Shown: positions 1-64,000 of the stretch, one piece after another | How the letters are laid out: the number at the start of each line of letters is the position of its first letter | Position numbering within the stretch: position 1 is the stretch's first letter | Assembly: GCA_041650495.1 (NCBI GenBank) | Contig: JBAZLB010000004.1 | Coordinates: 39,281 to 103,280, forward strand | Length of the DNA: 64,000 nucleotides | Direction: 5' to 3' | Source of the DNA: Candidatus Omnitrophota bacterium | Lineage (GTDB): Bacteria > Omnitrophota > Gorgyraeia > Gygaellales > Profunditerraquicolaceae | The notes under the pieces: generated by a model | Databases searched by the model: none | What the model was told of the DNA's origin: nothing | What the model saw: only the letters and a program-made list of their open reading frames with translations | Translations under genes and position numbers: made by a program

Positions 1-1194
1 TTGATTATTGATAAGGAATTCATTGCCTTTTCTTTGCAATAACGGCCCCTGCTTCATGGCAAGAGGATTGATTATCACAAAGCCATTTGATTCTTCATCA
101 TATAAATTTCCCCCCTTGTTTAACTTTACCCTGAGTGTATAAAAATCACTTTTAAAAATACCAGGATCCCAAATTCCACTTACGGTTATCTTTTGATTAG
201 GGATAAGCGCAACGAATTTATTTTTTGCATATACTAAGCGGTCATTCTTATCTAGCAGTTCAAATGTCAACTTGCCTGTTTCCCTATTTTTACCTGAATT
301 AATGACTTTAACTGAGAATCTTACTTTCTCTCTCTGGTAATATGCGGCAAATTCCGTATTCACATCGTATAAAACAAGGCCATATGAAAGATAATCTATG
401 ACCCGGCGTATAGTTTTTTGAGCAATATCAGACTGCGGATCCAATGGATGGAGCCTGCCTGAAGCTCCTATAAGACACCATTTATTGGGTATGTCTTTTA
501 TATTATTTATGTATGGATTTAGCCAGCTTTTTACTAGGCATATAGATGGGTTATTCTTTTTATCGGATATATTTCTTAAATAAAAAAAATCGCGCGCCGG
601 AATCCTATAGGGGAATACGTTCCCCTTCGAAGGTATAAGAGGGGATACGCCCATACTCGTCGTAACGGTTAAGCCCACGGTTGCTAAATCAGGGGTTTCG
701 TAATACTTAATCCCTAAAGGGGCTAGAAATTCTTTGTATGAATTTATCGTATCTATTACCTCCCACCGGCCGGAGATCTTAACTACGGGTTTCCAAAACG
801 GCTTGCCAGCCACATTGAATAATCCTCCCCCATTAAAAAGATAGTCCTTTATTGCGCCAGCCGCTTCATAGGGGAAAGTTTCACCATAGGGCAAGATTAA
901 AACATCAAAATTATGCGGATTAAAATATTCTTTATTGTTTAAATCAGATATCGTTAAAAACTTTATAGAAGCACAGGGCGTAAGAAGCTGGGATAGCCAT
1001 TCTGGAGTGAAAGAATCCGGGATGCCACAAGCAGGGAATCCTTCTTCTTTAAATATCCCGATTATATATTTTGATTCACCAAAAAGAGGGCGTCGATCAT
1101 CAGCGTATACCGTATTGCCATCAAACTGAAAGACAGCAATGAAATAACCCGCTAAAAGAATAACCCGGAGAAAATTAAATATCATTTTCTGCAT
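1..1194 (-). CDS. Secreted hypothetical protein, partial (start in window, C-terminus beyond the left edge)
   Basis: My own translation of the minus strand gives an open frame from the ATG at 1194-1192 to position 1 with no stop (MQKMIFNFLRVILLAGYFIAVFQFDGNTVYADD...). The N-terminus is hydrophobic and signal-peptide-like. The ORF is absent from the track because it runs off the edge. It sits tightly packed in front of the GT4 gene. Confidence 0.5.
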   Translation of the reverse strand, partial: MQKMIFNFLRVILLAGYFIAVFQFDGNTVYADDRRPLFGESKYIIGIFKEEGFPACGIPDSFTPEWLSQLLTPCASIKFLTISDLNNKEYFNPHNFDVLILPYGETFPYEAAGAIKDYLFNGGGLFNVAGKPFWKPVVKISGRWEVIDTINSYKEFLAPLGIKYYETPDLATVGLTVTTSMGVSPLIPSKGNVFPYRIPARDFFYLRNISDKKNNPSICLVKSWLNPYINNIKDIPNKWCLIGASGRLHPLDPQSDIAQKTIRRVIDYLSYGLVLYDVNTEFAAYYQREKVRFSVKVINSGKNRETGKLTFELLDKNDRLVYAKNKFVALIPNQKITVSGIWDPGIFKSDFYTLRVKLNKGGNLYDEESNGFVIINPLAMKQGPLLQRKGNEFLINNQ

Positions 1195-1207
1195 ACAGGA
1201 TCAACCG

Positions 1208-2389
1208 TTACCGTTTCTGTTGTATCCTTATTGCTTCGTTATATGCCTTTAATAAATTAGCGGCGGTGACATCCCAGTTATATTCTTCTTCAGCACGTTT
1301 ACGTGCCAACTTGCCTAATTCATTACGTAGTCTTTCGTTATCAAGCAATGTAACAATCCCCGCCGCTAACGAATCTGCATCCCCTGGGATGGTCAATAAA
1401 CCGGCCCCTTTCAACATATGCGCAGCCTCTCCAACGTCACTGGCGACAATAGCCTTACCGGAAGCCATATACTCGGCAATTTTAAGAGGACTCTTACATA
1501 AGACCGCTTCATTCCTTTCAAAACATGCAACACATATATCTGCAGATCCGACATAATGCGGAACTTCCTCATGTGGGACTGGCCCCGTAAAGATTATCCG
1601 GTCTTCTAACTTCAACTGAGAAACAAACTTCTTTAAAACCGGTGCCTGATAGCCGTCGCCTACGATCATAAAAAATACTTCCCGCTTATGCTTATACACA
1701 AGATTATATGCTGCCCGTATAAAAAGGTCTACATATTGGCCTCCGTGGAGCTGGCCTAAATATAAAACCAACGGTTTTCTAATAGAGAACCGTTTTTTTA
1801 TACTATCCCCGTATAAAGCAGGATTGAATTTCTCACCGTCTGCTCCTACCCGTGCCTTAAAAATGCGTTTCTCATCAATGCCTCTTTTTTTACATTCCTG
1901 CTCAAGGCGTACACTTGCTACCGATATAGTATCGACAACCTTTGGGATCATTATCTCTAAAAAATTTATGTACGCGCGTATGAAATTCCTAAATATACCG
2001 CCGGATGTAGAAAGTTCAAATATCTTTGTTTCCCAATCATCCCAATCATAATGCAAAGGTTTACTGGCAAGTCTGGCCGATACTATTGCCGGTACAGCCG
2101 CATGATAAAAGCATTTTTGAATATGGATAATCTCAGCCCATCGCGCTATATCCCATAACTTGATTATATTAAAAATCAAATGGTGGATACCCGCCCTCCT
2201 GCAGAAAGGAATAGCCACCACGCGCGGGCATATTTCCTTAAGAGAAGCCGGCTCTCTTGAAAGGGGAAAATATATTATTTTTACCGTATGGCCTTTTTGC
2301 GCAAACGTCTTCGCAAGGGCAACAACGCGCACAGTCCATGGCTCAAAAGAAGAATATATATCATGGGGATGGACCATCGCAATATTCAT
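1208..2389 (-). CDS. Glycosyltransferase family 4 (GT-B, retaining type)
   Basis: 393 aa. The C-terminal region IAEYMASGKAIVASDVGE...LLTIPGDADSLAAGIVTLL is a typical GT4 nucleotide-sugar-binding block (E-x7-E neighbourhood). Confidence 0.7.
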   Translation of the reverse strand: MNIAMVHPHDIYSSFEPWTVRVVALAKTFAQKGHTVKIIYFPLSREPASLKEICPRVVAIPFCRRAGIHHLIFNIIKLWDIARWAEIIHIQKCFYHAAVPAIVSARLASKPLHYDWDDWETKIFELSTSGGIFRNFIRAYINFLEIMIPKVVDTISVASVRLEQECKKRGIDEKRIFKARVGADGEKFNPALYGDSIKKRFSIRKPLVLYLGQLHGGQYVDLFIRAAYNLVYKHKREVFFMIVGDGYQAPVLKKFVSQLKLEDRIIFTGPVPHEEVPHYVGSADICVACFERNEAVLCKSPLKIAEYMASGKAIVASDVGEAAHMLKGAGLLTIPGDADSLAAGIVTLLDNERLRNELGKLARKRAEEEYNWDVTAANLLKAYNEAIRIQQKR

Positions 2390-2501
2390 TTAGCCCCCGG
2401 GAAATATGACTATCTTTCTAATTTTTTTCATTAAAAAAAGGCATACATCTACGGGAATTACAACCAATACCAAAATGACCGTAAAGAAAATCTTAGAACG
2501 G

Positions 2502-3458
2502 CTATAGAGAGAGCGCATCGATTATCTTCCTGATCTGTTTTGCCATGACTTTATTAAAACGCGGCCCCGGGTGCCCGTCCAGGGTTCTATCATTAAGCGC
2601 ATCGTTATCAAGCAATTCATAGGCGTTAAAATAGTAGACATTCTTCTGGAAACAATACTGCTTTAACCAAAGGGCATATTTTTCAATACGGTAATCAACA
2701 TCGTAAACGATTACAATTATTTTTGTTTTGTCCTGAGAGATACCCGAAAGAAGCTTATCCAAAGGATACTGTATATATTCCCGGAAGCGGGTTTGTGATA
2801 AATCCCGATATATCCGCGCATATACCTGGCTAAGGGCATACTGAATAATTCTGTTTTTGCTAAAAATCCCGGTAAACGGCCACACAACATAACGATAATC
2901 CGCTTCTATTTGCATTTTTATTTTACGTTCAATAATTGCAGAGGCACAAATATCATTTTTTAAAAAAATCTCAAAAATGATTAACCGGGGCTGGTTTATT
3001 TCGGAAGATTTTAGAAAATACCTACTTACGGAATCACAAACATTATTCCCTGGTAATGAGAGATTTATATAACGCCTTTTTAAATCGCCCTGGTTTAAGA
3101 AATAGGAAATTGTTTCGGCATCACCCGCTCCTACACCGAAAAAGAATGAATCCCCCAATAAAACGACTGGATTCTTATCTTTCTTTGATACTTCAAATAT
3201 ATCCCGTGCACCCAAGGCATTAATATGAGCGTAGAAACGACGGCCAGATGTATCTGTATACGGTATTTCTCCCCCCGGAGAAAACCCCGCCACACAAAAG
3301 TCGTCTTTATTTGGAGTGTAATGAATAGGTTCGATTTTTTTTAAATCGGGAAATCTATATTTTATAAGAAGTTGACATATCAACAGAACCTGGAGTAATA
3401 CACATCCCCCTATGCCTACCAATATAAAAAACCCTATTCTTCTTACAAATGCACTCAT
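2502..3458 (-). CDS. SGNH/GDSL-family hydrolase with N-terminal membrane anchor
   Basis: N-terminal TM helix. Block I is VVLLGDSFFFG and C-terminal block V is LDGHPGPRFNKVMAKQI (DxxH). 318 aa. Confidence 0.6.
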   Translation of the reverse strand: MSAFVRRIGFFILVGIGGCVLLQVLLICQLLIKYRFPDLKKIEPIHYTPNKDDFCVAGFSPGGEIPYTDTSGRRFYAHINALGARDIFEVSKKDKNPVVLLGDSFFFGVGAGDAETISYFLNQGDLKRRYINLSLPGNNVCDSVSRYFLKSSEINQPRLIIFEIFLKNDICASAIIERKIKMQIEADYRYVVWPFTGIFSKNRIIQYALSQVYARIYRDLSQTRFREYIQYPLDKLLSGISQDKTKIIVIVYDVDYRIEKYALWLKQYCFQKNVYYFNAYELLDNDALNDRTLDGHPGPRFNKVMAKQIRKIIDALSL

Positions 3459-3533
3459 TGTACTTGCTAACTCGCTTATTGCTAATCAGCTATTCGATCG
3501 CCATATGGCAGATTTATTTTATTGCCAGGCATG

Positions 3534-5261
3534 TTAACGCAAAAATCTGTAAAGCCCGAACCGGTAGAGATTATCAAGATTTGTTATCAATGTTTGATGA
3601 TTATCGCAATGCTCACAATGTTCATCGTATAATTTAACACCGTTTAAAAAAGTATATCCTTTATTTTCTTTAAGAAATTTTGCTTTTATCCTATACCTGC
3701 GATATTCCCGGGAATTCCAGAGTTCTTTAAAAGACTGCTTGTTCAAATCGCCAACAGTCCTTAAATGACAGCACATACTCACGTCATAGAGGGCCGGTAT
3801 AAGACAAAAATACCATCCTATCGTACATCCCTCTTGAAGAAAAATATCCTTCGACCATGCCCCCGTGTCTTTGTCGTAATGCTCAAGTTGAAACATAATA
3901 TTATCAACGAAATCTATGCCATTCTCCATGAATATTTTAGTCGCAATCGGTAAGTCCTTCTTAATAACTTCTATTTCCCGTTCGCTCAGTTTAAGGGATT
4001 GATTATTATCGTCTAGCCTAATAAGATAGAAGCGGGCAGCATCCGCTCCTATTTCCGCATCAACCTTAGCCATTTCAATAAGTTCGTGATAATTAAGGGC
4101 ATGGATAACATGCGTCATTTTCAGGCGGGGCTCTAATTTACCCTGTTCCTTTCTGATCCGCACCAATGTTTTAAGATTTACTATTATAGTATTAAATGTC
4201 GCCTCGGTGCCGATTGTGGTCACCTGGGCATATGTAGCAGACGTGCCGGATGGAAAGCTGCAATAAATTTCCTTTACCCCCAAATCTATTAATTCCCTTG
4301 ATTCTTTTTCATGAATCAATGAACCGTTTGTAAAAAAAAGTACACCAATATCCTTACTCCGAGCGTATCTAAGCATATCAAAGAATTTATCATAAAGAAG
4401 CGGTTCCCCGTCTCCTTGCAAGATAATACCATCGACCTTAAGCTCTGCAGAATCGTCAATAATGCTTTTAAACTTTTCTAGGCTAAATTTTCGCTCCAAG
4501 AATCCTTCTCTGTGCTGTATAGCTGGGTTATGCACAAAACAATGCCTGCATTGTATATTGCAGCGATGATAAGGATCAAAGACTATTGTCTGCGGCCCTA
4601 TAAAGGCATGCTCGGCGATGACCCCTAATAATCTTACCAGGTCTCTATCTGAAACTTTTTCTCTTTGCATGTGAAACTGAATGATCTGTAAGATTTCAAT
4701 TAACTCCTCATCGCATAAAAATAACTCGATGGAGGCGTTTTCTATTGCCTCCTGTATCCCCCGAATATATTCTATGAAATTGTGGATTATTTTATCAACC
4801 GGAAAGACATTAAAAGACTCCTCCAGAGACCGACAATCAACCCCTTTAAGACGCATACACAGTTTTACCATCTCATTGATACAGAAGAAGTTATGGCGAG
4901 TTACGCCTATCTTAAAAACAACATTTTTATCTAGCACCGCCATTGATTCCAATCGTTTTATTGTCTCATCGAAGGTACCGTCTTTTCCAATTATTCTTTC
5001 ATGCAGTTCATCAAAATGACCAAAGATACATTCATTATCCTGTTTCAACCCGGGATCAAAAGGCAAAAGATTCATTAATATTTCTAACTCGGTGCGATTT
5101 GCCATTATTATATTCATGTATTCATTGAGTCTTTTAGGGTCATTCAGGCGGACAACCACATCATCCAGTCTTTTCAAGATAGTCCGCAGGCTAAGCCTCC
5201 TGGTTCTTATGGATTCTTTACCCCGCACTGTAATCTTTCTCTCCCAAACATTCTTCCTCAT
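3534..5261 (-). CDS. Radical SAM protein, family B (SPASM-like C-terminus) with ~230-aa N-terminal extension
   Basis: CxxxCxxC at HRCNIQCRHCF. The GDGEPLL SAM motif is present. The C-terminal Cys-rich block GCTIGWYFCLIPALYDVSMCCHL...EHCEHCDNHQ matches the paralogs at 21179..22636 and 17294..18502. Confidence 0.75.
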   Translation of the reverse strand: MRKNVWERKITVRGKESIRTRRLSLRTILKRLDDVVVRLNDPKRLNEYMNIIMANRTELEILMNLLPFDPGLKQDNECIFGHFDELHERIIGKDGTFDETIKRLESMAVLDKNVVFKIGVTRHNFFCINEMVKLCMRLKGVDCRSLEESFNVFPVDKIIHNFIEYIRGIQEAIENASIELFLCDEELIEILQIIQFHMQREKVSDRDLVRLLGVIAEHAFIGPQTIVFDPYHRCNIQCRHCFVHNPAIQHREGFLERKFSLEKFKSIIDDSAELKVDGIILQGDGEPLLYDKFFDMLRYARSKDIGVLFFTNGSLIHEKESRELIDLGVKEIYCSFPSGTSATYAQVTTIGTEATFNTIIVNLKTLVRIRKEQGKLEPRLKMTHVIHALNYHELIEMAKVDAEIGADAARFYLIRLDDNNQSLKLSEREIEVIKKDLPIATKIFMENGIDFVDNIMFQLEHYDKDTGAWSKDIFLQEGCTIGWYFCLIPALYDVSMCCHLRTVGDLNKQSFKELWNSREYRRYRIKAKFLKENKGYTFLNGVKLYDEHCEHCDNHQTLITNLDNLYRFGLYRFLR

Positions 5262-7806
5262 AACAACAATTAATAATCTGATGGCAATTTTTATTACATT
5301 TTTTCACTTCTTCCCTGATTTTCTCCGCTGTCTCGGAAAACCATATGTCATAAATATCCCTCTCAAGAACATTCCCGATTGAATCCATCTCTTCGCAGAA
5401 CGTAACATTACCTTTCTCATTGATGCTCAGGAATGAATATCCCATATTGCAGGTGATATGCTTACGGATATATTGATTCGGGTCCGCATAGTACTTTTTA
5501 TAATTCACCAGTTGAGAAACGGGATTGCCTAACTTGTGGTATCCGGACATCTTCATTTCAATTAATTTATCAATGATGTCGTGTAACTGCTGCTTGTCCT
5601 GAGGCCATAACGTTTTACTTCCCGGCCTTTTATACCACCCTGCATCTTTTTCATACCCGCGCGGCTGGATCAAGCCTAAGAAATTTATAAGATTAATCTT
5701 TTTATTCCCTTGGACCCATGTTAAGAGCGGAATAACATCATCCAAATTCTCTTGCAGTATTATCATAAGTAAATTTATTTCTGTTTGCGGGGCATAGCGA
5801 TGCAACAATTCTATTGCCTCCATGACTTTAACATAAGACCCGTCTACGCCCCTTATGAAATCATGCCGCTCCTTATTGAGACTATCTAAAGAAAGCGCGA
5901 TTGTCCGTAACCCCGATTCCCCTATAGATTGCGCCTGCTTTTTATCAATTAAATAGCCATTAGAACATACCGCGGTCAAAAACCCGTTATCATTAGCAAA
6001 TCTAATTAAGTCAGTTAAGCCTTCTTTTAAAAACGGTTCTCCGCCGGCAAAATTTATCTGGCAATGGTTATCGGCTACGCGTTTAAAAGCAAGCAAAAAA
6101 TCTTTCCATTGCCCTGATGTAAGTTCTTCATTGCTATCCTGCTTCCAGATTTGACACATCTTACATCTAAAATTACACCTATATACTATTCCTAATGCAC
6201 AAAAACGCGGCCTTATGATTTCCAGGGCTTCTTGGCGGGATAAATGCTTACTATAAGAACCGGAAGACACGCACGCCAGATCGTAACGGCGCTTCTCCCG
6301 CATCGCTTTATCTAGCTCTCTTTTAAGTTCTTCCCGACGGGGGGCCATCTTTAGGGCTTCCTTCAATTCTCTTATAGCTTCATCAAATTGATGCTGTTTT
6401 AAGAATATGCCGCTTAAGCCGATATACGAATCTATTGATCCGGAGGCTATCTGCCTGAAATCTAAATACAGCTGCTTTGCCTCTTCATACCGATTATATT
6501 GTTTATATATACTCGCTAAGCCGTTCAACGCGCTGATATCTCCGGGATCAATATCCGACATTCTCTTATAGGCTGCTTCAGCTCTATCATAGTCTTTTCT
6601 CTCATAACAAAGTTCCGCTAAACAACCTAACGCTGGCTTACTTCTGCTGTCTATCTTAAGAATATCTTCACATAGCTGTTCTGAGGAATCGTATAGTTTG
6701 TTTTCTTTATAGCAGGCCGCAAGCAGTTCCATTGTTTTTATATCTCCGGGAGAGAGGACTAATATTCTTTCATATAAACCTGCGGCTTTGCCGGGTAGCG
6801 TTTGGCTATAATATAAATCAGCGAGCTGCTTAAGCAATGTTATACAAGCAGGCTCTAAACGTAATCCATGATGATAAAGTGCGATTGCTTTATCGTAACC
6901 GCCGTGTCTCTGATAGGCCTGAGCTAATTTCTCCAGCCATACCAATCTCTCCCCGCCCTTGTTAAAGAACGCCTTAATTAATCTTTCGGCTTCTTTAAGC
7001 CGCTGCTGCTGCAATAAATAATTACCTACTGCAGAGATACCCTCGGTAGTGCTCCTGTCAAGCCTCAACCCTTTGCGATAAACCTTGATGCCTTGGCTTG
7101 TCTTGCCCATTTTCACTAAGGCACCGCCGTGTCTCTGATAGGCCTGAGCTAATTTCTCCAGCCATACCAATCTCTCCCCGCCCTTGTTAAAGAACGCCTT
7201 AATTAATCTTTCGGCTTCTTTAAGCCGCTGCTGCTCTAATAAATAATTACCTACTGTAGAGATACCCTCGGTAGTGCTCCTGTCAAGCCTCAACCCTTTG
7301 CGATAAACCTTGATGCCTTGGCTTGTCTTGCCCATTTTCACTAAGGCACCGGCTAACCCTTTATACACAGGACTTCCTGATGGCATGGTCTTTAATGCCT
7401 TGCGAAACATGTTTTTAGCTTCTTTATATTGCCCAGCCATATCGAGTAAAACCCCTAAATTATACTGGGCCCACCCATGATTTTTGTTTATTAGCAATAT
7501 TTCCTGGCTTAAACGTAGAGAATCGGAATATTGTCCTGTTTGTCTGGAAATATCTGCCAAGCCATACAAGGCTGTTTCGTTTTTCGTATCAAGTGCAATG
7601 GCTTCCTTAAAATACTCTGCGGCCTCTGTATATCTGCTTTGTTCTCTTAAAGTTTGCCCCATAAAAATAAAAACATCGGGATCAGAAGATCCTTTGCTAA
7701 GGATTTCTTTAAAACATTTAACGGCCTCAGTATACTCTCCGGCAAAAAAATGCGACCTACCTCTTGTTTTAAGATCGGAATGGGTTGTTTTGGTTTCTAG
7801 TGGCAT
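5218..7806 (-). CDS. TPR-repeat (~520 aa) fused to family-A radical SAM domain
   Basis: 862 aa. The N-terminal half is TPR-like helical repeats with a duplicated 75-aa segment. The C-terminal half carries FCALGIVYRCNFRCKMCQIW (CxxxCxxC), FAGGEPFL and the terminal motif CNKNCHQIINC shared with the five stand-alone family-A paralogs. Confidence 0.8.
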   Translation of the reverse strand: MPLETKTTHSDLKTRGRSHFFAGEYTEAVKCFKEILSKGSSDPDVFIFMGQTLREQSRYTEAAEYFKEAIALDTKNETALYGLADISRQTGQYSDSLRLSQEILLINKNHGWAQYNLGVLLDMAGQYKEAKNMFRKALKTMPSGSPVYKGLAGALVKMGKTSQGIKVYRKGLRLDRSTTEGISTVGNYLLEQQRLKEAERLIKAFFNKGGERLVWLEKLAQAYQRHGGALVKMGKTSQGIKVYRKGLRLDRSTTEGISAVGNYLLQQQRLKEAERLIKAFFNKGGERLVWLEKLAQAYQRHGGYDKAIALYHHGLRLEPACITLLKQLADLYYSQTLPGKAAGLYERILVLSPGDIKTMELLAACYKENKLYDSSEQLCEDILKIDSRSKPALGCLAELCYERKDYDRAEAAYKRMSDIDPGDISALNGLASIYKQYNRYEEAKQLYLDFRQIASGSIDSYIGLSGIFLKQHQFDEAIRELKEALKMAPRREELKRELDKAMREKRRYDLACVSSGSYSKHLSRQEALEIIRPRFCALGIVYRCNFRCKMCQIWKQDSNEELTSGQWKDFLLAFKRVADNHCQINFAGGEPFLKEGLTDLIRFANDNGFLTAVCSNGYLIDKKQAQSIGESGLRTIALSLDSLNKERHDFIRGVDGSYVKVMEAIELLHRYAPQTEINLLMIILQENLDDVIPLLTWVQGNKKINLINFLGLIQPRGYEKDAGWYKRPGSKTLWPQDKQQLHDIIDKLIEMKMSGYHKLGNPVSQLVNYKKYYADPNQYIRKHITCNMGYSFLSINEKGNVTFCEEMDSIGNVLERDIYDIWFSETAEKIREEVKKCNKNCHQIINCCYEEECLGEKDYSAG
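6901..7350. repeat. Direct tandem duplication, 2 x 225 bp, in-frame, inside the TPR region of the TPR-rSAM gene
   Basis: Sequence 6901-7125 is repeated at 7126-7350 with only about 2 mismatches (ctgcaataaa/ctctaataaa; ctgcagag/ctgtagag). In the protein, ...GGALVKMGKTSQGIKVYRKGLRLDRSTTEGIS.VGNYLL.QQRLKEAERLIKAFFNKGGERLVWLEKLAQAYQRHGG appears twice. Confidence 0.85.
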
Positions 7807-7820
7807 ATAAACAGCCTAAA

Positions 7821-8828
7821 TTAATAAATGTACACTTCTGAAGGGTCAAAATTACAATTGACCATGGATTGACAATTCCGTTTGCACTGCGCTATCTTTT
7901 CCCGTATCATTTCCGCTTTTGAGGAATTCCACACGGTGTTAATATCGTCATATTTAATGTTTCCGATCGGTTCCATGTAAAAACATATCCTTATTTCTCC
8001 CGTAGGAGTTATGTTAATGGCCTGGGTGTCAATATGGCACTTTTTCTGCTTAACAAAGTCATTGGGATTATGAAAATATGCTTTAAATACCTGCAGTTGG
8101 GGCAAAGAATTTCCAAGCTTGTTAAACCCGGATTCTTTCATCTTGATAAGCCCGTTCATAATTTTGTCAACTTTTTTAAGGTCTATAGGCCATAAGGAAC
8201 TATACCGGCTGTCAGTATACCAGTGCAAATCTTCTGGTGTACTAAACGGTTGTGTGATAGCCTGAAATCCCATTCCGTCTATCTTGTCATTCTCCTGTAT
8301 CCACCTGACAATATCCACAAGTTCATCAAGGTTTTCATTAGAAATAACGGTGCATATGCCTATCTTTACATCGCTGCTGTATTTATCCAGAAGCTCGATA
8401 GCCCTCATAACCTTCTGATATGCCCCTCTAACACCGCGGAGAGAATCATGGCGGTCTTCCCTGAGACTGTCTAAAGATATATTCACAGTGGTAACGCCTG
8501 AAGCCGCTATGTTCTCTGCCATTGTCTCATCGATAAGGAAGGCGTTAGTAGCAAGTAACGTAACAAAGCCATGTTTATGGGCATAGTTGATTAATTCCAA
8601 TGTTTCCGCACGTGCCAATGGCTCTCCTCCTGCAAAGTTTATTTGGGATTTATCTTTCATAAGAGAACGTAACGAATCAATAAAATACCTCCAGCGCTCT
8701 ATCGTTGGCTCAAGAGGATCCCGGGCCTTGATATCAGATTTCCACTTATAACACATACGACATCGCAAGAAGCAGCTTTCCAATAACGCTATACAGCAAT
8801 AAACAGGAGCTGATATATTTTTTTGCAT
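7821..8828 (-). CDS. Radical SAM protein, family A (MoaA/twitch-like, ~335 aa)
   Basis: N-terminal LLESCFLRCRMCYKW (CxxxCxxC at residues ~17-24), FAGGEPLA, and C-terminal Cys motif CKRNCQSMVNC. Confidence 0.8.
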   Translation of the reverse strand: MQKNISAPVYCCIALLESCFLRCRMCYKWKSDIKARDPLEPTIERWRYFIDSLRSLMKDKSQINFAGGEPLARAETLELINYAHKHGFVTLLATNAFLIDETMAENIAASGVTTVNISLDSLREDRHDSLRGVRGAYQKVMRAIELLDKYSSDVKIGICTVISNENLDELVDIVRWIQENDKIDGMGFQAITQPFSTPEDLHWYTDSRYSSLWPIDLKKVDKIMNGLIKMKESGFNKLGNSLPQLQVFKAYFHNPNDFVKQKKCHIDTQAINITPTGEIRICFYMEPIGNIKYDDINTVWNSSKAEMIREKIAQCKRNCQSMVNCNFDPSEVYIY

Positions 8829-8881
8829 AGGCCCTACGATACCGTCCTTACCATGCAGTGCATTGATAAATACTAACCTAC

Positions 8882-9877
8882 CTACTCAGAGTCTCCATGG
8901 TAATAACAATTGACAAGAAAATGGCAATTTTTATCACACGCCGCAATACGTCTTTTTACCGTATCTGCTTTCTCTGAAAGCCATATATTCTGCATGGTAT
9001 CATCTTTTATGTTTCCTATGTCCCCCATTTCATCGCATAAGGAAACATGGCCATCCCAAGTGATCCTTATGGCATTGTCACCAAGATGGCACCTGCGTGG
9101 TTTTATGAATCCTTGCGGGTTCATTAAGTATAACTTAAATAATTCGAGCTGATATATCGGATTGCCTATTTTGAAGCCATCATGGTGTGACTGTCTTAAC
9201 GCAATCAACTCATCTATAACAAGGTTTGCCGCATTATTATCACTGGGCCATAAACCGGCGTATTCATCCAGAATATGCCACTCCTCAGGCACATGGGCAT
9301 TAAACGGTTTCTGTATTACCTGAAAGATTACGCCGTCTAACTTAGGATGGTTGTAAACCCATTTTGTGAAATATATTATTTCTGAGATGTTAATACCCAT
9401 GATTATCGTAAGGATATTTATGATAGAATCGGGGCAATAACGGTCAATAAGGTCTATTGCCCGCATAGCCCGATCCCAACAGCCTTGCTTGCCTCTCAGA
9501 TAATCATGCGTATACTTATCAAGGCTATCAAGAGAAATACCGATAGTGTTAACCCCTGCCTGCGATATTTCCCTGACCTTATCCTCATCCAATAAATAGG
9601 CATTGGTGGATAGGCAACTTTTAAATCCTAAGTCTTGACAAATCTTAAGGATCCCCAAAAAATTGTGGTTAAGCAGTGGTTCCCCTCCCCCAAAACTAAC
9701 AAAAAACGGGTCTTCTACAAAATCCCGCAGTTCATATAAGAATTTTTTATAGGCCTTAAGATCAAGCCAGTTTGTTTCATGGAATGAACGGGTATCCTGC
9801 CAGATATGGCACATTTTACACCGCAACATACACTGGTGGGATATCGCTATATCGCAATGTCTTGGCTTATATATCAT
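8882..9877 (-). CDS. Radical SAM protein, family A
   Basis: ISHQCMLRCKMCHIW, FGGGEPLL, C-terminal CDKNCHFLVNC. Its start overlaps the upstream gene stop by 4 nt (ATGA coupling). Confidence 0.8.
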   Translation of the reverse strand: MIYKPRHCDIAISHQCMLRCKMCHIWQDTRSFHETNWLDLKAYKKFLYELRDFVEDPFFVSFGGGEPLLNHNFLGILKICQDLGFKSCLSTNAYLLDEDKVREISQAGVNTIGISLDSLDKYTHDYLRGKQGCWDRAMRAIDLIDRYCPDSIINILTIIMGINISEIIYFTKWVYNHPKLDGVIFQVIQKPFNAHVPEEWHILDEYAGLWPSDNNAANLVIDELIALRQSHHDGFKIGNPIYQLELFKLYLMNPQGFIKPRRCHLGDNAIRITWDGHVSLCDEMGDIGNIKDDTMQNIWLSEKADTVKRRIAACDKNCHFLVNCYYHGDSE

Positions 9878-11364
9878 GGATATAGTTGATTAACGTCAGT
9901 GCGTTCAGGAGGAGCATCCTCTTCAAATATTTCAAGATCTAAACATGCATAGACCGGGATACCTAAATCCTCACAGTATTTCACTGCGGTGGTATACCTT
10001 TTCTTCCTGACCTTGTAGGTATTTGTACCATCCAAGGTCATCCAATCAGTATATCCGCGTCCATGAAACATGTACTTGTATTTTAACGGCTCCGCCCTGA
10101 GAGCTGAACCAACAGGTGCCCCGCAAATATTCATACTGCATACCCTATCAATATAGGCAACATTTCTCTTGATATACGCTAACGTTTCCTGGAAATCTTC
10201 CTCTGTTTCTCCCGGATACCCGACAATCAATGCAATATCGTTTCTTATCCCCGCCTCTTTACTGAACCTAAGAAATCTTTCAGCCTCAAAGGCGGTATAT
10301 CCTTTGCCCATAAGTGATAAGACATGGTCAGAAAAACTTTCAAGGCCCAGCGAGAACTCCGTACAGCCCGCTTTTCTTAATTTCAGGAATAACTGCGCAT
10401 CAATTTCTGGCCTTATTTGTGCCTGTCCATACCACTTAACCTGCAATCCCTCATCTACAATACAATCACAAAGCTCTTCAAGAAACTTCAGGTCCGCATT
10501 AAATGCTAAATCATTAAGCCTAAAACAGCTATTATTATACCGACTCTGGTTTAAAACCATTTCTCTTAAAACATGGCCTGCCTTCCGGCAACGATAAGGA
10601 TGTGACAATATTCTATCGCTGCAGAATGTGCAGTTTCGAGTACATCCCTTGCTAAATATGAGCGGGAGCGTAAAATCACAACACAGCATTCCTTCCGTAT
10701 ATAAAGATAAATCAAACCCCTCAAATGTAGGAAATGGGACTGCATCAAGGTCAGTAGGAAGCATGGACTTAATGCAGACTGCCCTGTCCCCCGCGTGGTC
10801 CTTCCACACTCTAAAGATACCCCGATCGGATAACCGCAACTTCCCTTTATCCCTTAGGCCGTTCAATATCTCCAGTAATGCAAATTCTCCGTCTCCTATG
10901 ACAAAATAATCTACGTATCCTTTCACAAAGTCATTTTTTCTTATCTCGTCAAAAAATGTTGCCGGCCCGCCGATGACGATTATTTTATCAGGGGCTTTAT
11001 TCTTTAAAATCCTAAGGATTTGATTTAAAAACGGTATGGAGTCCATTGTAGCCGAAAACCCGATAACCGGCATATCATATGATGCTATTGTATCGCCCAT
11101 GCCTTCAAACAACGGCATATGCCCGTTGCTGGACCGACCCGCCTTCCACCAATGGCTATCATTACCGTTCCACCCCCTTTGCAAAACTCCCGAGTTATAC
11201 AGCTCAATATTTAAATCGCGCACCTCTACCATTATGCCCCTTGATTTTAAAAAGGTAGCCAGATACGCTATACCCAAAGGCGCCACCCGATGATCCCAGG
11301 GGGGCAATTGGATCAACAAGATACCGGGTAATTCTTGCCTCCTTTTCTTAAACAGATTCAGCAT
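9874..11364 (-). CDS. B12-binding domain radical SAM protein (class B)
   Basis: 496 aa. The N-terminal Rossmann-like B12-binding region (VIGFSATMD...IIVIGGPATF) is followed by the rSAM core FSKGCTRNCTFCSD (CxxxCxxC). Confidence 0.75.
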   Translation of the reverse strand: MLNLFKKRRQELPGILLIQLPPWDHRVAPLGIAYLATFLKSRGIMVEVRDLNIELYNSGVLQRGWNGNDSHWWKAGRSSNGHMPLFEGMGDTIASYDMPVIGFSATMDSIPFLNQILRILKNKAPDKIIVIGGPATFFDEIRKNDFVKGYVDYFVIGDGEFALLEILNGLRDKGKLRLSDRGIFRVWKDHAGDRAVCIKSMLPTDLDAVPFPTFEGFDLSLYTEGMLCCDFTLPLIFSKGCTRNCTFCSDRILSHPYRCRKAGHVLREMVLNQSRYNNSCFRLNDLAFNADLKFLEELCDCIVDEGLQVKWYGQAQIRPEIDAQLFLKLRKAGCTEFSLGLESFSDHVLSLMGKGYTAFEAERFLRFSKEAGIRNDIALIVGYPGETEEDFQETLAYIKRNVAYIDRVCSMNICGAPVGSALRAEPLKYKYMFHGRGYTDWMTLDGTNTYKVRKKRYTTAVKYCEDLGIPVYACLDLEIFEEDAPPERTDVNQLYP

Positions 11365-11373
11365 GTCTTATTA

Positions 11374-12381
11374 CTATGTGACAGGTTCACAAATTTTAGG
11401 GAAATCTTTTTGGAATTCATCAAAACAATTTATCAGGTGGTGGCAATTCTTTGTACAGCCGGCGATATCATTTCTTACCTTACCTGCTTTTTCTGAGTAC
11501 CAAACGTCTATAAGGCGGTCGCTCTTAATGTTGCCTATGCGTTCAAAATCATAACATAAATAGATATCCCCGACGGAACTGACCAAAACGCACCTATCAA
11601 GATTACACTGCCTTCTTTTCAAGAACTTCTTGGGATTTCTGTAATATGACTGAAAGGCCAGCAGTTGGCTAACGGGATTCCCGATCTTAAAGCCTTTGTT
11701 TTTTAGACGGATAAGCTCTGCGATGATCTGTATAGTCCTGGCTGGATTCTTAGGCCAGATAAACCCTAAATCACCATCCCACCAATTATCTTCGGGAAAA
11801 GTATTATTTGGCTGCATCGCTGCCATAAAATTTATCGAACCGATCCTTTTATCCTGATGAGCCCATTCAACCAAATCTAAGATCGTGTCTTGATTAATTT
11901 CATAAAATACGCAACACAGGTTTATATAGAGACCCTCGCAATAGGTATGAAGATAGGCAATGGCATCCATGGCCCTGCGATACACGCCAGTAACTCCCCT
12001 TAAATGATCGTGGACCTCTTCTTTTATACTATCCAGCGATATGCTTATCGACTTTAGGCCTGAGCCTGCTATCTTGCGAGCCATCTCTTCATCAATAAGA
12101 TACCCGTTGGAAGCTATCGAGGTATTAAAGCCCTTATCGACACTAAAACGGATAACATCTAATATCCCGTCAAACATTAACGCCTCCCCGCCTCCAAGAT
12201 CCAATTCAAATGGAAAATCAACCATCTGAGCTAGATCAGAAATACATTGCTTCCAATGTACAAGAGAGGGGGCCTGAGAGTAGTTCTTGACATAAATGTC
12301 ATCTTTCCATTTATAGCACATTTTACATCGCAGCATACATTTGTCGGTAATACCAAAACAACAAAACCCCGGTTTAATCAT
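11374..12381 (-). CDS. Radical SAM protein, family A
   Basis: FCCFGITDKCMLRCKMCYKW, LGGGEALM, C-terminal CTKNCHHLINC. Confidence 0.8.
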   Translation of the reverse strand: MIKPGFCCFGITDKCMLRCKMCYKWKDDIYVKNYSQAPSLVHWKQCISDLAQMVDFPFELDLGGGEALMFDGILDVIRFSVDKGFNTSIASNGYLIDEEMARKIAGSGLKSISISLDSIKEEVHDHLRGVTGVYRRAMDAIAYLHTYCEGLYINLCCVFYEINQDTILDLVEWAHQDKRIGSINFMAAMQPNNTFPEDNWWDGDLGFIWPKNPARTIQIIAELIRLKNKGFKIGNPVSQLLAFQSYYRNPKKFLKRRQCNLDRCVLVSSVGDIYLCYDFERIGNIKSDRLIDVWYSEKAGKVRNDIAGCTKNCHHLINCFDEFQKDFPKICEPVT

Positions 12382-12410
12382 ACTGACCCCCTCCTAAACA
12401 CATAGCCATG

Positions 12411-13457
12411 CTATATGGAGAATGGCAGATCCCCTTCAAAGAAACAATTGAGAAGAAAATGGCAATTCTGCCTGCAGTTTCTCACCGCTTCACGCGCCAG
12501 TTTAGCTTTATGAGAATACCACAAATATTCTATGCTATCTTTCGTTATATTGCCTAATTTATCTTGTTGGAAACAGATAAACACATCACCGACAGAGCTA
12601 ACATGGATCGCCCTGGATAAATTACACTCTGAAATTTTTATAAACCGCTCAGGGCATATAAAATACCTCCTGAAAGCCTTAAGCTGCGACAGATGATTAA
12701 CGATTTTCCATCCCTTTCTTTTAAGCTCTATCAAACGGCCTATCAGATCATAAACCTGTTTTATCTCCTGGGGCCAGAGATGACTGAAATCTTTTTGATA
12801 CCACCTGGAATCCATACCGGTATTATTCGGCTGCATCACTGCCATAAAATAAATCCAGTCCAAGCGGTTATCTCTTTGCACGCGCTCAGTTAATTCCAGG
12901 ATATCCCCGGCACTTAGGCTGCTTATCACACAACAGATTCCTTTTTGCAGCTCAGGACAGTATGTATCTAAATAGTCGACCGCCAGCATAACTCTTTTAT
13001 AAACCCCCTCAACGCCCCTTAAGTAATCATGGGTTGTATCTTTAAAGCTGTCTAAAGATAAATTTATGGTTGTAAGCCCCGATTCGGCTATTGCCTTTGC
13101 AAGCGGCTCGTCAATCAAGTAGGCATTTGTAGCAATATTGGTCTTCAACCCTATGTTACCGGCAAATCTTACTAGTTCTAACAACTCTTCCATTAAAAAA
13201 GGCTCACCCCCGCCGAAATTAACCGTAAAACCACTGCCCGCTAATTTACGGATAGAGGCGATTGCATTTCTCCAGTCAGTAACCGTAGGATGGTTATTTC
13301 TCGGGGGCAACGCTGACACATCATCTTTCCATTTAAAGCACATCCGGCACTTTAAAGTGCACCGTTCAGTTACGCTCAGGCAGCAAAAATTTGGCCTTGT
13401 CTGCTGACCGGGGAGATTTTCTAGCCATTTAACCGTATTTATGAATAACTTTCGCAC
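12411..13457 (-). CDS. Radical SAM protein, family A
   Basis: CCLSVTERCTLKCRMCFKW, FGGGEPFLM, C-terminal CRQNCHFLLNCFFEGD. Confidence 0.8.
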   Translation of the reverse strand: MRKLFINTVKWLENLPGQQTRPNFCCLSVTERCTLKCRMCFKWKDDVSALPPRNNHPTVTDWRNAIASIRKLAGSGFTVNFGGGEPFLMEELLELVRFAGNIGLKTNIATNAYLIDEPLAKAIAESGLTTINLSLDSFKDTTHDYLRGVEGVYKRVMLAVDYLDTYCPELQKGICCVISSLSAGDILELTERVQRDNRLDWIYFMAVMQPNNTGMDSRWYQKDFSHLWPQEIKQVYDLIGRLIELKRKGWKIVNHLSQLKAFRRYFICPERFIKISECNLSRAIHVSSVGDVFICFQQDKLGNITKDSIEYLWYSHKAKLAREAVRNCRQNCHFLLNCFFEGDLPFSI

Positions 13458-13460
13458 GGG

Positions 13461-14456
13461 CTATTCCTTTTGAATACCGGACGGCAACAAATTTCGTTTG
13501 AACATCTCTTTCAGAATTACGTTTGCAGCTAATTCATGCCCCTTCACATTAGGATGCAAGCCGTCTCCTATGCTTAATTCACCTACCGTAACTTTGGCAT
13601 TGAGAAAAGTAGGAGTCAAATCCAGAGAAGTTATATGCAAGTCTCTGATGATTTCGCGTATATAAGCATACCTGGTATTATCCTGTTCATTATACGGATC
13701 TTTCATGTAGGGGAATACCGCAACAAAAAATGATACCCCTCTTTCGGCTAAAAGGTCCCGCATTCGAGTTAATGATTCCTTGACTATCCGATAGCACTTT
13801 TCCTTCTCATCGAAATTTTCCCGAAAATATAGGAAGAAAATGATGCGCCGGTAAAGATAAGAATATTTAAACAACAATGGATTGATAAAACCAGCCGCAT
13901 CGTTTCGCGGCCAATAGACTACCGGCCTTCCCTTGTCCTTAATCACCACTGGAGTTACCTGAAAATCGTTTAAGCAAAATTGAAGAAGGACTAAGTCGGG
14001 CTTAAAATTAATACACCTCTGCTGTAAAAACGCTAATTCCTGCGCCGTATTATACCCCGGGACCCCGCAATTCCATATCTCAATATGCCCTGTTTTATCC
14101 TTTAAGGCATCTTCGATAAATTTCACATAAGTCATACCGCCGCCGCCGGTAATAGAATCACCTAATGCTATGATCCTGAATTCAGAGGCCTTTTTTTCTA
14201 TAGTTCGTTCCCTGTCAAATATGCCCAATGAATTTACTTTATATCCCCCGCTGCCTCTGCGGGGAATTAACTCATACCCCATAGCTCTAGACGCCTTTAT
14301 AAGAGTTGGAAGATCGGCGCTGTCATGTTTCCATTCTTCACTTGAAGTATCAAAAAATGGTTGGTAACCAATAGGCTGCAGTATCCGGGCACCCGCCTCT
14401 ATAAGCAGAAGCGAGAGAAAAACTGATACCACCGACAATGCAATATTTTGTTTCAC
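13461..14456 (-). CDS. SGNH/GDSL-family hydrolase (secreted or membrane-anchored)
   Basis: Signal-like N-terminus, block I IIALGDSITGGGG, block V IGDGLHPNVKGHELAANVI. The stop lies 4 nt before the upstream rSAM start. Confidence 0.65.
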   Translation of the reverse strand: MKQNIALSVVSVFLSLLLIEAGARILQPIGYQPFFDTSSEEWKHDSADLPTLIKASRAMGYELIPRRGSGGYKVNSLGIFDRERTIEKKASEFRIIALGDSITGGGGMTYVKFIEDALKDKTGHIEIWNCGVPGYNTAQELAFLQQRCINFKPDLVLLQFCLNDFQVTPVVIKDKGRPVVYWPRNDAAGFINPLLFKYSYLYRRIIFFLYFRENFDEKEKCYRIVKESLTRMRDLLAERGVSFFVAVFPYMKDPYNEQDNTRYAYIREIIRDLHITSLDLTPTFLNAKVTVGELSIGDGLHPNVKGHELAANVILKEMFKRNLLPSGIQKE

Positions 14457-14465
14457 GTCTTATCC

Positions 14466-16199
14466 TTATCGTAATATCTTCAACAAAGAGATAAAAGCCC
14501 GCTGCGCCAAATCACTCTCATACTTCAATTGAACTTCCGGGACAGATTTTATTGCACCCGTATCTGCAAAAAGATACTGTAGATCGCCTTTTAATCTCTG
14601 CCGGGTTATTACAATAAGATAATCGTTTTTAGTTACCGCTTGGAGAAAATCCGGGGATGATCTCCAAAAAGTCTCTACCCGGTATTTTTTCTGCAAGAAA
14701 ACCCTGATTAAATGCCCCATACGCATACTCATATCAGCGACCCACATCCCACGGAACCGCGGCGACTCTCCATCAAAAATAATTATACCCGGGACATAGT
14801 TTAAACCGGAATTATTATCATAATCTATGGTTTCGGCAATATGCCTAGCTGCCTCAATAAAATTTGATTTGACAGGCCGATGTGCGATAATCCCTTCTTC
14901 TAAATTCTCAAGGTAATGACGCCGAGAATAAGAAAAATACGAATAAAACAGTACAGTTATTATGCCCAAGGTCACTATGCTGTATTCCTTCCATTGCTGC
15001 TGTTTTAAAAAACGCTCAAGAAAAAAACCTGAACTTAAGGCAAAAAGAGGCAAAAGCGGCACTATAAAACTTCCCCATTTGATATGAAACAGCGTCAAAA
15101 GTATATAGCTCACACAAAACCATACCCCAAAAGATAACCGGGTTTGAAAGGATAACGCCCTGTCCTTCAATAGCCAAACTAAAGATAAGGCCCCGAGCAG
15201 GAAAAATAACGGGGAGGTGTAGTACATTATTTCCATGATGTAGAACAAAAAAGTATTTATGTTTATCCCCGCGTTAATTGTCTGGGTGCACGGACAAAAG
15301 GCATCTTGTGAGGCAAAAAGAAAAAGCTCTTTCCTCCCGTCAGCGACACTGCCGACCCAATTGCTTGATTTGAATACCAGGCTTTTACATGCCTCTATAA
15401 ATCCGTCCTTAAGATTCAAAAAAACATGCGCATAATTATTATCAAAATAAAGACCGAAAAATATCGCTGCAAGAAATAAAAAAATTACCGCATCCAATAT
15501 ATGCCTTGCCCTTAACTTAGGATCCAACAAAACAATCCCCGCGTGTAAACAGAATAAAGGGATAAAGAATACCAGATAAAGTCCTCCCGATAACACGCCG
15601 CAGATAAAAATAAAAGCTAAGAACACGGAGCGCAATACGGCCGGCATATACTTCCAGCGGAGAAAAATAAGTATAGAAATAAGCACAAAGAACGTAACAA
15701 GCAATGCAGAGTTTGTTTTCCGGGAAAGGCCGACCATGCCGGGGTAAAATGATAAGATAAGGGCTGACCTTATTCCTATTTGCTCACTAAAAATAACCTT
15801 GCCGAATATATATGTTGCAACAAGTACCAGCATAAACTGCAAAAATAAAACAATATTGATTAAAAATAATTTATGGCCGCCCGAAAGAGGCGCCATAATA
15901 GGAAAGGCAACGGCTAAAGATGCCAAATTAAAGTTAATTGCGGAGAAGGCATAGCCAAAATGGCTTACTTTTAGGAAATCCATGGTCTTAAATAATTTTT
16001 CCGCCGCAGACAAACGGTCATTAGCGATCATATCGCTATATTCAAATGCATTCTCTTCATGCCATACCGAATAACAGCCGTGCTGTATATAACCATCTTT
16101 TGAAAACCAGAAGATGTTATTGCAGAAAAGAAATAATATGAAAACAGCTGCGCTGATTCTTCTGTCGTGCAGGATTTGCTTAACGCTATTATGCGGCAT
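14466..16199 (-). CDS. Polytopic integral membrane protein; possible GT-C-type (ArnT/PMT-like) glycosyltransferase or polymerase
   Basis: 577 aa with 10 or more hydrophobic helices throughout and a C-terminal soluble region. No catalytic motif was recognised. The call rests only on architecture and context (glycan genes). Confidence 0.35.
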   Translation of the reverse strand: MPHNSVKQILHDRRISAAVFILFLFCNNIFWFSKDGYIQHGCYSVWHEENAFEYSDMIANDRLSAAEKLFKTMDFLKVSHFGYAFSAINFNLASLAVAFPIMAPLSGGHKLFLINIVLFLQFMLVLVATYIFGKVIFSEQIGIRSALILSFYPGMVGLSRKTNSALLVTFFVLISILIFLRWKYMPAVLRSVFLAFIFICGVLSGGLYLVFFIPLFCLHAGIVLLDPKLRARHILDAVIFLFLAAIFFGLYFDNNYAHVFLNLKDGFIEACKSLVFKSSNWVGSVADGRKELFLFASQDAFCPCTQTINAGININTFLFYIMEIMYYTSPLFFLLGALSLVWLLKDRALSFQTRLSFGVWFCVSYILLTLFHIKWGSFIVPLLPLFALSSGFFLERFLKQQQWKEYSIVTLGIITVLFYSYFSYSRRHYLENLEEGIIAHRPVKSNFIEAARHIAETIDYDNNSGLNYVPGIIIFDGESPRFRGMWVADMSMRMGHLIRVFLQKKYRVETFWRSSPDFLQAVTKNDYLIVITRQRLKGDLQYLFADTGAIKSVPEVQLKYESDLAQRAFISLLKILR

Positions 16200-16231
16200 G
16201 GATCGGCCTACTGCGAAGTATGATTATCGTT

Positions 16232-17278
16232 TCATATAACCTGGAACGGATAATCACCTTCAAAAAAACAATTTAAAAGATGATGGCAGTTTCTTTTGCA
16301 ATTTATTATATTATTTCTAACGGCGCATGCCTTCTTAGAATACCAGGCCATAGCCAGGTCATCATGCATGATATTGCCTATCCTTTCCCACTCATAGCAT
16401 ATGTATATATTGCCAATTGCATCCACATGGACTGCGCGATCCAAATTACAGGCTGTCTTCTTTACGAATCTATCGGGGGAATCAAAATATTGTTTAAACG
16501 CTTCCAGCTGACAAAATTGGTTATTTATCTTAGACCCCTGTTTTTTCATCCCGATTAAACGATCTATAACGGTTGTTATCCGTGCGGTATCGTCAGGCCA
16601 TAAATACTGGAATTCTTCCCGGTACCAGCGAGGATTAGGCCTGGTATTATTCGGCTGCATCGCCGCCATAAAATAAACCCATTTAATCCGCGGATGCTTA
16701 TTCACCCATTCCGCAACCGATACAACTTCATCCATATTAATCTTGTATATGACACAACAGATAATAATTTCAAACTCTCCCGGGCAATACTTATCGAGAT
16801 ACTCAATGGCATCCATGACTTTATGGTATACCCCCGGCACTCCACGTAAATAATCATGCGTAGACGGATTCATGCTATCCAGCGAAATATTAATGCTCGA
16901 CAGCCCGGACCTTCCTATTCTGCGAGCCATAGGTTCATCAATCAAGCAAGCGTTGCTGGCGATGTTAGTACGCAAACCGTTCTCTGCAGCAAAATGCACG
17001 ATATCCAATAGCCCTTCTAATAGAAGCGCTTCCCCCCCGCCAAAGTTTATAAGAAAATCCCTGCCCGCTATTGAGCGCAACGACGATATAGCTCTTTTCC
17101 ATAAGGTTATATCCGGTTTCGGTATGTCCCTGGGGACATTAAGGTCGGGTCTCCACTTTTGACACATTTTGCAGCGTAAAAAACACTCATCGACTACGCC
17201 AAAACAACAGAAACCAGGCCTTAATGTAGCCCGGAAATCCATCTTGACATCCTCGCTGCTATTGATTTGTCCGCTCAT
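16232..17278 (-). CDS. Radical SAM protein, family A
   Basis: FCCFGVVDECFLRCKMCQKW, FGGGEALLL, C-terminal CKRNCHHLLNCFFEGD. This is the closest paralog of 12411..13457. Confidence 0.8.
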   Translation of the reverse strand: MSGQINSSEDVKMDFRATLRPGFCCFGVVDECFLRCKMCQKWRPDLNVPRDIPKPDITLWKRAISSLRSIAGRDFLINFGGGEALLLEGLLDIVHFAAENGLRTNIASNACLIDEPMARRIGRSGLSSINISLDSMNPSTHDYLRGVPGVYHKVMDAIEYLDKYCPGEFEIIICCVIYKINMDEVVSVAEWVNKHPRIKWVYFMAAMQPNNTRPNPRWYREEFQYLWPDDTARITTVIDRLIGMKKQGSKINNQFCQLEAFKQYFDSPDRFVKKTACNLDRAVHVDAIGNIYICYEWERIGNIMHDDLAMAWYSKKACAVRNNIINCKRNCHHLLNCFFEGDYPFQVI

Positions 17279-17293
17279 GGAAGATATATTATC

Positions 17294-18502
17294 CTAAAAC
17301 CACTCCACCGTGGCTAAGGTTTTCAACAGCCTGACTTGTACTGGGCTGAGTTTATTTATCTTTTGATGCATGATCATATTCCTTCCTAAGTCATCGCAAC
17401 TTTTATAACAACCGATTTTCTTACCGGGGTCATTGCCTATAAAAGAAAGTAAATCATGGTCTTTTACTTTCGACTGCATGCATCTGCGGAACATCCGCTG
17501 TTTTGCATTATTCCATATTTTATCAAAATTATCTTTGTATAAATTCCCTATCGGGATCCTATGTGATTTAAGGCAGGAATTGACATTGCCATCAGCCAAA
17601 ACCCGGGCAAAAAGCCACCCAACATAACAGGGGATACTATCAATAAAACCGCGGTCATACTCTGCGGCACCTGCGTATTCGCTCTCTACGCGCCTCATAA
17701 ATTGTTCAAAATTAGAAATAATCAGCCGGCCTTTCTGAGTACAATATTCCTTATTCTCTTTCATAAGCCTGCACATCGCCAAGACATCATCAGCTTGGCC
17801 CTGCTGAAATAATAACGTATCGGTACACCCGGGGATAGTATCAACTACAGTAAATTCAACTTCTTCAGAAGCTGTTTCCAAGCAAAACTCGGCCATTTTA
17901 AGCAATTCTTGGTAATTTAAGTTAGAGATGACATTATAGATCTTTACTTTAGGAAAACACCCCTTGGTTCTATTGAGCAAGGTGAGTAGCTGCCTTATGC
18001 GTATAAAGTCATCCTGCGTTTTATTAGGATGTGTTTTTACATAAGTTTCCGCTGTAGCCGCCCATAAGCTTACAACAAGATAATCGAGTTTTATCCGTTT
18101 GAATGCCGCTAACATATCTTCGTCCACTAAAGTAAAATTTGTATGTAGGTGACACTTAAATCCCCGTTTCTTAGCATAAGAGATTATCTCTATGGCCGCC
18201 GGGTGCATTAAAGGTTCCCCTCCCCCGCTGAAATATAATTCCGCAGTATGCATTTTCTTAAGGGTATCTATCAAGCGTTTAGCCACTCGGTAATCAATAC
18301 TCTGCCGTTTAACGGCTTGGGGGGTCGCTTTATCTTTCAGTAATGGCGAGTTACACCAACAGGCAATGCAATTATTGTTGCAGTCATTCGTTAAATCAAT
18401 CTGGACGCAATCCGGCCCTTTATACGCATATTCGCCATTAAATATGCCCATAATAGTCATGGCGTTTCTTAGTGTCTTGCCGCAAATGAGGCTTTTATTC
18501 AT
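17294..18502 (-). CDS. Radical SAM protein, family B-like (402 aa, SPASM-like C-terminus)
   Basis: DLTNDCNNNCIACW (CxxxCxxC), FSGGGEPLMHP. The C-terminus IPCYVGWLFARVLADGNVNSC...GCYKSCDD is alignable to the C-termini of 3534..5261 and 21179..22636. Confidence 0.7.
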   Translation of the reverse strand: MNKSLICGKTLRNAMTIMGIFNGEYAYKGPDCVQIDLTNDCNNNCIACWCNSPLLKDKATPQAVKRQSIDYRVAKRLIDTLKKMHTAELYFSGGGEPLMHPAAIEIISYAKKRGFKCHLHTNFTLVDEDMLAAFKRIKLDYLVVSLWAATAETYVKTHPNKTQDDFIRIRQLLTLLNRTKGCFPKVKIYNVISNLNYQELLKMAEFCLETASEEVEFTVVDTIPGCTDTLLFQQGQADDVLAMCRLMKENKEYCTQKGRLIISNFEQFMRRVESEYAGAAEYDRGFIDSIPCYVGWLFARVLADGNVNSCLKSHRIPIGNLYKDNFDKIWNNAKQRMFRRCMQSKVKDHDLLSFIGNDPGKKIGCYKSCDDLGRNMIMHQKINKLSPVQVRLLKTLATVEWF

Positions 18503-18518
18503 GCCATCAGGGATACTT

Positions 18519-20981
18519 TTATTGTTGAATATTCAGTAAATACTTTATGCTTTTTATGACGGTACGCACAAAACCTTTTGATTTTATATTATTCCTAAAG
18601 GCAACCCGTAATTCCCGGTCAAACGGTATATTATAGAAAGAGCGCCGCGAGCGCATATAGTATTTCCACTTCTTCAATGCTTCGTCTTTGGCATGTTCTA
18701 AATCTTCCGGAGAAAGAAATTCGGTTCTGATGACGCTTCTTGATGCCCCGTCATAACAAGACCAGTCTTTCGAGATAATATGCCCCTTCTTTTCCAGCGC
18801 CTCATAATATTCTGTCCCCGGGTAAGGAGTCATAATGGAGAACTGCAGGGAATCAGGCTTAAAACTTAACGCGTAGTCTATTGTCCTTTTTATGGTATCC
18901 TGTGTTTCCCCGGGCAGGCCAAAGGCAAAAGTGAGGTGTATCTTTATCCCTAAGGCTTGAGTCGCATATATCATACGTTCCGCATGCCGCAAATCCATGC
19001 CCTTCTTCGCGTTATCAAGCAGCTTCTGTTCTGCGGACTCTAATCCATACTTTACTGCGTATAATCCGGATTGTTTCATCGCAAGAAGCATTTCTTCATC
19101 CATAGTATCCGCGCGGGCCATAATCGCCCAAGGCACAACCAAGTTTCTCTCCCGGATCTCCCCGCAAAACTTTAATACATTTTCTTTGTCAATATTGAAG
19201 GTATCATCGTCAAAATAAATCGACTTAAAATTACGTTCTTTTACCAGGTATTCCATCTCATCGACAACAGCGGCGGGACTGCGGACCCGGTAGCGGTTGC
19301 TATTATACATGAGCTGCGGCCAGGCGCAAAAAATGCATTGGAAAGGACACCCCCGGCTTGCAACCATCTGAACACTAGGAAAAGCGATCTTCCCGGGCGC
19401 ATCTTTATACCGTTCCATACATAATTGTTCTCTTAATGGCCATGGCAAATCATCCAAATCCTCAAGTAAGGCTCGCGCAGGGGTGATCCTGACAGTATTG
19501 TTTTCCCGATAAAGGATTCCTGATACGCCCTGCAGACTTCTGCCGTTCTGTATGGCTTGGAATAATTCAAATGCCGCGTATTCATATTCACCGACAATAA
19601 CAAAATCTATAAAATTGTTCTCGGCCAGGAAAGATGGCTGCCTGATATTAAAGTCTAGCCCGCAAACAGCTATTTTTGTATGTTTTCCTGATATTTGCTT
19701 TAAGATTTCCAGGTCATTCTTCAAAGAGGGGGTAGAGACCTCCGCAACCAACAGTTCCGGCTCAAGCTCATTCACCAGCCTTACAAATTCTCCTTCTTCG
19801 ATCTGCTCAGCTATGGCGTCAATTATTCTTACGCTAACGCCTCTTTCCAAAAAGACAGCTGCGGAATAAGCCAAAAAGAACGGGAAAGGAAGATACGCCT
19901 CTTCGCCAGCGTCTTTTATATGCGGCCATCGAGACCCTGCCCTGACTCCCCATCTATTCCCCTGTTTCCAAGGCAGGTTTATTAACACTACCTTCACAGG
20001 CTTTAGGACATTCGTTAAATATTTCTTATTCATCTTCTCTTCTATGAATGGCAGCCGTTGGCGGTATAATCTCTTCTTGGAATCAAGCATATGTTGATCG
20101 ATTATTTTTTCATCTTGAATTATGTGTATGCTATTTGACAAAATATTCCGGCTCATGCCAGCCGCATAAAAATCCCGCGGACTATGCGGCTTAACCTGAA
20201 TTAATAATGCGCGTAAATTCGCGCTATAATCACTATTCCTGATAATAGGCCTTATGTCTTCCTTTGGGCTATCCGCCTCCAAAATAATCGCTGGTTTATA
20301 CTCATTATTGCAAAACGTGCTCCGCACTCCCAAAGAACGCGAGGAAAGATTCCAAAAATTTATATCCTGCCATCCTTCTTGCGTAGGTTTTATCGGTGGA
20401 AATGTCCCCCCTTCATAAGAACTTATCCAGCCGGTATAATCTGAAGATACCAAAAGAGCCGCTTCCTTTTCTCCGAGAGAAATATTTCTTTTAGGGGTTA
20501 TGTCTATCTTCCAATCGATAAGCCTCTCTCCTTGCACCGTAATCTGCCAAGACTGTTTAAGCGCAAAGAAAGGCCAGGTGAGTATTATTTCCGTATAACA
20601 AGGCAAAACACGTAGTACCTCCCAGCGCGCCTGATTCGAATATAGCCTGCCGCGCATAAAACGCTTATCATTCAGCACAGTTACAAAACCCGGGGCTTGA
20701 GTAAGCTTTATGTCATTCCAAAATAAATCTATACACCTACGCGCAGGATGAATCGATAACTTTAATCTACCGGCAATTAATAATATTGTCCGGGCGTCTT
20801 CTTGGCAACCAAGCTTAGAACTAATAAACCGCGAGAATATATACCGCAGGCCACCATTACCTATGGTATAGACGATAAACGCAAAGGCGCGATAAAAAGC
20901 ATAGAACACCCCCTTATGGCGAAGGTAATATAAGAATCTTCCGGCTATAAAATTGATAAATCCTTGTTTATGTATTTTCAT
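18519..20981 (-). CDS. B12-binding radical SAM protein (class B) with ~330-aa N-terminal domain of unknown function
   Basis: 820 aa. A B12-binding-like region (VLINLPW...IAVCGLDFN) is followed by ASRGCPFQCIFCAWP (CxxxCxxC). The N-terminal third has no recognisable motif. Confidence 0.7.
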   Translation of the reverse strand: MKIHKQGFINFIAGRFLYYLRHKGVFYAFYRAFAFIVYTIGNGGLRYIFSRFISSKLGCQEDARTILLIAGRLKLSIHPARRCIDLFWNDIKLTQAPGFVTVLNDKRFMRGRLYSNQARWEVLRVLPCYTEIILTWPFFALKQSWQITVQGERLIDWKIDITPKRNISLGEKEAALLVSSDYTGWISSYEGGTFPPIKPTQEGWQDINFWNLSSRSLGVRSTFCNNEYKPAIILEADSPKEDIRPIIRNSDYSANLRALLIQVKPHSPRDFYAAGMSRNILSNSIHIIQDEKIIDQHMLDSKKRLYRQRLPFIEEKMNKKYLTNVLKPVKVVLINLPWKQGNRWGVRAGSRWPHIKDAGEEAYLPFPFFLAYSAAVFLERGVSVRIIDAIAEQIEEGEFVRLVNELEPELLVAEVSTPSLKNDLEILKQISGKHTKIAVCGLDFNIRQPSFLAENNFIDFVIVGEYEYAAFELFQAIQNGRSLQGVSGILYRENNTVRITPARALLEDLDDLPWPLREQLCMERYKDAPGKIAFPSVQMVASRGCPFQCIFCAWPQLMYNSNRYRVRSPAAVVDEMEYLVKERNFKSIYFDDDTFNIDKENVLKFCGEIRERNLVVPWAIMARADTMDEEMLLAMKQSGLYAVKYGLESAEQKLLDNAKKGMDLRHAERMIYATQALGIKIHLTFAFGLPGETQDTIKRTIDYALSFKPDSLQFSIMTPYPGTEYYEALEKKGHIISKDWSCYDGASRSVIRTEFLSPEDLEHAKDEALKKWKYYMRSRRSFYNIPFDRELRVAFRNNIKSKGFVRTVIKSIKYLLNIQQ

Positions 20982-21044
20982 TATGATAAAAAGGCGGTGT
21001 CTATGTTTAACTTTTTGCAGATTCTTTGTGCTTTATCTTATCTT

Positions 21045-21107
21045 TCAACCCACAAGAACCCTATCCGCCACATAATATACTTTAAGCCCCGGTAAAAAGA
21101 GTAACAT
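21045..21107 (-). CDS. Candidate 20-aa small ORF (MLLFLPGLKVYYVADRVLVG) in the only sizeable intergenic gap of the rSAM array
   Basis: ATG preceded by GAGGG at -6 to -10. It lies in the 197-bp gap between the family-B rSAM and the class-B rSAM. There is no Cys and no homolog support. It is a speculative precursor-peptide or leader candidate. Confidence 0.15.
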   Translation of the reverse strand: MLLFLPGLKVYYVADRVLVG

Positions 21108-21178
21108 AAGCCGCCCTCTTTATAATGCTTTTTCCATCTCTGCAATAGTGTTTCTCGCATGGTAAGTATATTTATTTA

Positions 21179-22636
21179 TTACAGGAACTTCTCCAGCGAG
21201 TATCTTTTAATAATCTTGAGCATATGAAGATGCTGATTAATGTTCTCGCAGGAATGGCATTTGTCATCAAATAACTCTTCTCCGCGGACAAACCTAGTCC
21301 CTCCTTCCTGTTCTAAACGTTTTGCTGCAATTCGATACGAATTGTACTCATCAGAGAACCATATAGTATCAAAATCAGATCTTTGCAAGCTGCCGACCAT
21401 TTTGTTTCCGCAGCAAAAAAGAACCTCCCCTGCCGCCTGGATGTTACAGAATACCCACCCTGTTAAGCACCCGTTATCTTTAAAAAAATCCTTCGTCCTT
21501 AACCCATCGCGGTTGTTATAGTAATCCAAATAAATAGTGGATAAATGATCTGTCCTGATCCCGTGGTTTTCTAATTTTTTTATTGACGCTGGCAAGTTAG
21601 TCTTGAGATAATCAACCTGCGGTTCGGTTAATTTAAGATAAGCATTGTGTCCTTCAATCTGAATTGGTTTAAATGTCACCGCATCGACCCCAAGGTCAAT
21701 ATCCATATCCACAAAGCTTGACAAATCGTAACAATTAAGACTATGTATGACATGGGTTATCTGAATCTGGGTCGTCCCTTTTGAGGTGTTTTTATATTCT
21801 ACAAGCGACCTTATATTATGCCTGATCTTTTCAAAATCGCTCATTGGGCTCATTGGGCAGATTTGATGGTATCGCAGCCTAGAGGCAGCAGGAAGGCTAA
21901 CCGTAACAATAGCTATTCCGGAATCAACCATCAGTTTTGAAAGCGCATCATTCATAAAAACCCCGTTGGTCACTGTCTCAAACCCCAAGCCATTATCCCG
22001 GCAGATACGGATAGCATCTTTTATATTCGGGTGCATCAGCGGTTCGCCGTTGGCAAGCAGGCTTATCTGTCGTGTACCTATTTTCTTCGCCCTCACTGCA
22101 ATATTTCTAAACATATCGATACCCATCGTCTGCCGGAGATAGGCGATATCTTTCTCCTGGGTACTCGGCGCATGAATCCAACAATGCAAACAATTAGTAT
22201 TGCATCTATGCAACAAGTCAACGACAACTAAAGACGGGCCGATAAACGTATCTTCACAAATAGCGCCTAGCGCCATTAAAACATCCTGCCTGGTATCGTC
22301 ATCAGTCTCTTTTATCTTGCTTAGACCTAAAAGCAGCTGCGCCAATTCCCGGTCATCCAATAGAATTTGGATACAAAATTTGGAAAGCCTGGCATTCATT
22401 GTACTGATATATTCCATCCAACGCATTAGTATATTATCCGTAGGAAAGACTGAGAAAGGATCGACCTCCTCCACTGCGGGCATTCTTTCGCGTAACAAGC
22501 AATCCAGTCTTAAGAAATTGTATTTATTCGCTCGCAATAATCCTGCCGCTGTTTTGTAAAAACCGCCCTTACTATTAAGGGTACAATGAGAACGCTCTGC
22601 AAATTTGAGGTATCGTGCGGATAAACCAGGCAACAT
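21179..22636 (-). CDS. Radical SAM protein, family B (SPASM-like) with N-terminal extension
   Basis: LHRCNTNCLHCW (CxxxCxxC), ANGEPLMHP. The C-terminus is GCLTGWVFCNIQAAGEVLFCCGN...DDKCHSCEN. Its N-terminal region is alignable to the N-terminus of 3534..5261 (AEHAFIGPQT / CEDTFIGPSL). Confidence 0.75.
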   Translation of the reverse strand: MLPGLSARYLKFAERSHCTLNSKGGFYKTAAGLLRANKYNFLRLDCLLRERMPAVEEVDPFSVFPTDNILMRWMEYISTMNARLSKFCIQILLDDRELAQLLLGLSKIKETDDDTRQDVLMALGAICEDTFIGPSLVVVDLLHRCNTNCLHCWIHAPSTQEKDIAYLRQTMGIDMFRNIAVRAKKIGTRQISLLANGEPLMHPNIKDAIRICRDNGLGFETVTNGVFMNDALSKLMVDSGIAIVTVSLPAASRLRYHQICPMSPMSDFEKIRHNIRSLVEYKNTSKGTTQIQITHVIHSLNCYDLSSFVDMDIDLGVDAVTFKPIQIEGHNAYLKLTEPQVDYLKTNLPASIKKLENHGIRTDHLSTIYLDYYNNRDGLRTKDFFKDNGCLTGWVFCNIQAAGEVLFCCGNKMVGSLQRSDFDTIWFSDEYNSYRIAAKRLEQEGGTRFVRGEELFDDKCHSCENINQHLHMLKIIKRYSLEKFL

Positions 22637-25518
22637 TATGAGCAGTCTCCAAGCATTATTTCACCGTGAAAATAGTGATACTTACCTTCTGCCAGTTTTT
22701 GCTTATCCGTGGCGTTGATACTCTCAAATCCCAACTTTCTGCTTTTGAAGATACGATTTGTATTCTCCACGGTTGCAGTGATGCCGCCAGGGCCGCTAAA
22801 GCAGGAAAAGGACAGGCCGGGTAAAATATCCGCTCCTTGCCCCTGCTGTTTGATGCCAGCGCTCAAGCGGTCAATCTCATCCCGGGCATAAAGAATATCC
22901 CACCGCGATACAGCATAACTATCCGGGAATGATCCGGACATATTATCAGCCGCACGCCAATGGTTATAGATACCGGAAAGCATAATATTAGCCTGTTGTT
23001 TTATTATTGTGGTTGATTCAAAAATCTCCATTTCGACATCCCAAATGAAACCATTTGTTTTATTTTTAACCTCCCATACCTGCACCAAAGGGATATATGG
23101 CCACGTCCCTCGCAGTAACAAACTGTCCTTACGGGAAGCGATTATCTCCCAGCTGGCATCCAAAGAAACGTACCACTGGCCCTGGTTGTTATGTCCTTTC
23201 GAGTAAACCGAGGTATAGAGACCAAAGGCGCTGGTAATTTCTTCGTTGCGATGCTTTATTCTCCCGTTCCCCCGGTCAAAAATAAATATATACGGACCAT
23301 TCTCAATGGTTGATCTTTTACGTACGGACGGGGCAAGACACGAAGATAATTCAACGCCTCTTTTCTCTATAATATACCCCTTCAGATCGGGCTCCGTGCC
23401 AATGGTTATTGAGAAATCCCCGGCTAAATATGAACCTTTAAAATAATTTATTGATTCTTTTGAATCTATACTCATAAAATAAAGGTGGTTTGCTAACTCA
23501 GTATTTCCTGAGGCATCTGCGAATACAGTCGCATTCCAGTCTAACTTTCTTTCCAGAGAATTAAATTTAGGGGGCCGGGAAGCGTCATGTATCAATACCG
23601 CCGGTAAAGCTGCGTTATCCTGCCCTGATGATGTCAAACCAAGGATATGCAGCAAATCATTCTTCATGAGCGTACTCTTAAAATCCTGACCGGTTATATC
23701 TTCACCTGTATCACCGGACTCACTACTGGTAAACCATCCCCGGTAATCCGCAGAAAACATTACTCGAAATTCATTGTTTCTAATTACCGTGTCTTCTAAA
23801 ATCACTAAGCGGACCTGGCAAGTAATGGTATTGTTACCTGCGATTTTAAAATCCCATATTTGTTGTATAGGTAACCCCGGCCATCTGATATAAACCGAAA
23901 GGCGGGCTGCAGAGACCCGGTGTATCATCCAGAAGGCATCGGAACTCTGGTATTCCTTACCTTGGTAATAAAAACTGGTTTTAAACCCCTTTCCGGCGGT
24001 TATCTTTGCCCCTCTCCAGTATAAATGGATCATCTTGTCATTATATGCATGTAACAATACAGTATCGTCCTTGCCTTGAATAATCTTAGGCAACATTAAT
24101 TTAGGAAAATTCTGGAGCCTATGAGTAAGTAAACGTTTGTTTCCAACCATAATTTTCAAGTGAAACAACGTACTTTTTCCGGATTCAAGACTCAAAGATT
24201 GCGCATCAGGATTGATAATACGGGATTGCAAAGCCCGGGCCATAAATACCTGGTTGGTATTATGGACTTCTAATAATTTAGTATCGGTATACACCTCGTC
24301 TATGAAAGCGATCGATGGTAATTGGGAACTAGGCCCTCCAGGCGCATTCAAGCCGATGAAATTAACAGCCGGTATTTGTTTGTCCGCGCATTGCCAAAAA
24401 ATCTCCTCTCTCAAATCGCTTGTCTCAAAGCACCCATTTATGAAAGGATTGAACCACTGCCTATATTCATCCCTTAACATGATACAGGCCGTAAATTCGT
24501 CAATTACACACGCCTGGCGAATATTCATTTCTATTACACAGTCGATTACACCCGCATCATTATCAAAGTATATTTCCCATACCTGCGAAAGCGGTAAATG
24601 CCACATTGTCCCTTCCACAACTATCTTGCTATCATCCCGTTTTCTTAACAGCCAATCTGCCTGAAAAGAACAGTGCTGGTTACCTGCGCTTAATATGGAT
24701 ATGTACCCTCCCAATCCGGCAGTTATTGTATCCTGGCCGAAACTAAACGAGAGTTTCCCATTATTAAAAATAACGCCCAATGAGTCCTTTTGGAGCATGG
24801 CGATGCCCCGCTTATCACCTACCGTCTCCAGGTAATATGAACAAACCTCCCTGATCCCTCCGTCTTGAACCACCTTTCCGTCTTTAAGTAAGACCCCCCT
24901 GGAACAAAAACGTTTCGCTATTTCTAAATTATGAGTAACCAGGATTATCGATTTCCCTTTCTCCTTGAGTTTAAGCATCCTGTCTATGCATTTACGCTGC
25001 GCATACAAATCACCCACAGCAAAGATGTCATCGATCAATAGGATGTCCGGCTCAATGTGTATCGCTATAGCAAACGCCAAGCGCATATACATGCCTTGTG
25101 AATAACTCTTCACGGGCGCATTAATAAACCTACCGAGGGCGGCAAACTCTACTATATCATTAAACCGTGATTTTATCGCATGCTTAGCAAGGCCGAACAG
25201 TGATGAAATAAGGTAAATATTCTCTTTGCCCGTTAACTCCGCATGGAATCCTGCCCCGATATTAAGAAGCGGGGCGATCGTCCCATTGATAAAAACACTG
25301 CCTGTATCAGGCTTAAACATACCGGCGATTATCTTAAGAAGAGTGGTTTTGCCAGCGCCGTTATCGCCGATAATACATACACTCTCTCCTCTTGGAATAT
25401 CTAACGTTACTCCCTGCAATGCCCAGAAGTCTTCCGGGAAGATTTTGTTATCTTCTTTAAAGTCTATTCTGTATTTTAAACCCACGCCCCTTAAAGATAC
25501 TGCATTCATCGATCTCAT
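22636..25518 (-). CDS. ABC transporter ATP-binding protein, Wzt/TagH-like, with ~700-aa C-terminal triple-repeat domain
   Basis: The N-terminal ~240 aa carry Walker A GDNGAGKTTLLK, the signature-region LSGGMYMR-like block YSQGMYMRLAFA, and Walker B ILLIDD. The remaining ~700 aa hold three divergent ~200-aa repeats each containing a W..P.(L/I).Q(V/I)W(E/D) core. The gene start overlaps the upstream stop by 1 nt. Confidence 0.75.
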   Translation of the reverse strand: MRSMNAVSLRGVGLKYRIDFKEDNKIFPEDFWALQGVTLDIPRGESVCIIGDNGAGKTTLLKIIAGMFKPDTGSVFINGTIAPLLNIGAGFHAELTGKENIYLISSLFGLAKHAIKSRFNDIVEFAALGRFINAPVKSYSQGMYMRLAFAIAIHIEPDILLIDDIFAVGDLYAQRKCIDRMLKLKEKGKSIILVTHNLEIAKRFCSRGVLLKDGKVVQDGGIREVCSYYLETVGDKRGIAMLQKDSLGVIFNNGKLSFSFGQDTITAGLGGYISILSAGNQHCSFQADWLLRKRDDSKIVVEGTMWHLPLSQVWEIYFDNDAGVIDCVIEMNIRQACVIDEFTACIMLRDEYRQWFNPFINGCFETSDLREEIFWQCADKQIPAVNFIGLNAPGGPSSQLPSIAFIDEVYTDTKLLEVHNTNQVFMARALQSRIINPDAQSLSLESGKSTLFHLKIMVGNKRLLTHRLQNFPKLMLPKIIQGKDDTVLLHAYNDKMIHLYWRGAKITAGKGFKTSFYYQGKEYQSSDAFWMIHRVSAARLSVYIRWPGLPIQQIWDFKIAGNNTITCQVRLVILEDTVIRNNEFRVMFSADYRGWFTSSESGDTGEDITGQDFKSTLMKNDLLHILGLTSSGQDNAALPAVLIHDASRPPKFNSLERKLDWNATVFADASGNTELANHLYFMSIDSKESINYFKGSYLAGDFSITIGTEPDLKGYIIEKRGVELSSCLAPSVRKRSTIENGPYIFIFDRGNGRIKHRNEEITSAFGLYTSVYSKGHNNQGQWYVSLDASWEIIASRKDSLLLRGTWPYIPLVQVWEVKNKTNGFIWDVEMEIFESTTIIKQQANIMLSGIYNHWRAADNMSGSFPDSYAVSRWDILYARDEIDRLSAGIKQQGQGADILPGLSFSCFSGPGGITATVENTNRIFKSRKLGFESINATDKQKLAEGKYHYFHGEIMLGDCS

Positions 25519-25534
25519 CCCGTGTGTACGTGCC

Positions 25535-26317
25535 TCAGATTTGTTTTAAAGCATCCTTCTCTTTTTTCGTGAATATGTAATGGCCCAGCCATATGCTCGC
25601 CAAGCTAAATCCAAACGCAAACAACCACATAACGCTGTCTCCTTTTGAGCCGTTATAAAGTATAGCGCGATAAAGAAGGGTATAACAGGTAGCTGGATTT
25701 GCAATCATAATAACCTGATGCCCCTTTGAGATACTTTCTAAAGGGTAAAATATGGGGGTCAACCAAAATAAAAACATTAAACCAATATTCAATAACTGCG
25801 CTAAATCCTTATAATAGAGATTACCGATGCTTACCATGAGCGATATGCCCAATGTAAAAACAAAGTGGAGCAGCAGGACGAGCGGCAATAATGCTAAGGA
25901 ATTTATGATTCTGGTATTACATAGAATAAAAACGGGCAAGAGACCTATAAAACCAACTAAAAAATTTACAAAGTTTGCTAAAACCACCGAGAGGGGTATT
26001 GCCTCATTCATAATAACGAACTGATTTAATACGGCACTATTATTCTTAATGGAAACTGCCGCTTCTGATAATGAGTTTGCAAAGAAAGACCAGGCCAAGA
26101 GAGCACTCAATATAAAAAGGGGGAAATTACTTATCCGGGTAGGCATTATTTGTGTGAAAACGAAGTTAATGGCACACATAATAAGCAGGGGATTAAGAAC
26201 TGCCCAAAAAATACCTATGGTAGAGCCAATATATTTATCACTTAAATTACGCTGCACCAGGCTCTTAATTACGTTTTTCTGTGCGCTTATCTTAACAAGT
26301 TTATCTCGTAGAGTCAT
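25535..26317 (-). CDS. ABC-2 type transporter permease (Wzm/TagG-like)
   Basis: 260 aa with 6 predicted TM helices in the ABC-2 arrangement. It lies directly upstream of the Wzt-like ATPase. Confidence 0.7.
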   Translation of the reverse strand: MTLRDKLVKISAQKNVIKSLVQRNLSDKYIGSTIGIFWAVLNPLLIMCAINFVFTQIMPTRISNFPLFILSALLAWSFFANSLSEAAVSIKNNSAVLNQFVIMNEAIPLSVVLANFVNFLVGFIGLLPVFILCNTRIINSLALLPLVLLLHFVFTLGISLMVSIGNLYYKDLAQLLNIGLMFLFWLTPIFYPLESISKGHQVIMIANPATCYTLLYRAILYNGSKGDSVMWLFAFGFSLASIWLGHYIFTKKEKDALKQI

Positions 26318-27015
26318 TGGTAAATATGAAAATACTCCTTTAAAATAGCGGATGCAATATTCTCCGCTAAAAGCCGATTTCCTTTTTTAGTACAATGCCC
26401 GAAGTTTCCTGCGAACATATCAACAAAATACTCTCTGTAGCTTTCTCTTTTTATTGCCTTCTGAAAGATCCCCTCATTATCTACAAAGATGATACCGTCT
26501 TGCTGTCCAGCAAAGATCCCCTTTAATGATGCCAAACTCCGAAGCGGATACTGGACACAAACCAATTGTATTTTATTTTTACTTAATATTCCCCTGATCT
26601 TATGGTAATTGCTATATGTCTTTGTCGTAATATTATGCCTAAAAAGTTTATCAACTTTTTTGGCATATTTACTCGCTACAGTATCCATCCCCATTTCATT
26701 GTATACTACAGCCAGCCCCCCATACGCATAATCTTGCAACGGATCTACCTTGGCCGCCTGGTTAAATGTCTCTATAGCCAAAGTAAACTTCCTTTCGGAA
26801 ACATAGTTTTCGCCTAATACAACATACGCCCAATAGTCTCTCGGATCCAGCTCTATGGCTTGTTTTAGCGACACCTCGGATGCCGGATATTTCCCCTGGT
26901 ATCTATAACACTGCCCCAACAAAAAATACGCTTTGCCGTTTTCCGGATTTAAGGCAACGGCTTTCTTCAATGCCTCTTCGGCGTCTGGATAATTATAATT
27001 ATAGATAAACGCCAT
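26314..27015 (-). CDS. C-terminal part of a split SGNH-TPR protein (TPR repeats plus SGNH block V)
   Basis: TPR-like repeats (AEEALKKAVALNPENGKAYFLLGQCY...). The C-terminus carries FVDMFAGNFGHCTKKGNRLLAENIA, which resembles SGNH block V (DxxH). The frame stays open for ~19 codons upstream of its ATG into the preceding ORF region. Confidence 0.5.
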   Translation of the reverse strand: MAFIYNYNYPDAEEALKKAVALNPENGKAYFLLGQCYRYQGKYPASEVSLKQAIELDPRDYWAYVVLGENYVSERKFTLAIETFNQAAKVDPLQDYAYGGLAVVYNEMGMDTVASKYAKKVDKLFRHNITTKTYSNYHKIRGILSKNKIQLVCVQYPLRSLASLKGIFAGQQDGIIFVDNEGIFQKAIKRESYREYFVDMFAGNFGHCTKKGNRLLAENIASAILKEYFHIYQ

Positions 27016-27068
27016 CGCTAAACCTATATAGGCCTCATCATTCTGAGGGTTTATCTCTATTTTCTTCT

Positions 27069-28121
27069 TTAATAGGCTTCTATTTCAGTAATCTTGCCTC
27101 TGTCCCTATAAATCCGTACCAGCTCAAGATATGGCCGAGGATCTTCCGGGCCACTCTCTATAGCTTTCTGCAGTGGCTCCTCCGCAGGAAAATATCTGCC
27201 TTGGTCGATATAGCATCTCCCCAATAGAAAATATGCCATATCATTTTTCGGATTCAACACAAGAGCCCTTTTAAGGGCATCCTCCGCTTCACGGTATCGA
27301 CCCTGGGAATGATAAAGTTGAGCTAACTCAATATATATTACATCGTAACCCGGCCTCAGTATTAGAGCTTTTTGCAGCAGCCTTTCATATTGGATATAGT
27401 CTCCTAGGTCGCGATATCCCCGCCCTAAACCAATATATTCTTCTGCCTGCTCTTTGTTGACATCTTGTGCGCCGCGCATAGAATCTCCATAACTAAAATA
27501 ATTGCCGCGCTTAATATAACTCTTACGTGGATCACTGAGGCCGGAAATGGGCGGAAACCCGTTTATCTCTTGCACGCTGGGGATCCGACAAGCCAGTTTT
27601 TTCGCCATAACATGCTCCCTCAACAGTATCAATAATTTATAGACCTTCAAAGACTGCAGATAAGAAATTATTTTATCTTCCGATGTTCGTTGGTTCACAA
27701 TATGCCTGGACCTATCGTTGATACCAAGCATCGCCACCACTATATCTGGTTTATACTTCGCAATGTTTTCTTCTAAATGCAAAGCTACATATGAAGTATC
27801 AATATCAGGAATGCCTTTATTAATTACACTAAATCTTAATCCTTTATTATTTTGATTTAATACAACTTCGAGTTGACTGGGGTAGCAACTTTCGCCGCCT
27901 ATCGCATACGCAGTCGTCGATTCCCCAACGCACATAATGCGATATGAGCTTTTCTGCTGCAGAGAAATCCTGTTTCTTCCTTCCTGTAAAGATGAAAATA
28001 TAAAACCTGCTAAACGCATCCCGGCCTCCAGAAAGACAACGCCAAGGCATATCCCTGCGATAATAAGTGCTGTCTTCTGGCAGAGAGATATAGCGGACGT
28101 ATGAGTATTATTACAGCGCAT
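27069..28121 (-). CDS. N-terminal part of a split SGNH-TPR protein (TM anchor, SGNH blocks I-III, TPR repeats)
   Basis: TM helix. Block I is IMCVGESTTAY, block III is VAMLGINDRS, followed by TPR repeats (YIGLGRGYRDLGDYIQYERLLQKALILRP...). It stops at 27069-27071, whereas the downstream TPR/SGNH-block-V ORF is open in another frame from about 27072. This suggests a frameshift (true pseudogene, sequencing error or recoding). Confidence 0.5.
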   Translation of the reverse strand: MRCNNTHTSAISLCQKTALIIAGICLGVVFLEAGMRLAGFIFSSLQEGRNRISLQQKSSYRIMCVGESTTAYAIGGESCYPSQLEVVLNQNNKGLRFSVINKGIPDIDTSYVALHLEENIAKYKPDIVVAMLGINDRSRHIVNQRTSEDKIISYLQSLKVYKLLILLREHVMAKKLACRIPSVQEINGFPPISGLSDPRKSYIKRGNYFSYGDSMRGAQDVNKEQAEEYIGLGRGYRDLGDYIQYERLLQKALILRPGYDVIYIELAQLYHSQGRYREAEDALKRALVLNPKNDMAYFLLGRCYIDQGRYFPAEEPLQKAIESGPEDPRPYLELVRIYRDRGKITEIEAY

Positions 28122-28277
28122 TGATCGCTCGATATGACAGGTCAGCCATTTGTACCACTAACAAGGCGAGAGAGATTTTCTCTTTTGTAAAGCCGATCTT
28201 ATACAGCCGAGGTCGAATAAAATTTTTGGGATTGTTGCTGTTCGGAAGAATAATGTGTAACCCCATGAAAATATATC

Positions 28278-29100
28278 CTAGCAGGCAATAAAAGGTAAGT
28301 GGAGCAATATGCTGAATAATGATTCGTTCTTAATAATCGTTCGATAGCGGTTTTTTATTAAATCAGCGTACAATTCATTGCTAAGATATCTGCGTGCATA
28401 CGTTTTATTGATGCCCGACGCCGTCCGGACGCTGGCACCACGCATATGGTACGCCACAGCATCAGGTATATAATAAGCCTTCCAGCCCATATTGTAAGCC
28501 CGCCAAGCGATATCTAAATCCTAATAAAAGAATCGAAAGTCACTATCAAAATATTCAACCCCCATTTTGAGGTCTTCCAGCATCGCTCTACGATAAAAAG
28601 CAACTGCTCCGCTTACTCCGAATATATACCCTGCGCGATTGTAAAGTTGCCCTTTTTTAGTGCCGTAGCCCCTTTCCCGGACTGAACGATACAGATTCAA
28701 CGATAATCCGGTACTATCTAACGTTATCCCGTCAAAACGAAAGACTTTGCCATCCACCATGCCAATCTTTGAGCTAACAGTAAAACCAATAATTGCTTTT
28801 TCAATAAATTTTTCATCTAAAATGACATCGTCATTAAGACAAAGAATAAAGTCCCCGTTACTCTGGCTGATTCCACAATTTAACCCTACGCAGTAGGATT
28901 TTTTCTCGGCATCCGTATACACAGTAACTTCCGGATAATGACGGTGTATGCTTTGGCTGACCTCGGGGTTACATGCATTATCAACAACGATGATTTCGTG
29001 AAAAGAGTGTGTCTGGACACATAATGAGTCTCAACATGATTCCCAGCAACGAAATGCTCCGGAGGTAACAACAATACTTACTTTCCTGTTTGAGCCTTCC
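28278..29100 (-). pseudogene. Disrupted GT2-family glycosyltransferase (three or more frame fragments)
   Basis: Three consecutive minus-strand ORF fragments in different frames. The 5-prime piece starts MTQEGSNRKVSIVVTS..., the middle piece has LNCGISQSNGDFILCLNDDVILD (DxD region), and the 3-prime piece has GWKAYYIPDAVAYHMRGAS (GT2 C-terminal motif). Confidence 0.6.
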
Positions 29101-29666
29101 TGTGTCATAGACTATAAATCTTACGATTATGTTTATTGTAGAAATGTACGCAGGCTGATCTCACTTGAAGAATCGCCTCTTCCATAAGCCCTCTGCGGCT
29201 ACCCCCGGTTTAACATATGGATATCGCTATTATCAGTAATATGCAAAAACCATGCGCTGAGAAACGTTTATGCGTTTCCGCCCCCTTCAGGATATAATCT
29301 GCCGGGAGTTGATGCTTCAGAACAAGATAAAATAAGCAGCAATATTTCAACGGGCTTACGATTATTTTACCACCAAAAACTGCATTATTAAATTAAAAAC
29401 TTTACTGAAAAGACGAGGGCACGGGAAAAATCAGAGGATTTTTACCGGAAGGGCTCAAACCGGTCCGAACTGATGAGAGGGATTATAACTACTTGCAATT
29501 ACACAAGATACATCGCTTTAAAATGAGATTGACAATAAAGAGAAAATTTTGCAGCGATCACGAAACAGGATTGTCCGTCTTGTCAGTATTTTTCTTTCTA
29601 AAATCACGTAGCTCTTTAATATGTAAACAGTAACACATTGTCTACCGCAAAAAACGGACATTTAAC

Positions 29667-30938
29667 TCATTTACTCCAAATCAACCAAACAAACAAAGAA
29701 GCAGTTATAACGGCAACAAGGGTAAACGGCAAGCCTATCTTAAGAAACTGGTTGAATTTAACAATATGCCCTTCTTTTTTTAAAATACCGCATGCGACTA
29801 TATTGGCTGAAGCGCCAATCGGCGTTATATTTCCCCCTACGCTTGCGCCGATAAGAAGACCAAATAATAAAAGCGAAGGATTAATCGCCAACCGGCTAGA
29901 CATGGAAAGAGCTACCGGGAGCATCGCGGCGAGAAAGGGGACATTGTCTATAAAGGCAGAAAAAAGAACAGCAAAAAAAACAAACATGACATAGCCGAGT
30001 AATAGGTTTATCCCCACTAAACCAGACAAAAACTTTGAAAAATAACTAACCCAGCCATTAACAGTAAGCGCCCCCACAATAACAAATACTCCCACCAAAA
30101 ACAAACTCGTATCCCAATCTAATGATCTGATACTTTTTAATATAAATCCCCGTTTGAAAAACTTCTCGTAGGATAACGATGCTATCCCAAATAGCATACA
30201 AATCAATCCCCCCATATAACTGAATCCGGTATCAAAAAAAGATGAAATTGCCAAAGAAAAAATCATAAGAAGTAAAATAAACGTAGGGACCCATGATTTC
30301 ACCTGCTCTGTTTTAAGCAGCTGCGTTCTTTCCTTGTGGCGCCTAAATATAAAATACAACACAACAAAAGATGCTATCGCGCCTAATTCAACGGCAAAAA
30401 AGATACTTGGTCTTCCCCTATAGACAAAAAAATCCATAAAATTCATTTTGGCAAAACCACCCAGAAGCATACTTGGGGGGTCCCCGATCAACGTAGCCGC
30501 ACCCTGAAGATTGCTCGAAATAGCAACCCCGATCATTATATTCATAGGATTGATCTTTAGCTTATGAGATAAAGTAAGCGCAATAGGAGCAACGATTAAA
30601 ACTGTCGCCACATTTTCTACAAAAGCAGAAATAAAACTAGTGAGCACGCATATAGCTACCATAGCCCAGGCGGTATTTCTTGCACGGTTAACAATTATTT
30701 CTGCAATATACGCCGGTACTCTGCTTTCCATAAAAGTATCCGCAACAACCAATGTGCCAATAAATATCCCCATGACGTTCCAATTAATCGCCCCCAAGGC
30801 TTCTTGGAAAGTAACGGCCGTGGTTACCACAAGTAGGATACTTGCCCCAAAAGCAACAAAAGACCTTCGGGCAGGGAATACCACAAATAAAATGTAAGCT
30901 GTCAGGAAGACTGCTAATGTAAGGATACTTTTATCCAT
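29667..30938 (-). CDS. ArsB/NhaD-superfamily anion permease (CitMHS/ArsB-like transporter)
   Basis: 423 aa with about 11-12 TM helices. Internal motifs ISSNLQGAATLIGDPPSMLLGG and GASVGGNITPIGASANIV are typical of the ArsB/NhaD permease fold. Confidence 0.6.
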   Translation of the reverse strand: MDKSILTLAVFLTAYILFVVFPARRSFVAFGASILLVVTTAVTFQEALGAINWNVMGIFIGTLVVADTFMESRVPAYIAEIIVNRARNTAWAMVAICVLTSFISAFVENVATVLIVAPIALTLSHKLKINPMNIMIGVAISSNLQGAATLIGDPPSMLLGGFAKMNFMDFFVYRGRPSIFFAVELGAIASFVVLYFIFRRHKERTQLLKTEQVKSWVPTFILLLMIFSLAISSFFDTGFSYMGGLICMLFGIASLSYEKFFKRGFILKSIRSLDWDTSLFLVGVFVIVGALTVNGWVSYFSKFLSGLVGINLLLGYVMFVFFAVLFSAFIDNVPFLAAMLPVALSMSSRLAINPSLLLFGLLIGASVGGNITPIGASANIVACGILKKEGHIVKFNQFLKIGLPFTLVAVITASLFVWLIWSK

Positions 30939-30949
30939 AATACTGTCAA

Positions 30950-31096
30950 TTACTGGTTTGTTTCGGAAGGTTTATTTTGCTCTTTCTTATTCTTCTTATC
31001 CTGCATATTACCTTTTACAATTACATACCCAAAAAAGAATACTATAACACCTAAAAACACATACACCGGCCAATCCTGCCATAAGTTTCCAGTCAT
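30950..31096 (-). CDS. Small membrane protein, 48 aa (MTGNLWQDWPVYVFLGVIVFFFGYVIVKGNMQDKKNKKEQNKPSETNQ)
   Basis: Not in the ORF track (<60 aa). Strong RBS (GAGGAGG 8 nt upstream of ATG). One TM helix plus a Lys-rich tail. It sits between rnfA and the permease and ends 12 nt before the permease start. Confidence 0.4.
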   Translation of the reverse strand: MTGNLWQDWPVYVFLGVIVFFFGYVIVKGNMQDKKNKKEQNKPSETNQ

Positions 31097-31131
31097 ACTT
31101 AAAACCTCCTCATTAGTCTAGTCCGCTTGAA

Positions 31132-31740
31132 CTAAAATTTGAAACCATTAAACCCCATAAATGCAAGGCTCATTATAGAAGCAATGATAAATGCCAAAGG
31201 TAAAATCTTGAATGCCTTGGGCGGATTACAAAGCTCAAGCCGCTCCCTAATACCTGACATCAAAAGCATGGCCAGGGTATAGCCTATCCCAACGCATAAT
31301 CCCTGGAATACCGAAAATATGAAGCCCCCGGATACTGTCTTACTGTTTACAAAGAACATATCGACATTGAGAACCGCTACGCCTAATACGGCGCAGTTCG
31401 TAGTAATCAAAACAAGATAAATACCGAAGGCGCGATAAAGAGCGGGGCTCGTCTTTCTTATTATCATTTCCACCAGTTGCACAAAAGCAGCAATGATTAG
31501 GATAAAGACTAAGGTACGCAAATATGTCAATTGAAACGGGATCAAAAGAAACTTGTAGACTAACCACGTTATAGCAGAAGATATTGTGGTTACAAACGTA
31601 ACTGCCATACTCATCGCAAACGCCTGCCTTGTGTCTTTAGATATGGCGACAAAAGGACACAGTCCCAAGAAACGCGACAGAATAACATTGTTAATAAAAA
31701 CTGCTGAAATAAAAATAGTTAAAAGCTGCGCAGAATTCAT
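31132..31740 (-). CDS. rnfA: Rnf/Nqr family membrane subunit, RnfA/RsxA-like
   Basis: 202 aa. FLGLCPFVAISKDT...TNCAVLGVAVLN...SLAFMGFNG closely follows the RnfA/NqrE consensus (FLGLCPF, TNCAVLG, LAFMGF). No other rnf genes are in the window. Confidence 0.8.
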   Translation of the reverse strand: MNSAQLLTIFISAVFINNVILSRFLGLCPFVAISKDTRQAFAMSMAVTFVTTISSAITWLVYKFLLIPFQLTYLRTLVFILIIAAFVQLVEMIIRKTSPALYRAFGIYLVLITTNCAVLGVAVLNVDMFFVNSKTVSGGFIFSVFQGLCVGIGYTLAMLLMSGIRERLELCNPPKAFKILPLAFIIASIMSLAFMGFNGFKF

Positions 31741-31744
31741 TTTC

Positions 31745-31873
31745 TTACTTTTTCATGCCATTTAATCTTGCTTTTTCATTTCTTGCCTTTATATTGTTCC
31801 TAGTAGTAAACAGCAGTGAGAATAAAATCGCAAGAACAATAACCCCTAACTGTTCTAATATGCTCGTTGACAC
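31745..31873 (-). CDS. Small membrane protein, 42 aa, GTG start (VSTSILEQLGVIVLAILFSLLFTTRNNIKARNEKARLNGMKK)
   Basis: AGGAGGGG RBS 5 nt upstream of GTG. One TM helix. The stop lies 4 nt before the rnfA ATG. It is missed by the ATG-only ORF track. The overlapping plus-strand ORF 31755..32048 is rejected. Confidence 0.35.
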   Translation of the reverse strand: MSTSILEQLGVIVLAILFSLLFTTRNNIKARNEKARLNGMKK

Positions 31874-32147
31874 AGGCCCCTCCTATTTTCTAAGTCGATT
31901 TAATGTCTTGGAATCTTTCCCGCCCAGGCCTTTTCTAAATATCCTGCTGAAACAAAATATCAGCATACTCAAAATAAATGTCCACGAGATTATCATGAAT
32001 ATCCATCCGCTTAATTTCAATCCACACCCCCTTCATCGGATATTATGAGTAATCGCAAAAGCCACACACAATATCCCAGTTGAAATACAGACTTCCATTA
32101 TAATAAATATAACCGCCTTCCTTTATCCATGCCTCTCCTTTATTAAT

Positions 32148-32228
32148 AAAAAACCGCCACCTGACTTTAAAAGCCAGATGGCGGCCCGACCATCCAAGTC
32201 CTCCGGAAATATACCCTTCCGGACCCTT
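32148..32228 (-). terminator. Conserved two-hairpin element, copy A; distal hairpin plus U6 is an intrinsic terminator for treT
   Basis: Minus-strand RNA: hairpin UCCGGAA-GGGUAUA-UUCCGGA, then conserved core GAUGGUCGGGCCGCCAUCU, then hairpin CCGCCAUCUG/CAGGUGGCGG (10 bp with 1 G-U) followed by UUUUUUAUU. Confidence 0.7.
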
Positions 32229-32313
32229 GCATTAACAAGAAAACCGCTATGTGATAACTTTTAAACGATTTTCAGCGGTTGGAATTCCAGTTTTTGAAAT
32301 TCCATGCTATGAA

Positions 32314-33528
32314 TTAACAGAGATGAACGATATCTTCAGGATGATATAACGAAAGAAACAATAACATATAATCTCTTAAATGACGCGTAATCAGAAAATT
32401 ATTTTTTATATGCTCCCGACCGTTCTCTCCCAGTTTCTTGGCGTATTCGGGACTACTTAACAGCTGTTTTATGGCAAAACTGGCCCCCTCAACAGAATGG
32501 CACAATAATCCTGAATATTTATGTTTTATTTGCAAAGGGATGCCTCCCACATTTGAAGCAATAACTGGTTTTGCTTTCCATAAGGCCTCTGCTACGGTTA
32601 AACCAAAGCCCTCCCGAAGAGACTTTTGGATAATTACATCCGAAGACCTTTGCAACGCATTAACCTCTATATCATTATGAGGTAATAGTAAAATATGGAT
32701 ACCGGGGTCGTTCTTAGCTTTTTCTCTGACTTCACCGAGGACCTTGAATCCTTCCGGGTCATCCCCTGCGGTGCCGCCAGCCAACACCAGCTGGCAATCA
32801 GTATATTTTTTTACCTGCAGGTATGCTTCAATTACGCCTATCGGATCCTTTAGACGGTCAAAGCGGGATACTTGGGTGATGATCGGCTTATCTTTTTTGA
32901 TATTATATTTTTTCAAGACCGCATCTATTGTTTCCTGAGGCAATTCTTTGTTTTTATCGCTTAAGGGGTCAATGGAAGGAGAAATTAGAAATTGCCTAAT
33001 GGGTAATTTCCGGGAAAAGGCAGGGGCAGAAAACACTGCGGAATCGTATTGAGTGATAAAATCCATAAGAAATCCCCAGACCCTTTCATCAGGATTAGAT
33101 ACGTCAATATGGCAGCGCCAAAGCCATTTGTTAGCGGCTTTCTTTTTTATCAGGGCTATTGGCTGCGGGTCATGGACAAAAACTATATCTCCATAGGTAT
33201 CAACATTATCGATATTCTCCCGGCTTGTCTGCATAAATATCTCAAAATCTCTTTGAGTTATTTCTTCGGCCTTGCCGTGTAAGGCGTTATGAAACTTCTT
33301 TGTCACATCAAAGAACTGCTCTCCGCCTTTTATGACGTCCCATTTCGTATCTACGCCTAATTCCACGAGCAGCGGGACCATACGGTTCAATATCTCGGCA
33401 ACTCCACCACCTACAGGAGTAGAATTTATATGCTGGATAACCTTGCCTTTTAACCGCTCGCCAAGCAATCTTAAATCGTCAATAATAGACTGCCCTACCA
33501 AAGGAATATATTTTTCTATCTCTGTCAT
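32314..33528 (-). CDS. treT: Trehalose synthase (nucleotide-sugar:glucose trehalose glycosyltransferring synthase, GT4)
   Basis: 404 aa. HINSTPVGGGVAEILNRMVPLLVELGVDTKWDVIKGGEQFFDVTKKFHNALHG matches the conserved TreT N-terminal block. The C-terminus has the GT4 E-x7-E region. Confidence 0.7.
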   Translation of the reverse strand: MTEIEKYIPLVGQSIIDDLRLLGERLKGKVIQHINSTPVGGGVAEILNRMVPLLVELGVDTKWDVIKGGEQFFDVTKKFHNALHGKAEEITQRDFEIFMQTSRENIDNVDTYGDIVFVHDPQPIALIKKKAANKWLWRCHIDVSNPDERVWGFLMDFITQYDSAVFSAPAFSRKLPIRQFLISPSIDPLSDKNKELPQETIDAVLKKYNIKKDKPIITQVSRFDRLKDPIGVIEAYLQVKKYTDCQLVLAGGTAGDDPEGFKVLGEVREKAKNDPGIHILLLPHNDIEVNALQRSSDVIIQKSLREGFGLTVAEALWKAKPVIASNVGGIPLQIKHKYSGLLCHSVEGASFAIKQLLSSPEYAKKLGENGREHIKNNFLITRHLRDYMLLFLSLYHPEDIVHLC

Positions 33529-33529
33529 T

Positions 33530-34201
33530 TTATTGCGAAATTCTTCTTTCGATTATTTGGATAATCGTTTTCCTTAAATCCTCTAAAGTGCGCGTATAGG
33601 GGTCAAAGCCGGCAATAGCATCTCCCAATTCTTTATCGCCTAAAGAATTCTCTATCCAAAACGAGAAGTCATTGGTTGGTTTCTCAAGCCTAAGCCGCGC
33701 CTCAAAAATATGAAAATAAATCGAATCTATGGTGATTTTCTTCAGGATATCCGCAAATTCCTTTAAATCATAGGCAGTATAATTTTTCGGCAGAATAAAA
33801 CTGACTGATTTGATAAAATGGAATTCTTCTCCGGGACGCGCGAATTTTAATTTGGCAAATGAGCTGCCGCTTAAATATTCCTCAATAGTTTGCGCGATCT
33901 TGTCCCGCAGGCTGCGTATAGTTGAATATTGCATAGTGTCAATGCTGGCTAATTTTTCTCCGAGCTCATCTTCTCCCAGGATATCCGTTACCCAATATGC
34001 AAAGTCATTCGGGGGTTCGGGAGAAAGATATTGGTGTTGTTGCAAGAATCTATGGGTGTGGTGATAGATGCATGAACCAGGCACTTCCTTAATAAGAGCC
34101 AACAATTGGCCCAAGGTGGCGGCTCGTAATCCAGTCAGCTCTGACAAGTGCAATCTCGTGCAAAACCTAAATGGCTCTTTGGTTCTTATTAATTCTGTCA
34201 T
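33530..34201 (-). CDS. Hypothetical protein with internal duplication, co-clustered with trehalose genes
   Basis: 223 aa. Two ~90-aa repeats: NDFAYWVTDILGEDELGEKLASIDTMQYSTIRSLRDKIAQTIEE and NDFSFWIENSLGDKELGDAIAGFDPYTRTLEDLRKTIIQIIE. Its stop lies 2 nt from the treT start. Confidence 0.5.
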   Translation of the reverse strand: MTELIRTKEPFRFCTRLHLSELTGLRAATLGQLLALIKEVPGSCIYHHTHRFLQQHQYLSPEPPNDFAYWVTDILGEDELGEKLASIDTMQYSTIRSLRDKIAQTIEEYLSGSSFAKLKFARPGEEFHFIKSVSFILPKNYTAYDLKEFADILKKITIDSIYFHIFEARLRLEKPTNDFSFWIENSLGDKELGDAIAGFDPYTRTLEDLRKTIIQIIERRISQ

Positions 34202-34203
34202 AA

Positions 34204-35073
34204 TTAGTTATGTTTTAAGTCCAATATTAAACGTAAAAACCGAGTTACCTCTTCCGGGCCCTTCAGGTAATAGCCCGCCTTGGAGCTACCCGGCTCTCCC
34301 ACAAATACCGTCAGCCCTTTTCTTTTTAATACCTTAAAAGCGTCTTCATCGGTTACATCGTCTCCTATATACACAGGAAAAACCATTTTTTTCCCCAAGG
34401 CGGATTGCTGCCTTGTCAAAAGCCATAAGACAACCTTACCCTTATCCCATTCAACAGGGGGTTTTATCTCATAAACCTTTTTACCGGGATTAACCTTTAT
34501 CTTATCGCGCACTATATAAGGGGTAGTGACTTCGGCAATGATCTTCTCAAACGCAGGCAGATCTTTTTTGGCGACTAAACGATAGTGGATACTTAAGGTT
34601 AATCCTTTGTCCTCAACCAACGCGCCTTTGATGCCTGAAATCTGCTTTTGTATTTCCGCGGCAATATTCCGCATAATTGATTTTAACCGCGGGGAAACCT
34701 GGCTTTCAAATTTCATCTTTGGACCTTCGATTTCCAGGCCGTGGTTACCCGCATAAATAACGCCTTCTATCCCCATAACATTCTTTATGTCCTCCAAAGA
34801 CCTGCCGCTGATAATGCCTAACTTGCAATAATCACTTCTGGACAGCTTCTGCAATAATTCTTTGGTTTCTTTAGAGATAACTGCCTTCTTAGGGTCTTCT
34901 ACAATCGGGGTTAATGTCCCGTCGTAATCCAACAAAAGTAAAATAAAATTACTACATAATTGTTCATTTATTTTACTAAATTTAGTAAACAAATACTCCA
35001 CGCTTAAACCCCGCTCCTGCCTAACTAAACCTTCTTCAATGCTGTTAATTCCGTGATTATGTTGCCCGCCCAA
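34204..35073 (-). CDS. otsB: Trehalose-6-phosphate phosphatase (HAD family)
   Basis: LLLDYDGTLTPIV (HAD motif I DxDGT), K...GDDVTDEDAF (motif III). 289 aa. Confidence 0.8.
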   Translation of the reverse strand: MGGQHNHGINSIEEGLVRQERGLSVEYLFTKFSKINEQLCSNFILLLLDYDGTLTPIVEDPKKAVISKETKELLQKLSRSDYCKLGIISGRSLEDIKNVMGIEGVIYAGNHGLEIEGPKMKFESQVSPRLKSIMRNIAAEIQKQISGIKGALVEDKGLTLSIHYRLVAKKDLPAFEKIIAEVTTPYIVRDKIKVNPGKKVYEIKPPVEWDKGKVVLWLLTRQQSALGKKMVFPVYIGDDVTDEDAFKVLKRKGLTVFVGEPGSSKAGYYLKGPEEVTRFLRLILDLKHN

Positions 35074-37262
35074 CGATAAATATTATTTTCGGCAATGGTC
35101 TTCCTCATATTCTCCATACGTTTTTTCTTTTCATCCGGGGGCATTTCAACGGATACATTTATAGCATCGGCAAATTCTTCGATTGCATAAGGATTGAACT
35201 GGACCGCATCAGTCAATTCCCGGGCGGCGCCTGTAAACTGGCTTAAAATAAGCACGCCGGATAGATCTTTTTTTGTAGCCACGTATTCTTTAGCAACAAG
35301 ATTCATCCCGTCATCCAGAGAGCTAACCAGACAAAAATCAGCCATTTTGTAAAAAGGGATAATCTCATCGGCAGAAAAATGCTTCTTAAGATAAATGATC
35401 GGTTTCCAGCTCCCGTCCATATGTTTCCAGTTTTTCTTTTCAATCAGCTCATCGATCTCTGCCATAAGGTCGTGGTAACGCTTAATATGGACACGGCTGG
35501 GCGCGGCCATCTGGATAAAAACTACTTTTTTCTTATAGTGGGGGTATTTTTCAAAAAATCTGTCAATGGCAAGCACCCGTTCAATAATGCCTTTTGTATA
35601 ATCAATCCTATCCACCCCAACGCCGATAATCTTGTCTTCTAATTCAAATTCGGTTTTAATCTTCGCTATCTGCTTGTCCAAATCCGGCATCCCAGCTTCC
35701 TTATTCATATATCCGTTAACGCTGATAGGGAATGCCCTGATAAAAGTTTCCTTATTTAACCTGACAACGCTGAATTTTTCCGTGTCTACCCTTGACTCAA
35801 GGAGCCTGTTTGCCGTATCCAAGAAGTTATTGCAGTGGTTCTGCACATGAAATCCCACCAAGTCACAACCAAGCATTCCGTCTAAGATTTCTTTGCGGTA
35901 AGGGCATATGGAAAATGACTCTGGGGTCGGCCAGGGGATATGCCAGAATAAAGCGATAGTGGCATCAGGTCTTTTTTCTTTAATTATCCTGGCTAAGAGC
36001 GTAAAGTGGTAATCCTGAATAAACACAAAAGGGTCCTTAACAGGCAATTCCTCTAACAGGCTATCAGCAAACTTTTGGTTTACTTTTTTGTAGACATTCC
36101 AATCCGCTTCTCTAAAAATAGGACGCGTATGCGTATTGTGACAAAGCGGCCACAGCCCTTCATTGGAAAAACCGTAATAGTAACCATCCTCCTCTTCCTT
36201 ATTCAGCCATACTCTCTTTAAAATATAGCGGTTATCTTCTGGCGGGACACCAAGCTTATTTTTTGAATTTACAAATTTTCTGTCTGCATTACCGGCGCCA
36301 TGGGCTATCCATGTCCCTCCGCAGGCGCATAGAATCGGATGTATAGCAGTGACAACACCGCTTGCCGGTCTTATACACTTAGTTATCCCCGTGACCTCGT
36401 CTATAACATGCATATACGGTTCCCGGTTCGAAACTACAAATAATGCGTTCTCGCCCAACTTTGCATTAACGAGGTCTCTTAATTTTACTTCTGTCCATGT
36501 CTCTTCTTTTTGCAGCCGCGCAGACGCTTCATCAGAAATTGTCCTGCGGGCGACCCTAAGGCTCAATGCCACCTGTTCTACTTCGCTAGCAAGTTTACCA
36601 AGTTCTCCCCTTTCTTTGATCGGATGGAAATCATCGGTTTCTCCTCTTTGAAAATGTTCAAACCAGGCTGTCAAACGCTGCAGGGGAATAGCAAATATCT
36701 GCTGATGCAGAAAAATTGCTATAATAAAGATTATTATCACCAGGACTATGAGCGTTGCACTGATTCTCTTCCATAGCTCTGTCAATCGGGTAAATACGTA
36801 AGAAGTATCATATACAACTTCGACTAATCCCAAAACCTGCCCTTCGTCGTCTGTTATGGGGAGGATATAGCTATAAACGGTATAACCTTTAAATTTCTCC
36901 AGTTCACCTCTGGGGGTCTTGTTTAACAACAAATCTTTCAGATAAGGCTTCTCTTTTTCTTTCCAGTCATTGAAACGTTTAGTAATGGCCATGATGTTTC
37001 CGTCTTTATCGTATAAAACACATCCCTGCAGCCTTTCCCGTGTCTCGAATTTTTCGGCAAGGTAATTGGCATTTCTCATGTCTTTTGCAAAGAAGATACC
37101 CTTCGCCGATAACTCCATGCTTTCTGCGATGTGTTTGGATTTACGCTTCAAATCATCGATGAGCCTCTCTTCTTCAAAGCGGACTTGGAAGTAGCCAAAA
37201 AGGGTAAAGGCCGCGGCAACAACGATGAGGATAGGTAAAATAAATAACAAAATGCGCCTCAT
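35025..37262 (-). CDS. otsA: Membrane sensor-HAMP domain fused to trehalose-6-phosphate synthase (GT20)
   Basis: 745 aa. TM1 (res 5-25), ~140-aa extracytoplasmic region, TM2 (LIVLVIIIFIIAIFL), HAMP-like segment (IPLQRLTAWFEHFQRGETDDF...LASEVEQVALSL), then the OtsA core (NEGLWPLCHNTHTRP, ...ILSQFTGAA...). Confidence 0.75.
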   Translation of the reverse strand: MRRILLFILPILIVVAAAFTLFGYFQVRFEEERLIDDLKRKSKHIAESMELSAKGIFFAKDMRNANYLAEKFETRERLQGCVLYDKDGNIMAITKRFNDWKEKEKPYLKDLLLNKTPRGELEKFKGYTVYSYILPITDDEGQVLGLVEVVYDTSYVFTRLTELWKRISATLIVLVIIIFIIAIFLHQQIFAIPLQRLTAWFEHFQRGETDDFHPIKERGELGKLASEVEQVALSLRVARRTISDEASARLQKEETWTEVKLRDLVNAKLGENALFVVSNREPYMHVIDEVTGITKCIRPASGVVTAIHPILCACGGTWIAHGAGNADRKFVNSKNKLGVPPEDNRYILKRVWLNKEEEDGYYYGFSNEGLWPLCHNTHTRPIFREADWNVYKKVNQKFADSLLEELPVKDPFVFIQDYHFTLLARIIKEKRPDATIALFWHIPWPTPESFSICPYRKEILDGMLGCDLVGFHVQNHCNNFLDTANRLLESRVDTEKFSVVRLNKETFIRAFPISVNGYMNKEAGMPDLDKQIAKIKTEFELEDKIIGVGVDRIDYTKGIIERVLAIDRFFEKYPHYKKKVVFIQMAAPSRVHIKRYHDLMAEIDELIEKKNWKHMDGSWKPIIYLKKHFSADEIIPFYKMADFCLVSSLDDGMNLVAKEYVATKKDLSGVLILSQFTGAARELTDAVQFNPYAIEEFADAINVSVEMPPDEKKKRMENMRKTIAENNIYRWAGNIITELTALKKV

Positions 37263-38317
37263 TTTTCACCTCTTTCCTGGCTGTAATTCATAGCCCTGAT
37301 AGGATAGGGGATAACAATCCCTTCCTTTTTATAGCGCTCCTGAAGCCTCTTGATAAATTCATGCTTAACCAGGTACTGATCCACAAATTCTTTAGCCCTC
37401 AATATTACGGTAAGATTGATACCAGAATCTCCGAAACTGCCATACCTAATAAAAGGCTCGCATTCTGGCACTCCCCCCGGCACATTGTCCATTACTTCTT
37501 TCGCGACTTCGCAGGTAACTTTTTCCACGCGCTTCAGATCGCTCTTATAATGGACGCTTAAATTAACCAGCACTGCCATTGCCTTATCCGGCAAGTAGTA
37601 GTTAGTAACGGTTGCCTTGGTTAACTTCTCATTAGGCACCAAGATAACATTATTAGGCAGCATCTTTATCTTGGTAGTGCGCCAAGTGATATCCGTAATG
37701 TATCCTTCCTCTCCTGAGTCTAGTCTTACATAATCGCCGATTCTAACTTGTTTGGATATAATAATATGAAATCCCGAGAAAAGATTGGAAAGCGTGTTTT
37801 GTAAAGCTAAGGCAACCGCAATGCCGCCTACTCCTAAAGTAGCCAGTATCGGTGTAATAGAAATTCCTAGGCTGTGCAGGATAATTAAGATCCCGATAAT
37901 GAATACAAGTATCCGGCTAATGTTTTGCGTAAGGGAAGTAACTGGTAAAGCAGCCTCGATTTTACTGGAATATACACTAACTAATTTAGCCGAGATATTA
38001 GCCAAGACAAAGGTAATAGAAAGAACGCCCAGGACAAGCAAGAGTTTATCTATTACATGTACTAGATTTTCCGGCAACCTTGAAAACTCGAGAGCAAAAT
38101 AAATACCCAGCATTAAAAACCAGACTATGAACGGCCCTTTTATTGAATCTATAATAACATCGTCAACTTTGGTCTTGGTATGTTTTGACCAGCGGCTAAG
38201 GCGGGCAAAAACAATCTTTCTTACAATAAACCCGCAGAGCAAGGTTATAAGACATACCCCCAGCGGCACTAAGGTTTTAAATAAATTCTCGATAGAAAGG
38301 ATTGAAATAATATTCAC
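37259..38317 (-). CDS. Small-conductance mechanosensitive channel (MscS family)
   Basis: 352 aa. Three N-terminal TM helices plus the conserved MscS pore/beta region (GIAVALALQNTLSNLFSGFHIIISKQVRIGDYV). Confidence 0.75.
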   Translation of the reverse strand: MNIISILSIENLFKTLVPLGVCLITLLCGFIVRKIVFARLSRWSKHTKTKVDDVIIDSIKGPFIVWFLMLGIYFALEFSRLPENLVHVIDKLLLVLGVLSITFVLANISAKLVSVYSSKIEAALPVTSLTQNISRILVFIIGILIILHSLGISITPILATLGVGGIAVALALQNTLSNLFSGFHIIISKQVRIGDYVRLDSGEEGYITDITWRTTKIKMLPNNVILVPNEKLTKATVTNYYLPDKAMAVLVNLSVHYKSDLKRVEKVTCEVAKEVMDNVPGGVPECEPFIRYGSFGDSGINLTVILRAKEFVDQYLVKHEFIKRLQERYKKEGIVIPYPIRAMNYSQERGEK

Positions 38318-38338
38318 TTTATTGTCCCTTCAGAAATC

Positions 38339-38419
38339 AAAAACCACCACCTGCATTCATATGCAAGATGGCGGCCCGACCATCTTAAAAATAACCTCTG
38401 GAGGCAGCTATCTCCAGAC
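38339..38419 (-). terminator. Conserved two-hairpin element, copy B; terminator downstream of the tRNA-Val/tRNA-Asp unit
   Basis: Same architecture as copy A, with an identical 19-nt core (gatggcggcccgaccatc on the plus strand). The flanking hairpins are conserved in structure with compensatory changes (UCUGGAG/CUCCAGA; CCGCCAUCUUGC/GCAGGUGGUGG), followed by UUUUUGAUUU on the minus strand. Confidence 0.65.
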
Positions 38420-38702
38420 CACTTATTATCTTAATCGTTGCAGATATCATTATACATCAAACAGGCACTTTTACAATCTCCTTGTTATCTTAGATTACAA
38501 GGCGTTTGTTTGTTCCTCATCAACCCTGTTATTCTTTGATATCAAAGGGGGTAAGAACTTATTTTCCGATTATTTTCTATAAAATCTTACGGCCAAATTG
38601 TGGCCGGCCGGGGACCAAAAATATGCTAAGATGCCGCCTATCCCCATGATTATCTACAAACAGGAAATCCCCGAAATTGCTTACGGGGATTAGTGTTATA
38701 TA

Positions 38703-38778
38703 CGGGCCCGACGAGATTTGAACTCGCGGTCTTCAGATCGACAATCTGACGTGCTAAACCAGACTGCACCACGGGCCC
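38703..38778 (-). tRNA. tRNA-Asp (anticodon GTC)
   Basis: Manual cloverleaf: GGGCCCG acceptor stem, D-arm GCAGTCTGGTTTAGC, anticodon stem-loop TCAGA-TTGTCGA-TCTGA (GUC), T-arm GCGAGTTCAAATCTCGT, discriminator G. The 3-prime CCA is not encoded. Confidence 0.85.
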
Positions 38779-38862
38779 GAACAGCAGGATATAGATTTTA
38801 AGCTAAAGTCCTGTTTTTTGCAACAGTTATTTACCCCTAGCTTAAACACTCAAAAATTTCTA

Positions 38863-38937
38863 TGGGCGGTACAGGACTTGAACCTGTAAACCTCCTGAAT
38901 GTAAGTCAGGCGCGCTAACCAATTGCGCCAACCGCCC
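38863..38937 (-). tRNA. tRNA-Val (anticodon TAC)
   Basis: Manual cloverleaf: GGGCGGT acceptor, D-arm GCGCAATTGGTTAGCGC, anticodon stem-loop CCTGA-CTTACAT-TCAGG (UAC), T-arm CAGGTTCAAGTCCTG, discriminator A. CCA is not encoded. Confidence 0.85.
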
Positions 38938-38950
38938 GGAAATATTCTAT

Positions 38951-38979
38951 ATTATATACTCAGCCGGTTCGTAAGTCAA
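38951..38979 (-). promoter_or_regulatory. Sigma70-type promoter for the tRNA-Val/tRNA-Asp operon
   Basis: Minus strand: TTGACT (38979-38974), 17-bp spacer, TATAAT (38956-38951). The predicted TSS is about 7 nt downstream, immediately before tRNA-Val. It lies just after the atpD stop codon. Confidence 0.7.
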
Positions 38980-38980
38980 T

Positions 38981-39601
38981 CTAATGGCTGCGGACAATCT
39001 CCTTGACCCGCATCAGGCGCACAAGATTGCCGCGTTCAAATTCATTCAGTTTCTGGGTAATATAGCGGATGGTATCCTGTATGGAGGGAATAAGTATATA
39101 CTCCAGGGCATTCACCCGGCGGCGGGTGCGTTCAATTTCATAAGAGAGAATATCCAGGGTCTTTACAAGCTGCGCCAGTTTTAAGAGTGATTGTATATAA
39201 TCCCTGGCCTGAGCTACTGCCATATCCAGCTGGGCTGAGGCCTTGAAGAAATCATAGCCCTTTTCTATTTTTATCTTCTGTATGTCAAATACAGGGACCT
39301 TGACATTCATAACCCTTCTGGTATCTACTTTAATGTCGATATCGGAATTGATTTTTGCCAAAGAACCCACAAAATCTACGGATGAACTGCTAACACGAAA
39401 ATAAAGCAGGTCCCGGAAAATCCCCCTGGTGCGTGACATAAAATCCTCTTTGGAATAATGGATATCTTTAACCAGAGACAGGAACCGGCGCATCATCTCT
39501 TCAAGTTTATCCTGCAGGAGTTTATGCCCCCTTTGCGCAAGCAGAAGCCTGCGCCTGAGCCGGAGCAATTCCATCCTGTTGGGATTGACACGCAGTATCA
39601 T
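38981..39601 (-). CDS. atpD: A/V-type ATP synthase subunit D
   Basis: 206 aa, coiled-coil rich, [29 protein letters not shown] is typical of V-type D. It is the last gene of the operon and overlaps atpB by 4 nt. Confidence 0.8.
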
Positions 39602-40974
39602 CGTTTTCCTTCATAATATTTATCCAGGTATTCTTCCCTGATACGCTTCAATTCCTGCCGGGGAATTAAACGTAAAAGCCCCCATCCCGTATCCAGGGTC
39701 TGAATGATAGAGCGCTCCTCGGATTCTTCCTGCCGGACGAATTTATCCTCAAAACCGTCGGCGAATTTTAAATAAAGTTTATCCAAATCCGAGAGGGCTG
39801 CCTCACCCAGGATCACCGCCAGTTCCCTGGATTCTTTGCCTTTAGCATAGCAGGCAAAGAGCTGGTTTAAAACATCGGAGTGGTCCTGGCGGGTCTTGTC
39901 TTTACCAATGCCTTTGTCTTTGAGCCGGGAGAGGCTGGGCAAAACATCTACCGGCGGATATACCCCCTTGCGGTGCAATTCGCGGGAGAGCATAATCTGG
40001 CCTTCGGTAATGTATCCGGTCAAATCCGGTATGGGGTGGGTTTTATCATCCTCAGGCATTGTTAATACCGGCAGGAGGGTAATAGAGCCGCTCTTACCTT
40101 TAATGCGGCCCGCCCTTTCATAAAGGGTAGATAAGTCCGTATAAAGATACCCTGGATAACCCCTGCGGCCGGGAATTTCCTTGCGGGCAGCGGAAACCTC
40201 GCGCAAGGATTCACAATAAAATGCCATATCAATAAGTATGACCAAGACATGCATATCCAAATCAAAAGCCAGGTATTCGGCACAGGTAAGCGCAAGGCGG
40301 GGGGTAGAGATTCTCTCTATCGCAGGGTCATTGGCTAAATTTATGAATAAAACGCTTCTCTCAATGGCGCCGGTATTGCGGAAATCACGCATAAAGAAAT
40401 CCGCCTCTTCAAAGGTAATCCCCATAGCCCCGAAGACAACCGCGAAGCCTTCATCTTTACCCAAAACCTTAGCTTGACGGGCAATCTGGGCGGTGAGTTG
40501 CGCATGCGGCAGGCCCGAGGCAGAAAATATAGGAAGTTTCTGCCCGCGGACCAAAGGGTTCATCCCGTCAATGGTAGAGATGCCGGTTTGAATAAACTCC
40601 GAAGGATATGCCCGGGCGCTGGGATTAATGGGGCTGCCGTTGATATCTATCCGTTTATCGGCGATAACCTGCGCCCCGCCGTCGCGGGGACGGCCTGCGC
40701 CGTTAAAGATACGCCCGATTAAATCCCGTGATACGGATAATTCCTGCGTGCGGCCTAAGAAACGCACCTTGGAATCTGCTATATCCATACCGATAGTCCC
40801 CTCAAACATCTGCACCAGGGCCTTATCTTCATAAACCTCAAGGACCTTCCCCCGGCGGGAATGGCCGTCTGAGAATTCAACTTCCACAAGCTCCGCGTAT
40901 TTAATATTCTCGGTTTTCTCCACTATCACCAGGGGCCCGGAAACCGAAGTAACAGTATGGTATTCTCTAATCAT
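39598..40974 (-). CDS. atpB: A/V-type ATP synthase subunit B (regulatory)
   Basis: 458 aa. The P-loop-like region is degenerate, as in B subunits. The [10 protein letters not shown]...[22 protein letters not shown] block is conserved. Confidence 0.9.
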
Positions 40975-42709
40975 ATGCGCTCCTTAACTCTTCTTCTAAC
41001 CTATCGAATTCTCCTGAGGCTTCCTCAGGGATATATTTGACCCGGCTTATCCTTTCCCGCAACGGCATCTTTACGATATCGTCAAACTCCAAGCCCTCTT
41101 TAAGCCTTATTTTAGCGAAGGAATGAAACCCCATGATTATCTTTAACATACGGTATTGCTTGGCCAGAGAGGTATAGGTATCCACTTCATGAAAGGCATT
41201 CTGATGCAGGAAATCCTCACGGATAGATTTGGCAGTCTCTAAAACCAGGCGGTCGTCAAACGAAAGAGACTCCACCCCCACCAGGCGGGCAATTTCCAAT
41301 AACGAAGACTCCTCCTCAAGCAGACGCATTGCCTCCTGCTTTAAAGAAATGAATTCTTCGGCAATATTCTTATTTAAGAACTCTTCCAGGCTGGTGTGGT
41401 AAAGGGAATAGCTCAACAACCAGTTGATGGCCGGGAAATGCCGGGCATTGGCTAATTTATCATCCAGCCCCCAAAAGACCTTGGCTACGCGCAACGTCGC
41501 CTGCACTACCGGATCAGATAAGTCCCCTCCCGGAGGAGAAACCGCCCCCATAATGCTTAATGCGCCCTGACGGTTGTCGCTGCCTAAACAGGTAACTTTT
41601 CCGGAGCGTTCGTAAAATTCCGCCAACCGTGAAGATAAATAGGCAGGGTAGCCTTCCTCCCCCGGCATCTCTTCGAGCCTGCCGGAAATCTCACGCAATG
41701 CCTCTGCCCAACGGGAGGTGGAATCCGCCATCAAGGCAACGGAATAGCCCATATCGCGGAAATACTCAGCAATAGTAATGCCCGTATAGATGGATGCCTC
41801 CCGGGCTGCCACCGGCATATTGGAAGTATTGGCAATGATAACCGTGCGCTCAAGCAGGGGACGGCCGGTGCGCGGGTCCTTCAATTGCGGAAAACTTAAA
41901 AGCAGGTCAGCGCATTCATTGCCTCTTTCTCCGCACGCCACATAAACAATGACCTGCGCGTCAGACCACTTAGCCACCTCATGCATAGTAACCGTCTTGC
42001 CTGCGCCAAAAGGCCCGGGGATACAGGCTGTGCCCCCCTTGGCAATAGGAAAGAAGGTATCAATGACCCTCTGCCCCGTGGTCAACGGCTCATCAGGGGC
42101 GAATTTTTCCTGGATAGGCCTGGCCTTTCTTACTGACCAGCGCTGCGACATAAGAATATCCTTGAATCCCTGGCTTGTCTTGACCCTGGCCACTGCCTCC
42201 CGTATAGTAAAATCACCTGCGCGTATATCCACTACCTCGCCGGTTATCCCGGGGGGGACCATAACCTTGTGTTCAATCAAAGCTGTCTCCTCAACCACTC
42301 CCAGTATATCTCCTGAGACAACTTGCTGACCCATAGAGGCCTTGGGCTTAAAATGCCACTTCTTCAGGGCGTCTAATCCCGCAATATCAATCCCGCGCGG
42401 GATAAAATCACCGCAAGACTGCATAATAACATTCAGGGGGCGTTGTATGCCGTCATAAATAGAATTAATCAAGCCGGGGCCCAATTCCACGCTTAAAGGT
42501 TCGTTAGTCAAATAAACCGGCTCCCCTGGGCCTATGCCAGAGGTCTCTTCATATACCTGTATGTAAGCCAGGTCGTTTTTAAGTTCCACGATTTCACCGA
42601 TTAATTTCTTGGCGGAAACCCGCACCATATCATACATCTTAGCGCCCTTACAGCCGCAGGCGACTACCAAAGGCCCGGATACCTTGATGATCTTAGCTTG
42701 TTTTGTCAT
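40967..42709 (-). CDS. atpA: A/V-type ATP synthase subunit A (catalytic)
   Basis: 580 aa. Walker [31 protein letters not shown], and the non-homologous insert region typical of A subunits. Confidence 0.9.
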
Positions 42710-43038
42710 TATAATGCTCCTGTGGCTCTTATTTGAATGCCCTTAACCATCTTATCCAAAAAATCCGTCCCTCCGTCTTTAGAAAAAGGAATAAAAATCG
42801 GAAGGGGCATTTTTTTATAACTGTTTATCCTCTCTTCCTGCGCCTGGTATATATTATCCTGCACCAGGCATACCCCGGTCTGGTTATTGACTATATCTTC
42901 CAGCGCCTTCTCAAACTGTGGTATTTCCTTGGCGGTATAGACCTTAAAACCCAGGGCAGAAAAACCCAAGACTATATCCTCATCCCCGATAATCGCCAAG
43001 GCATTGCCTACAACAAATCCTTCAGGCATAGACGGCAT
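42709..43038 (-). CDS. atpF: A/V-type ATP synthase subunit F
   Basis: ~109 aa. The start is set at the ATG preceded by AAGGAG (7-nt spacer), internal to the longer track ORF 42709..43065. It lies between atpC and atpA. Confidence 0.7.
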   Translation of the reverse strand: MPSMPEGFVVGNALAIIGDEDIVLGFSALGFKVYTAKEIPQFEKALEDIVNNQTGVCLVQDNIYQAQEERINSYKKMPLPIFIPFSKDGGTDFLDKMVKGIQIRATGAL

Positions 43039-43822
43039 TGATCCGCTCCTTAAGCAGTCCCACATCCAGGTTATTAAGTTTGGCCAATATAGTCATGCGG
43101 ATTAAATTTATCTCATTGGCCCTGGCAAAATAATAAGCCAGCACCGGCTCCGGGCCAAAAGTAAAATACTTAGCGGGCTTAAGGGCCCCTATCAATAAAC
43201 TGCTCATTGCTTTCTCTAAGGCAATGAAGGATTTTTTCTCTACCGCCTGGTTTATACCCCCCCTTAAAACCGAGGCGTAATCCAGGGTCTCATTGCGTTT
43301 ATGCACATATTCCAGCCTATGCATAAAAACCGCTAAGTCCTGGCTGTAAAGCCTAATAAAATCCCCTTTGGGGATGAACCCTGCGCATTGGATAACTTTA
43401 TAAAGTTCATCCAATGGTTCTTTTAAAACATAAAGGCGCAGGAAACTCTTAATATTATGCATGTCTATTACCTGGCTTAAATAGTCTTCCAGAAAGTCAC
43501 TGCGGTAATGCTCTAAGGCGCGTTTTAAACAGGGCAGGTCATTTAATTCCAAAAGCCCCAATAGCCGCTTATCCAAAAGCAGGCTGCCGATGAGGTCCTT
43601 TAAACCGGCTGATTCCTGAGTTAATATCTCTTCCAGGCGGCGGCTGTCCCGGACATGTAAAAGCTCATCGCTATAAAGGCCTGACTCGGCAAAAAGCCTT
43701 AATGCCTCATCCAAAGCGGATTCCACTGCCTCAATAAACACCTCCTGCTTAATCAAAAACCTCTCCAGCGCCCTGATCTTTGCCACGGCAAAGGTATAAT
43801 TTAAAGGCGATATCCCGCTCAT
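43022..43822 (-). CDS. atpC: A/V-type ATP synthase subunit C (d-type central stalk)
   Basis: 266 aa, all-helical, placed between E and F as in the canonical atpHIKECFABD order. Confidence 0.7.
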   Translation of the reverse strand: MSGISPLNYTFAVAKIRALERFLIKQEVFIEAVESALDEALRLFAESGLYSDELLHVRDSRRLEEILTQESAGLKDLIGSLLLDKRLLGLLELNDLPCLKRALEHYRSDFLEDYLSQVIDMHNIKSFLRLYVLKEPLDELYKVIQCAGFIPKGDFIRLYSQDLAVFMHRLEYVHKRNETLDYASVLRGGINQAVEKKSFIALEKAMSSLLIGALKPAKYFTFGPEPVLAYYFARANEINLIRMTILAKLNNLDVGLLKERINAVYA

Positions 43823-44229
43823 TTAAAGAGTATCCCGGCTATTTCGTTTTCGTATTGAAGCCTCAAGCCCGCAAGGTAAAAATCAACCCCCTCAGAAGCC
43901 TCCTGGACTTTGTCCAATGACACTATCTCTTTCTTAATCTTGTTTCTGGCCAGCTGTGGCTTTGCCTTGTCAAAAATAGAGCCGATTATTCCCTGTTTTG
44001 CCTCTAGTATTTTTTTCTTCTGTTTAAGGCGCGCATTGACGACCAACCTCTTCCTTTGGCGTTCTAGCAAGGAATTTTCTTTCTTTAGACTGTCACGGTA
44101 ATAACCTTCTGCCTCAATCCCGGCCTGCTGGATTATCTCCTGGGCCTTAAGCCTCGCCTCTTTTAGTATGCCTTCTTTCCGGGCATCCGCTTCATTCAGG
44201 ATATGCGCTAAAATAGATTCTAGTGACAT
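43819..44229 (-). CDS. atpE: A/V-type ATP synthase subunit E (peripheral stalk)
   Basis: 136 aa, charged coiled-coil N-terminus (EADARKEGILKEARLKAQEII). It is short for subunit E but positionally consistent. Confidence 0.6.
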   Translation of the reverse strand: MSLESILAHILNEADARKEGILKEARLKAQEIIQQAGIEAEGYYRDSLKKENSLLERQRKRLVVNARLKQKKKILEAKQGIIGSIFDKAKPQLARNKIKKEIVSLDKVQEASEGVDFYLAGLRLQYENEIAGILFK

Positions 44230-44233
44230 ATGA

Positions 44234-44707
44234 TTATATCTTTACGCTTAAGAGCAGAAGAAACGCGGCTGCCAGGCCTAATATCGCGTATATCTCCACA
44301 AAAATAGGTAAAACCAGGGCCTTGCCTGCTTCTTCCGGTCTTTTGGCCACGATGTATATAGAGGATACGGAAACCTTGCCCTGCCAAACCGCGGATATGG
44401 ACTCAACCAGGCTGACTACCAGGCATATGGAGAATATCTGCAGGCCCTGATACAGGCTGGGAGACTTGATATCCACCCCTAAAAGGTTCAGTTTATTTAA
44501 CACTAAAAACCCGATGAGAAACCCGTAAAACCCCTGTGTGCCGGACATACCGATAAGCGGTATCATTTTGCCAAACTTCTCCGGATCCTCTGACATTACC
44601 CCGCCGGCAGCCTGGCCTGCCAAGGCTACACCTATAGCCGAACCCACGCCCGATATGGCCATCACTATCGCTGCCCCTGCAACCGCAAAAGCTAAACCCG
44701 CCTCCAT
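44234..44707 (-). CDS. atpK: A/V-type ATP synthase proteolipid subunit K (c-subunit)
   Basis: The start is set at the internal Met (MEAGLAFAVAGAAIVMAISGVG...) preceded by AAGGAGGG, giving ~157 aa with two helical hairpins. This avoids the 89-nt overlap with atpI implied by the longer track ORF. Confidence 0.75.
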   Translation of the reverse strand: MEAGLAFAVAGAAIVMAISGVGSAIGVALAGQAAGGVMSEDPEKFGKMIPLIGMSGTQGFYGFLIGFLVLNKLNLLGVDIKSPSLYQGLQIFSICLVVSLVESISAVWQGKVSVSSIYIVAKRPEEAGKALVLPIFVEIYAILGLAAAFLLLLSVKI

Positions 44708-44720
44708 ATCACCCTCCTTC

Positions 44721-46742
44721 TTATTCCAGATTAATATATTTGGTTTCCACTTTAAAAGGCCTAAAAGGCCTGCCTCCGCTCTTAAAAAACTTGGAGAAAA
44801 ACTCCACAAACTGCAGCCTCACGGGGTGAACAAAGGCACCCAGGAGATTCATAAAAAAAGCAACCGTATGCCCCAGGATAAAAACAGACAAGATGATCGC
44901 AGCCCCCAGCACAACCCGTACTGAATTTATGCGCCCAAGGAAGGCAAAGGTAGAAAAGAATATCGCGCTAAACTGCACGCTGATAAGGTTAATAGTATTG
45001 GCCATAACCCCTGTGACCAGTCCCAGCGCCCAGAGACGGCTGTAAGAGAGGACGTCGCTGAGATAACCGGACAGGCCGCTGTAAAGACTATAGGCGCCGA
45101 AGAAAAGTTTCGCCCCTAAGCCATTTTCCGAGCGGCCCTGGGTTAAAACCAAGGAGACTGAACCGGCCAACGCCAAATATTTAAATAAGGCGGCGTTGCG
45201 CGCATCCCCTAATTTCAAGAATATCAACCCCAGACCGGTCAGGCCGGATAAAAAGACAAGTGTGACAATCTGGTCTAAAACTATGGCCAGGTAACGTTTA
45301 TTCTTAAAGTTTCCTATCGCCGCCACGATATTGCCGAACCATACCTGAAATATGCCCAAACAAAGCGCAACCCCCAGGAGCCTGGTCGGCTGCTTTAAGG
45401 GGTCCAGTATAACCAGGGAATCCTTAAGGCGTTTAATAGAAAACATAAACTTATTGTTTTGGCTGGCCATATCCAGCAGGTTACCGAACCAGCTTCCGGT
45501 AAGGGCGCCTGCTATTACCGTAGATATGCCGCAGAACAAAAACAGCCTGAAAAACCTCACCCCCTGCGGCCCGAGATGGATTTTTTTCAGCACAAAGAAA
45601 CACATAAGGATAATAAGCAGGCCGTAGCCGGCATCCGATACGCAGAAGCCGAAATACACAAAAAAGAAGGGGGCGAGAAAAGGGGTAGGGTCCAATTCAT
45701 TATATTTAGGCAACCCGTATATCTTGGTGATAAACTCAAACGGTTGTATTAAAAAATTATTCTCCAGGGCAACCGGTATCTCATCCGGCCCTTCTACAGG
45801 TTCAGTGATAAATAAAACGATGCCCTCAAAACCGCTGACTGCTTTCTCTAAAATCGCGATGTCCCTGGCTTTGATCCATCCAGCCAGGCTAAAAGTAAAC
45901 TGCTGTTTGGCCAAATGCCCGTCTGCCTGGCGTATCCCCCGGATATTGGCCAGATAATCATAAATAAGGGCGAGTTTAAACTGTTCCTGTGCCAAACCCT
46001 TTATTTTATATTTTATATTCTCCGCTTCATCATCGGCAATAAGGACTGCGAAATTTATCTCCAGGAGCCTGTCTCTTACAGCCTGATTGTGACGGGGCAG
46101 GGTAACAAAATTAAAATGATGACCTTTAAACACAGCCTCCAGTTGCTCAAAATCCTGCTTAAGGTATATGACTGAAAGAAAGATACTGGCCTGATCTTGA
46201 TGGACGATGTCTGAAAAAAAAGCGATTTCCTTTTGCCGGCATTCCTCCTCTAATGCCGTGTAACCTCCTGTATTCAATACCCCTAGAAAAACACCGCAAT
46301 TATGCGTGGCCTTAACCTGATCCAGGGAAAGAGATAACTTACGCCAGGGCGAAAGCAGCTGCCTTTCCTGGATTAATTTCTCCTTATGCTGATGGAGTTC
46401 CCTCAAATGGCTGCGTAATTCAGAAATCCCCTGTAATAATTTTACATAATCAAAATTGTCCAGGACGCCCTTCAGCTGCTCGTTGTACACCAGGGGCTTG
46501 AATTTAACCATACCCTCCCAGAACCCGGACTTTTCTTTGAAGCTGTTTAAATAGGAAATAGCCTCTTCAATTTCCAGGAGATTTATTTCCTTCTCATCCG
46601 GCGCCTGTATCTGGATCCCCGGGCCTTGGGCAGAGGAAGAAATAAGCTCTACCATTTCTAATTTCTGCAGGCAGGCTAAGAGCCTCTCCTTATCTTGCTT
46701 TAAACCCAAAATCTCTACCTTATTTATCCTGGCAACGCCCAT
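44721..46742 (-). CDS. atpI: A/V-type ATP synthase subunit I (a-subunit, membrane stator)
   Basis: 673 aa. A hydrophilic N-terminal half is followed by a multi-TM C-terminal half with conserved Arg-containing helices. Confidence 0.85.
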   Translation of the reverse strand: MGVARINKVEILGLKQDKERLLACLQKLEMVELISSSAQGPGIQIQAPDEKEINLLEIEEAISYLNSFKEKSGFWEGMVKFKPLVYNEQLKGVLDNFDYVKLLQGISELRSHLRELHQHKEKLIQERQLLSPWRKLSLSLDQVKATHNCGVFLGVLNTGGYTALEEECRQKEIAFFSDIVHQDQASIFLSVIYLKQDFEQLEAVFKGHHFNFVTLPRHNQAVRDRLLEINFAVLIADDEAENIKYKIKGLAQEQFKLALIYDYLANIRGIRQADGHLAKQQFTFSLAGWIKARDIAILEKAVSGFEGIVLFITEPVEGPDEIPVALENNFLIQPFEFITKIYGLPKYNELDPTPFLAPFFFVYFGFCVSDAGYGLLIILMCFFVLKKIHLGPQGVRFFRLFLFCGISTVIAGALTGSWFGNLLDMASQNNKFMFSIKRLKDSLVILDPLKQPTRLLGVALCLGIFQVWFGNIVAAIGNFKNKRYLAIVLDQIVTLVFLSGLTGLGLIFLKLGDARNAALFKYLALAGSVSLVLTQGRSENGLGAKLFFGAYSLYSGLSGYLSDVLSYSRLWALGLVTGVMANTINLISVQFSAIFFSTFAFLGRINSVRVVLGAAIILSVFILGHTVAFFMNLLGAFVHPVRLQFVEFFSKFFKSGGRPFRPFKVETKYINLE

Positions 46743-46751
46743 AGCACCCCA

Positions 46752-47069
46752 TTAATCCTGGCCGATTTTACCCCTGATAAATTCTAGCGCCTCTTCCATC
46801 TTAAGGAGCGATTTCTCCTCTAACGCCGCTATATCTTTTTGGCCCTGCCCTTCAATCAAAGACACCTCTTGATTGGTTTCATTGTCTATACGAGCTTTCA
46901 TTTTCTGCGCTTCTGTCCTTGCTTCTTCAGCGCGCTTTTTGATAATGCGTTCCTTCTCTGCCGTAGCCTGAGCTATGATACCCTGCGCCTGCCTTTGGGC
47001 CTCCTCTACTATTTGCTTTGCCCTGGCTTCTGCCGACTGAATTTCACCTAATGCCGCCTTCGCGTCCAT
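46752..47069 (-). CDS. atpH: A/V-type ATP synthase subunit H/G-like (small coiled-coil stalk protein)
   Basis: 105 aa, entirely charged coiled coil (AEARAKQIVEEAQRQAQGIIAQATAEKERIIKKRAEEARTEAQ). It is the first gene of the ATPase operon and starts 5 nt after the pyrF stop. Confidence 0.6.
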   Translation of the reverse strand: MDAKAALGEIQSAEARAKQIVEEAQRQAQGIIAQATAEKERIIKKRAEEARTEAQKMKARIDNETNQEVSLIEGQGQKDIAALEEKSLLKMEEALEFIRGKIGQD

Positions 47070-47073
47070 AGTC

Positions 47074-47742
47074 TTACCTAAAACCCCTTAATGCATCAAG
47101 CGGATGAGCGGCTTCTAATATGGGCCTGCCCACCACCAGAAAATCGCTTCCTGCCTTTACGGCATCCCTGGCCGTGGCATGCCTCTTCTGATCATCCTTA
47201 GCGCAAACACGCGGCCTGATACCCGGAGTAACAATAAGAAATCTTTTATTCTTTATGCGCTTTCTTAAAAACGCCGCTTCCTTTACTGAACATACTATTC
47301 CGTCTAAGCCGCACCCCAGGCCTTTTTTTGCCAGCGCTAAAACCTCTTCCCGTTTCGCCTCTTTGCTGGTTAAGACCGTAACCCCGATCAATAACGGCCT
47401 TTGAGTATGGGCCTTTGCCGCCTCCTCTTTCCCTGCCTCAACCGCAGCCTTAAGCATCTCTTGCCCTCCCAAGATATGGAGCGTAAGCATCTTTACCCTC
47501 TGCCTTAATGCCATACGCACAGCCTGGGCTGTAGTGTTAGGTATATCAAAGAATTTCAAATCCAAGAACACCTCAGCGCCTTTCTGGCGCACCATTTCAA
47601 TAGCCTTGGGGCCACAGGCGGTAAAAAGTTGAGGGCCGATCTTGAAGACCTTTACCCGGGGATAAAGCTTATCCAGGAAATACCTGGCCTTCTTGAGGTT
47701 ATCCACATCTAAGGCAAGGATTATTTCTGTTTTGCGTTTCAT
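47074..47742 (-). CDS. pyrF: Orotidine 5-prime-phosphate decarboxylase
   Basis: 222 aa. IILALDVDN...KVFKIGPQLF (catalytic D-x-K-x-x-D region) and C-terminal PGIRP...VVGRPI. Confidence 0.85.
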   Translation of the reverse strand: MKRKTEIILALDVDNLKKARYFLDKLYPRVKVFKIGPQLFTACGPKAIEMVRQKGAEVFLDLKFFDIPNTTAQAVRMALRQRVKMLTLHILGGQEMLKAAVEAGKEEAAKAHTQRPLLIGVTVLTSKEAKREEVLALAKKGLGCGLDGIVCSVKEAAFLRKRIKNKRFLIVTPGIRPRVCAKDDQKRHATARDAVKAGSDFLVVGRPILEAAHPLDALRGFR

Positions 47743-48695
47743 ATCTTCAGGCTGCCTGTAATCCTTTTGATATCGTTTATCTTATTCTTCATTAAATACC
47801 TCCTGATGCCATGAATGATCTCCCTGGTAACCGCAGGGTTAATAAAATTAGCCGTGCCGACACTTACAGCAGAGGCTCCTGCGATAATGAATTCCATGGC
47901 GCTGGAAGTATCCATTATACCACCCATGCCGATAATGGGAATCGTAATATTACGGTATACCTCCCAGACCGCCCTGATTGCCAGGGGCCTGATCGCAGGT
48001 CCGCTTAAGCCGGCGGTTACCGCGGCCACCCGCGGCCTCCTTTTTTCTACATCTATACTCATACCGATAAACGTATTCACCAGTGACACCGCATCGCTCC
48101 CGCCTGCCTCAGCTGCCAGGGCGATCTCGGAAATAGAGGTAACATTCGGGGAGAGTTTGGTAATAATAGTTTTACCGGTTTCCCTGCGCACTGCCTTAAC
48201 CAAATTATAGGTTGCCTCAATATCCTGGGATATCAAGCCGCAGCCTCCCCTGTCTATCACCGAAAATCCGTCTGCCGAATTACGCCTCCTGATATTGGGG
48301 CAGGATATATTCAATTCTATTGCCATTACTTCCTTTATTGTATCCAGCCTCCTGGCCAAGGCCATAAATTCAGCCGGGTCATCTTCTGAAGCAATACTGA
48401 CAATAATAGGGATACCTAACCCGCACAAGAAGGGAATTTTCTGAGAGATAAAGTTATCAATCCCGGGGTTTTCTAAACCAATGGAGTTAAGCAGGCCTGC
48501 CGGGGTCTCGCAGGTCCGGGGCGCAGGATTGCCTTTCCTGGGGTTTAAGGTTATGGTTTTAGTCACTATGGCCCCCAGCTCTTTAAGATTCATAAAATCC
48601 CGGTATTCATCGCCATAGCCGAAAGTGCCGGAGGCAACCATGACCGGATTTTTCAGGATGAGTTTTCCTATCTTTACGCTGAGCCTAAGCGCCAT
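47739..48695 (-). CDS. pyrD: Dihydroorotate dehydrogenase catalytic subunit (class 1B)
   Basis: 318 aa. KNPVMVASGTFGYG, GAIVTKTITL, ELNISCPN (catalytic Cys), GGI...DA.EFIIAGASAV. It is paired with pyrK in the window. Confidence 0.85.
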   Translation of the reverse strand: MALRLSVKIGKLILKNPVMVASGTFGYGDEYRDFMNLKELGAIVTKTITLNPRKGNPAPRTCETPAGLLNSIGLENPGIDNFISQKIPFLCGLGIPIIVSIASEDDPAEFMALARRLDTIKEVMAIELNISCPNIRRRNSADGFSVIDRGGCGLISQDIEATYNLVKAVRRETGKTIITKLSPNVTSISEIALAAEAGGSDAVSLVNTFIGMSIDVEKRRPRVAAVTAGLSGPAIRPLAIRAVWEVYRNITIPIIGMGGIMDTSSAMEFIIAGASAVSVGTANFINPAVTREIIHGIRRYLMKNKINDIKRITGSLKI

Positions 48696-48708
48696 ATGAC
48701 CCTTCTGT

Positions 48709-49074
48709 TTATTTTGCCAGTATCATCTGCATGGAAACAACGAGTAAAAAAACCCCGAACAGCTTTTTTAGGATAGGCCCGGGGACATTCTGCACGAGGT
48801 GCGCGCCAACTAAGCCACCTGCGATAAATCCGAGGCAGATAAAACCGGCTGCCCCCAGTTTCACATTCCCGCTATAATAATAACGCAGCGCCGCCAATAA
48901 GCCTATGGGAGGCACCATTGCTGCCAGGGTTGTCCCCTGGGCCTGGTGCTGAGTGAGGCCGCATAAATATACCAGCGCCGGTACTAAAATAGCGCCGCCT
49001 CCGATGCCAAACATCCCGCCAAGAATACCGGCGGATAAACCTATAATAACATATAACCATGGGCCCATCTTCAC
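48709..49074 (-). CDS. TauE/SafE-family (DUF81) membrane protein, short form
   Basis: 121 aa with 4 TM helices. GMFGIGGGAILVPALVY is the TauE/SafE signature. It is about half the usual length, possibly one half of a split duplication. Confidence 0.5.
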   Translation of the reverse strand: MKMGPWLYVIIGLSAGILGGMFGIGGGAILVPALVYLCGLTQHQAQGTTLAAMVPPIGLLAALRYYYSGNVKLGAAGFICLGFIAGGLVGAHLVQNVPGPILKKLFGVFLLVVSMQMILAK

Positions 49075-49115
49075 CCCCTCCTAAAAATAATAAAAGCTTA
49101 AGCCGTAAAAACAAG

Positions 49116-50267
49116 TTAAAAACTAGGCTCAATACAAAGTATCTTGTATTTGGAAAATTCTTTCAATCCGCCCTTGATAAAACTGAGGTTAGTCAGGTAT
49201 TTCATCTTAAACCAAACCCAGAATTTGTCTTTAGGCTCCATGCCGAAATTCCATCTCACATATTGATACGCAAAATAAGAAAACGCCCCCAGGGACAAGA
49301 GGTTAAAAATCATTATTCCTGTGCCGGAAACAAAAAAATTCACCGCAACACCCGCAAGAAAAAGCAGGGCAAAAAAATGCATCAGATGAAAGTTGCCTAT
49401 ATAGACAAAGCCCCTGATAGGAAAAGGCAGAATAAAAGAAGGCGTTGCTTTTAAAAACTGCAATATTACCTCTAGCCCCCTTTTCCGCACATACTTATCA
49501 ATCAAGGGCAGATGGGCCTGCCCATAGCTCACCCAGACCTTAAGCAGGGCCTTTAAGTCTGCCCGGTGCATATGGTCCACCTTGGCCCGGGGGGCAAAAT
49601 AAAACTTAAAGCCGCGGCTACGGTGTTGATAACTTAAATCCATATCCTCCCCCGTCGGCCGTTCCCAGAACCTTGCGCCTATATCCTGCATAGCGCTCCT
49701 GCGGTAAGCGACATTACAGGTGCCGAAGAAATATGCCTTGTGCCCGCCTATATCTGAGGGGCGCGGGTCTTTCGGAAAATCCGGATAATAGCCTTCCCGG
49801 ATAAACCCATAGCGGGGAGAAACCATATTAAAACGGAAGTGTTCACACCAGGCCTCCACTAAATTATCCGGGTCAACCTTTAAGGTAAAAACTTCCCCCC
49901 CTACCGCAGCTATCCTGGGCTCATCCTGGAAGTGCCTGAGCATCTCTGTTATCCATCCCCTGCAGGGCGCGCAATCAGCGTCAGTGAAAAAAAGATACTC
50001 CCCTTCAACCGCCTCCAGCGCTTTATTACGGGCATAACCCGGAGAAGGACAATCAGGTATCTCTACTAGTTTAATAAAACGGTATTTTTTCTGCCAGTTT
50101 CTTATAATCTCAACAGTCCTGTCGTTGGAGCCTCCGTCAGCAATTACCCATTCCCAGGAGTCATGCGGATAGTCTACCTGCAATAAATATTCAAATGTCT
50201 TTTCGATAGTGCGCTCAAAATTTTTCACCGGGATAATCACGGATACTAAAGGCATACTGCCCATCAT
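49116..50267 (-). CDS. Glycosyltransferase family 2 with C-terminal TM helices
   Basis: VSVIIPVKNFERTIEK..., ADGGSNDRT, FFTDADC (DxD). The C-terminal ~100 aa are hydrophobic. Confidence 0.7.
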   Translation of the reverse strand: MMGSMPLVSVIIPVKNFERTIEKTFEYLLQVDYPHDSWEWVIADGGSNDRTVEIIRNWQKKYRFIKLVEIPDCPSPGYARNKALEAVEGEYLFFTDADCAPCRGWITEMLRHFQDEPRIAAVGGEVFTLKVDPDNLVEAWCEHFRFNMVSPRYGFIREGYYPDFPKDPRPSDIGGHKAYFFGTCNVAYRRSAMQDIGARFWERPTGEDMDLSYQHRSRGFKFYFAPRAKVDHMHRADLKALLKVWVSYGQAHLPLIDKYVRKRGLEVILQFLKATPSFILPFPIRGFVYIGNFHLMHFFALLFLAGVAVNFFVSGTGIMIFNLLSLGAFSYFAYQYVRWNFGMEPKDKFWVWFKMKYLTNLSFIKGGLKEFSKYKILCIEPSF

Positions 50268-50292
50268 TACCTCCTGTAAATAATCATCCTCA

Positions 50293-51105
50293 TCAATCCC
50301 AGATTATCTCTCCTGCCTTGAATACCGGGCCCTCTTTACAGGCCCTCTTTAAACCCTGGGTTGTTGCTACCGCGCACCCCATACAGGCGCCTATCCCGCA
50401 GGCCATATGCCTTTCCAAGGATATCTGAGCCGGTATGCGGTAAACCCGGCAAAGCCCGCTGACCGCCTCCAGCATAGGGCGCGGGCCGCAACTGTAAACC
50501 GCAAGCGGCATAAACCTGCCCTTGCCCCTGATTGATTTTCCACGGGATAAAATACGCTTTAATAAATCCGTGGCCCTACCTTTAAATCCTTTTGAGCCGT
50601 TATCCGTGGCTATATTGACCTTACAACCTAATGCCCGAAATTCCTTTTCGCAAAGGACTTGTTTTTTGTTCCTGGCCCCTATTAATACCAACGGCCTCTC
50701 TGATACCCCCGGACAGTTAACCAGCCTTTCTGCGAGGAATAATAAAGGAGCGGCCCCCATGCCGCCTGCCACCAAAACAGAGACACAAGGCCCAGACCCC
50801 TGGGGGCTGAAATCAAAGCCTTTGCCTAAGGGGCCGATAATATCTAAATATTCACCGCATCGTCTGCGGGATAAAATTTCAGTACCCCTGCCTACTACTT
50901 CATAGAGAACTTTTATTACTGAGCCATTTATTTGATGTATACTAAAAGGCCTTCTTAAAAACGGGGTGTTATCTGGGCCTATTTTTATTTCCAGAAATTG
51001 ACCGGGAGAGGCGCTTCTGGCAATAGGAGAAGATCTCACTTCCAGGCAATAGCATTTGTCTGTAACCTGCTTATTATCAATTATTTTTGTTTCTGTCTGA
51101 ATCAT
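50293..51105 (-). CDS. pyrK: Dihydroorotate dehydrogenase electron-transfer subunit (FAD plus 2Fe-2S)
   Basis: FNR-like fold (RPFSI...), C-terminal cluster ligands MACGIGACMGCAV. The start is set at the internal Met (MIQTETK...) to avoid a 77-nt overlap with the upstream gene. The track ORF extends to 51153. Confidence 0.75.
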   Translation of the reverse strand: MIQTETKIIDNKQVTDKCYCLEVRSSPIARSASPGQFLEIKIGPDNTPFLRRPFSIHQINGSVIKVLYEVVGRGTEILSRRRCGEYLDIIGPLGKGFDFSPQGSGPCVSVLVAGGMGAAPLLFLAERLVNCPGVSERPLVLIGARNKKQVLCEKEFRALGCKVNIATDNGSKGFKGRATDLLKRILSRGKSIRGKGRFMPLAVYSCGPRPMLEAVSGLCRVYRIPAQISLERHMACGIGACMGCAVATTQGLKRACKEGPVFKAGEIIWD

Positions 51106-51790
51106 TTTTATATAAATACTTTGTCCGTCTGATGAGATAAATAACCAGGACAATAAATAATAACAGTACGCCGATTATTGCCGCCGCTTCATGCAGATAA
51201 ACCCTAAGGCCTGTATTAAGGCTGCTTGAGGACCTTAAAAAGAAAACAATAAAAAGCACGGCAAATATTGAGCCGATTTCCTTTTTGATCCAAGGCAGCT
51301 GAATAGGCAGGTATTCCCCGATATTTTTAGACAATAGCACCTGCCAAGAAGGCAGCATCCGATGCACCCTGGACTCATATTGACGGTATTCCTGCGGGAA
51401 TATTTTCCTCAATTTCTTTTCCTCTTCAAAAGTAAGCGGGAGGTAGCGCAAAACGAAAATAATCATCAATACGGCTGCGACCCATAATTTAAAAAGTACC
51501 AAGGTGATCCCTGAACCGATCAAAAATATACCTAAATACATGGGGTTACGCACCAGGAGATAAGGCCCTCCCACAATCAGGAGGCTGCCTTCGCGGGAGT
51601 GTTGAGCCTTGTAACCGCGCGCAGAGACCCGCAGTACCTGGCCTAAAAGGATCAGGGAAATACCGAATATTTTCAGTATTTCTGCCGGCCAACCCCAAGA
51701 ATTAACGCGTATAAACACGCGGGGGAAGAAGACAACCAACAAAACAGTTACACTGATCAGGATCCCGTTTATCTTCAGGCGCACTTTCAT
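51077..51790 (-). CDS. Isoprenylcysteine carboxyl methyltransferase (ICMT)/phospholipid methyltransferase-family membrane protein
   Basis: 237 aa, multi-TM. VRNPMYLGIFLIGSGITLV matches the ICMT/PEMT family core motif. Confidence 0.55.
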   Translation of the reverse strand: MKVRLKINGILISVTVLLVVFFPRVFIRVNSWGWPAEILKIFGISLILLGQVLRVSARGYKAQHSREGSLLIVGGPYLLVRNPMYLGIFLIGSGITLVLFKLWVAAVLMIIFVLRYLPLTFEEEKKLRKIFPQEYRQYESRVHRMLPSWQVLLSKNIGEYLPIQLPWIKKEIGSIFAVLFIVFFLRSSSSLNTGLRVYLHEAAAIIGVLLLFIVLVIYLIRRTKYLYKNDSDRNKNN

Positions 51791-51797
51791 TATATTC

Positions 51798-52598
51798 CTA
51801 TTTCTGGCAAAGGGGGCAAAAATAAGTGCCCCGGCCGGCCAGAGAGGACCGTTGTATTATAGAGCCGCAGGCAAAGCAAGGTTTACCCTCTCTGCCATAA
51901 ACCTTATGATACCGCAGGTAATCTCCTGGCCCGCCGCTTAAGCGCACATACTGGTCAATCGATGAGCCTTTATGCGCTATGGCTTCCTTCAAGGTAGCCT
52001 TGATGTTGCGAAAGAGGCTTGTTTTTTCTTTATCGCTTAAACTCGAGCCCGCCCGCCAGGGGTTGATCCTTGCCCGGAATAAAATCTCTGCGGCATAAAG
52101 ATTCCCTATGCCAGAGATAAATGACTGGTCCATTAACAGAGACTTTATTTTACTCTTTTTACCGGCCAACATACCTTTAAACTCATTTAAGGTCAAATCA
52201 AAAGGCTCAGGACCCAGCCTCTGGATGAACCTTAAATTGCGCCAGTCATCTAAGAGCCTTAGTTCCGCAAAAAGGCGCTGGTCATTAAAATCCAGGACCC
52301 TGCCGCCGGATAGAAGAAAACTTACCCTGCTCTTTCTACCGTCCCCGGGATAAACCAGCTGCCCGGTCATCTTCAGATGAATCACCAGGGATTTGCCGTT
52401 AGATAGCTCCAGTATTAACACCTTGGCCTTGCGCAGTATGCGCTGAAAAGTTGCGCCCTCCAGGCCTTTCCTAAACTTATCAGGGGTGATCCCCCGCACC
52501 ACCGCAGGATGATGGATAGAGACCTTGATTATTTTCCTGCCCGGCAGTGTTTTTTCTAATTCCCTTTTTATCGTCTCGACTTCCGGTAGTTCAGGCAT
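51798..52598 (-). CDS. mutM: Formamidopyrimidine-DNA glycosylase
   Basis: N-terminal MPELPEVETIKRELEK (catalytic Pro2/Glu3), C-terminal zinc finger CFACGSIIQRSSLAGRGTYFCPLCQ. 266 aa. Confidence 0.9.
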   Translation of the reverse strand: MPELPEVETIKRELEKTLPGRKIIKVSIHHPAVVRGITPDKFRKGLEGATFQRILRKAKVLILELSNGKSLVIHLKMTGQLVYPGDGRKSRVSFLLSGGRVLDFNDQRLFAELRLLDDWRNLRFIQRLGPEPFDLTLNEFKGMLAGKKSKIKSLLMDQSFISGIGNLYAAEILFRARINPWRAGSSLSDKEKTSLFRNIKATLKEAIAHKGSSIDQYVRLSGGPGDYLRYHKVYGREGKPCFACGSIIQRSSLAGRGTYFCPLCQK

Positions 52599-52615
52599 AT
52601 CTTATTTAAAAACGG

Positions 52616-55600
52616 CTATTTACGGTTAGGTTTATCTTTTCGGCCTTGCTTTTTGTGCCTTGATCTTAACCTTGGCCGAAGGGCCCCTCTCGCCCGCTGC
52701 GTAGTTTTATGGTATTCTTGCAGAGACTTGACCCCCAAATCTTCCTTAATCAAAACCTCAATGCCGTTTACAGTGGCCTGCGCTCCGGCGATAGTAGTAG
52801 TGTAAGGTATGTTGTACAATATGACCTGGGAGCGGATTTTTATCTCATCCTGACGCGGTATCCTGCCGGTAGGGGTATTGATTACCAGCTGGATCTTGCC
52901 GTCTTTCATCAAGTCTATTATATTGGGCCTGCCTTCGGCGATCTTCGGCAAGACCTTTACCTGAATCCTGCTCTTCTGTAGGCTAGCGGCGGTACCTGAG
53001 GTGGCATAAACATGAAACCCTAGGTCCTTTAGTTTTTTGGCGATAAAGACTACTGCGGCCTTATCCCGGTCGCGCACAGAAATAAAAACATTTCCTTTAC
53101 GGGGCAGGTTTTGACCGGCAGCAATCTGGCTTTTTATGTAGGCCCGGGCAAAGTCCTTATCAATACCCATAACCTCTCCGGTAGATTTCATTTCCGGGCC
53201 CAGGATTATATCCACCCCCGGAAAGCGGTTAAAGGGAAAGACTGACTCCTTGACCGCAACGTGTTTGGGTATAATCTCCTGGGTAAAACCTAAGTCCTTT
53301 AGTTTCTCACCCAGCATAATTTTAGTAGCCAGTTTCGCCAGTTGCACGCCTATTACCTTTGAAACAAAAGGCACTGTGCGGGAGGCCCTGGGGTTTACCT
53401 CCAGCACATAGACCTTGCCGTCTTTTACCGCATACTGCACATTCATTAAGCCTGCCACGTTTAACTCGCGGGCCATTTTGTAAGTCGCCCCCCGTATTTC
53501 ATTGAGAATATCCGCGGACAGGGTGTAGGTAGGCAAGGCCATGGCTGAGTCTCCGGAATGAATGCCCGCCTCTTCAATATGCTCCATGATACCTCCGATT
53601 ACAAAGGATTCCCCGTCACCTATTAAGTCCACATCCACCTCAATAGCATCCTCCAGGAACTTATCTATAAGTATGGGGTGATCCCCTGAAACACTGGCTG
53701 CCTCGGTAATGAACTTTTCAAGCGTAGTTTCATCATAGACAATCTCCATCGCCCTGCCACCCAAGACATAGGACGGCCTGACCAGGACGGGGTACCCTAT
53801 TTTTTTTGCCACCTGTTCTGCCTCTTGAAAATTAAAGGCCGTGCCGTTTTCCGGCTGAAACAGGCTTAGTTTATCCAGCATCTGTTTGAAACGCTTCCTG
53901 TCTTCGGCTATATCGATATTATCGGCGCTTGTGCCTAATATAGATACCCCGGCTTTCAACAGAGGCAACGCCAGATTAAGCGGGGTCTGCCCGCCGAATT
54001 GGACAATGACACCTATGGGCTTTTCCACCTCAATTATATTCATGATGTCTTCCATGGTCAGCGGCTCAAAATAAAGCCTATCCGAAGTATCGTAATCAGT
54101 CGAAACTGTCTCTGGATTACAATTCACCATAATGCTGTCTATGCCTTCTTCCTTCAAGGCATAGGCGGCGTGGCAACAGCAATAGTCGAACTCAATCCCC
54201 TGGCCGATACGGTTGGGCCCGCCCCCCAAAATAATCACTTTTTTGTTATTGCTTGGCCTGGCCTCCTGGGCGCTTTCATATGTGGAATAGAAATAAGGCT
54301 GTCTGGCATTAAACTCTCCGGCGCAGGTATCCACCAGTTTATACACCGGTTTTAACCCTTTTTTCTTACGTAAGTTACGCACAGCTTCCTCCTTAACACC
54401 CAGCAGATAAGAAAGCTGCCGGTCAGAAAAACCAGCTTCTTTAGCCTCAATGAGCAAATCTGCCGGGATCTTTATTTCTTCTTCTATGTTATGCTCAAAT
54501 TTCTTTATCCGTTCTTCCAATTCAACCAGCTGTTTCATATTGTCGATAAACCAATGGTCTATATGAGAAAGGCCGTATATCTCATCTATAGATAACCCCG
54601 CCTTAAGCCCGTAGCGGATATAAAATATCCTCTCGTCATTAGGAAGGCGTATCTTATCCTTGATTGCCTTCATCAGGCCGTTACTTGGGGCTTTAAGCAT
54701 CTCGTCGGTAATCTTATCTTTGCCGTCTGCGCCAAAACCAAAACGCGCGGTCTCAATAGAACGCAGGCCCTTTTGCAGCGCCTCTTTAAAATTCCTGCCT
54801 ATGGCCATGGCCTCCCCTACGGCTTTCATAGAAGTATTAAGGATGCGCTCGGCCCGGGGAAATTTTTCAAAAGTGAAACGGCAGATTTTAAAAACGCAGT
54901 AATCCACCGTGGGCTCAAAGAAAGAGGTAGTCTTTCCGGTAATCTGATTCATCACCTCAGGTAAGGTCAAGCCCACTGCCAACTTTGTGGCTACCCGGGC
55001 AATGGGAAAACCCGTGGCCTTAGATGCCAGGGCAGAGGAGCGGGAAAGCCGGGGATTTACTTCAATAATGACTATGCCCCCGTCGCGGGGGTTCTGGGCA
55101 AACTGTATATTCGCTCCTCCCCCGGAAATGCCTATCCTGCGGATTATCCTTTTAGATAAATTCACAAAGTTAGTATATTCCTCGCAGGTCAAGGTCTGGG
55201 CAGGGGCTACCACCATACTGTCTCCGGTGTGTACGCCCATGGGGTCAACGTTTTCCATAGAAGTAATCATAATCACATTATCCGCACAATCGCGCATCAC
55301 CTCAAATTCAATCTCCTTCCAGCCCAATACGGACTGCTCAACCAAGATCTGATGCACGGGGCTGGTTTCCAGGCCTTTAGCCAGAGATTTTTCCAATTCT
55401 TCCTTATTATAGACAATCGCCCCTCCGCTTCCGCCCAGGCAATAGGCAGGCCGTAGAATAAGAGGAAAACCTATATCCATGCCAATCTTCATCCCCTGCT
55501 TAAGGCTGTTGGCTATACCGCTTTTAGGCACGCCTACGCCTATTTCCTGCATTGCCTTTTTAAAAAGCTCCCTGTCCTCGGCACAAGATATAGCCTCTAC

Positions 55601-55957
55601 GGAAGCACCGATGGATTCCACAGAATATTTCTTCAAAATACCCTGTTTCATCAGGAAAAAAACCAAATTTAAACCGGTCTGTCCCCCTAAAGTAGGCAGG
55701 ATAGCATCAGGGCGTTCTTTAGCGATAATTTTAGTAATCATCTCAACAGATAAAGGCTCTATATAAGTAACATCCGCGAGATTAGGGTCAGTCATAATGG
55801 TGGCCGGATTGGAATTAACCAGTATGGTAAAATAACCTTCTTCTTTCAGGGCCTTACAGGCCTGTGATCCGGAATAGTCAAATTCGCAGGCCTGCCCGAT
55901 AATAATGGGCCCTGAGCCGACCATCAGCACCCGCGTGATATCTTTTCTTTTAGGCAT
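52616..55957 (-). CDS. carB: Carbamoyl-phosphate synthase large subunit
   Basis: 1113 aa. Duplicated ATP-grasp halves ([13 protein letters not shown] / [13 protein letters not shown]), an oligomerisation domain and a C-terminal MGS-like domain. Confidence 0.95.
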
Positions 55958-55980
55958 TGTGTATCCTCCTAAAAATTCCG

Positions 55981-57051
55981 TTATAGTAGTTTGCTGAACC
56001 TTGTAAAAACGCTATGGACCTCGTTGAACCCGGGGCTTACAGGATAATACTGCACCCCGATAAACCTGCGCCGCCTGCTTTCTATCTCCTCAACGCTGTG
56101 GTCATTCAAATTATAGGCGGTAATCCGCACATCTTTTATTTTATTGAGGGATTCGATATCTACTACATAGGAATGATTCTGCACGGTGATCTCCCCCTTA
56201 TAAGAAACAGGGCTATGGATAGGATAGTTTACGCCGTGGTGGCCTACCTTCATTTTAGACACCTTCGCACCCAACGCCAAAGACAACACCTGACAGCCCG
56301 TAGAAATCGCAAGTATAGGCAGCTCACCCAGTAAGGGCTTGATATTATCCGCTACCTCTTTTAAGGCGGGATCCTGCTCTGGGCCATTGGATATGACCAG
56401 GGCATCCGGTTTAATCTTGCGGATTTTATCCGCAGGCGTATTATAAGGAAATAAAACCATGGAAAAACCTAAAGATTTAATCTGCCTTATTATGCTTCTG
56501 GTTATACCTAAATCCAATACCGCCAACTTCCTGCCCCGGGCCTTGCCTAAAGACACGGGCTTAGATACGCACACCCTGGGTAGCTGACTTTCAGCAGGCT
56601 TATTGCGTAAGGCGGCTATCTTATCCCGTAACTGTTTAACATCAAAACAGCGTGTTGAGATAACCCCTAACATCCGGCCTTTCTGCCGCAAATGCACCGC
56701 GAGAGTGCGCGTGTCCAACGCGCTGATAACCGGCAGGGAAGATGCCTTGGCGAAATCCCCAAAGCCTTCCTTGGCCTGCCAGTTGGAAAATATACGGGAC
56801 TTCTCCTTAATAACCATACCCGCAAGCCAAACCCTTGATGACTCATTAAATTTCTGGGCACAACCATAGTTTCCGATCAAAGGATAAGTCAAGATAAGGA
56901 TCTTGCCTATATTGGCAGGGTCAGTCATCATCTCTTGATATCCGACCACCGCGGTATTGGGCATCAATTCGCCTATCGCTTCTCCTTGAGCACCCGAAGA
57001 TTCACCTTCAAAAATACGCCCGTCTTCCAATACCAGAATTGCCTTCATCAA
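55981..57051 (-). CDS. carA: Carbamoyl-phosphate synthase small subunit (glutaminase)
   Basis: 356 aa. A class-I glutamine amidotransferase C-terminal domain with the GxCxG nucleophile elbow (STGCQVL-type) and the HxxE region. Confidence 0.9.
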
Positions 57052-57088
57052 ATGCTCCTTTTTAAAATAGCGCCTGCGTTTATCTGCA

Positions 57089-57547
57089 TCAAGGTGCCGA
57101 CAAAAATGCCTTTACTTTTTTTACCGCCCCCTCAACTGTCTTGACCTTAATTACCCCCTCTATATCCCAGGACCCCAGGCTAATCACCGGTATGCCAAAC
57201 TGCAGGCAATAAGCAATCTCAGAAAGCGTGCCGGATTCACCAGGCAAGGCTACTACTATATCCGCACTTTTTACCACCAATACATTCCTGGCCAGGCCTA
57301 AGCCTGTGGGTATAACAATATCCACAAAAGGATTGGCGTCTTCTTTATGATATCCAGGAATAATCCCGATGGTCAAGCCTCCTGCAGAATGAAAACCCTG
57401 GCATACCGCCTTCATTGTCCCACTCAACCCTCCAGAAACTAATATATTCACCACTTTAGCCAGTTTTTTGCCTAATTTTTGGGCTAATTGCTCCACTCTA
57501 CCTGAACAATCATGCCCGCCAATCACACTTACTATCTTCTTACGCAT
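57089..57547 (-). CDS. TIGR00725/LOG-family Rossmann-fold nucleotide-binding protein
   Basis: 152 aa. VSVIGGHDCSG...VSGGLSGTMKAVCQGF...ALPGESGTLSEI matches the LOG/TIGR00725 PGGxGTxxE motif family. Confidence 0.6.
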   Translation of the reverse strand: MRKKIVSVIGGHDCSGRVEQLAQKLGKKLAKVVNILVSGGLSGTMKAVCQGFHSAGGLTIGIIPGYHKEDANPFVDIVIPTGLGLARNVLVVKSADIVVALPGESGTLSEIAYCLQFGIPVISLGSWDIEGVIKVKTVEGAVKKVKAFLSAP

Positions 57548-57584
57548 ATGGTAACTTTTTATCTGGTTAATTTATGCGCCTGGG

Positions 57585-57656
57585 CCGAATCGAACGGCCA
57601 CACATGGCTCCGGAGGCCATTGCGCTATCCGTTGCGCTACAGGCGCATCAATATCC
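57585..57656 (-). tRNA. tRNA-Arg (anticodon CCG)
   Basis: Manual cloverleaf: GCGCCTG acceptor, D-arm GCGCAACGGATAGCGC, anticodon stem-loop ATGGC-CTCCGGA-GCCAT (CCG), T-arm GGCCGTTCGATTCGGCC, discriminator A. CCA is not encoded. 72 nt. Confidence 0.8.
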
Positions 57657-57926
57657 GGCTTCAAACAGAATCTCATATCGAAATATAGTATGCACTATCT
57701 TATAGTCTATATTTTCCAACACCGTATCAAAGGCGCGGGTGGACCTGGCTTCAAAATCATGTATCCGGATAAAACCGCTGCCCAAACACTGGGAACGGTC
57801 AAAAACCACGATTTTAAAAATCGTACACCGGTAACTCTTACCGGTAGGATTTGTTATTTCTCCCATCGCTGTTACTGAGCCTTGGGGCCCTTTTTTAAAA
57901 GTAACGTTGTAAACGGGGAATGTCAT
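57648..57926 (-). CDS. Hypothetical protein (92 aa)
   Basis: An ORF with no recognisable motif. Its 3-prime end overlaps the 5-prime end of tRNA-Arg by 9 nt, which lowers confidence. Confidence 0.25.
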   Translation of the reverse strand: MTFPVYNVTFKKGPQGSVTAMGEITNPTGKSYRCTIFKIVVFDRSQCLGSGFIRIHDFEARSTRAFDTVLENIDYKIVHTIFRYEILFEAGY

Positions 57927-57983
57927 TTAATATGTAACCAGTATTCATCATCCAGCTTAAACGTCTAAAGGTGCCTACGGGGG

Positions 57984-59222
57984 TCAAAAAAGGCTAAGCT
58001 GTTTTTCTTCCTTGTCCTTTGAGTTCTCATCCCCAAAGATAGAAATTTTGCCGTATTCACCGTCAAAACCGGGATCAATATGAACCCTGCCCTGGCGCAC
58101 CCTGATTATTGCCTCCGCCAGCTTGTGCGGAAGGTGTTTGCATAAATCTTCCTGGGAAAGCCGCATCAAAATATCAAACTCATTACCCATGTTAGCCAGA
58201 TAACCGCGGTAATCCCTTTCCACGGTCACAGAAACCTTATTAACCCCTTTTACTTCGGCGATAATCTCTTCCAAAGGGATAAGGCTGCGGTAAGGTATGG
58301 CGCCTGAAGGTTTATACCCTTCGGGCCTATCCGCTATTGCCTCCACCCGATTAAGCACCCCCACTGTTACCGGCTTTGCGCATTTAGGGCACCTGCCCTG
58401 ATATTTCCTGGTCTCCTGAGGGGAAAGCCTAACATCACAAAGGCGGTGCCCGTCAAAATGGTATTTTCCTTCCTCGGGGAAGAATTCTATCGTATACAAA
58501 AACCTCTTTCTATCCTTAGTCTTTAACACCTCCCGGATAGAACGATAATCCAGTTCACAATCAAAGACATTCGCCTCCCGCCCTATTTTGGAAGGAGAAT
58601 GAGAGTCAGAATTAGAGATAAGGCTGAAATTATCCAGGGCGCTCAAACGCCAATTCATCGCCGGGTCACTGGAAAGCCCTGTCTCCAGGGCAAATATTTT
58701 CGGGGTCTGCTCTTCAAAACAGTCGCTAATCCGGTCGAACCCGGACATAGAACCGAATAAAGAAAACCAGGGTGTCCATATATGCCCGGGCACTACCATG
58801 CAGTTTTCATCTATATCAAAGATAATCCGCGCCAACTCTTTGGCATCCAGGCCTAAGATGGGGCGGCCATCGCTGGCCAGATTACCGCAACGGCTGAGCG
58901 TCTCATTGATTTTATCCGTGGTCTTAAAAGACGGGCTAAAGACCATATTATGGATGCGGTACGTCCTGCCTTTTTTGGAGTAAATACTGCTGATCTCGCT
59001 GGTAAGAATGAAATATACCTCCTGGTATTTAAACAAACCGTTCCCCAGGTCCTGGAGGTTATGTTTTAATTCCTCCAGCCACAGGTGGTGGGTAAAATCT
59101 CCCGTGCCCATTAAGGTTACGCCTTTCAATTTTGCCCACTCGGCAATATGGCGTATGTCCATATCCTTACTGGTAGCCCGGCTGTATTTGGAATGTATAT
59201 GAAAATCGGCTATAAATTCCAT
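57984..59222 (-). CDS. PHP-domain protein, endonuclease Q-like (COG1379) with C-terminal zinc finger
   Basis: 412 aa. N-terminal PHP metal motif ADFHIHSKYS, GTGDFTHH. The zinc-finger-like CPKCAKP follows the PHP core. Confidence 0.6.
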   Translation of the reverse strand: MEFIADFHIHSKYSRATSKDMDIRHIAEWAKLKGVTLMGTGDFTHHLWLEELKHNLQDLGNGLFKYQEVYFILTSEISSIYSKKGRTYRIHNMVFSPSFKTTDKINETLSRCGNLASDGRPILGLDAKELARIIFDIDENCMVVPGHIWTPWFSLFGSMSGFDRISDCFEEQTPKIFALETGLSSDPAMNWRLSALDNFSLISNSDSHSPSKIGREANVFDCELDYRSIREVLKTKDRKRFLYTIEFFPEEGKYHFDGHRLCDVRLSPQETRKYQGRCPKCAKPVTVGVLNRVEAIADRPEGYKPSGAIPYRSLIPLEEIIAEVKGVNKVSVTVERDYRGYLANMGNEFDILMRLSQEDLCKHLPHKLAEAIIRVRQGRVHIDPGFDGEYGKISIFGDENSKDKEEKQLSLF

Positions 59223-59233
59223 CTCGCTCCTCT

Positions 59234-60508
59234 TTATGCCTTATAGGCGATCTTACCACCCAAGAAGGTATATTCTACTTTTCCTTTTAATTTCCGGCCC
59301 AGGAAAGGACAATTGCGGGATTTAGAGATTAGGCCTTCCCTCTCCACCAGCCACTCTTTCTCTTTGTCTATAATCACCAGGTCAGCATCTTTACCGGGTG
59401 AAAGTGTACCTTTGTCTATGCCCAGGATCCGCGCCGGGTTAAGCGCCAGTTTTTCTACTAAAGACGGCCAGTCCAAAAATCCGGGTTCCACCAGCTCTGT
59501 AATACCCACTGCCAGTATCGTCTCCAGCCCTATCACCCCGAACTCGGCGCGTTCAAACTCAATTTCTTTTTCGTTTTCCGTATGCGGGGCATGGTCTGAG
59601 GCGATAACGTCTATAATGCCCTCCTTCAGGCCCTTTTTAAGCGCCTGGACATCTTCTTTGCTCCTCAAGGGCGGATTCATTTTAAAATTCGTGTCGTAAC
59701 CTAAGACCGCTTCTTCGTTTAAAGACAGGTGATGGGGTGTTGCCTCGGCAGTAATCCGCACGCCTTTTTTCTTGGCCAGAGAAATAATCTTAACCGACTC
59801 CTGAGAGCTGATATGGGCTAGGTGCAGCGGGCAGCTGTATTCTTTAGCCAGTTCTACATCGCGCGCTACCCTTTTGTATTCCGCCTCATCCGCCATACCC
59901 CGCAACCCCATACGGGTAGAAATAATGCCCAGGTTGACCATGCCGCCAGAGGACAGTGCCTTGTCTTCGCTGTGGCATATCACCAACACCTTATTCAGCC
60001 CGGCTTTTTTCAAGGCCTCTGCCATAACCTCTTTATCATCCACCGATGAGCCGTCGTCAGAAACAGCCACTACGCCTTCCTGTTGTAATCCGGATATATC
60101 GCTAACCTCTTTCCCCTGGCGGCCCTTGGTAATAGCGGCGCATATAAATACATTGGCCTGTGCATCTTTTTTCAGGATCCCTTTCAGTAATTTAATATTA
60201 ACCGCCGAGTCCATGGGAGGCTGGGTATTGGGCATGGCCAGGAGGCTGGTAACGCCCCCTTTTAAAGCAGCCTTTGTGCCGCTATAAATGGTCTCCTTAT
60301 CTTCCCTGCCCGGCTGCCTTAAATGCACATGCATATCCACCAGCCCGGGCATAACTATCCTGCCGCTGGCATCTATGGTAACATCTGCCGCAGACCGGAT
60401 ATTTTCAGATACCTTCGATATCACCTTGCCGTCTATCAATATATCCCTGATGCCGCAAATACCATTAGCCGGGTCTATGACATAGCCGTTTTTAATGAGC
60501 GTCTTCAT
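59234..60508 (-). CDS. pyrC: Dihydroorotase
   Basis: 424 aa. PGLVDMHVHLRQPG (HxH metal site), ...ASDHAPH.... It overlaps pyrB by 17 nt. Confidence 0.9.
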   Translation of the reverse strand: MKTLIKNGYVIDPANGICGIRDILIDGKVISKVSENIRSAADVTIDASGRIVMPGLVDMHVHLRQPGREDKETIYSGTKAALKGGVTSLLAMPNTQPPMDSAVNIKLLKGILKKDAQANVFICAAITKGRQGKEVSDISGLQQEGVVAVSDDGSSVDDKEVMAEALKKAGLNKVLVICHSEDKALSSGGMVNLGIISTRMGLRGMADEAEYKRVARDVELAKEYSCPLHLAHISSQESVKIISLAKKKGVRITAEATPHHLSLNEEAVLGYDTNFKMNPPLRSKEDVQALKKGLKEGIIDVIASDHAPHTENEKEIEFERAEFGVIGLETILAVGITELVEPGFLDWPSLVEKLALNPARILGIDKGTLSPGKDADLVIIDKEKEWLVEREGLISKSRNCPFLGRKLKGKVEYTFLGGKIAYKA

Positions 60509-61442
60509 TATTCTTTATCCTGTCGTTGGCCTGGGCTACTAAAAATAGGACCGCCATCCTTACGGCAATACCGTTAGTTACCTGTTCTAAAATCACGGAG
60601 CTCATCCCATCGGCGACTTCGCTGGACATCTCAATGCCGCGGTTAATAGGCCCGGGGTGCATTACAATAATATCTTTTTTGGCCTTCTTGAGCCTTTCCT
60701 GCGTTATGCCGAAATTGCTAAAATAATCCAGCTGCCGGGGAAAGGCGTTTTCTCCGTCGCGCTCAAACTGCATCCGTAAGACATTGACCGCATCAGCCCC
60801 TGATAATGCCAGGTCTATATCCTCAGTCACTCCAACCCCCATTTCTTCAATAGCAGCGGGTATGAGCATTTTAGGCGCACAAACAGTAACCTGAGCGCCC
60901 AATTTAACCAACCCCCATATATTGGAACGGGCCACCCGCGAATGCGCTATATCACCGACTATACTTACCTTCAAGCCCTGGATACGGCCAAGTTTTTCTC
61001 TTAATGTGAACATATCCAGGAGGGCCTGGGTGGGATGTTCATGCCAGCCATCCCCGGCATTGACTACGCTTGCCTTGAGGTGCCGTGCCAGCATCTGTGC
61101 TGCCCCGGAGTAATTATGCCTTATCACTATAATATCTACTTTCAGGGCCTCGATATTCCTGCCGGTATCTACCAGGGTCTCCCCCTTGCGCACGCTAGAG
61201 GTCTCTGAGGCGATATTGATGACATCCGCCGAAAGCCTCTTGGCCGCTATCTCAAAAGATACACGGGTGCGGGTAGAGGGCTCGTAAAAAAGATTGACCA
61301 CGGTCTTGCCGCGTAAGGCAGGGACTTTTTTTATTTCCCGGCTGGAGACCTCTTTAAAAGAAGAGGCGGTATCCAGGATAAACTCAATCTCTTCCCTGCT
61401 TAACCCCTCCAGCCCCAACAAATCTTTACTTGACCAAACCAT
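60492..61442 (-). CDS. pyrB: Aspartate carbamoyltransferase catalytic subunit
   Basis: 316 aa. STRTRVSFE (carbamoyl-phosphate site), HPTQAL, ...MHPGP... (HxLP-type). Confidence 0.9.
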   Translation of the reverse strand: MVWSSKDLLGLEGLSREEIEFILDTASSFKEVSSREIKKVPALRGKTVVNLFYEPSTRTRVSFEIAAKRLSADVINIASETSSVRKGETLVDTGRNIEALKVDIIVIRHNYSGAAQMLARHLKASVVNAGDGWHEHPTQALLDMFTLREKLGRIQGLKVSIVGDIAHSRVARSNIWGLVKLGAQVTVCAPKMLIPAAIEEMGVGVTEDIDLALSGADAVNVLRMQFERDGENAFPRQLDYFSNFGITQERLKKAKKDIIVMHPGPINRGIEMSSEVADGMSSVILEQVTNGIAVRMAVLFLVAQANDRIKNNEDAH

Positions 61443-61467
61443 TTTATCTTTATCTATCCCCTATATA

Positions 61468-62004
<537 letters not shown>

Positions 62005-62030
62005 CTAAAAACAGCCCCAAATGCGCATAA

Positions 62031-62072
62031 ACAAAAAACCCGACCGCTTTCTTTGCTTAAAGCAGCCGGGTT
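62031..62072 (-). terminator. Intrinsic terminator in the pyrR leader (attenuator)
   Basis: Minus RNA: CCCGGCUGCUUU-AAGCAAAG-AAAGCGGUCGGG (12-bp stem including 2 G-U) followed by UUUUUUGUUU, ending about 27 nt upstream of the pyrR ATG. Confidence 0.7.
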
Positions 62073-62151
62073 CGTTTTCTGGTCAATAATTAAGTGCATG
62101 TTTTATCCTTACTAGTTTCTCGCGAACTAGTTTAAAGGTTATATTCAATAT

Positions 62152-62180
62152 AATATACCATCGCTATCGCGCCTTGTCAA
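62152..62180 (-). promoter_or_regulatory. Sigma70-type promoter for the pyr operon
   Basis: Minus strand: TTGACA (62180-62175), 17-bp spacer, TATATT (62157-62152), about 110 nt upstream of the leader terminator. An ACUAGU...ACUAGU inverted repeat (possible antiterminator or PyrR-binding hairpin) lies between the promoter and the terminator. Confidence 0.6.
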
Positions 62181-62187
62181 GATTAAA

Positions 62188-62586
62188 TTAGGCAGGGGGA
62201 TGAGCCTTGGATGTTCCTTCAAGCAGTTCGATAATATTATTGACCCTATTGACCAGAGGATGGATGATATCGTTCTTCCTGATAACCAGGCGCTGGGAAT
62301 AATCGCCTGCGATAACCTTATCCAGCACGCCTTCTATGCGCGGCATGAGACCGAGGCTACGGTTTAAAATAACCATCAGGCTGGCTAAAAAAGCAAATAT
62401 GATGCCTACAAAACACATCTGGACTATGATCAGATTCACCCGCCAAAGCAGTGAATATTGCGTTTCCGTAACTACCTTCACAAGGGCATAGAAGTTGATC
62501 AGGGCAAAAAGTGTAGATATTACCAAGGTTATATTAAGAAAACGAAAGGTAACATTTACCTTCCATATCTTTCTTCTCTGTTTCAT
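62188..62586 (-). CDS. Small membrane protein with stand-alone HAMP domain
   Basis: 132 aa. Two TM helices, then the HAMP-like segment LGLMPRIEGVLDKVIAGDYSQRLVIRKNDIIHPLVNRVNNIIELL. No output domain. Confidence 0.5.
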   Translation of the reverse strand: MKQRRKIWKVNVTFRFLNITLVISTLFALINFYALVKVVTETQYSLLWRVNLIIVQMCFVGIIFAFLASLMVILNRSLGLMPRIEGVLDKVIAGDYSQRLVIRKNDIIHPLVNRVNNIIELLEGTSKAHPPA

Positions 62587-62687
62587 AACCCCTCCTTTTT
62601 GGGCCCCTTTAAGCCTAAAACCGCAGGTGTCTACTCTAGGTTAACATACATCCTTTTATGCCGCAAGCCTTATTTAACCACCTGCCT

Positions 62688-63350
62688 TTATATCACTACC
62701 ACAAATTCCCCCCTTGGCCTTTGCTGAATAAACCCTGCGATCAGCCTGCTGACCTTGTCCCGTTTGACCTCTTCAAACTTCTTGGTTAATTCCCGGCACA
62801 GGGCGATGTCAATATCCCCAAAAACCTCTTGAATATCCGCCAGGGTAGCGGCAATCCGGTGGGGAGACTCGTAAAAAACAAGGGTGGTTGCAAGTTTTCT
62901 TAATTCCTGAAGACGGCGCCTGCGGCTTAACGGCTTTGCGGGAAGGAATCCGCAAAATACAAATTTATGCGCCGGCTTTCCGGAAGAAACCAGACCCAAG
63001 ACAAAGGCAGCCGGCCCGGGGATTACAGTAAGAGGGATATTTTCTTTGATGGCTGAATTAATAATATGGTAGCCCGGGTCGAGTATCCCGGGCGTGCCTG
63101 CATCGGAAACCAGGGCAACGGACTTGCCTTCTTTTAAGAGGCGCAAAAGGTATTGGCCCTTAACGGCTTTATTGTGCTGGAAATAACTGGTAGTGGGAGT
63201 AGTTATTCCGTAATGCAGAAGCAATATCCTGGTATGCCGCGTGTCTTCGCAGGCAATCATATCTACCGATTTCAGGACTTCGATAGCCCGCAAGGTAATA
63301 TCCTTAAGGTTCCCTATGGGGGTAGCTACGATATAAAGCATCCTACTCAT
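62688..63350 (-). CDS. rsmI: 16S rRNA (cytidine1402-2-prime-O)-methyltransferase
   Basis: LYIVATPIGNLKDITLRAIEVLK...IACEDTRHT...VSDAGTPGI are the RsmI/tetrapyrrole-methylase-fold signature motifs. 220 aa. Confidence 0.8.
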   Translation of the reverse strand: MSRMLYIVATPIGNLKDITLRAIEVLKSVDMIACEDTRHTRILLLHYGITTPTTSYFQHNKAVKGQYLLRLLKEGKSVALVSDAGTPGILDPGYHIINSAIKENIPLTVIPGPAAFVLGLVSSGKPAHKFVFCGFLPAKPLSRRRRLQELRKLATTLVFYESPHRIAATLADIQEVFGDIDIALCRELTKKFEEVKRDKVSRLIAGFIQQRPRGEFVVVI

Positions 63351-63600
63351 CCTTTACCCGGCATATCTTCACTTCAGGGTGGTGCGGCCATGGCCATGTC
63401 CCCCAGGGACTCGCATAGGCGGTCAAATTAAAAATCCGGGGCTTAAAAATACCGGCGTCTAAATAATGCCGGCTTTGCAGAATGCTGGATTGCTCGCCAG
63501 GATGCAGGCTGCCGCAAGGCAGGCCAAAACCTAACCCCGGGCCCCCGAATGAAAATGCCGTCAAGAAAATCAATATAAATATTAGCCGCAACCCGGACAC
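63343..63600 (-). CDS. Hypothetical small protein (85 aa), signal-like N-terminus
   Basis: ORF only. Hydrophobic N-terminus. Overlaps the rsmI start by 8 nt. Confidence 0.3.
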   Translation of the reverse strand: MSGLRLIFILIFLTAFSFGGPGLGFGLPCGSLHPGEQSSILQSRHYLDAGIFKPRIFNLTAYASPWGTWPWPHHPEVKICRVKDE

Positions 63601-63617
63601 TGATATGACGGGGAGGG

Positions 63618-63998
63618 TTAAAAACTGGTTATATTACCGTCTTGATCAATAAAAAAACCGGTGTTTTTAGTCCGACGGGTTGCCCGCACGCGAAGCGTCA
63701 AGGCGGTTGCTTCTTCCACCTCATACCCATACCAATTATCCTTATTGGGGTCGTCTATGGACAAAGCCGTTAAATCGTTGGTATATCTGTTTTTCCAGGT
63801 AAAGTAGTTCGTCTCTGCCTGCAGTATGACTTTTAAGGCACTCTGGGCATTACGGGCATATTCCTTTTCTACTTGCGCCTGCCAGCCCATGCCGGCGATG
63901 CCGGCCATAATGCCGATAATAATAATGACCAGGAGCAGTTCAAAAAGAGTAACGCCTTTATTTTTCAATACCTTACATCCCGCTTGAAAAGTGCACAT
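63618..63998 (-). CDS. Prepilin-type N-terminal cleavage/methylation domain protein (type IV pilin/pseudopilin-like)
   Basis: KGVTLFELLLVIIIIGIMAGIA is the class III signal peptide/N-methylation motif (G-F/V-T-L-x-E plus hydrophobic helix). 126 aa. Confidence 0.7.
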   Translation of the reverse strand: MCTFQAGCKVLKNKGVTLFELLLVIIIIGIMAGIAGMGWQAQVEKEYARNAQSALKVILQAETNYFTWKNRYTNDLTALSIDDPNKDNWYGYEVEEATALTLRVRATRRTKNTGFFIDQDGNITSF

Positions 63999-64000
63999 GG

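Follow-up and report, generated by a model that had tools for sequence, protein, structure and literature searches.

In an Omnitrophota contig, the ATPase of what is, judged by homology, a Wzm/Wzt-type polysaccharide ABC exporter was found to carry three tandem copies of a domain whose family is catalogued in neither Pfam nor NCBIfam. The same domain occurs on the ATPase and on neighboring radical enzymes, which suggests one handle linking the tailoring and the export of a polymer. With a probability of roughly 0.55, we propose that this domain is a non-catalytic glycan-recognition module common to the tailoring enzymes and the exporter, which takes the place of the usual carbohydrate-binding domain (CBD) and couples tailoring to export. 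Features of the window (the whole 64,000-nucleotide stretch of DNA that was analyzed) are listed in Table 1.

Table 1. Features of the window that bear on the exporter, its domain array, and the surrounding gene cluster
Feature	Position	Strand	Evidence or remark
GT1 gene	1208..2389
Radical SAM/SPASM gene	3534..5261	minus	Related to fused radical SAM/SPASM tails
Rest of tailoring block: 8 further radical SAM genes, GDSL/SGNH gene, orphan 577-aa ORF	5218..18502	minus
B12-binding radical SAM enzyme, 820 aa, two genes downstream of ATPase	18519..20981	minus	Carries fourth domain copy
Fourth domain copy, aa 67-304 of B12-radical SAM protein	20070..20783	minus	hmmsearch E 2e-31; 13/14 signature residues
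Radical SAM/SPASM gene	21179..22636	minus	Start ATG shares 1 nt with the stop codon of the ATPase (TAATG)
Wzt-type ABC ATPase gene with triple domain extension	22636..25518	minus	Single 960-aa ORF
Repeat unit 3, aa 735-960, C-terminal	22639..23316	minus	HMM; 14/14 signature residues; unit chosen for modeling
Repeat unit 2, aa 478-723, divergent middle unit	23350..24087	minus	HMM; 4/14 signature residues lost, has insertion
Repeat unit 1, aa 239-474, galactose-mutarotase-like	24097..24804	minus	HMM; 13/14 signature residues kept
Nucleotide-binding domain, aa 1-235	24814..25518	minus	Pfam; motifs; alignment to A. aeolicus Wzt
Wzm-type ABC-2 permease, 260 aa, adjoins ATPase gene	25535..26317	minus	Pfam ABC2_membrane; A. 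aeolicus Wzm
Broken GT2 fragment	28521..28922		In the cluster's sole sizeable gap

A Wzt-type ATPase with a triplicated C-terminal extension

The sequence-only reading of this DNA had recognized a Wzt-like ATPase from its Walker A (GDNGAGKT, aa 51-58) and Walker B (ILLIDD, aa 159-164) motifs, and database comparisons agreed. The core matched Pfam ABC_tran (PF00005; aa 34-165, E 4.5e-19), and its top NCBIfam matches were TagH (4.8e-57 and 2.4e-46) and galactan Wzt/RfbE (1.4e-44), all of them under the equivalog cut-offs. Its nearest solved relative is Wzt of A. aeolicus (E 4e-60; aa 24-244 against chain residues 28-251), while TarH/TagH structures were matched at E 1e-40 to 1e-50. The adjoining permease aligns with A. 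aeolicus Wzm along its full length (aa 16-256, E 1.5e-19). Since MNA.. opens every homolog, the true start of the ATPase is probably M4 (nt 25509). In the database, the identical entry is labeled only "ABC transporter ATP-binding protein."

Helix aa 222-232 of the ATPase aligns to the hinge helix of A. aeolicus Wzt (as defined in PMC9445017), and the array begins right behind it, at the site where the canonical CBD is attached, with aa 233-238 forming a low-confidence linker ahead of unit 1. The extension had been described as ~700 aa built of three divergent ~200-aa repeats; the triplication stands, but the extension is 725 aa long and, from the HMM boundaries in Table 1, its units measure ~225-245 aa. 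Smith-Waterman scores for the repeat pairs (114, 166, and 135, against a shuffled mean of ~31; z = 19.4, 24.7, and 22.2) were reached by none of 300 shuffles, so that the internal repeats are significant, and the W..P-type motif core quoted for each of them was located at aa 307, 548, and 808. Identity between units is 18-26% (profile columns), and three repeats are present in 7/7 close homologs found (non-identical ones). In the full-length model, short helices and low-confidence linkers join the units, and the pTM of 0.42 leaves the domain arrangement undefined.

A domain family with a carbohydrate-associated fold

The domain family comprises 656 cluster representatives, mainly from Omnitrophota MAGs, and a single protein may carry anywhere from 1 to at least 7 of the domains. 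The extension had no match in Pfam, NCBIfam, or PDB sequences, and a search of 24 single units against Pfam at E values up to 10 found no family, Aldose_epim included. Unit 3 was modeled with high confidence (pLDDT 92.6, pTM 0.90), and the model and structure comparison give an 18-strand galactose-mutarotase-like supersandwich, a fold resembling aldose 1-epimerases and the accessory domains of carbohydrate-active enzymes. Fold relatives are mostly carbohydrate-associated, and also include the YidC P1 domain, OpgD, and OpgG. Thus, no known unrelated domain accounts for the extension. Identity to the galactose-mutarotase-like accessory domains of glycoside hydrolases, phosphorylases, and lyases (GH36 9AWT, GH174 8JD7, GH38, GH94, and GH2 domain 5) and to aldose 1-epimerases is nonetheless only ~5-12%; the catalytic His/Glu, the acid/base residues of the epimerases, are not conserved in the units, and no sequence match to that family was obtained. 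Moreover, the domains described here do not lie beside a glycosidase catalytic domain: they follow one another in a cytoplasmic array on the ABC ATPase and also occur on radical SAM enzymes.

The most conserved columns are Trp/Tyr/Phe together with Thr/Ser/Gln/Arg/Asn, and His/Asp/Glu are absent from the 25 most conserved columns across 329 units; residues of these types fit binding more than catalysis, although they may sit in the core instead of in a binding site. A 14-residue signature is conserved at ≥0.90 in terminal units, while middle units are relaxed family-wide. The units show position-specific orthology with graded constraint along the array, the C-terminal one being the most constrained. 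Most of the function probably resides in this C-terminal unit. Unit 1 is nearly as constrained, and those in the middle probably serve as spacers or as avidity sites of low affinity. Where the family signature has F, R, N, and W, unit 2 of the array has T604, A676, D668, and E522. Because of these four losses and the relaxation of middle units in general, the suggestion that three equivalent heads read a multiply modified terminus seems somewhat unlikely from the sequences.

Differences from canonical Wzt and TagH proteins

Export of the O-antigen type by Wzm/Wzt is explained via one recognition domain, a small CBD with a jelly-roll fold by which a terminal cap is read. To our knowledge, sharing of such a domain with tailoring enzymes has not been described for canonical CBDs. 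The present exporter resembles the WzmWzt O-antigen transporters (A. aeolicus 7K2T/8DKU; E. coli O9a and R. terrigena) in its homologous ATPase core and permease, in having an extra cytoplasmic beta-rich module directly behind the hinge helix, in the probable location of its genes in a glycan cluster, and in a presumed gating of export by recognition of the finished or modified glycan. In contrast, the canonical CBD is a single jelly roll of ~150 aa, two of which dimerize by swapping strands (PMC9445017), whereas three supersandwich domains of ~230 aa each are predicted here, and the module is common to tailoring enzymes. The canonical module was considered as a candidate for the extension but does not agree with the modeled fold. 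The idea of a triplicated Wzt module is likewise contradicted by the searches: PF14524 (Wzt_C) gave no match with the whole protein at E values up to 1 or with 24 single units at E values up to 10, and the alignment with A. aeolicus Wzt ends at chain residue 251 of 404, leaving the CBD part unaligned.

TagGH/TarGH teichoic acid exporters are similar in that TagH is the best NCBIfam match of the core; however, the score is 194 bits against an equivalog cut-off of 538, the sequence comes from an Omnitrophota MAG, and nothing in the C-terminal extension is related to TagH. The locus may represent a second, structurally unrelated solution to recognition in Wzm/Wzt-type export, with arrays of 1 to at least 7 domains that are widespread in uncultured Omnitrophota.

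Linkage and fusion to radical SAM enzymes

The window has 11 radical SAM genes, one of which carries a copy of the domain. The catalytic part of this B12-binding protein is nearest to HpnJ (E 5e-78, under the family cut-off; for HpnJ chemistry, see PMC9204698). The eight further radical SAM genes of the tailoring block are of the SPASM or B12 type, and one has an N-terminal TPR region. Elsewhere, the domain occurs in one or two copies N-terminal to radical SAM/SPASM enzymes and in fusions with PMT_2 GT-C glycosyltransferases, and in two proteins (P0034 and P0150) a single chain combines ATPase, domain array, and radical SAM/SPASM enzyme. The tails of these triple fusions are homologous to two genes of the window. 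The product of 3534..5261 is 37-47% identical over ~500 aa to fused radical SAM/SPASM tails, those of P0034 and P0150 included, and the product of 21179..22636 is a paralog (28-30% identity) of such tails fused to domain arrays in other organisms. Furthermore, radical SAM genes were present at 37/38 homologous loci, compared with 1/31 control Wzt loci (Fisher P = 3e-17, a value that ignores phylogeny and uses controls from other phyla). The link between export and radical SAM chemistry that had been suggested from the sequence is therefore strongly supported by the fourth domain copy, the radical SAM/SPASM and triple fusions, and the locus comparison.

Since B12-radical SAM, radical SAM/SPASM, and GT-C enzymes carry the same module, it apparently serves as a common substrate handle. 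In the proposed mechanism, three tandem cytoplasmic beta-supersandwich domains, present in place of a small CBD, would hold a lipid-linked glycan, tailored by the radical SAM enzymes, where the transporter opens to the cytoplasm. Export would thereby be coupled to tailoring, and the shared module would bring the tailoring enzymes and the exporter to one polymer. A glycan context is seen in the homologous loci, where a Glycos_transf_4 gene immediately precedes Wzm and GT4, GT2, Wzy_C, and PMT_2 genes are also present. The window has a GT1 gene and the broken GT2 but no Glycos_transf_4 gene for the polyprenyl-phosphate initiating transferase; this lack, like the pTM of the full-length model, counts against a glycan-reading role.

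Recognition domains shared along a pathway have a precedent in RiPP recognition elements (RREs), which are fused N-terminally to radical SAM/SPASM maturases. These small domains have a winged-helix fold, bind leader peptides, and are shared so that enzymes find one substrate. By an analogy of logic alone, the domain studied here resembles RREs in its N-terminal position on radical SAM/SPASM enzymes and in being common to a pathway, although it is a beta-supersandwich of ~230 aa, lies in a probable glycan export context, and is also found on the exporter. A more specific version of our proposal, possible but doubtful, is that the domains form a new recognition-module family that reads radical-SAM-modified sugars, acting as the pathway-wide glycan counterpart of an RRE. 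Through it, Omnitrophota would put in order how an unusual, heavily radical-modified surface glycan is tailored, exported, and later transferred. If true, this would imply a glycan of a chemically undescribed kind in this phylum.

Alternative roles of the domain array

Another explanation for finding the same domain on the ATPase and the enzymes is that the copies are protein-protein scaffolds, pairing with each other or docking radical SAM and GT-C enzymes and leaving the glycan untouched. Triple fusions indicate that proximity is under selection, the YidC P1 domain uses this fold for protein contacts, canonical Wzt CBDs dimerize (PMC9445017), and relaxed middle units would suit spacers. We nevertheless regard a scaffold as unlikely: a copy is missing from the majority of the clusters' radical SAM genes, fold relatives are mostly carbohydrate-associated, some PMT_2 fusions would put the domain in another compartment if their C-termini are periplasmic, and ATPase and enzyme copies share one conserved signature, as expected of a common ligand and not of complementary interfaces. 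The array could also be mainly a structural spacer or ruler that sets membrane distance or chain length, with the number of copies (1 to at least 7) tuning that length; ATPases that are similar in other respects differ in carrying between 1 and 6 or more units. Coiled-coil rulers measure chain length in other ABC-transporter-dependent glycan systems, and both the helices and linkers between units and the relaxed middle copies are consistent with such a role. A pure spacer would not need the signature retained by terminal units, however, and would leave the N-terminal copies on soluble radical SAM enzymes unexplained, and we thus consider it distinctly improbable.

That the domains are themselves enzymes (a mutarotase, an epimerase, or a trimming hydrolase or lyase) acting on the glycan before export is very unlikely. 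OpgD and OpgG, which share the fold, are now regarded as glucanases, and conserved Tyr, Arg, Asn, and Gln can serve in lyase catalysis, but His, Asp, and Glu are absent from the 25 most conserved columns, no unit matches Aldose_epim or any other Pfam family at E values up to 10, and an array whose middle copies are relaxed is more typical of modules that bind. The cluster might instead make a radical-SAM-modified peptide (RiPP) or other non-glycan product, with the ABC-2 pump exporting it and the domains binding peptide. SPASM radical SAM enzymes act on peptides more often, N-terminal recognition domains on radical SAM/SPASM enzymes are typical of RiPP pathways, and the best NCBIfam matches of several radical SAM genes in the window, all sub-threshold, are peptide or cofactor maturases. 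Nonetheless, the ATPase and permease are nearest to Wzt/Wzm and TagH/TarG and not to peptide exporters, glycosyltransferase genes accompany the homologous loci, GT-C glycosyltransferases are fused to the domain, and the cluster's single sizeable gap holds a GT2 fragment and no evident precursor peptide; a peptide product would hence come as a considerable surprise.

A glycan-recognition module that is common to radical SAM and GT-C enzymes, and even fused with ATPase and radical SAM enzyme in one protein, would offer a handle on how tailoring is coupled to export, as well as on the role of the large radical SAM gene sets found in glycan clusters. The profile from this work allows several hundred protein clusters to be annotated.

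The ATPase carries a tandem array in place of a canonical carbohydrate-binding domain

The 960-aa Wzt-type ATPase encoded in the window comprises an ABC_tran domain (Pfam, aa 34-165; Walker A at aa 51, Walker B at aa 159) followed by a long extension without a Pfam match (aa 240-960). The sequence-only reading had described this extension as three repeats of ~200 aa, and the three repeat motifs that it quoted are present (aa 307, 548 and 808). Self-BLAST of the protein missed the repeats, returning the identity match alone, because they are too divergent; hence, the three thirds of the extension were compared by Smith-Waterman alignment against shuffled sequences. Scores of 114, 166 and 135 were obtained, versus shuffled means of ~31 (z 19 to 25), and 0/300 shuffles attained these scores. 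The triplication is real, but the units are ~230 aa long rather than ~200 aa, with 18-26% pairwise identity. A full-length AlphaFold model (pLDDT 76.6, pTM 0.42) left the arrangement of the units undefined, and the linkers at aa 233-238, 472-476 and 724-733 were modelled with low confidence. All homologs begin MNA.., matching M4 of the window protein, and the annotated ATG at 25518 is therefore probably not the true start of the gene, which would instead be M4 (25509).

In NCBIfam, the ATPase core was matched best by TagH and galactan Wzt/RfbE, every one under the equivalog cut-off. Its closest solved relative was A. aeolicus Wzt (8DKU, 7K2T; E 4e-60), in an alignment of query aa 24-244 with chain residues 28-251 of 404, which spans the hinge helix and ends at the start of the A. 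aeolicus carbohydrate-binding domain (CBD). Judged by homology, the ATPase and the permease upstream are a Wzm/Wzt pair.

Canonical Wzt CBDs are jelly-roll domains forming strand-swapped dimers (PMC9445017), whereas the extension occupies the same position with a different fold, since no canonical CBD was among the structural matches listed. For the same reason, a triplicated canonical CBD was not borne out. None of 24 units matched a Pfam family at E values as high as 10, no NCBIfam model matched the extension, and searches of PDB sequences with a single sequence or a 24-unit profile gave chance-level matches only. The most conserved columns across 329 units of this galactose-mutarotase-like domain are P, W, Y, T, W, F, W, G, S, G, Q, R, N and W (hereafter the signature), with no His, Asp or Glu among them.

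Nearest-neighbour analysis of these 329 units indicated positional orthology: first units are most like first units, and last units resemble last units whatever the array length. At the 12 signature positions tabulated by array position, conservation was 0.90-0.97 in last units, 0.65-0.97 in first units and 0.49-0.89 in middle units, where minima (0.49-0.61) fell at the R, N, W and S positions. Within the window protein, 14/14 signature residues are kept in unit 3, 13/14 in unit 1 and 10/14 in unit 2. Those of unit 3 are T762, G766, W782, S785, W790, Q813, W815, Y851, W854, G862, F864, P900, N919 and R927. Equivalence of the three units was rejected because unit 2 has lost four of these residues.

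Features of the window and fusion proteins of the domain family (P-numbers, retrieved proteins; rSAM, radical SAM)
Feature	Position or protein	Strand	Remark
GT1 gene	1208..2389		window
SGNH/GDSL genes	13461..14456 and 2502..3458	- (13461..14456)	interspersed with rSAM genes
SPASM-type rSAM	5218..7806	-	long N-terminal TPR region
Wzt-type ATPase	22636..25518	-	960 aa, single ORF
Unit 1	aa 239-474		HMM-defined
Unit 2	aa 478-723		HMM-defined
Unit 3	aa 735-960		HMM-defined
ABC-2 permease	25535..26317		upstream of ATPase; full-length homolog of A. aeolicus Wzm, E 1.5e-19
Apparent broken GT2	28278..28922	-	upstream edge of cluster
Unit domain N-terminal to radical SAM/SPASM	P0139, P0127, P0050
Unit domain with double radical SAM	P0086
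Unit domain C-terminal to PMT_2 GT-C glycosyltransferase	P0019, P0102, P0121, P0109, P0141, P0103
ABC ATPase, units, Radical_SAM and SPASM in a single chain	P0034		5 units
ABC ATPase, units, Radical_SAM and SPASM in a single chain	P0150		2 units

Distribution of the domain family

A word-index search recovered seven non-identical close homologs of the window protein, each with three units; the identical database entry, from a Candidatus Omnitrophota MAG, is named simply 'ABC transporter ATP-binding protein'. When the unit profile was searched exhaustively with HMMER, 656 cluster representatives reached E 1e-3 or lower, 330 of them E 1e-30 or lower; each protein showed between 1 and 9 matched stretches. 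The Wzt ATPase core is followed by one to five full-length units in 98 of the 157 retrieved sequences. Longer arrays also occur, as in a 6-unit ATPase gene in the fetched locus L043 (7989..12989) and the 2244-aa ATPase P0059, which has at least seven recognisable units and nine matched stretches. P0059 also shows an unexplained gap at aa 1108-1600. Using the full-length alignment as query and retrieval through ATPase motifs, we kept 49 full-length relatives from GTDB species genomes (best 80 of 285 loci), labelled Omnitrophota (32), 'uncultured Planctomycetia' or 'Planctomycetales' (13) and other (4). Inter-unit stretches of 340-550 aa in the ATPase-bearing proteins P0136, P0138 and P0145 lacked a match to the unit, NBD or rSAM profiles; these could be additional, divergent units or insertions of other domains.

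Linkage to radical SAM enzymes and glycan genes

Downstream of the ATPase gene, 11 rSAM proteins of SPASM or B12-binding type are encoded in one co-directional minus-strand block (3534..22636); eight are SPASM-type, two are B12-binding and one has neither accessory domain recognised. None of the 11 attained an NCBIfam family cut-off. In mid-block, an ORF of 577 aa (14466..16199, minus strand) was matched by neither Pfam nor NCBIfam. The stop codon of the ATPase gene shares one base with the ATG of the adjoining radical SAM/SPASM gene (21179..22636; TAATG, 22634..22638), an arrangement that suggests translational coupling of the two genes. Of 38 fetched Wzt loci that bear the repeats and have 1.4 kb or more of downstream sequence, 37 contain rSAM ORFs (median 3, up to 9), compared with 1/31 control Wzt loci matched through the ATPase core only (Fisher p = 3e-17, ignoring phylogenetic kinship). 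In at least 12 fetched loci, the immediately following gene encodes an rSAM enzyme that itself carries the unit domain.

Such a copy is also present in the window. A search of every ORF in the window with the profile of the units revealed a fourth unit, N-terminal (aa 67-304) in an 820-aa B12-rSAM protein (18519..20981; E 2e-31), with 13/14 signature residues. The catalytic part of this protein is nearest to HpnJ (E 5e-78, under cut-off), for which ring contraction of glucosamine in a lipid-linked sugar has been proposed (PMC9204698). Elsewhere in the family, the domain is fused to radical SAM and PMT_2 enzymes, and in two proteins ATPase, units and rSAM/SPASM enzyme form a single chain. The rSAM tails of these two (P0034 and P0150) share 37-47% identity over ~500 aa with the product of window gene 3534..5261 and 28-30% with that of 21179..22636. 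For the PMT_2 fusions, the number of segments estimated roughly from hydropathy ranged from 4 to 13 with inconsistent parity, and a sequence search yielded no solved homolog.

In the three homologous loci examined in detail, a Glycos_transf_4 initiating transferase lies one to two genes upstream of Wzm, and GT4, GT2, Wzy_C, PMT_2 and sugar aminotransferase genes are also present; the PMT_2 gene of locus L001 bears a copy of the unit domain. The window also includes SGNH/GDSL genes and TPR proteins.

Possible function of the array

From the architecture, fold, family distribution, gene linkage and fusions observed here, we infer, with a probability of roughly 55%, that the array is a non-catalytic glycan-recognition module that would bind a glycan ligand and couple tailoring to export. 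This reading follows from the CBD position, a carbohydrate-associated fold, an aromatic/polar signature without a catalytic acid/base, and the sharing of the domain with enzymes required to act on the same polymer. The array on the ATPase would capture the tailored lipid-linked glycan for entry into the Wzm channel, and the module on rSAM and GT-C enzymes would tether those enzymes to the same substrate. The gradient of constraint along the array suggests a main site in the C-terminal unit, with middle units contributing reach or avidity.

Four other readings are less probable. The domain, shared by transporter and enzymes, could also act as a protein-protein scaffold, which appears doubtful. 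An array acting as a spacer or ruler, with units that vary in number among proteins and in constraint by position, seems improbable. Catalysis by the units would be in keeping with a mutarotase-like fold; set beside the missing acid/base, it is quite improbable. A non-glycan product is very improbable.

The transporter type and the fold superfamily are already known. Four features are new to the extent that the tools used can show: the family of domains, its deployment as tandem arrays where the CBD would be, its presence on radical SAM and GT-C enzymes as well, and the triple fusions. We found no mention of Wzt together with mutarotase in the literature searched, and no description of the ATPase-array architecture in literature on Wzt C-terminal domains, radical SAM in O-antigen clusters or Omnitrophota.

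Cluster edges and surroundings

A RiPP precursor ORF or RNA was sought in the gap at 28.1-29.7 kb, and a broken GT2 gene (28521..28922) was found instead: a 133-aa piece covers just positions 65-167 of the Glycos_transf_2 profile, and a second 70-aa piece lies in a different frame. No Rfam family was matched inside the cluster. At the other end, an ORF adjoining the GT1 gene (1..1200, minus strand) runs off the window start, with 400 aa visible and no Pfam match.

Genes past 29.6 kb are unrelated housekeeping genes. G+C content is ~0.41 in the first 40 kb and 0.46-0.51 thereafter, with the step at ~40000 near V/A-type ATPase genes. Two matches to nhaA-I RNA (RF03057), the Na+ riboswitch class, exceeded the gathering score (32176..32226 and 38366..38421, both minus strand). 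One lies upstream of Rnf-Nqr subunit and CitMHS transporter genes, and the other upstream of an operon with MscS and genes for making trehalose (GT20, trehalose phosphatase, DUF5752, TreT).

Follow-up and report, generated by a model that had tools for sequence, protein, structure and literature searches.

Two adjacent ORFs, entered at NCBI as MFA5090205.1 and MFA5090204.1, very probably represent a single gene for a membrane-anchored protein with a TPR array nested in an SGNH domain, split by a 1-bp deletion that is private to one assembly. The gene lies in the window, the 64,000-nucleotide stretch of a Candidatus Omnitrophota contig (JBAZLB010000004.1) that was analyzed here. The initial annotation had described ORFs at 27069..28121 and 26314..27015 and a stop at 27069-27071, and all three were recovered at those positions on the minus strand, the ORFs with lengths of 350 aa and 233 aa. 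The motifs it had listed, namely a TM anchor, SGNH block I (GESTT), block III (GINDRS), TPRs and block V, were likewise all located (Table 1). In the intact protein they are ordered as the anchor, the first SGNH half up to the helix behind block III, approximately 8 nested TPRs, and the second SGNH half.

Table 1. Coordinates of the SGNH-TPR gene, its parts and its neighbors in the window
Feature	Position	Strand	Description or basis
Whole SGNH-TPR gene	26314..28121	-	602 aa in intact allele; interrupted here by 1-bp deletion
Upstream fragment, MFA5090205.1	27069..28121	-	350 aa; TM anchor, SGNH beta-1 to beta-3, blocks I-III, TPRs 1 to ~3.6
Downstream fragment, MFA5090204.1	26314..27015	-	233 aa; residues 370-602 of intact protein; TPRs 5-8 and SGNH C module (beta-4, beta-5, block V)
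Premature TAA stop	27069..27071	-	Results from frameshift; ends upstream ORF
Deletion site	27074..27075	-	One G missing (coding strand; C on + strand); allele comparison
N-terminal hydrophobic anchor	28005..28073	-	~aa 17-39 (TM-like ~aa 10-39); hydrophobicity, conservation
Block I, C-V-G-E-S-T-T	27912..27932	-	GxSxT type; Ser68 nucleophile 27920..27918
Block II, Gly103	27813..27815	-	Oxyanion hole; G in 120/120
Block III, G133-I-N135-D136	27714..27725	-	GINDRS, aa 133-138; N 117/120, D 117/120
Nested TPR array	26638..27437	-	~8 repeats, ~aa 229-495; TPR profiles, periodicity
SGNH C module	26317..26637	-	aa 496-602; beta-4 VCVQYP, beta-5 IFVDNE, block V, last helix
Block V, G-N-F-G-H-C-T	26389..26409	-	His576 26397..26395; Asn573 26406..26404
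ABC-2 type exporter permease (PF01061)	25535..26317	-	ATG overlaps SGNH-TPR stop (ATGA)
GT2 glycosyltransferase pseudogene	28278..29084	-	Immediately upstream; one frame, two internal stops

The two ORFs and their homologs

The downstream ORF is in the -1 frame relative to the upstream ORF. Its frame is open for 23 codons ahead of its ATG (NRSLLKKKIEINPQNDEAYIGLA), and 19 of these are counted from LKKK, in agreement with the approximately 19 open codons reported initially. The repaired protein was compared with 119 non-self homologs of 411-816 aa, with 94-100% of its length covered. N and C halves reside in one polypeptide in 119/119 homologs. Homologs of 600 aa, and P0006, align with the repaired protein across the junction without gaps, the restored junction IEAVLKK standing opposite AEEYFKK of the family consensus. 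In 112/119 homologs the junction lies within the best HSP. Because of the ungapped alignment and the HSPs across the junction, chance is not a credible source of the split-gene appearance of these sequences. The cluster that contains the window ORFs also includes an intact 568-aa member, P0123, which is the intact product of two other assemblies (see below), called from M35. The earlier proposal of one enzyme of approximately 600 aa, its catalytic residues split by a frameshift, is thus upheld by the single-chain homologs and by an intact allele in two assemblies. The upstream ORF encodes Ser68, Gly103 and Asn135, whereas Asn573 and His576 come from the downstream ORF.

The NCBI annotation as two proteins would fit two separate genes, one for an anchored half-SGNH-TPR protein and one for a soluble TPR-half-SGNH protein, whose products act independently or reassemble. 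Comparison with intact orthologs, which the initial annotation had proposed, makes this next to impossible: a two-gene arrangement with this boundary was found in 0/119 homologs. Furthermore, neither half has the full set of core strands and catalytic residues that the SGNH fold requires, the boundary runs through a TPR helix, and inspection of the sequence ahead of the downstream ATG revealed no clear Shine-Dalgarno sequence. The two-gene reading was rejected since the orthologs are all single-chain.

The SGNH domain and the nested TPR array

Conservation was counted in 120 aligned sequences, including the window copy. G66, S68, T69 and T70 of block I are invariant (120/120), as is the block V His (119/119). 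The Asp position of block V is occupied by Asp in 104, Asn in 8 and Glu in 3 of the 120 sequences, with the window copy among the eight. Block V had been called DxxH-like; His576 is present and the family consensus is DxxH, but the window copy reads NxxH. Asn573 is found in both alleles of the gene, and an Asp beside block II, Asp106, is unique to the window copy. Some SGNH enzymes can dispense with this Asp (PMC8760489). Nevertheless, with Asn substituted for the Asp of the triad, and with the unique Asp106, even the intact allele could have reduced activity.

Full-length protein matches PF13472 at positions 1-97 of 178 only, with a score of 31.8 bits that is below the 32.9 cut-off. In silico excision of the TPRs raised the PF13472 score to 34.6 bits (cut-off 32.9), and PF00657 then matched at positions 18-208 of 208 with 24.9 bits (cut-off 23.6). 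The Pfam GDSL profile falls just under its cut-off because the SGNH domain is interrupted. Structure was modeled on the homolog P0018, which is 48% identical to the window protein. In the AlphaFold model (pLDDT 88.3), the TPR array separates beta-1 to beta-3, which precede it, from beta-4 and beta-5, which follow, all five parallel strands belonging to one alpha/beta/alpha domain. A natural member that lacks TPRs, P0237 (304 aa), has the N and C modules joined directly. The model thus shows a predicted nested SGNH/GDSL (CE3-like) domain with the TPRs between its halves.

TPR families scored well over their cut-offs in the profile search, and an xNP motif recurs every 34 residues from 255 to 459, giving a strict 34-residue period. 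The deletion falls in TPR repeat 4. At the N-terminus, residues G23, E32, R36 and G39 of the anchor are conserved in at least 90% of the family, and the P0018 model has a long helix at residues 6-55. As an indicator of membrane topology, lysine and arginine counts around the anchor are similar on both sides (3.5 before versus 4.1 after) and favor neither orientation.

The deletion in three assemblies

The window was compared over positions 1 to 38019 with two further assemblies of this strain, ENA k141_822032 and Logan SRR8542065; the three are independent as software runs, perhaps from the same or overlapping read sets. Both further assemblies encode an intact SGNH-TPR protein. Isolated SNPs relative to the window are absent from both over approximately 38 kb, and a lone G of the coding strand, between 27075 and 27074, accounts for the only difference of a single base. 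Over 21,707 bp, locus L001 and the window align with no mismatch and a single gap, and the gap in L002 is identical. When base 10946 of L001 (G) is omitted, 0 mismatches remain over 21,706 bases, and this G is also present in L002. In L007 and L008 the identity continues as far as window position 1, and the sole further difference is a 225-bp repeat copy.

The intact allele reads GAAGCC-G-TATTAAAG and the window GAAGCC-TATTAAAG, which changes GCC-GTA-TTA-AAG (A-V-L-K) to GCC-TAT-TAA (A-Y-stop). The alleles can be told apart by the junction sequences GCCGTATTA and GCCTATTA. The deletion occurs in one assembly only, as the NCBI and JGI records are the same 191,743-bp contig. Because two assemblies of the same strain retain the G and the frame, the break belongs to this one assembly and is a trait neither of the family nor of the whole organism. 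A junction-pattern scan of JGI metagenome contigs for both alleles gave 0 hits, the window sequence itself being missed too, and so carries no weight for allele frequency. The lesion had been expected within 27015-27072, and its actual site lies three bases outside. A homopolymer indel had also been suggested. This proved incorrect: a solitary G is lost between CC and TA, in neither a homopolymer nor a repeat, and homopolymer slippage is ruled out by the sequence at the site.

Three causes had been offered for the break. The first, programmed -1 frameshifting or transcriptional slippage that yields full-length protein from the window sequence, can draw on a short overlap of the two frames, GAAATAGAAGCCTATTAA, and on a small 5-bp hairpin approximately 20 nt downstream (27048..27033). 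However, the overlap lacks an X-XXY-YYZ slippery heptamer and any stretch of at least 7 A or 7 T, a frameshift is needed in 0/119 homologs, and the same strain has a plainly in-frame allele with one base more at the exact site. Programmed frameshifting is hardly believable on these grounds and was rejected. Scans for promoters and terminators around the junction gave nothing above background.

The other two causes both stand: the gene was inactivated recently, or the indel arose in sequencing or assembly. We regard a genuine null allele that is not fixed, and hence a very recent inactivation, as somewhat probable. Two observations point to a real allele: the non-homopolymer context of the deletion, and the GT2 glycosyltransferase gene next to it, which is a pseudogene in all three assemblies. 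Its internal stops are TGA at 29033..29031 and TAG at 28523..28521, and its DNA is identical in L001 and L002. Since this neighbor has decayed, loss of function at the SGNH-TPR locus is plausible. A consensus or assembly error, with the organism carrying just the intact 602-aa gene, is a real possibility too. It would account for a deletion seen in one assembly alone and for an intact gene in two assemblies that otherwise match the window base for base apart from the repeat copy. Against an error stand a site that is neither homopolymer nor repeat and the true decay of the adjacent GT2 gene. In a de Bruijn-graph short-read assembly the k-mers of a contig occurred in the reads; if the contig is of this kind, that too argues against an error.

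The reverse situation, a pseudogene fixed in the organism with the intact versions in error, would suit the GT2 pseudogene next door and the Asp to Asn change in the triad. It is very improbable, as it needs two assemblers to insert the same base in the same place and thereby restore the family-consensus frame.

If the null allele is real, the deletion would abolish activity because the catalytic residues end up on separate fragments. The nucleophile and oxyanion-hole residues would be on the anchored fragment, and the His and two core strands on the unanchored one.

Neighboring genes

The start of the ABC-2 permease gene overlaps the SGNH-TPR stop, and this ATGA overlap suggests that the two genes are probably co-translated. 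A real deletion would probably weaken translation of the permease gene as well. An ABC-2 exporter is found beside family members in 3/78 loci and B12-radical-SAM neighbors in 20/78. Because the exporter is not a conserved neighbor in the family, inference of function from context is weak. The large neighbors in L004 and L005 that have no recorded Pfam hit were considered as possible conserved partners and dismissed, being further members of the SGNH-TPR family themselves. No MBOAT or AT3 acyl donor partner was identified in the window.

Discussion

It is quite plausible, if tentative, that the intact protein, tethered to the membrane, works as an esterase or transferase on short acyl (acetyl) groups, which it would take off or transfer on a glycan or envelope polymer. 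This polymer would be one that the exporter and glycan genes next to it deal with, and the TPR arm may act as a scaffold that binds a partner or the polymer.

One parallel is TviD of the Vi-antigen system, an SGNH O-acetyltransferase with TPRs from an ABC-transporter capsule locus, in which the TPRs bind a glycosyltransferase and the Asp of DxxH is dispensable (PMC8760489). The TPRs of TviD are C-terminal, whereas those of the window family are nested in the fold. TviD also has a Cys nucleophile, in the Cys-His(-Asp) catalytic center of its N-terminal SGNH-like domain, lacks canonical blocks II and III and lacks an N-terminal TM anchor, whereas the window protein has Ser, both blocks in canonical form and an anchor. 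The likeness to TviD is therefore best taken as a possible functional analogy only. GDSL-2/CE3 enzymes such as C. thermocellum Ces3-1 (PDB 2VPT) and T. cellulolyticus AE206 (PDB 5B5S) are contiguous soluble domains of approximately 200 aa. Members of the window family, in contrast, are membrane-anchored and carry 0 to >15 TPRs between the helix that follows block III and beta-4; similarity to CE3-type structures is marginal (best PDB phmmer E-value 0.006). In the periplasmic systems for polysaccharide O-acetylation, AlgX/AlgJ with AlgK and PatB, SGNH and TPR are on different polypeptides and an MBOAT or AT3 acyl donor partner is required, while the window family combines SGNH and TPR in one chain.

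Neither an SGNH review nor literature searches yielded a description of TPRs nested within an SGNH fold. The initial annotation had called such an insertion unusual. It is unusual relative to characterized SGNH enzymes, but it is the defining and very common feature of a large uncharacterized family. Approximately two thousand 50%-identity clusters have the nested SGNH-TPR architecture and are labeled only as TPR proteins.

For this strain the public record gives two "tetratricopeptide repeat proteins" where one lesioned SGNH-type enzyme gene stands. Users of the MAG should assume that the strain has an intact SGNH-TPR gene or is polymorphic for it. The split at this locus is ordinary, and the SGNH-TPR family itself is mildly interesting. 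It presents a clean natural case of a variable-length repeat array tolerated within a catalytic fold, and its members often occur in large tandem arrays beside glycan-synthesis genes. A broader proposal is speculative and rather unlikely: that the family is an undescribed class of anchored SGNH enzymes, with a TPR arm of 0 to >15 repeats nested in the fold, which has expanded in Omnitrophota and related uncultured phyla to approximately ten or more paralogs in tandem and could edit acyl groups of envelope glycans, the deletion being a genuine on/off null allele that segregates in the population. If true, such a class could be a diversified toolkit for acyl editing of the envelope glycans of the cell itself, its host or its prey. 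Omnitrophota and Elusimicrobiota are represented in culture sparsely or not at all. As candidates for acyl-esterases or transferases tethered to the membrane, the SGNH-TPR proteins may offer a testable handle on the envelope chemistry of both phyla.

A single gene interrupted by a one-base deletion

The two ORFs of the SGNH-TPR gene are consecutive on the minus strand, and three-frame translation found the ORFs, membrane anchor, SGNH blocks and TPRs in the window as the initial annotation had described them. The upstream ORF encodes a hydrophobic N-terminal anchor, C-V-G-E-S-T-T, K-G and G-I-N-D, and then TPRs. Further TPRs are encoded by the downstream ORF, which has the C-terminal end G-N-F-G-H-C-T-K-K-G-N-R-L-L-A-E-N-I-A. 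The upstream frame stops (...RGKITEIEAY) at TAA 27071..27069. The -1 frame is open directly after a TGA and reads NRSLLKKKIEINPQNDEAYIGLAMAF...; both frames are simultaneously open across GAAATAGAAGCCTATTAA only. The JGI, ENA and Logan gene callers begin the gene at Met35 (P0122/P0123), so that the conserved N-terminal membrane anchor (window 28121..28020) is lost. Conservation of anchor residues G23, E32 and R36 across the family is 90% or higher, and the true start is likely the ATG at 28121.

With the repaired fusion as query, a search retrieved over 100 homologs of 411-816 aa, each a single chain (94-100% query coverage, 33-46% identity), the majority from Candidatus Omnitrophota. The non-TPR N module (aa 1-215) and the C module (aa 486-602) were then used as BLAST queries. 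They lie at the N-terminus and C-terminus, respectively, of 119/119 non-self homologs, and the best HSP spans the junction in 112/119. Alignment to the 600-aa homolog P0006 is gapless across the junction (YRDRGKITEIEAYLKKKIEINPQNDEAY vs YRDQGQFQQAEEYFKKTLELNPRNDRAY). An arrangement as two genes with the same boundary was looked for and was present in no ortholog among the 119 non-self homologs. Two separate genes are therefore ruled out by the orthologs, and also by the fold. The proposal of one split enzyme gene of ~600 aa stands, since every homolog carries both modules in one chain.

Both window ORFs fall in a 90%-identity cluster that also includes P0123 (568 aa; ENA and Logan). This is the intact protein, with Met35 taken as its start, and its sequence runs ...EIEAVLKKKIEINPQ.... 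The contigs that encode it are ENA ERZ27247363 k141_822032 (172,052 bp) and Logan SRR8542065_325526 (25,065 bp); the contig with the window ORFs is 191,743 bp in NCBI, and the same contig is in JGI. Alignment of the gene region from these two same-strain assemblies (L001 and L002) located a single coding-strand G that is present in both and missing from the window between positions 27075 and 27074 (intact GAAGCC-G-TATTAAAG vs window GAAGCC-TATTAAAG). The deletion lies in repeat 4 of the TPR array and changes GCC-GTA-TTA-AAG (A-V-L-K) to GCC-TAT-TAA (A-Y-stop). The frameshift is an ordinary one, a private one-base deletion in one assembly. Elsewhere, an 862-aa TPR gene has one more 225-bp tandem repeat unit (75 codons, in frame) in the ENA assembly than in the window, and three mismatches in this repeat are that assembly's sole mismatches to the window. 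The repeat difference is either assembly collapse/expansion or genuine copy-number variation.

Two causes suggested in the initial annotation do not fit the site. Programmed frameshifting is rejected because the frame overlap has neither an X-XXY-YYZ heptamer nor a long A or T run, no homolog requires a shift, and the same strain has a plainly in-frame allele. A homopolymer indel is excluded because the deletion site is not a homopolymer. We lean towards a null allele that is real but not fixed. In its favour, the site is not prone to error. In de Bruijn-graph short-read assembly the k-mers of the deletion had to occur in the reads, which also argues for a real allele if the contig has such a source. 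The gene 156 bp upstream, a GT2 glycosyltransferase, is a genuine pseudogene and points the same way. It is interrupted by TGA 29033..29031 and by TAG 28523..28521, the latter replacing the conserved acidic residue of FFxEDxD, and its decay is real, as all three assemblies have identical DNA here. A consensus error is a credible possibility, as the deletion is found in one assembly only and is accompanied by no further single-base divergence.

The TPR array is nested in the SGNH fold

The TPR array is truly inside the SGNH fold, on evidence including Pfam, a structural model and a natural member that lacks TPRs. The full protein matches only positions 1-97 of the 178 in PF13472, at 31.8 bits, just below the 32.9 cut-off. 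When the TPRs were removed in silico (aa 173-496 taken out), PF13472 rose to 34.6 bits and PF00657 matched over positions 18-208 of 208 at 24.9 bits (cut-off 23.6). The homolog P0018, treated likewise, matched positions 1-207 at 32.1 bits. P0018 (481 aa, 48% identical) was modelled by AlphaFold2 from a 121-sequence alignment (pLDDT 88.3, pTM 0.83).

In the homolog P0237 (304 aa), a short linker joins the C module to the anchor, blocks I-III and the helix after them, and there are no TPRs. About two TPRs are present in P0140 (349 aa) and at least 15 in other family members. These repeat counts indicate that the array is a variable-length insertion into a contiguous SGNH protein; together with Pfam and the structure, they place it between the post-block-III helix and strand beta-4. 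There are ~8 repeats in the window protein, and its xNP motifs recur at 34-residue spacing from 255 to 459. P0237 and P0140 are handy minimal constructs for biochemistry.

Features of the window, assembly alignments and the P0018 model
Feature	Position	Strand	Remarks
Upstream ORF	28121..27069	-	350 aa; NCBI MFA5090205.1
Downstream ORF	27015..26314	-	233 aa; NCBI MFA5090204.1
GT2 glycosyltransferase pseudogene	28278..29084	-	one frame, two internal stops; directly upstream of SGNH-TPR gene
Polytopic membrane protein, 577-aa ORF	14466..16199	-	at least 8 TM-like segments; no Pfam match
Ordinary contiguous SGNH gene	14456..13461	-	
Ordinary contiguous SGNH gene	3458..2502	-	
862-aa TPR gene	5218..7806	-	225-bp repeat near 7011-7126
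L001 (21,707 bp) vs window	38019..16314		0 mismatches, 1 gap
L002 vs window			identical gap; one mismatch 12 bases from L002 end
Extension of alignment	to window position 1		100% identity, except 225-bp tandem-repeat copy difference near 7011-7126
Long N-terminal helix	P0018 6-55		AlphaFold2
Strands beta-1, beta-2, beta-3	P0018 60-66, 95-99, 125-129		AlphaFold2
Helix after block III	P0018 151-167		AlphaFold2
Low-confidence linker	P0018 165-188		AlphaFold2
TPR helices	P0018 191-392		AlphaFold2
Strands beta-4, beta-5	P0018 396-400, 420-423		AlphaFold2
Terminal helix	P0018 455-471		AlphaFold2

Catalytic residues

G66, S68, T69, T70 and G103 are invariant in 120/120 sequences, N135 and D136 each occur in 117/120, and His576 is present in 119/119. 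The GxSxT form of block I has been noted for GDSL/CE3 enzymes (PMC9487903). Membership in the SGNH superfamily is supported. The Asp position of DxxH is D in 104 family sequences, N in 8 and E in 3. Both alleles of the window copy have Asn573 at this position and a unique Asp106 adjoining block II. Asn573 is a caveat on the activity of the window copy, but by analogy it need not abolish activity, since TviD tolerates an Asp-to-Ala change (PMC8760489).

Gene neighbourhood and family distribution

The SGNH-TPR gene overlaps the start of an ABC-2 permease gene (ATGA), which is followed by a 960-aa ABC ATPase and about ten radical-SAM/SPASM/B12 enzymes. Further along the locus are the 577-aa membrane protein, the two contiguous SGNH genes, a large TPR protein and a GT1 glycosyltransferase. 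The locus (1208..26317, minus strand) is co-directional and unusually dense in radical-SAM enzymes beside a glycan-type exporter. The ABC ATPase has a ~700-aa C-terminal extension without a Pfam match. Among 78 fetched family loci, there were no relatives of the 577-aa protein. An ABC-2 exporter adjoins the family gene in 3/78 loci and is not a family trait; B12-radical-SAM neighbours are commoner (20/78).

The family-specific C module alone retrieved 2,422 clusters (50% identity) at E <= 1e-3 and 1,844 at E <= 1e-10, and it is C-terminal in 150/150 best matches of the 2,422 clusters. At least 418 loci were confirmed in species-representative genomes, chiefly of Omnitrophota and also of Elusimicrobiota, Firestonebacteria, Margulisiibacteriota, Sumerlaeota and PVC-group MAGs. 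At least two copies occur within 8 kb in 24/78 fetched loci. One Omnitrophota locus (L004 1..21797; JGI 3300036886 Ga0334826_000133) has at least 10 consecutive SGNH-TPR paralogs of 520-919 aa; its proteins without a recorded Pfam match are family members too. Two others (L005/L006) have at least five members adjoining a PMT_2 GT-C, a DegT aminotransferase and a B12-radical-SAM enzyme. A 1068-aa neighbour in L005 combines GDSL, TPR and Phosphodiest domains in one protein. Some members already carry both domain labels from automated pipelines, such as P0021 ("PilF/lysophospholipase L1-like esterase"). The nested SGNH-TPR architecture defines a family of some two thousand clusters, which has large tandem expansions in uncultured phyla. 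The SGNH review and the literature searched yielded no description of a repeat array inside the SGNH fold. SGNH and TPRs in one protein are known already from TviD.

Proposed function

The intact protein has a membrane-anchored SGNH catalytic domain in which the Ser/Gly/Asn/His set is complete and a TPR arm is nested. Its nearest functional analogue is TviD, which has an SGNH O-acetyltransferase domain and glycosyltransferase-binding TPRs and is encoded in an ABC-transporter capsule locus. Assignment to the TviD type is not supported: Ser is the nucleophile in place of Cys, the SGNH blocks are canonical, and the TPRs are nested in the fold instead of being appended to it. In alginate and peptidoglycan systems the SGNH and TPR functions are on separate proteins. 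The protein may be tethered to the membrane and act on a glycan or envelope polymer as a short-acyl (acetyl) esterase or transferase. The TPR arm would bind a partner enzyme or the polymer, and variation in repeat number among paralogs may tune reach or specificity. Should the deletion allele be real, Ser, Gly and Asn are on the anchored fragment, which lacks two core strands and His, and the other fragment is without the anchor. In that case the enzyme would be dead, and coupled translation of the permease would probably be lowered.

Follow-up and report, generated by a model that had tools for sequence, protein, structure and literature searches.

An rnfA gene that stands apart from the genes of all other Rnf subunits raises the question of whether its product still belongs to the Rnf complex and, if so, what its separate encoding means. 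Such a gene, here designated rnfA2, lies in a 64-kb stretch of DNA from a Candidatus Omnitrophota bacterium (assembly GCA_041650495.1, contig JBAZLB010000004.1), which we refer to in its entirety as the window. The original prediction, made from the sequence alone, described an RnfA/NqrE-type subunit bracketed by two small open reading frames (ORFs), each with a Shine–Dalgarno site and one transmembrane (TM) helix. It left two options: a non-canonical arrangement with the remaining rnf genes elsewhere, or a stand-alone paralogue that, together with small subunits, had been drawn to the neighboring transporter. All the ORFs it described were found on the minus strand at the coordinates it gave (Table 1).

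Table 1. Features of the rnfA2 unit and the adjoining operon (coordinates within the window)
Feature	Coordinates	Strand	Remarks
nhaA-I riboswitch aptamer (Rfam RF03057, Li+/Na+ class)	32176..32226	(-)	TreT–s45 intergenic region; 46.7 bits (gathering threshold 37), E=4e-7
Intrinsic-terminator-like stem	32151..32187	(-)	17 bp followed by a U-run
s32, frameshifted remnant of a fourth microprotein	32034..32130	(-)	One nucleotide missing compared with L007 and L159
s45, 45-aa single-pass membrane microprotein	31883..32020	(-)	TTG start; GGGGG Shine–Dalgarno
s42, 42-aa single-pass membrane microprotein	31745..31873	(-)	GTG start; AGGAGG Shine–Dalgarno; ends 4 nt before rnfA2 ATG
rnfA2, paralogous RnfA subunit (202 aa)	31132..31740	(-)	CPF ... 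YLVLITTNC; assigned from profiles, clade, dN/dS and signature residues
s48, 48-aa single-pass membrane microprotein, Lys-rich tail	30950..31096	(-)	GAGGAGG Shine–Dalgarno; ends 11 nt before permease ATG (30938)
IT-superfamily permease (CitMHS/ArsB/NhaD-like, 423 aa)	29667..30938	(-)	Last gene of the riboswitch-controlled unit; Pfam CitMHS 1.7e-64
Second nhaA-I aptamer	38366..38421	(-)	Upstream of MscS/trehalose operon; 43.8 bits (gathering threshold 37)
Osmostress operon, riboswitch-controlled	32314..38317	(-)	Adjoins the rnfA2 unit
MscS	37259-38317	(-)	Osmostress operon
Sensor-fused OtsA	35025-37262	(-)	Osmostress operon
OtsB	34204-35073	(-)	Osmostress operon
DUF5752	33530-34201	(-)	Osmostress operon
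TreT	32314-33528	(-)	Osmostress operon

Profile searches upheld the family assignment and narrowed it to the Rnf branch. The rnfA2 product matched Pfam PF02508 (E=3e-54; 184 bits, cut-off 23.8) and passed the NCBIfam rnfA model TIGR01943 (237.8 bits, cut-off 229.3), while scoring far below the cut-off of the nqrE model (149.9 bits against 247.6). It aligned end to end with the solved RnfA of Acetobacterium woodii (9eri_A, E=4.5e-57), and the solved RnfA chains of A. woodii, C. tetanomorphum and A. vinelandii all gave full-length alignments. Every complete copy of rnfA2 recovered is intact at 202 aa, with pN/pS (dN/dS) of 0.07–0.17 compared with 0.08–0.10 for operonic RnfA (hereafter RnfA1); purifying selection is equally strong on the two genes. 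Judged by its sequence, rnfA2 is a bona fide RnfA. The usual hallmark of RnfA, an operon shared with rnfB, C, D, G and E, is nonetheless lacking across the 64 kb and a further 10 kb. In agreement with the original prediction, tblastn with queries from a related operon recovered no rnfC, G, D, E or B from the window, the sole match being the expected cross-match of RnfE to RnfA. Nor does the canonical operon lie within the 10 kb that adjoin the start of the window: this segment forms a radical-SAM and glycosyltransferase island and yielded no rnf gene, and no second rnfA occurs in either segment.

Residues described as functional in Rnf are retained in RnfA2. A recent proposal makes RnfA and RnfE the Na+ channel of the complex, in which TM4 moves, and RnfA contributes two of the four cysteines of a [2Fe-2S] cluster whose completion requires the oppositely oriented RnfE (Kumar et al., bioRxiv 10.1101/2024.06.21.599731). 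C28 (LGLCPF) and C116 (TTNCAVLG), whose A. woodii counterparts are cluster ligands, are invariant across all RnfA2 and RnfA1 sequences. Also kept are the Na+-site and gating residues Y108, L111, T113, T114 and N115 (counterparts described as functional in A. woodii: Y105, L108, T110, T111 and N112). K35 and R165, corresponding to K32 and R154 that contact cluster B8 of RnfB in A. woodii, are invariant (all counterparts from Kumar et al., bioRxiv 10.1101/2024.06.21.599731). RnfA2 thus resembles the solved Rnf chains 9eri_A and 7zc6_A (C. tetanomorphum) in its full-length alignment, cluster cysteines, TTNC motif, gate Leu and RnfB-contact Lys/Arg, but its gene stands by itself, apart from rnfBCDGE and preceded by a riboswitch, and one TM4 residue is substituted. 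In RnfA2 of the window, Val takes the place of the Pro before the gate Leu (position 110; YLPLITTNC) that is present in the solved chains of RnfA and NqrE and in almost every other RnfA examined. Among ~174 RnfA sequences, substitution of P110 (by V, A or T) was confined to RnfA2, its sister operonic group (L003-type) and the operonic L132 and L134.

A second isoform difference emerged from paired residues in the same ~174 sequences: S29 occurs with V114 in 73 of them and P29 with T114 in nearly all others, RnfA1 having the former pair and RnfA2 the latter. Positions 29, 110 and 114 all lie beside the cluster cysteines and the Na+ site, and any functional effect of P110V or of P29/T114 is conjecture. 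The two pairs were rejected as markers of H+ versus Na+ use: the T/V flavour is also that of NqrE, a subunit of the Na+ pump Nqr, so that the isoforms could differ here and still carry the same ion. NqrE (Vibrio cholerae 7xk3_E) shares the fold family of RnfA2, and the operonic RnfA1 of core Omnitrophota is NqrE-like in its hydroxyl residue after the first Cys and its ITVNC motif, whereas RnfA2 has the Rnf-type CPF/TTNC flavour. We also rejected a dual-topology RnfA2 homodimer in the place of RnfE: by manual count, loops 1–2, 3–4 and 5–6 carry ~9 Lys and Arg compared with ~4 on the opposite side, a bias that fits an RnfA of fixed topology at positions common to RnfA1.

The organizing feature of the locus is a Li+/Na+ riboswitch. 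An nhaA-I aptamer and an overlapping terminator-like stem together span 32151–32226, in the 5' leader of s45; both had been missed in the original prediction, as had a second nhaA-I riboswitch before the neighboring MscS/trehalose operon. Since the 5' arm of the terminator is formed by the loop and 3' arm of aptamer P2, the stem is predicted to be the expression platform of an ON switch. The same overlap was seen in every relative inspected (nine other aptamer leaders from seven related loci). Across 14 aligned aptamers, P1 has compensatory, double-sided changes at five of its seven pairs and none broken; P2 is invariant and therefore uninformative on covariation. In related Omnitrophota, rnfA2 is nearly always found behind an nhaA-I riboswitch. 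Seven loci have the aptamer directly upstream of the module (L007, L092, L093, L159, L179, L012 and L104), and in two of these it immediately precedes rnfA2. Orthologues of the second aptamer lie upstream of OtsA in L007, L093, L014, L097 and L179. The module would be controlled through the OtsA operon in L014 and L097, and probably likewise in L010, where no riboswitch lies directly upstream of the module and an aptamer (44–100) sits ~1.7 kb upstream of OtsA. None was detected at the five canonical rnfCGDEAB operons scanned.

The nhaA-I RNAs sense Li+, and terminator-type variants, reported only from Deltaproteobacteria, sense Na+; their listed associated genes include otsA, mscS, nhaD and a 'citrate transporter', and rnf is mentioned neither in that paper nor in its gene table (White et al. 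2022, Sci Rep, PMC9646797). The present locus agrees with this regulon in its above-threshold aptamer, its terminator-type platform (as in Na+-II) and its otsA, mscS and 'citrate transporter'-family genes, and departs from it in including an rnf gene, in placing terminator-type switches in Omnitrophota, and, from its Na+-II example, at the base that we map to the Li+/Na+ discriminator, position 54. That base is U in the R. eutropha Li+-I RNA and C in the D. propionicus Na+-II RNA, in which the C54U mutation gives a response that extends to Li+, Na+ and NH4+ alike (White et al. 2022, PMC9646797). All our aptamers have U 5' of CGGGCC, at the position that our own mapping equates with 54, resembling Li+-I or the broadened C54U mutant at this base and Na+-II in platform.

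Among the genomes of related Omnitrophota that allowed the comparison, most proved to have rnfA2 as a second copy. RnfA2 proteins from 12 distinct loci form one clade (neighbor-joining bootstrap 83%), within which type I (97%) and type II (98%) loci separate. Subject to correct binning, rnfA2 occurs alongside a full rnfCGDEAB operon, rnfA included, in three metagenome-assembled genomes (MAGs): JAHIKK01 (L009, L020), JBAZGN01 (L014, L038) and JAQVOZ01 (L012, L028). Because the two copies within one MAG are only 72–78% identical and their synonymous sites are saturated (pS), rnfA2 is a distinct and old paralogue. The first of the two original options survives in part: the rnfC-G-D-E-(A)-B genes of relatives do lie on a different contig or 3.5 kb downstream, but more than an odd gene order is involved, because the canonical operon holds its own rnfA in three MAGs. 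L010 is an exception. Its intact rnfC, G, D, E and B surround a 170-nt gap that keeps only the last ~19 codons of rnfA, and the only rnfA found on the contig is rnfA2, ~7 kb upstream (3.5 kb from the rnfA2 stop to the rnfC start). The gap reads as a deletion scar where rnfA was, with rnfA2 as the only rnfA found, so this relative appears to rely on rnfA2 alone; the scar lends indirect support to the view that RnfA2 can physically assemble into the Rnf complex.

The small ORFs are also more than chance frames, because each represents a conserved family, found in at least ten related loci, with Shine–Dalgarno sites and pN well below pS. Both flanking ORFs stand as first described, apart from the spacing of the 48-aa ORF to the permease, which is one nucleotide shorter than the 12 nt reported. 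Homologues of s42 occur in both type I and type II loci (dN/dS 0.15–0.43), and those of s48 share an MTGNLxQDWPVY N-terminus (dN/dS 0.12–0.5). Two further members, s45 and the frameshifted s32, had escaped notice. Homologues of s45 are 54–91% identical (pN ~0.11, pS ~0.85), and none of the 34 clusters retrieved with it in a database search carried a functional annotation. In relatives s32 is intact as MDKGMKVIFIIMGVCILTGVLCVIFAFTHNIR; its lesion in the window is identical in the ENA and Logan assemblies.

At the end of the unit, the permease passes only the broad Pfam CitMHS model (218.5 bits), remaining below the NCBIfam family cut-offs for NhaD_1 (30.1 against 80), ArsB (63.4 against 457) and DASS (85.3 against 198.6); its nearest solved relatives are ArsB and VcINDY. 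Type II loci (L012, L014, L097, L100 and L104) have rnfA2 and the microproteins without a permease, the permease of L007 is fragmented, and L179/L180 carry riboswitch, s45, s42, s48 and permease without rnfA2. As judged from these gene contents, the permease is dispensable to the module, and rnfA2 is not obligatory in the unit. The other original option is accordingly divided: a paralogue linked to microproteins is upheld, its recruitment to the transporter is not.

The reading we favor, as somewhat better than an even chance, is that rnfA2 supplies a cation-induced alternative RnfA for the Rnf Na+ pump as part of a salt-stress regulon. RnfA and RnfE would form the membrane [2Fe-2S] site and Na+ channel of this ferredoxin:NAD+ pump. 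At low cytoplasmic Li+/Na+, the P2-overlapping terminator would halt transcription; on Li+/Na+ binding, P2 would be stabilized and transcription would proceed into an operon ordered as riboswitch, (s32), s45, s42, rnfA2, s48 and permease, with the sister riboswitch acting likewise on the adjacent MscS and trehalose-synthesis operon. RnfA2 would then join RnfE, B, C, D and G, whose genes lie elsewhere, replacing or supplementing RnfA1 and modifying the ion path. Cation induction and assembly with RnfE are what we infer; that the isoform alters Na+/Li+ handling is speculative. A bolder version, which we regard as doubtful, holds that Omnitrophota remodel the ion-translocating core of Rnf on demand, the riboswitch bringing in a TM4-altered RnfA (Pro to Val adjoining the gate) together with dedicated single-pass microproteins as extra Rnf subunits or assembly factors, and thereby changing Na+ affinity, Li+ tolerance or leak under salt stress.

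A competing explanation is that the operon of this genome has lost its rnfA, leaving rnfA2 as a relocated sole copy in a split operon without isoform switching. L010 is in exactly such a state, the 64-kb window and adjoining 10 kb hold one rnfA, and DAONDX01, JAZDEW01 and CAYHRM01 each yielded one RnfA among the matches listed, although single matches from incomplete MAGs are weak evidence. Yet JAHIKK01, the closest GTDB relative by RnfA2 identity among the matches listed (90%), has a full operon including its own rnfA; the direct riboswitch of the window is missing in L010; and if a sole, essential rnfA needed cations to escape its terminator, Rnf would lack its channel whenever Na+/Li+ is low. 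We consider a relocated sole copy unlikely. Lower still we place a role outside Rnf, in which RnfA2 with the microproteins, the IT-family permease or both would make a separate Na+/Li+ transport or sensing device. Such a device would accord with the linkage of rnfA2 to s45, s42 and s48, which holds for the type I and type II gene orders alike, and with the riboswitch common to rnfA2 and a permease whose family is listed as nhaA-I-associated (White et al., PMC9646797). It is difficult to reconcile with loci where the permease is absent (type II) or decayed (L007), with L179, where microproteins and permease persist without rnfA2, with the two-of-four cluster cysteines that call for an oppositely oriented RnfE, with the ordinary fixed topology and invariant RnfB contacts, and with the apparent need of the L010 operon for rnfA2.

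That the gene is a decaying remnant of a broken rnf operon, with the small ORFs as chance or relic frames, might be suggested by the lack of rnf partners nearby, the frameshift in s32 and the fragments of GT2 genes just downstream. It is highly improbable and already contradicted by the intactness and constraint of rnfA2 and by the conservation, Shine–Dalgarno sites and selection of the small ORFs. In particular, tblastn with related RnfE and RnfB found nothing at the small ORFs, which argues against their descent from the RnfE C-terminus or RnfB N-terminus; they are independent conserved families, also found in another gene order.

Alternative subunit paralogues under stress control are known from other machines, as in the Zur-regulated zinc-free ribosomal protein paralogues and the alternative subunit isoforms of terminal oxidases. 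By analogy, rnfA2 would follow the same logic, in which a spare copy of one subunit is encoded away from the main operon and responds to a specific ion signal. It differs in belonging to another machine, in having a monovalent-cation riboswitch as its signal and in supplying one half of an ion channel, and the exchange itself is our proposal. A separately regulated natural RnfA isoform differing in TM4 offers a ready comparison for the Rnf channel mechanism, and its substitutions, P107V and the P26S/T111V pair in A. woodii numbering, are directly testable. The Li+/Na+ riboswitch regulon, until now comprising transporters and occasional trehalose genes, gains a respiratory-complex subunit, and in an uncultured phylum a single response to salt, controlled by RNA, would link Na+ extrusion with compatible-solute synthesis and a mechanosensitive channel. 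Were on-demand remodeling to hold, a respiratory ion pump would for the first time be seen to exchange a subunit under riboswitch control, and RnfA1 and RnfA2 would form a natural mutant pair for dissecting the Na+ path of Rnf/Nqr.

The locus also adds three or four new conserved families of membrane microproteins with what would be a defined inducing signal, which is rare for such proteins; our guess is that they serve Na+-handling membrane complexes as small accessory or regulatory subunits. They could not be assigned to known families: searches of Pfam and NCBIfam (E up to 10) gave only chance-like matches far below cut-off, the best being OAD_gamma (0.14), SecE (0.013) and BCCT (0.009), and no small-subunit (MetS-type) model of NSS transporters was among them. 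Interpretation of s45 as a dedicated NSS small subunit was rejected for want of profile support and for its varying partners: s45-like ORFs follow an SNF transporter gene in L003, L005, L006 and L029, precede an MFS_2 transporter in L089, and follow TreT in L178.

The isolated rnfA of the window matches the RnfA profiles of Pfam (3e-54) and NCBIfam (237.8 bits, above the 229.3-bit cut-off), and its product aligns over its full length with the RnfA structures from A. woodii (E=4.5e-57), C. tetanomorphum and A. vinelandii. With the RnfC, G, D, E and B proteins of a related operon as tblastn queries, we recovered no other rnf gene in the 64-kb window; the 10 kb past the window start likewise contained no rnf genes, only radical-SAM and glycosyltransferase genes. 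The profile scores and the tblastn result bear out the original prediction of an orphan rnfA. The two small ORFs that it placed on either side (s42 and s48) are present with strong Shine-Dalgarno sites, and s48 is closely spaced with the downstream permease: the gap measures 11 nt, not the 12 nt first given. The minus strand of this Candidatus Omnitrophota MAG contig carries all the relevant genes; the contig is 172 kb in the ENA assembly (ERZ27247363 k141_822032) and 191.7 kb in the NCBI copy.

Features around the isolated rnfA, in transcription order (window coordinates)
Feature	Position	Strand	Remarks
Two tRNA genes	38703-38778, 38863-38937		Ahead of nhaA-I riboswitch
nhaA-I riboswitch	38366-38421	-	Rfam RF03057, 43.8 bits; directly upstream of MscS-OtsA-OtsB-DUF5752-TreT operon
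MscS	37259-38317	-	
OtsA	35025-37262	-	Sensor-fused
OtsB		-	
DUF5752		-	
TreT	32314-33528	-	
nhaA-I riboswitch, second in order	32176-32226	-	Rfam RF03057, 46.7 bits
Terminator	32151-32187	-	Overlaps aptamer stem P2
s32	32034-32130	-	Frameshifted micro-ORF
s45	31883-32020	-	
s42	31745-31873	-	
rnfA	31132-31740	-	Pfam PF02508, NCBIfam TIGR01943
s48	30950-31096	-	
Permease	29667-30938	-	CitMHS/ArsB-like

Our best-supported model, of moderate confidence, is that this rnfA encodes an alternative RnfA subunit induced through a Li+/Na+ riboswitch as part of a salt-stress regulon. We found no account of a riboswitch-controlled or stand-alone rnfA paralogue in the searchable literature.

In most Omnitrophota, an RnfA ~77% identical to that of the window is part of a canonical rnfC-G-D-E-A-B operon (RnfA1). 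Isolated copies like the window's (rnfA2) were found in a subset of related loci, in two arrangements. Type I, TreT / s45-s42-rnfA-s48-permease, encodes RnfA 82-90% identical to the window's (L007, L010, L089-L095, L159, L167), and type II, rnfA-s45-s48-s42 without the permease, RnfA ~76% identical (L012, L014, L097, L100, L104); the latter module follows TreT in three of five loci, with other positions in L012 and L104. The rnfA2 copies form one clade (NJ bootstrap 83%), within which types I and II receive 97% and 98%. A second rnfA does occur in relatives: in three GTDB MAGs an rnfA2 locus co-occurs with a complete operon that includes an rnfA of its own (JAHIKK01, L009 and L020; JBAZGN01, L014 and L038; JAQVOZ01, L012 and L028), a same-genome pairing that rests on MAG binning. 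Because the two copies inside one MAG are 72-78% identical with saturated synonymous sites, the paralogy is old rather than a recent duplication. The dN/dS of rnfA2 (0.07-0.17) is in the same range as that of operonic rnfA (0.08-0.10).

The strongest evidence that RnfA2 may work as the RnfA subunit of an Rnf complex comes from L010 (MAG JAZDEW01). About 3.5 kb downstream of its module, MFS-rnfC-rnfG-rnfD-rnfE is followed by a 170-nt gap (17498-17667) and rnfB-purN; each of these five rnf ORFs is intact, and the gap still encodes ~19 residues like the RnfA C-terminus (63% identity). Read from its sequence, this spacer is a deletion scar of operonic rnfA, and rnfA2 is the sole rnfA on the contig. 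The same locus provides the precedent for the main rival explanation, that the window's rnfA is likewise the only copy in its genome, which we consider unlikely; an additional, inducible RnfA subunit remains our preferred reading.

Across ~174 RnfA sequences, two positions beside the cluster cysteines co-vary almost perfectly. RnfA of A. woodii, C. tetanomorphum, A. vinelandii and other phyla combine C-P-F after the first Cys with YLPLITTNC in TM4, operonic RnfA1 of core Omnitrophota (73 sequences) C-S-F with YLPLITVNC, and V. cholerae NqrE C-T-F with FLPLITVNC. RnfA2 (C-P-F, YL[V/A]LITTNC) keeps the canonical P/T state and has V or A in place of the TM4 proline, and a sister operonic group (L003-type; C-P-F, YLTLITTNC) has T there; outside these two groups, that proline is missing only in operonic L132 and L134 (CPATTNC). 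Q39 is a shared derived residue of RnfA2. Kumar et al. (bioRxiv 10.1101/2024.06.21.599731) locate the Na+ binding site, gate Leu and conformational switch in precisely this part of TM4, and assign K32, R154 and E158 as contacts to the RnfB cluster. Since the Na+-site and gate equivalents are conserved in RnfA2, K35 and R165 (the K32 and R154 counterparts) are invariant and the TM4 proline is replaced, RnfA2 would be an isoform that retains all it needs to sit in the Rnf complex, with its difference located in the part of the channel that moves. Separately, the NqrE-like C-S-F/ITVNC signature, in place of the usual C-P-F/ITTNC, is found in operonic RnfA of core Omnitrophota (L013-L042 and others) and in one Spirochaete sequence (L085); a hydroxyl residue beside the [2Fe-2S] cluster seems to be supplied from one or the other co-varying position.

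Both nhaA-I matches exceed the Rfam gathering score of 37. Because the 17-bp terminator is built from the loop and 3' arm of P2, we predict an ON switch, in which ligand-stabilised P2 should block the terminator so that transcription continues. The aptamer directly precedes s32/s45 in L007, L092, L093, L159 and L179, and rnfA2 itself in L012 and L104; in L014 and L097 it precedes an OtsA operon that continues directly into rnfA2, and L010 has an aptamer ~1.7 kb upstream of its OtsA. The other position, ahead of the MscS/trehalose-type operon, is conserved in L007, L093, L014, L097 and L179; with an aptamer there, a mechanosensitive channel and trehalose synthesis would both answer to this cation switch. 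Stem P1 shows compensatory changes at five of seven pairs in 14 aptamers, with none broken, and no riboswitch was found at the five canonical rnf operons scanned.

As to the ligand, nhaA-I RNAs sense Li+, Na+-II RNAs are rare terminator-type variants that sense Na+, and the published gene table lists nhaA, otsA (16), nhaD (6), 'citrate transporter' (5) and mscS (3), and no rnf (White et al. 2022, PMC9646797). The discriminating nucleotide, at a position we mapped from the construct sequences of that study, is U in all Omnitrophota aptamers, matching Li+-I or the broadened C54U mutant, whereas the terminator platform resembles Na+-II; the predicted ligand is therefore left as Li+ and/or Na+. 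The window's OtsA carries an N-terminal extension of ~270 aa, weakly similar to sensor-kinase and dCache extracellular/TM regions, so this trehalose-6-phosphate synthase may be anchored in the membrane and sense a signal. The riboswitch-controlled operons are immediately preceded by the two tRNA genes and a V/A-type ATPase operon (subunits I, K, E, C, F, A, B, D; 38981-46742, minus strand), with an F-type ATPase at the equivalent place in L179.

Judged by comparison with relatives, s45, s42 and s48 are real genes: their lengths and ribosome-binding sites are conserved, and substitution patterns are of the purifying type (s45, pN ~0.11 and pS ~0.85; s42, dN/dS 0.15-0.43; s48, 0.12-0.5). None matched a Pfam or NCBIfam family, and a database search with s45 returned only 34 small clusters, all unannotated. 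A fourth micro-ORF, s32, lies between the riboswitch terminator and s45. In relatives it encodes an intact 32-aa protein with two Cys in the TM helix, and in type II and trehalose-type leaders no other ORF comes between it and the riboswitch; the window's copy is disrupted by a 1-nt deletion that the ENA and Logan assemblies share.

L179/L180 have riboswitch, s45, an s42-like ORF, short s48, s48 and permease, and lack rnfA2. Elsewhere, s45 lies between TreT and a Na+/Ca2+-exchanger-family (Na_Ca_ex) gene (L178, MAG labelled Nitrospirae; 7001-7138), and s45-like ORFs follow an SNF/NSS transporter in L003-type loci (L003/5/6/29; L003 4184-4288) or precede an MFS_2/GPH transporter (L089 370-471). 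Since they occur without rnfA2 and with varied partners, the microproteins go with the cation-stress unit and are not specific to rnfA2; by analogy, our guess is that they may serve Na+-handling membrane proteins as small accessory or regulatory subunits. Among these loci rnfA2 occurs without the permease and the permease without rnfA2, which argues against the window's rnfA being a transporter appendage. The original prediction's interpretation is partly right: the remaining rnf genes probably lie elsewhere, as in relatives, and the gene is a paralogue, but its recruitment to the adjacent transporter is not supported.

Just downstream of the permease (28278-28922, minus strand), two short ORFs, of 133 aa and 70 aa, look like pieces of one family-2 glycosyltransferase and are probably a pseudogene. 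A TPR/GDSL-lipase-like gene (26313-28121, minus strand) occupies two ORFs in the window but a single 568-aa ORF in the ENA assembly of the same contig; the split is the lone 1-nt indel in the 20.6-kb overlap, either an assembly/sequence difference or a real frameshift. Positions 1-26300 and the 10 kb beyond hold a large island of ~12 radical-SAM/SPASM genes, together with B12-binding radical-SAM genes, glycosyltransferases, TPR proteins and an ABC exporter, apparently a cluster for modifying peptides or polysaccharides.

Follow-up and report, generated by a model that had tools for sequence, protein, structure and literature searches.

Two nhaA-I class riboswitch copies precede trehalose-synthesis and permease genes in an uncultured, probably Omnitrophota, bacterium

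A two-hairpin RNA element occurs twice on the minus strand of the window (the whole 64-kb stretch of DNA analysed here), once downstream of treT (copy 1) and once downstream of tRNA-Val/Asp (copy 2), raising the question of whether the pair belongs to the transcripts that precede it or to the genes that follow. The original prediction placed the element at 32148-32228 and 38339-38419, in agreement with the spans derived here, 32148-32226 and 38339-38421, and its identical 19-nt core is recovered as the exact 18-mer GATGGCGGCCCGACCATC (plus strand), which occurs twice in the 64-kb window against a chance expectation of 0.02 (P2 in Table 1), plus the preceding A. No extra match is present in the 64-kb window when up to three mismatches to GATGGCGGCCCGACCATC are allowed, and neither Rfam at E ≤0.5 nor our own covariance model detects further or degenerate copies there. 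The letters of the 5' hairpin differ between the copies while the pairing is kept, CCGGAA/UUCCGG in copy 1 versus CUGGAG/CUCCAG in copy 2 (minus strand). The core is palindromic in both copies (minus strand GAUGGU-CGGGCC-GCCAUC), and a strong hairpin in each copy reuses GGGCCGCCAUC and runs into U5-6, as expected from the minus-strand orientation and terminal U-tract proposed originally.

Table 1 Coordinates of the riboswitch copies, their predicted control elements and the genes that follow them (window positions)
Feature	Position	Strand	Description and basis
Riboswitch copy 1 aptamer (nhaA-I)	32176..32226	-	GGGU, P1 CCGGAA..UUCCGG, GAGG junction, P2 = 32177-32194; Rfam 46.7 bits
Copy 1 expression platform	32148..32187	-	17-bp intrinsic terminator hairpin (32187-32151), then U6; terminator scan and MFE folds
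Riboswitch copy 2 aptamer (nhaA-I)	38366..38421	-	UGGU, P1 CUGGAG..CUCCAG, GAGG junction, P2 = 38367-38384; Rfam 43.8 bits
Copy 2 expression platform	38339..38375	-	Terminator hairpin GCCGCCAUCUUGCAU / AUGCAGGUGGUGG (about 38375-38344) overlapping P2 3' strand, then U5; folds
Promoter-like site of copy 2 leader	38449..38476	-	TTGTAA-16 nt-TATAAT, 10/12 consensus matches; ~25 nt upstream of aptamer
Operon after copy 2	32314..38317	-	mscS-otsA-otsB-DUF5752-treT; Pfam and NCBIfam; same gene calls on source contig
mscS	37259-38317	-	Pfam/NCBIfam
otsA with N-terminal sensor region	35025-37262	-	Pfam/NCBIfam
otsB	34204-35073	-	Pfam/NCBIfam
DUF5752	33530-34201	-	Pfam/NCBIfam
treT	32314-33528	-	Pfam/NCBIfam
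Gene set after copy 1	29667..32128	-	ORFs; Pfam/NCBIfam
Three small membrane ORFs	32033-32128, 31883-32020, 31745-31873	-	ORF list
rnfA-like gene	31132-31740	-	Pfam/NCBIfam
Small ORF	30950-31096	-	ORF list
CitMHS/ArsB-NhaD-superfamily permease	29667-30938	-	Pfam/NCBIfam

The nhaA-I motif reportedly stems from the work of Weinberg et al. in 2017. Both copies match its Rfam model (RF03057) over the full length (all 55 model positions, 1-55, with no truncation), each above the gathering threshold of 37 bits (Table 1), and are the only RF03057 matches in the 64 kb; our own covariance model scores copy 1 at 60.9 bits and copy 2 at 57.1 bits. P1 is flanked by GGGU on its 5' side, with UGGU in copy 2, and by AGG on its 3' side. 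Across 63 homologues all six P1 pairs are changed on both sides and 96.8% of cells are paired, values reached by none of 500 shuffles, which bears out the compensatory changes originally read from the two copies. P2 and its loop are near-invariant across the homologues; the two copies have the same P2 sequence, GAUGGUCGGGCCGCCAUC, identical to the Rfam consensus, with the family-invariant GGUCGGGCCGCC, the loop CGGGCC and a closing U-G. In the terms of White et al. (2022, Sci Rep 12:19145), RF03057 is the riboswitch class Li+-I / Na+-II, and by their full-length model matches both copies are assigned to it as new examples of an already-known class, i.e. as more than generic terminators, as had been suspected. 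Protein-dependent antiterminator targets (ANTAR two-hairpin substrates; RAT/BglG-type), suggested by the anatomy, were dropped once these matches emerged. Membership of the Na+-I class (DUF1646 motif) was likewise dropped, as its covariance model has no match anywhere in the window at E ≤0.5. The Na+-I riboswitch (White et al. 2022, Nat Chem Biol 18:878) resembles the window copies in its two stems, P2-competing terminator and ON logic, and in regulating genes for Na+ transport and osmoprotectants, but has its own conserved nucleotides in the lower P1 and the P2 loop.

The surroundings of the two copies bear on their place in the transcripts. Some 280 nt separate tRNA-Asp from copy 2, and this gap contains another hairpin and a predicted promoter, promoter-like by its consensus match. 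The mscS Shine-Dalgarno and GTG lie ~20 nt past the copy 2 U-tract, and a strong Shine-Dalgarno and ATG are found 17 nt past copy 1. Based on the promoter-like site before copy 2, the start signals after both U-tracts and the position of the element upstream of genes in more than 70 homologous loci, both copies are 5' leaders, not 3'-end modules. Hence the location downstream of treT and tRNA-Val/Asp stands, while the assignment to the 3' ends of those minus-strand units gives way to a leader position, in agreement with the RF03057 matches. From treT to copy 1, the consensus and terminator scan found no consensus promoter and no convincing terminator, with weak A/U-rich hairpins only, and treT transcripts may run on into copy 1, with a promoter of its own as the alternative.

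The condition under which the original prediction would have fallen, nothing similar elsewhere, does not hold: a scan of a genome collection returned at least 120 loci, ~70 of them with genuine copies. Among the matches listed, which come from many phyla, the element lies upstream of genes in all of the ~70 loci, and it is the genes following the element that are conserved along with it, rather than those preceding it. The order riboswitch-(mscS)-otsA-otsB-DUF5752-treT is kept in eight loci (L028, L045, L071, L079, L081, L093, L102 and L109), and the Omnitrophica locus L030 preserves the synteny treT-riboswitch-small ORFs-permease, with the aptamer beginning 15 nt past the treT stop codon. TreT is 89% identical to that of an Omnitrophica MAG, and OtsA 72-82% identical to those of Omnitrophota- and Nitrospirae-labelled MAGs; these nearest homologues are the basis of the probable Omnitrophota assignment. 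The small ORFs after copy 1 gave nothing significant in Pfam and NCBIfam searches.

These loci also weigh on two other explanations. It is very unlikely that the copies mark the 3' ends of the treT and tRNA units, be it as conserved regulatory terminators, REP-like elements or sRNA 3' modules, with a possible role in protein binding or processing. Each copy does follow a minus-strand gene and finishes in a hairpin and U-tract, and, as the short distance from treT in L030 suggests, treT transcripts could also stop at the copy 1 terminator. However, the full-length matches are to a riboswitch family whose members occupy 5' UTRs, the conserved partners in the ~70 loci listed lie downstream, and copy 2 is set apart from tRNA-Asp by the gap described above. 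Intrinsic (Rho-independent) terminators and REP-type repeats share the G+C-rich hairpin and U-tract, repeated in the window, but here the hairpin is joined to an aptamer that is conserved, covaries and lies upstream of related genes in several phyla, and two copies in 64 kb are unlike REP families. With the family matches and the 5'-leader placement, the suggestions of a REP-like element, processing site or sRNA 3' module are not supported. Even less probable, to the point of being negligible, is that the copies are functionless direct repeats, left behind when a 6.2-kb trehalose cassette was inserted or duplicated, i.e. att-like or recombination scars. The same-orientation pair indeed brackets a discrete five-gene cassette beside tRNA genes, as such an event could leave it. 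Yet identity between the copies is confined to family-invariant nucleotides, while P1, linker and terminator loop differ, a single copy precedes the same operon in L028, L081 and L093, and the core is unlike a tRNA 3' end; a tRNA-derived att site or mobile-cassette repeat was rejected on the grounds of this restricted identity and the single-copy relatives.

We return to the riboswitch reading and to how the two hairpins may work together. The palindromic core is the aptamer stem P2, and the P2 3' strand doubles as the terminator 5' strand, which in copy 1 consists of the P2 loop and the P2 3' strand; the two mutually exclusive folds foreseen originally are hence P2 and the terminator, with GGGCCGCCAUC in common. 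Folding of copy 1 (MFE) gives -41.0 kcal/mol for the terminator state versus -22.7 kcal/mol with P2 enforced, an advantage of -18.3 kcal/mol that equals the one in D. propionicus, and for copy 2 the values are -32.4 versus -23.6 kcal/mol, a terminator advantage of 8.8 kcal/mol. The D. propionicus Na+-II riboswitch reads through upon Na+ addition (White et al. 2022), and we infer the ON logic of the window copies from this validated riboswitch.

With high probability, then, the two elements belong to the nhaA-I class of monovalent-cation riboswitches, located in minus-strand 5' leaders and operating as transcriptional ON switches, with Na+ as the likely signal. We propose that they would operate as follows. 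Without ligand, the P2 loop and 3' strand (GGGCCGCCAUC) would pair with the downstream complement, and the resulting 14-17-bp hairpin with its U5-6 would cause RNA polymerase to terminate. Cation binding would stabilise the aptamer, i.e. P1, the GGGU/GAGG junction and P2 with its CGGGCC loop, such that P2 retains its 3' strand, the terminator is blocked and transcription proceeds. Copy 2 would in this manner govern mscS-otsA-otsB-DUF5752-treT, that is trehalose synthesis and a mechanosensitive channel, and copy 1 the small membrane peptides, the rnfA-like protein and the CitMHS/NhaD-like permease.

The relatives divide by the base of P1. The GAGG-type set, among the matches listed, comprises 57 aptamers from other genomes and the two window copies, 59 in all. 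In a comparison whose GAGG and CAGG sets were drawn from two different collections, with P2 fixed by the search pattern, a P2-overlapping terminator is present in 33 of the 59 GAGG-type aptamers listed and in five of the 92 canonical CAGG-type controls listed. Counting downstream ORFs of 100 aa or more, the 57 GAGG-type relatives listed are followed by OtsA 13 times, OtsB eight times, MscS about seven times and Na+/H+ exchangers three times, and no NhaA homologue was found; in the CAGG-type control set listed, OtsA follows once and NhaA in 19 of 80 cases. For the matches listed, this sequence comparison shows that the P1-base pair is a better guide than the published marker at position 54 to the class of gene that follows, osmotic genes or nhaA. 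GAGG-type aptamers with a terminator are listed from Omnitrophota, Elusimicrobia, Planctomycetota, a Nitrospirae-labelled MAG and Deltaproteobacteria, and those without one mainly from Verrucomicrobiota. Terminator-bearing nhaA-I variants, earlier reported in Deltaproteobacteria only, are on the evidence of the matches listed common outside this group.

Regarding the ligand, the window copies are hybrids, with a P1 base (GGGUC/UGGUC...GAGG) and terminator platform like those of Na+-II and a specificity nucleotide, U, like that of Li+-I. In D. propionicus, C54 has been tied to Na+ specificity (White et al. 2022, Sci Rep 12:19145). Mapping via the WT and M4 template sequences (Supplementary Table II, White et al. 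2022) places U at the equivalent position of each copy, directly 5' of the CGGGCC loop (GGU-CGGGCC). With the Na+-II riboswitch, i.e. the D. propionicus 'hypo' representative of rare nhaA-I variants, the copies share the C-G pair at the P1 base (GGGUC...GAGG), the make-up of the terminator 5' strand and, in copy 1, its energetic advantage, as well as downstream genes that are not nhaA and include small hypothetical ORFs. They differ from it at position 54 and in P2, where they have GAUGGU/GCCAUC, the Li+-I consensus, as against GUUAGC/GCUAAC, and their host is probably no deltaproteobacterium. With the Li+-I riboswitch they have in common the two-hairpin aptamer, GGGU-P1-AGG and a P2 with GGUCGGGCCGCC and U just 5' of the loop, and the role of a 5'-leader ON switch of cation-related genes, where links to otsA, mscS, nhaD and citrate transporters are already known (otsA 16, nhaD 6, putative citrate transporter 5, glycosyl transferase 5 and mscS 3 in Supplementary Table I, White et al. 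2022). In contrast, the P1 base of validated Li+ sensors is G-C (GGGUG...CAGG) and that of the window copies C-G (GGUC...GAGG), typical members are thought to gate the ribosome-binding site and precede nhaA whereas the window copies have intrinsic terminators and are followed by trehalose/MscS and permease genes, and the family was described in Proteobacteria, while Omnitrophota are the nearest relatives of the window.

The physiological signal of both copies is probably Na+/salt, i.e. raised intracellular Na+ under salt or osmotic stress, since the GAGG-type relatives listed precede osmotic-stress genes and never nhaA, often with a terminator, and the canonical CAGG type precedes nhaA. That otsA-associated members may sense Na+ was suggested by White et al. 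(2022) themselves. At both diagnostic positions, the closest tested analogue by sequence is the D. propionicus mutant M4 (C54U), which responds to Li+, Na+ and NH4+ (White et al. 2022), and the window copies possibly cross-respond to Li+ and NH4+. Beyond the 2022 papers, the literature searched yielded no follow-up work on Na+-II / Li+-I specificity. The U at the C54 equivalent, which is the Li+-I state, keeps in play the same riboswitch and mechanism with Li+ selectivity (a true Li+-I), trehalose synthesis and permease then serving as a defence against lithium toxicity, a reading that we regard as unlikely, if deserving of attention. It is compatible with the Li+-I consensus P2 and loop of both aptamers, with their scores above the nhaA-I threshold and with the effect of Li+ on eukaryotic trehalose metabolism (White et al. 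2022). However, validated Li+-I aptamers are all GGGUG...CAGG, precede nhaA and lack terminators, whereas the window copies are GGGUC/UGGUC...GAGG with terminators before osmotic-stress genes; NhaA is missing from the ORFs found downstream of the 57 GAGG-type relatives listed, Li+ is rare in the environment, and Na+ sensing has been proposed for precisely the otsA-associated members.

With Na+ as the favoured signal, we tentatively suggest, as a plausible idea somewhat short of probable, that these copies represent an unnamed nhaA-I specificity subclass (C-G/U-G P1 base, GAGG, U54, usually a terminator) that would sense Na+ or ionic strength and switch on trehalose synthesis. If so, the arrangement in series of copy 2, five genes, copy 1 and the transporter genes would allow a two-threshold, graded salt response, terminator-type variants would reach well past Deltaproteobacteria, and Na+ versus Li+ sensing would not be set by position 54 alone.

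In conclusion, the annotation of the two elements is corrected from 3'-end modules to ion-sensing 5' leaders. They point to a salt/osmotic-stress regulon of two operons in a bacterium that is uncultured and probably belongs to Omnitrophota, a regulon in which trehalose synthesis and MscS would be joined by a putative cation permease and small membrane peptides. The comparison of P1-base types also offers a testable handle on the question left by White et al., namely whether otsA-associated 'Li+' riboswitches sense Na+.

The repeated element is identified as a pair of cation riboswitches of the nhaA-I class, each with a terminator as its expression platform, controlling a predicted salt/osmotic-stress regulon. 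Copy 1, downstream of treT, and copy 2, upstream of the mscS-otsA-otsB-DUF5752-treT operon, are both full-length matches to nhaA-I RNA, a cis-regulatory riboswitch in Rfam (RF03057, gathering score 37), and a permissive Rfam scan of the window (E-values up to 0.5) returned neither an additional nhaA-I copy nor a DUF1646-motif match. The motif was first described from the 5' UTRs of genes for Na+/H+ antiporters and proposed to be a sodium-related riboswitch (Weinberg et al. 2017) and has been validated as the Li+-I riboswitch (White et al. 2022).

A search of the whole window places the plus-strand 18-mer GATGGCGGCCCGACCATC at exactly two sites, against 0.02 occurrences expected by chance, and no further copy is found in the window at up to three mismatches; with the preceding A included, 19 nt are identical between the copies. 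On the minus strand, the element starts with GGGU or UGGU, depending on the copy, followed by a first hairpin, P1, with pairing kept and sequence changed (CCGGAA/UUCCGG vs CUGGAG/CUCCAG), a GAGG junction with a short linker, the palindrome GAUGGU-CGGGCC-GCCAUC, and a strong hairpin in which GGGCCGCCAUC is used again, with U5-6 at its end. The original prediction was accurate in its coordinates and in its structural description. Its invariant palindromic core is stem P2 of the aptamer, capped by the conserved CGGGCC loop, and its flanking hairpin with compensatory changes is P1. Across the two window copies, 57 homologues from the genome collection and four published aptamers, such changes are borne out on both sides in 6/6 P1 pairs, with standard pairs in 96.8% of cells; the observed values were reached by 0/500 shuffles, and sliding the partner columns as a control lowers pairing to 30-65%.

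In both copies, the terminator 5' strand is formed by three P2-loop nucleotides and the whole P2 3' strand, so that aptamer and terminator are mutually exclusive, in line with the two alternative folds of the original prediction. Computed folds give -41.0 kcal/mol for the terminator state of the copy 1 leader and -22.7 kcal/mol with P2 enforced, the corresponding values being -32.4 and -23.6 kcal/mol for copy 2, and -44.2 and -25.9 kcal/mol for the tested Na+-II riboswitch leader of D. propionicus. The latter terminates without ligand and reads through upon addition of Na+, and the response is lost in mutants of its loop and junction (White et al. 2022). By analogy, both window elements would be ligand-dependent ON switches, in which cation binding would stabilise P2 and transcription would continue into the downstream genes.

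Both elements are 5' leaders; the observation behind the original prediction stands and its interpretation is supported in part, but not the placement at 3' ends. The tRNA-Asp gene and copy 2 downstream of it are separated by ~280 nt, and this spacer, with its own hairpin directly 3' of the tRNA and the region's best promoter-like match, argues against copy 2 as the end of the tRNA unit. After the U-tract of copy 2, GAAGGGA leads to the gene of an MscS-family channel (352 aa, GTG as start codon), and then, close-packed or overlapping on the same strand, come genes for OtsA (GT20, 745 aa, sensor-like in its N-terminal region), OtsB, DUF5752 and TreT; source-contig and window gene calls match for this operon. 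The N-terminal region of OtsA (~270 aa) has weak dCache and sensor-kinase N-terminus matches, and many loci, from Omnitrophota, Elusimicrobia and others, keep a 737-754-aa form downstream of the riboswitch. The region suggests a possible second, protein-level input into trehalose synthesis. The DUF5752 protein is a candidate trehalose-pathway component: its gene follows otsB in riboswitch-controlled trehalose operons of the window, L028, L081 and L093, directly preceding treT in the window and L028. Immediately upstream of copy 2 lie genes for subunits A, B and D of a V-type ATPase, then tRNA-Val and tRNA-Asp; the ATPase, if Na+-translocating, would suit the adjoining salt regulon.

Copy 1 starts ~85 nt past the treT stop codon, and a gap of 17 nt separates its U-tract from AAAGGAGAGG with an ATG. 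Beyond these lie several small ORFs of hydrophobic character, an rnfA-like protein of 202 aa, one more small ORF and a permease of the CitMHS/ArsB-NhaD superfamily (423 aa). The order treT, riboswitch, small ORFs, permease recurs in L030, an Omnitrophica MAG locus (TreT 89% identical), where the aptamer lies only 15 nt past the treT stop codon; transcripts that run on from treT may therefore extend into copy 1. Between treT and copy 1, neither a convincing promoter nor a convincing terminator was found. With one trehalose operon between them, the two switches may work in series, a modest extension of what is published.

The first small ORF after copy 1, with homologues in L030 (32 aa; MDKGMRIIFIIMGVCIFAGVLCVIFAVTHNIR) and 3' of the riboswitch in L001, has a strong Shine-Dalgarno sequence. 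Relative to L030 it carries a 1-nt deletion and reads MDKGRRLYLLL-stop, the stop overlapping the ATG of MEVCISTGILCVAFAITHNIR (TAATG); either an assembly error or a genuine split with translational coupling could explain this frame break. A 45-aa single-TM peptide (MKLSGWIFMIISWT...C.S.IF), without Pfam or NCBIfam family, adjoins nhaA-I riboswitches of both P1 types (window, L030, L064, L071, L079, L093, L182, L199), is fused as N-terminal helix of SNF-family Na+ symporters in L182 and L199, and probably serves Na+-coupled transporters as an accessory subunit. The rnfA-like gene is solitary, with small ORFs and the permease as neighbours and without further rnf or nqr genes; a riboswitch also precedes a lone Rnf-Nqr subunit in a Planctomycetales MAG.

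Features in the window and in homologous loci
Feature	Position (strand)	Detail
Copy 1 aptamer	32176-32226 (-)	RF03057, 46.7 bits
Copy 2 aptamer	38366-38421 (-)	RF03057, 43.8 bits
18-mer	32177-32194; 38367-38384	
Promoter-like site	38476-38449 (-)	TTGTAA-16-TATAAT, ~25 nt upstream of copy 2 aptamer
otsA	35025-37262 (-)	
DUF5752 gene	33530-34201 (-)	
V-type ATPase genes; tRNAs	38981-42709 (-); 38702-38937 (-)	
First small ORF	32033-32128 (-)	ATG at 32128
45-aa peptide	31883-32020 (-)	
rnfA-like gene	31132-31740 (-)	TIGR01943, 237.8 bits (cutoff 229.3)
PyrR binding site, sub-threshold	62029-62142 (-)	RF00515, 40 bits (gathering 54), E = 0.05
L030 32-aa homologue	1178-1273 (-)	
L064 Rnf-Nqr subunit	3280-3882	
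L073 aptamer	6747-6799 (+)	
L078 107-139-aa family member	3242-3610	

Other readings of the repeat were rejected. REP-like elements, as proposed originally, and plain terminators do not fit an element with only two copies in the window and a conserved sensor, whose conserved partner is the downstream and not the upstream gene. Cassette-insertion scars are discounted by identity confined to family-invariant bases and by single copies in relatives, and protein-binding antiterminator targets were replaced by the Rfam RF03057 match.

Relatives were compared by P1-base/junction variant. A GAGG scan of the genome collection (consensus P2, U or C at position 54) gave at least 120 loci, with 57 aptamers kept after a pairing check among the matches listed, and our own covariance model on GAGG loci found about 70 genuine copies among those listed; a CAGG control scan of metagenome contigs gave at least 92 genuine aptamers. 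Among the matches listed, in sets drawn from different collections and with P2 sequence fixed by the search pattern, a P2-overlapping terminator is present in 33/59 GAGG aptamers (the two window copies counted) vs 5/92 flagged for CAGG. The terminator-bearing GAGG aptamers listed are from Omnitrophota (12 loci), Elusimicrobia, Planctomycetota, a Nitrospirae-labelled MAG, Syntrophaceae and other Deltaproteobacteria, those without terminator mostly from Verrucomicrobiota. ORFs of at least 100 aa downstream of the GAGG aptamers listed encode OtsA (13), OtsB (8), MscS (about 7), DUF5752 (3), Na+/H+ exchangers (3) and Na+/Ca2+ exchangers (3), with no NhaA homologue; trehalase-like GH15, ClC, OmpA-family and stand-alone Rnf-Nqr proteins also occur there. 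First ORFs after the CAGG aptamers listed include NhaA (19), Na+/H+ exchanger (8) and OtsA (1). The P1-base state thus correlates with expression platform and gene class, and the window copies fall into the osmotic-stress group. The commonest first-gene family among the CAGG loci listed (21/80 vs 19 for NhaA) encodes 107-139-aa proteins with hydrophobic membrane-like segments and without Pfam family (metagenome loci L138, L143, L150, L156, L188, L197 and others; also L078), and probably makes up some of the entries classed as 'hypothetical' in the published table of gene associations.

Na+-II riboswitches are rare nhaA-I variants with intrinsic terminators, reported in Deltaproteobacteria only, upstream of hypothetical genes, with C instead of U at position 54 (D. 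propionicus numbering); the D. propionicus C54U mutant, M4, responds to Li+, Na+ and NH4+ (White et al. 2022). Position 54, mapped from the templates in Supplementary Table II of that work as the nucleotide directly 5' of the CGGGCC loop, is U in both window copies, as in Li+-I. C-G at the P1 base (GGUC...GAGG) and the terminator platform are shared with D. propionicus, whereas 3/3 validated Li+-I aptamers have G-C (GGGUG...CAGG). The window copies are therefore hybrids, and the broadly responsive M4 is the nearest experimentally tested sequence state. U54 is found in all GAGG aptamers listed but one, L073 from a Verrucomicrobiota MAG; the remaining C54-containing GAGG matches were chance hits in G+C-rich coding DNA. 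L073, the only genuine GAGG aptamer with C54 on consensus P2 among the matches listed, lies without terminator upstream of an MscS-like gene and could serve as a natural counterpart when specificity is tested.

Li+ is much scarcer than Na+. Together with the suggestion that members found with otsA may sense Na+ (White et al. 2022), this makes Na+/salt the likeliest physiological signal, somewhat more probable than not. Li+-selective sensing, in line with U54 yet not with the P1 base, is rather unlikely, and the remaining probability falls to a response that is broad or directed at another cation. No follow-up literature on Li+-I/Na+-II specificity was found in the collection of papers searched.

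Published nhaA-I gene associations include otsA (16), nhaD (6), a putative citrate transporter (5), glycosyl transferase (5) and mscS (3) (Supplementary Table I, White et al. 2022). Class, fold, ON logic, terminator-type variants and the gene associations seen here are already published and nothing is categorically new; the class therefore gains two new members from the window. Modest extensions come from the matches listed, in which terminator-type members are common beyond Deltaproteobacteria and overwhelmingly have U54, so that C54 does not mark the terminator/osmotic subclass in general.
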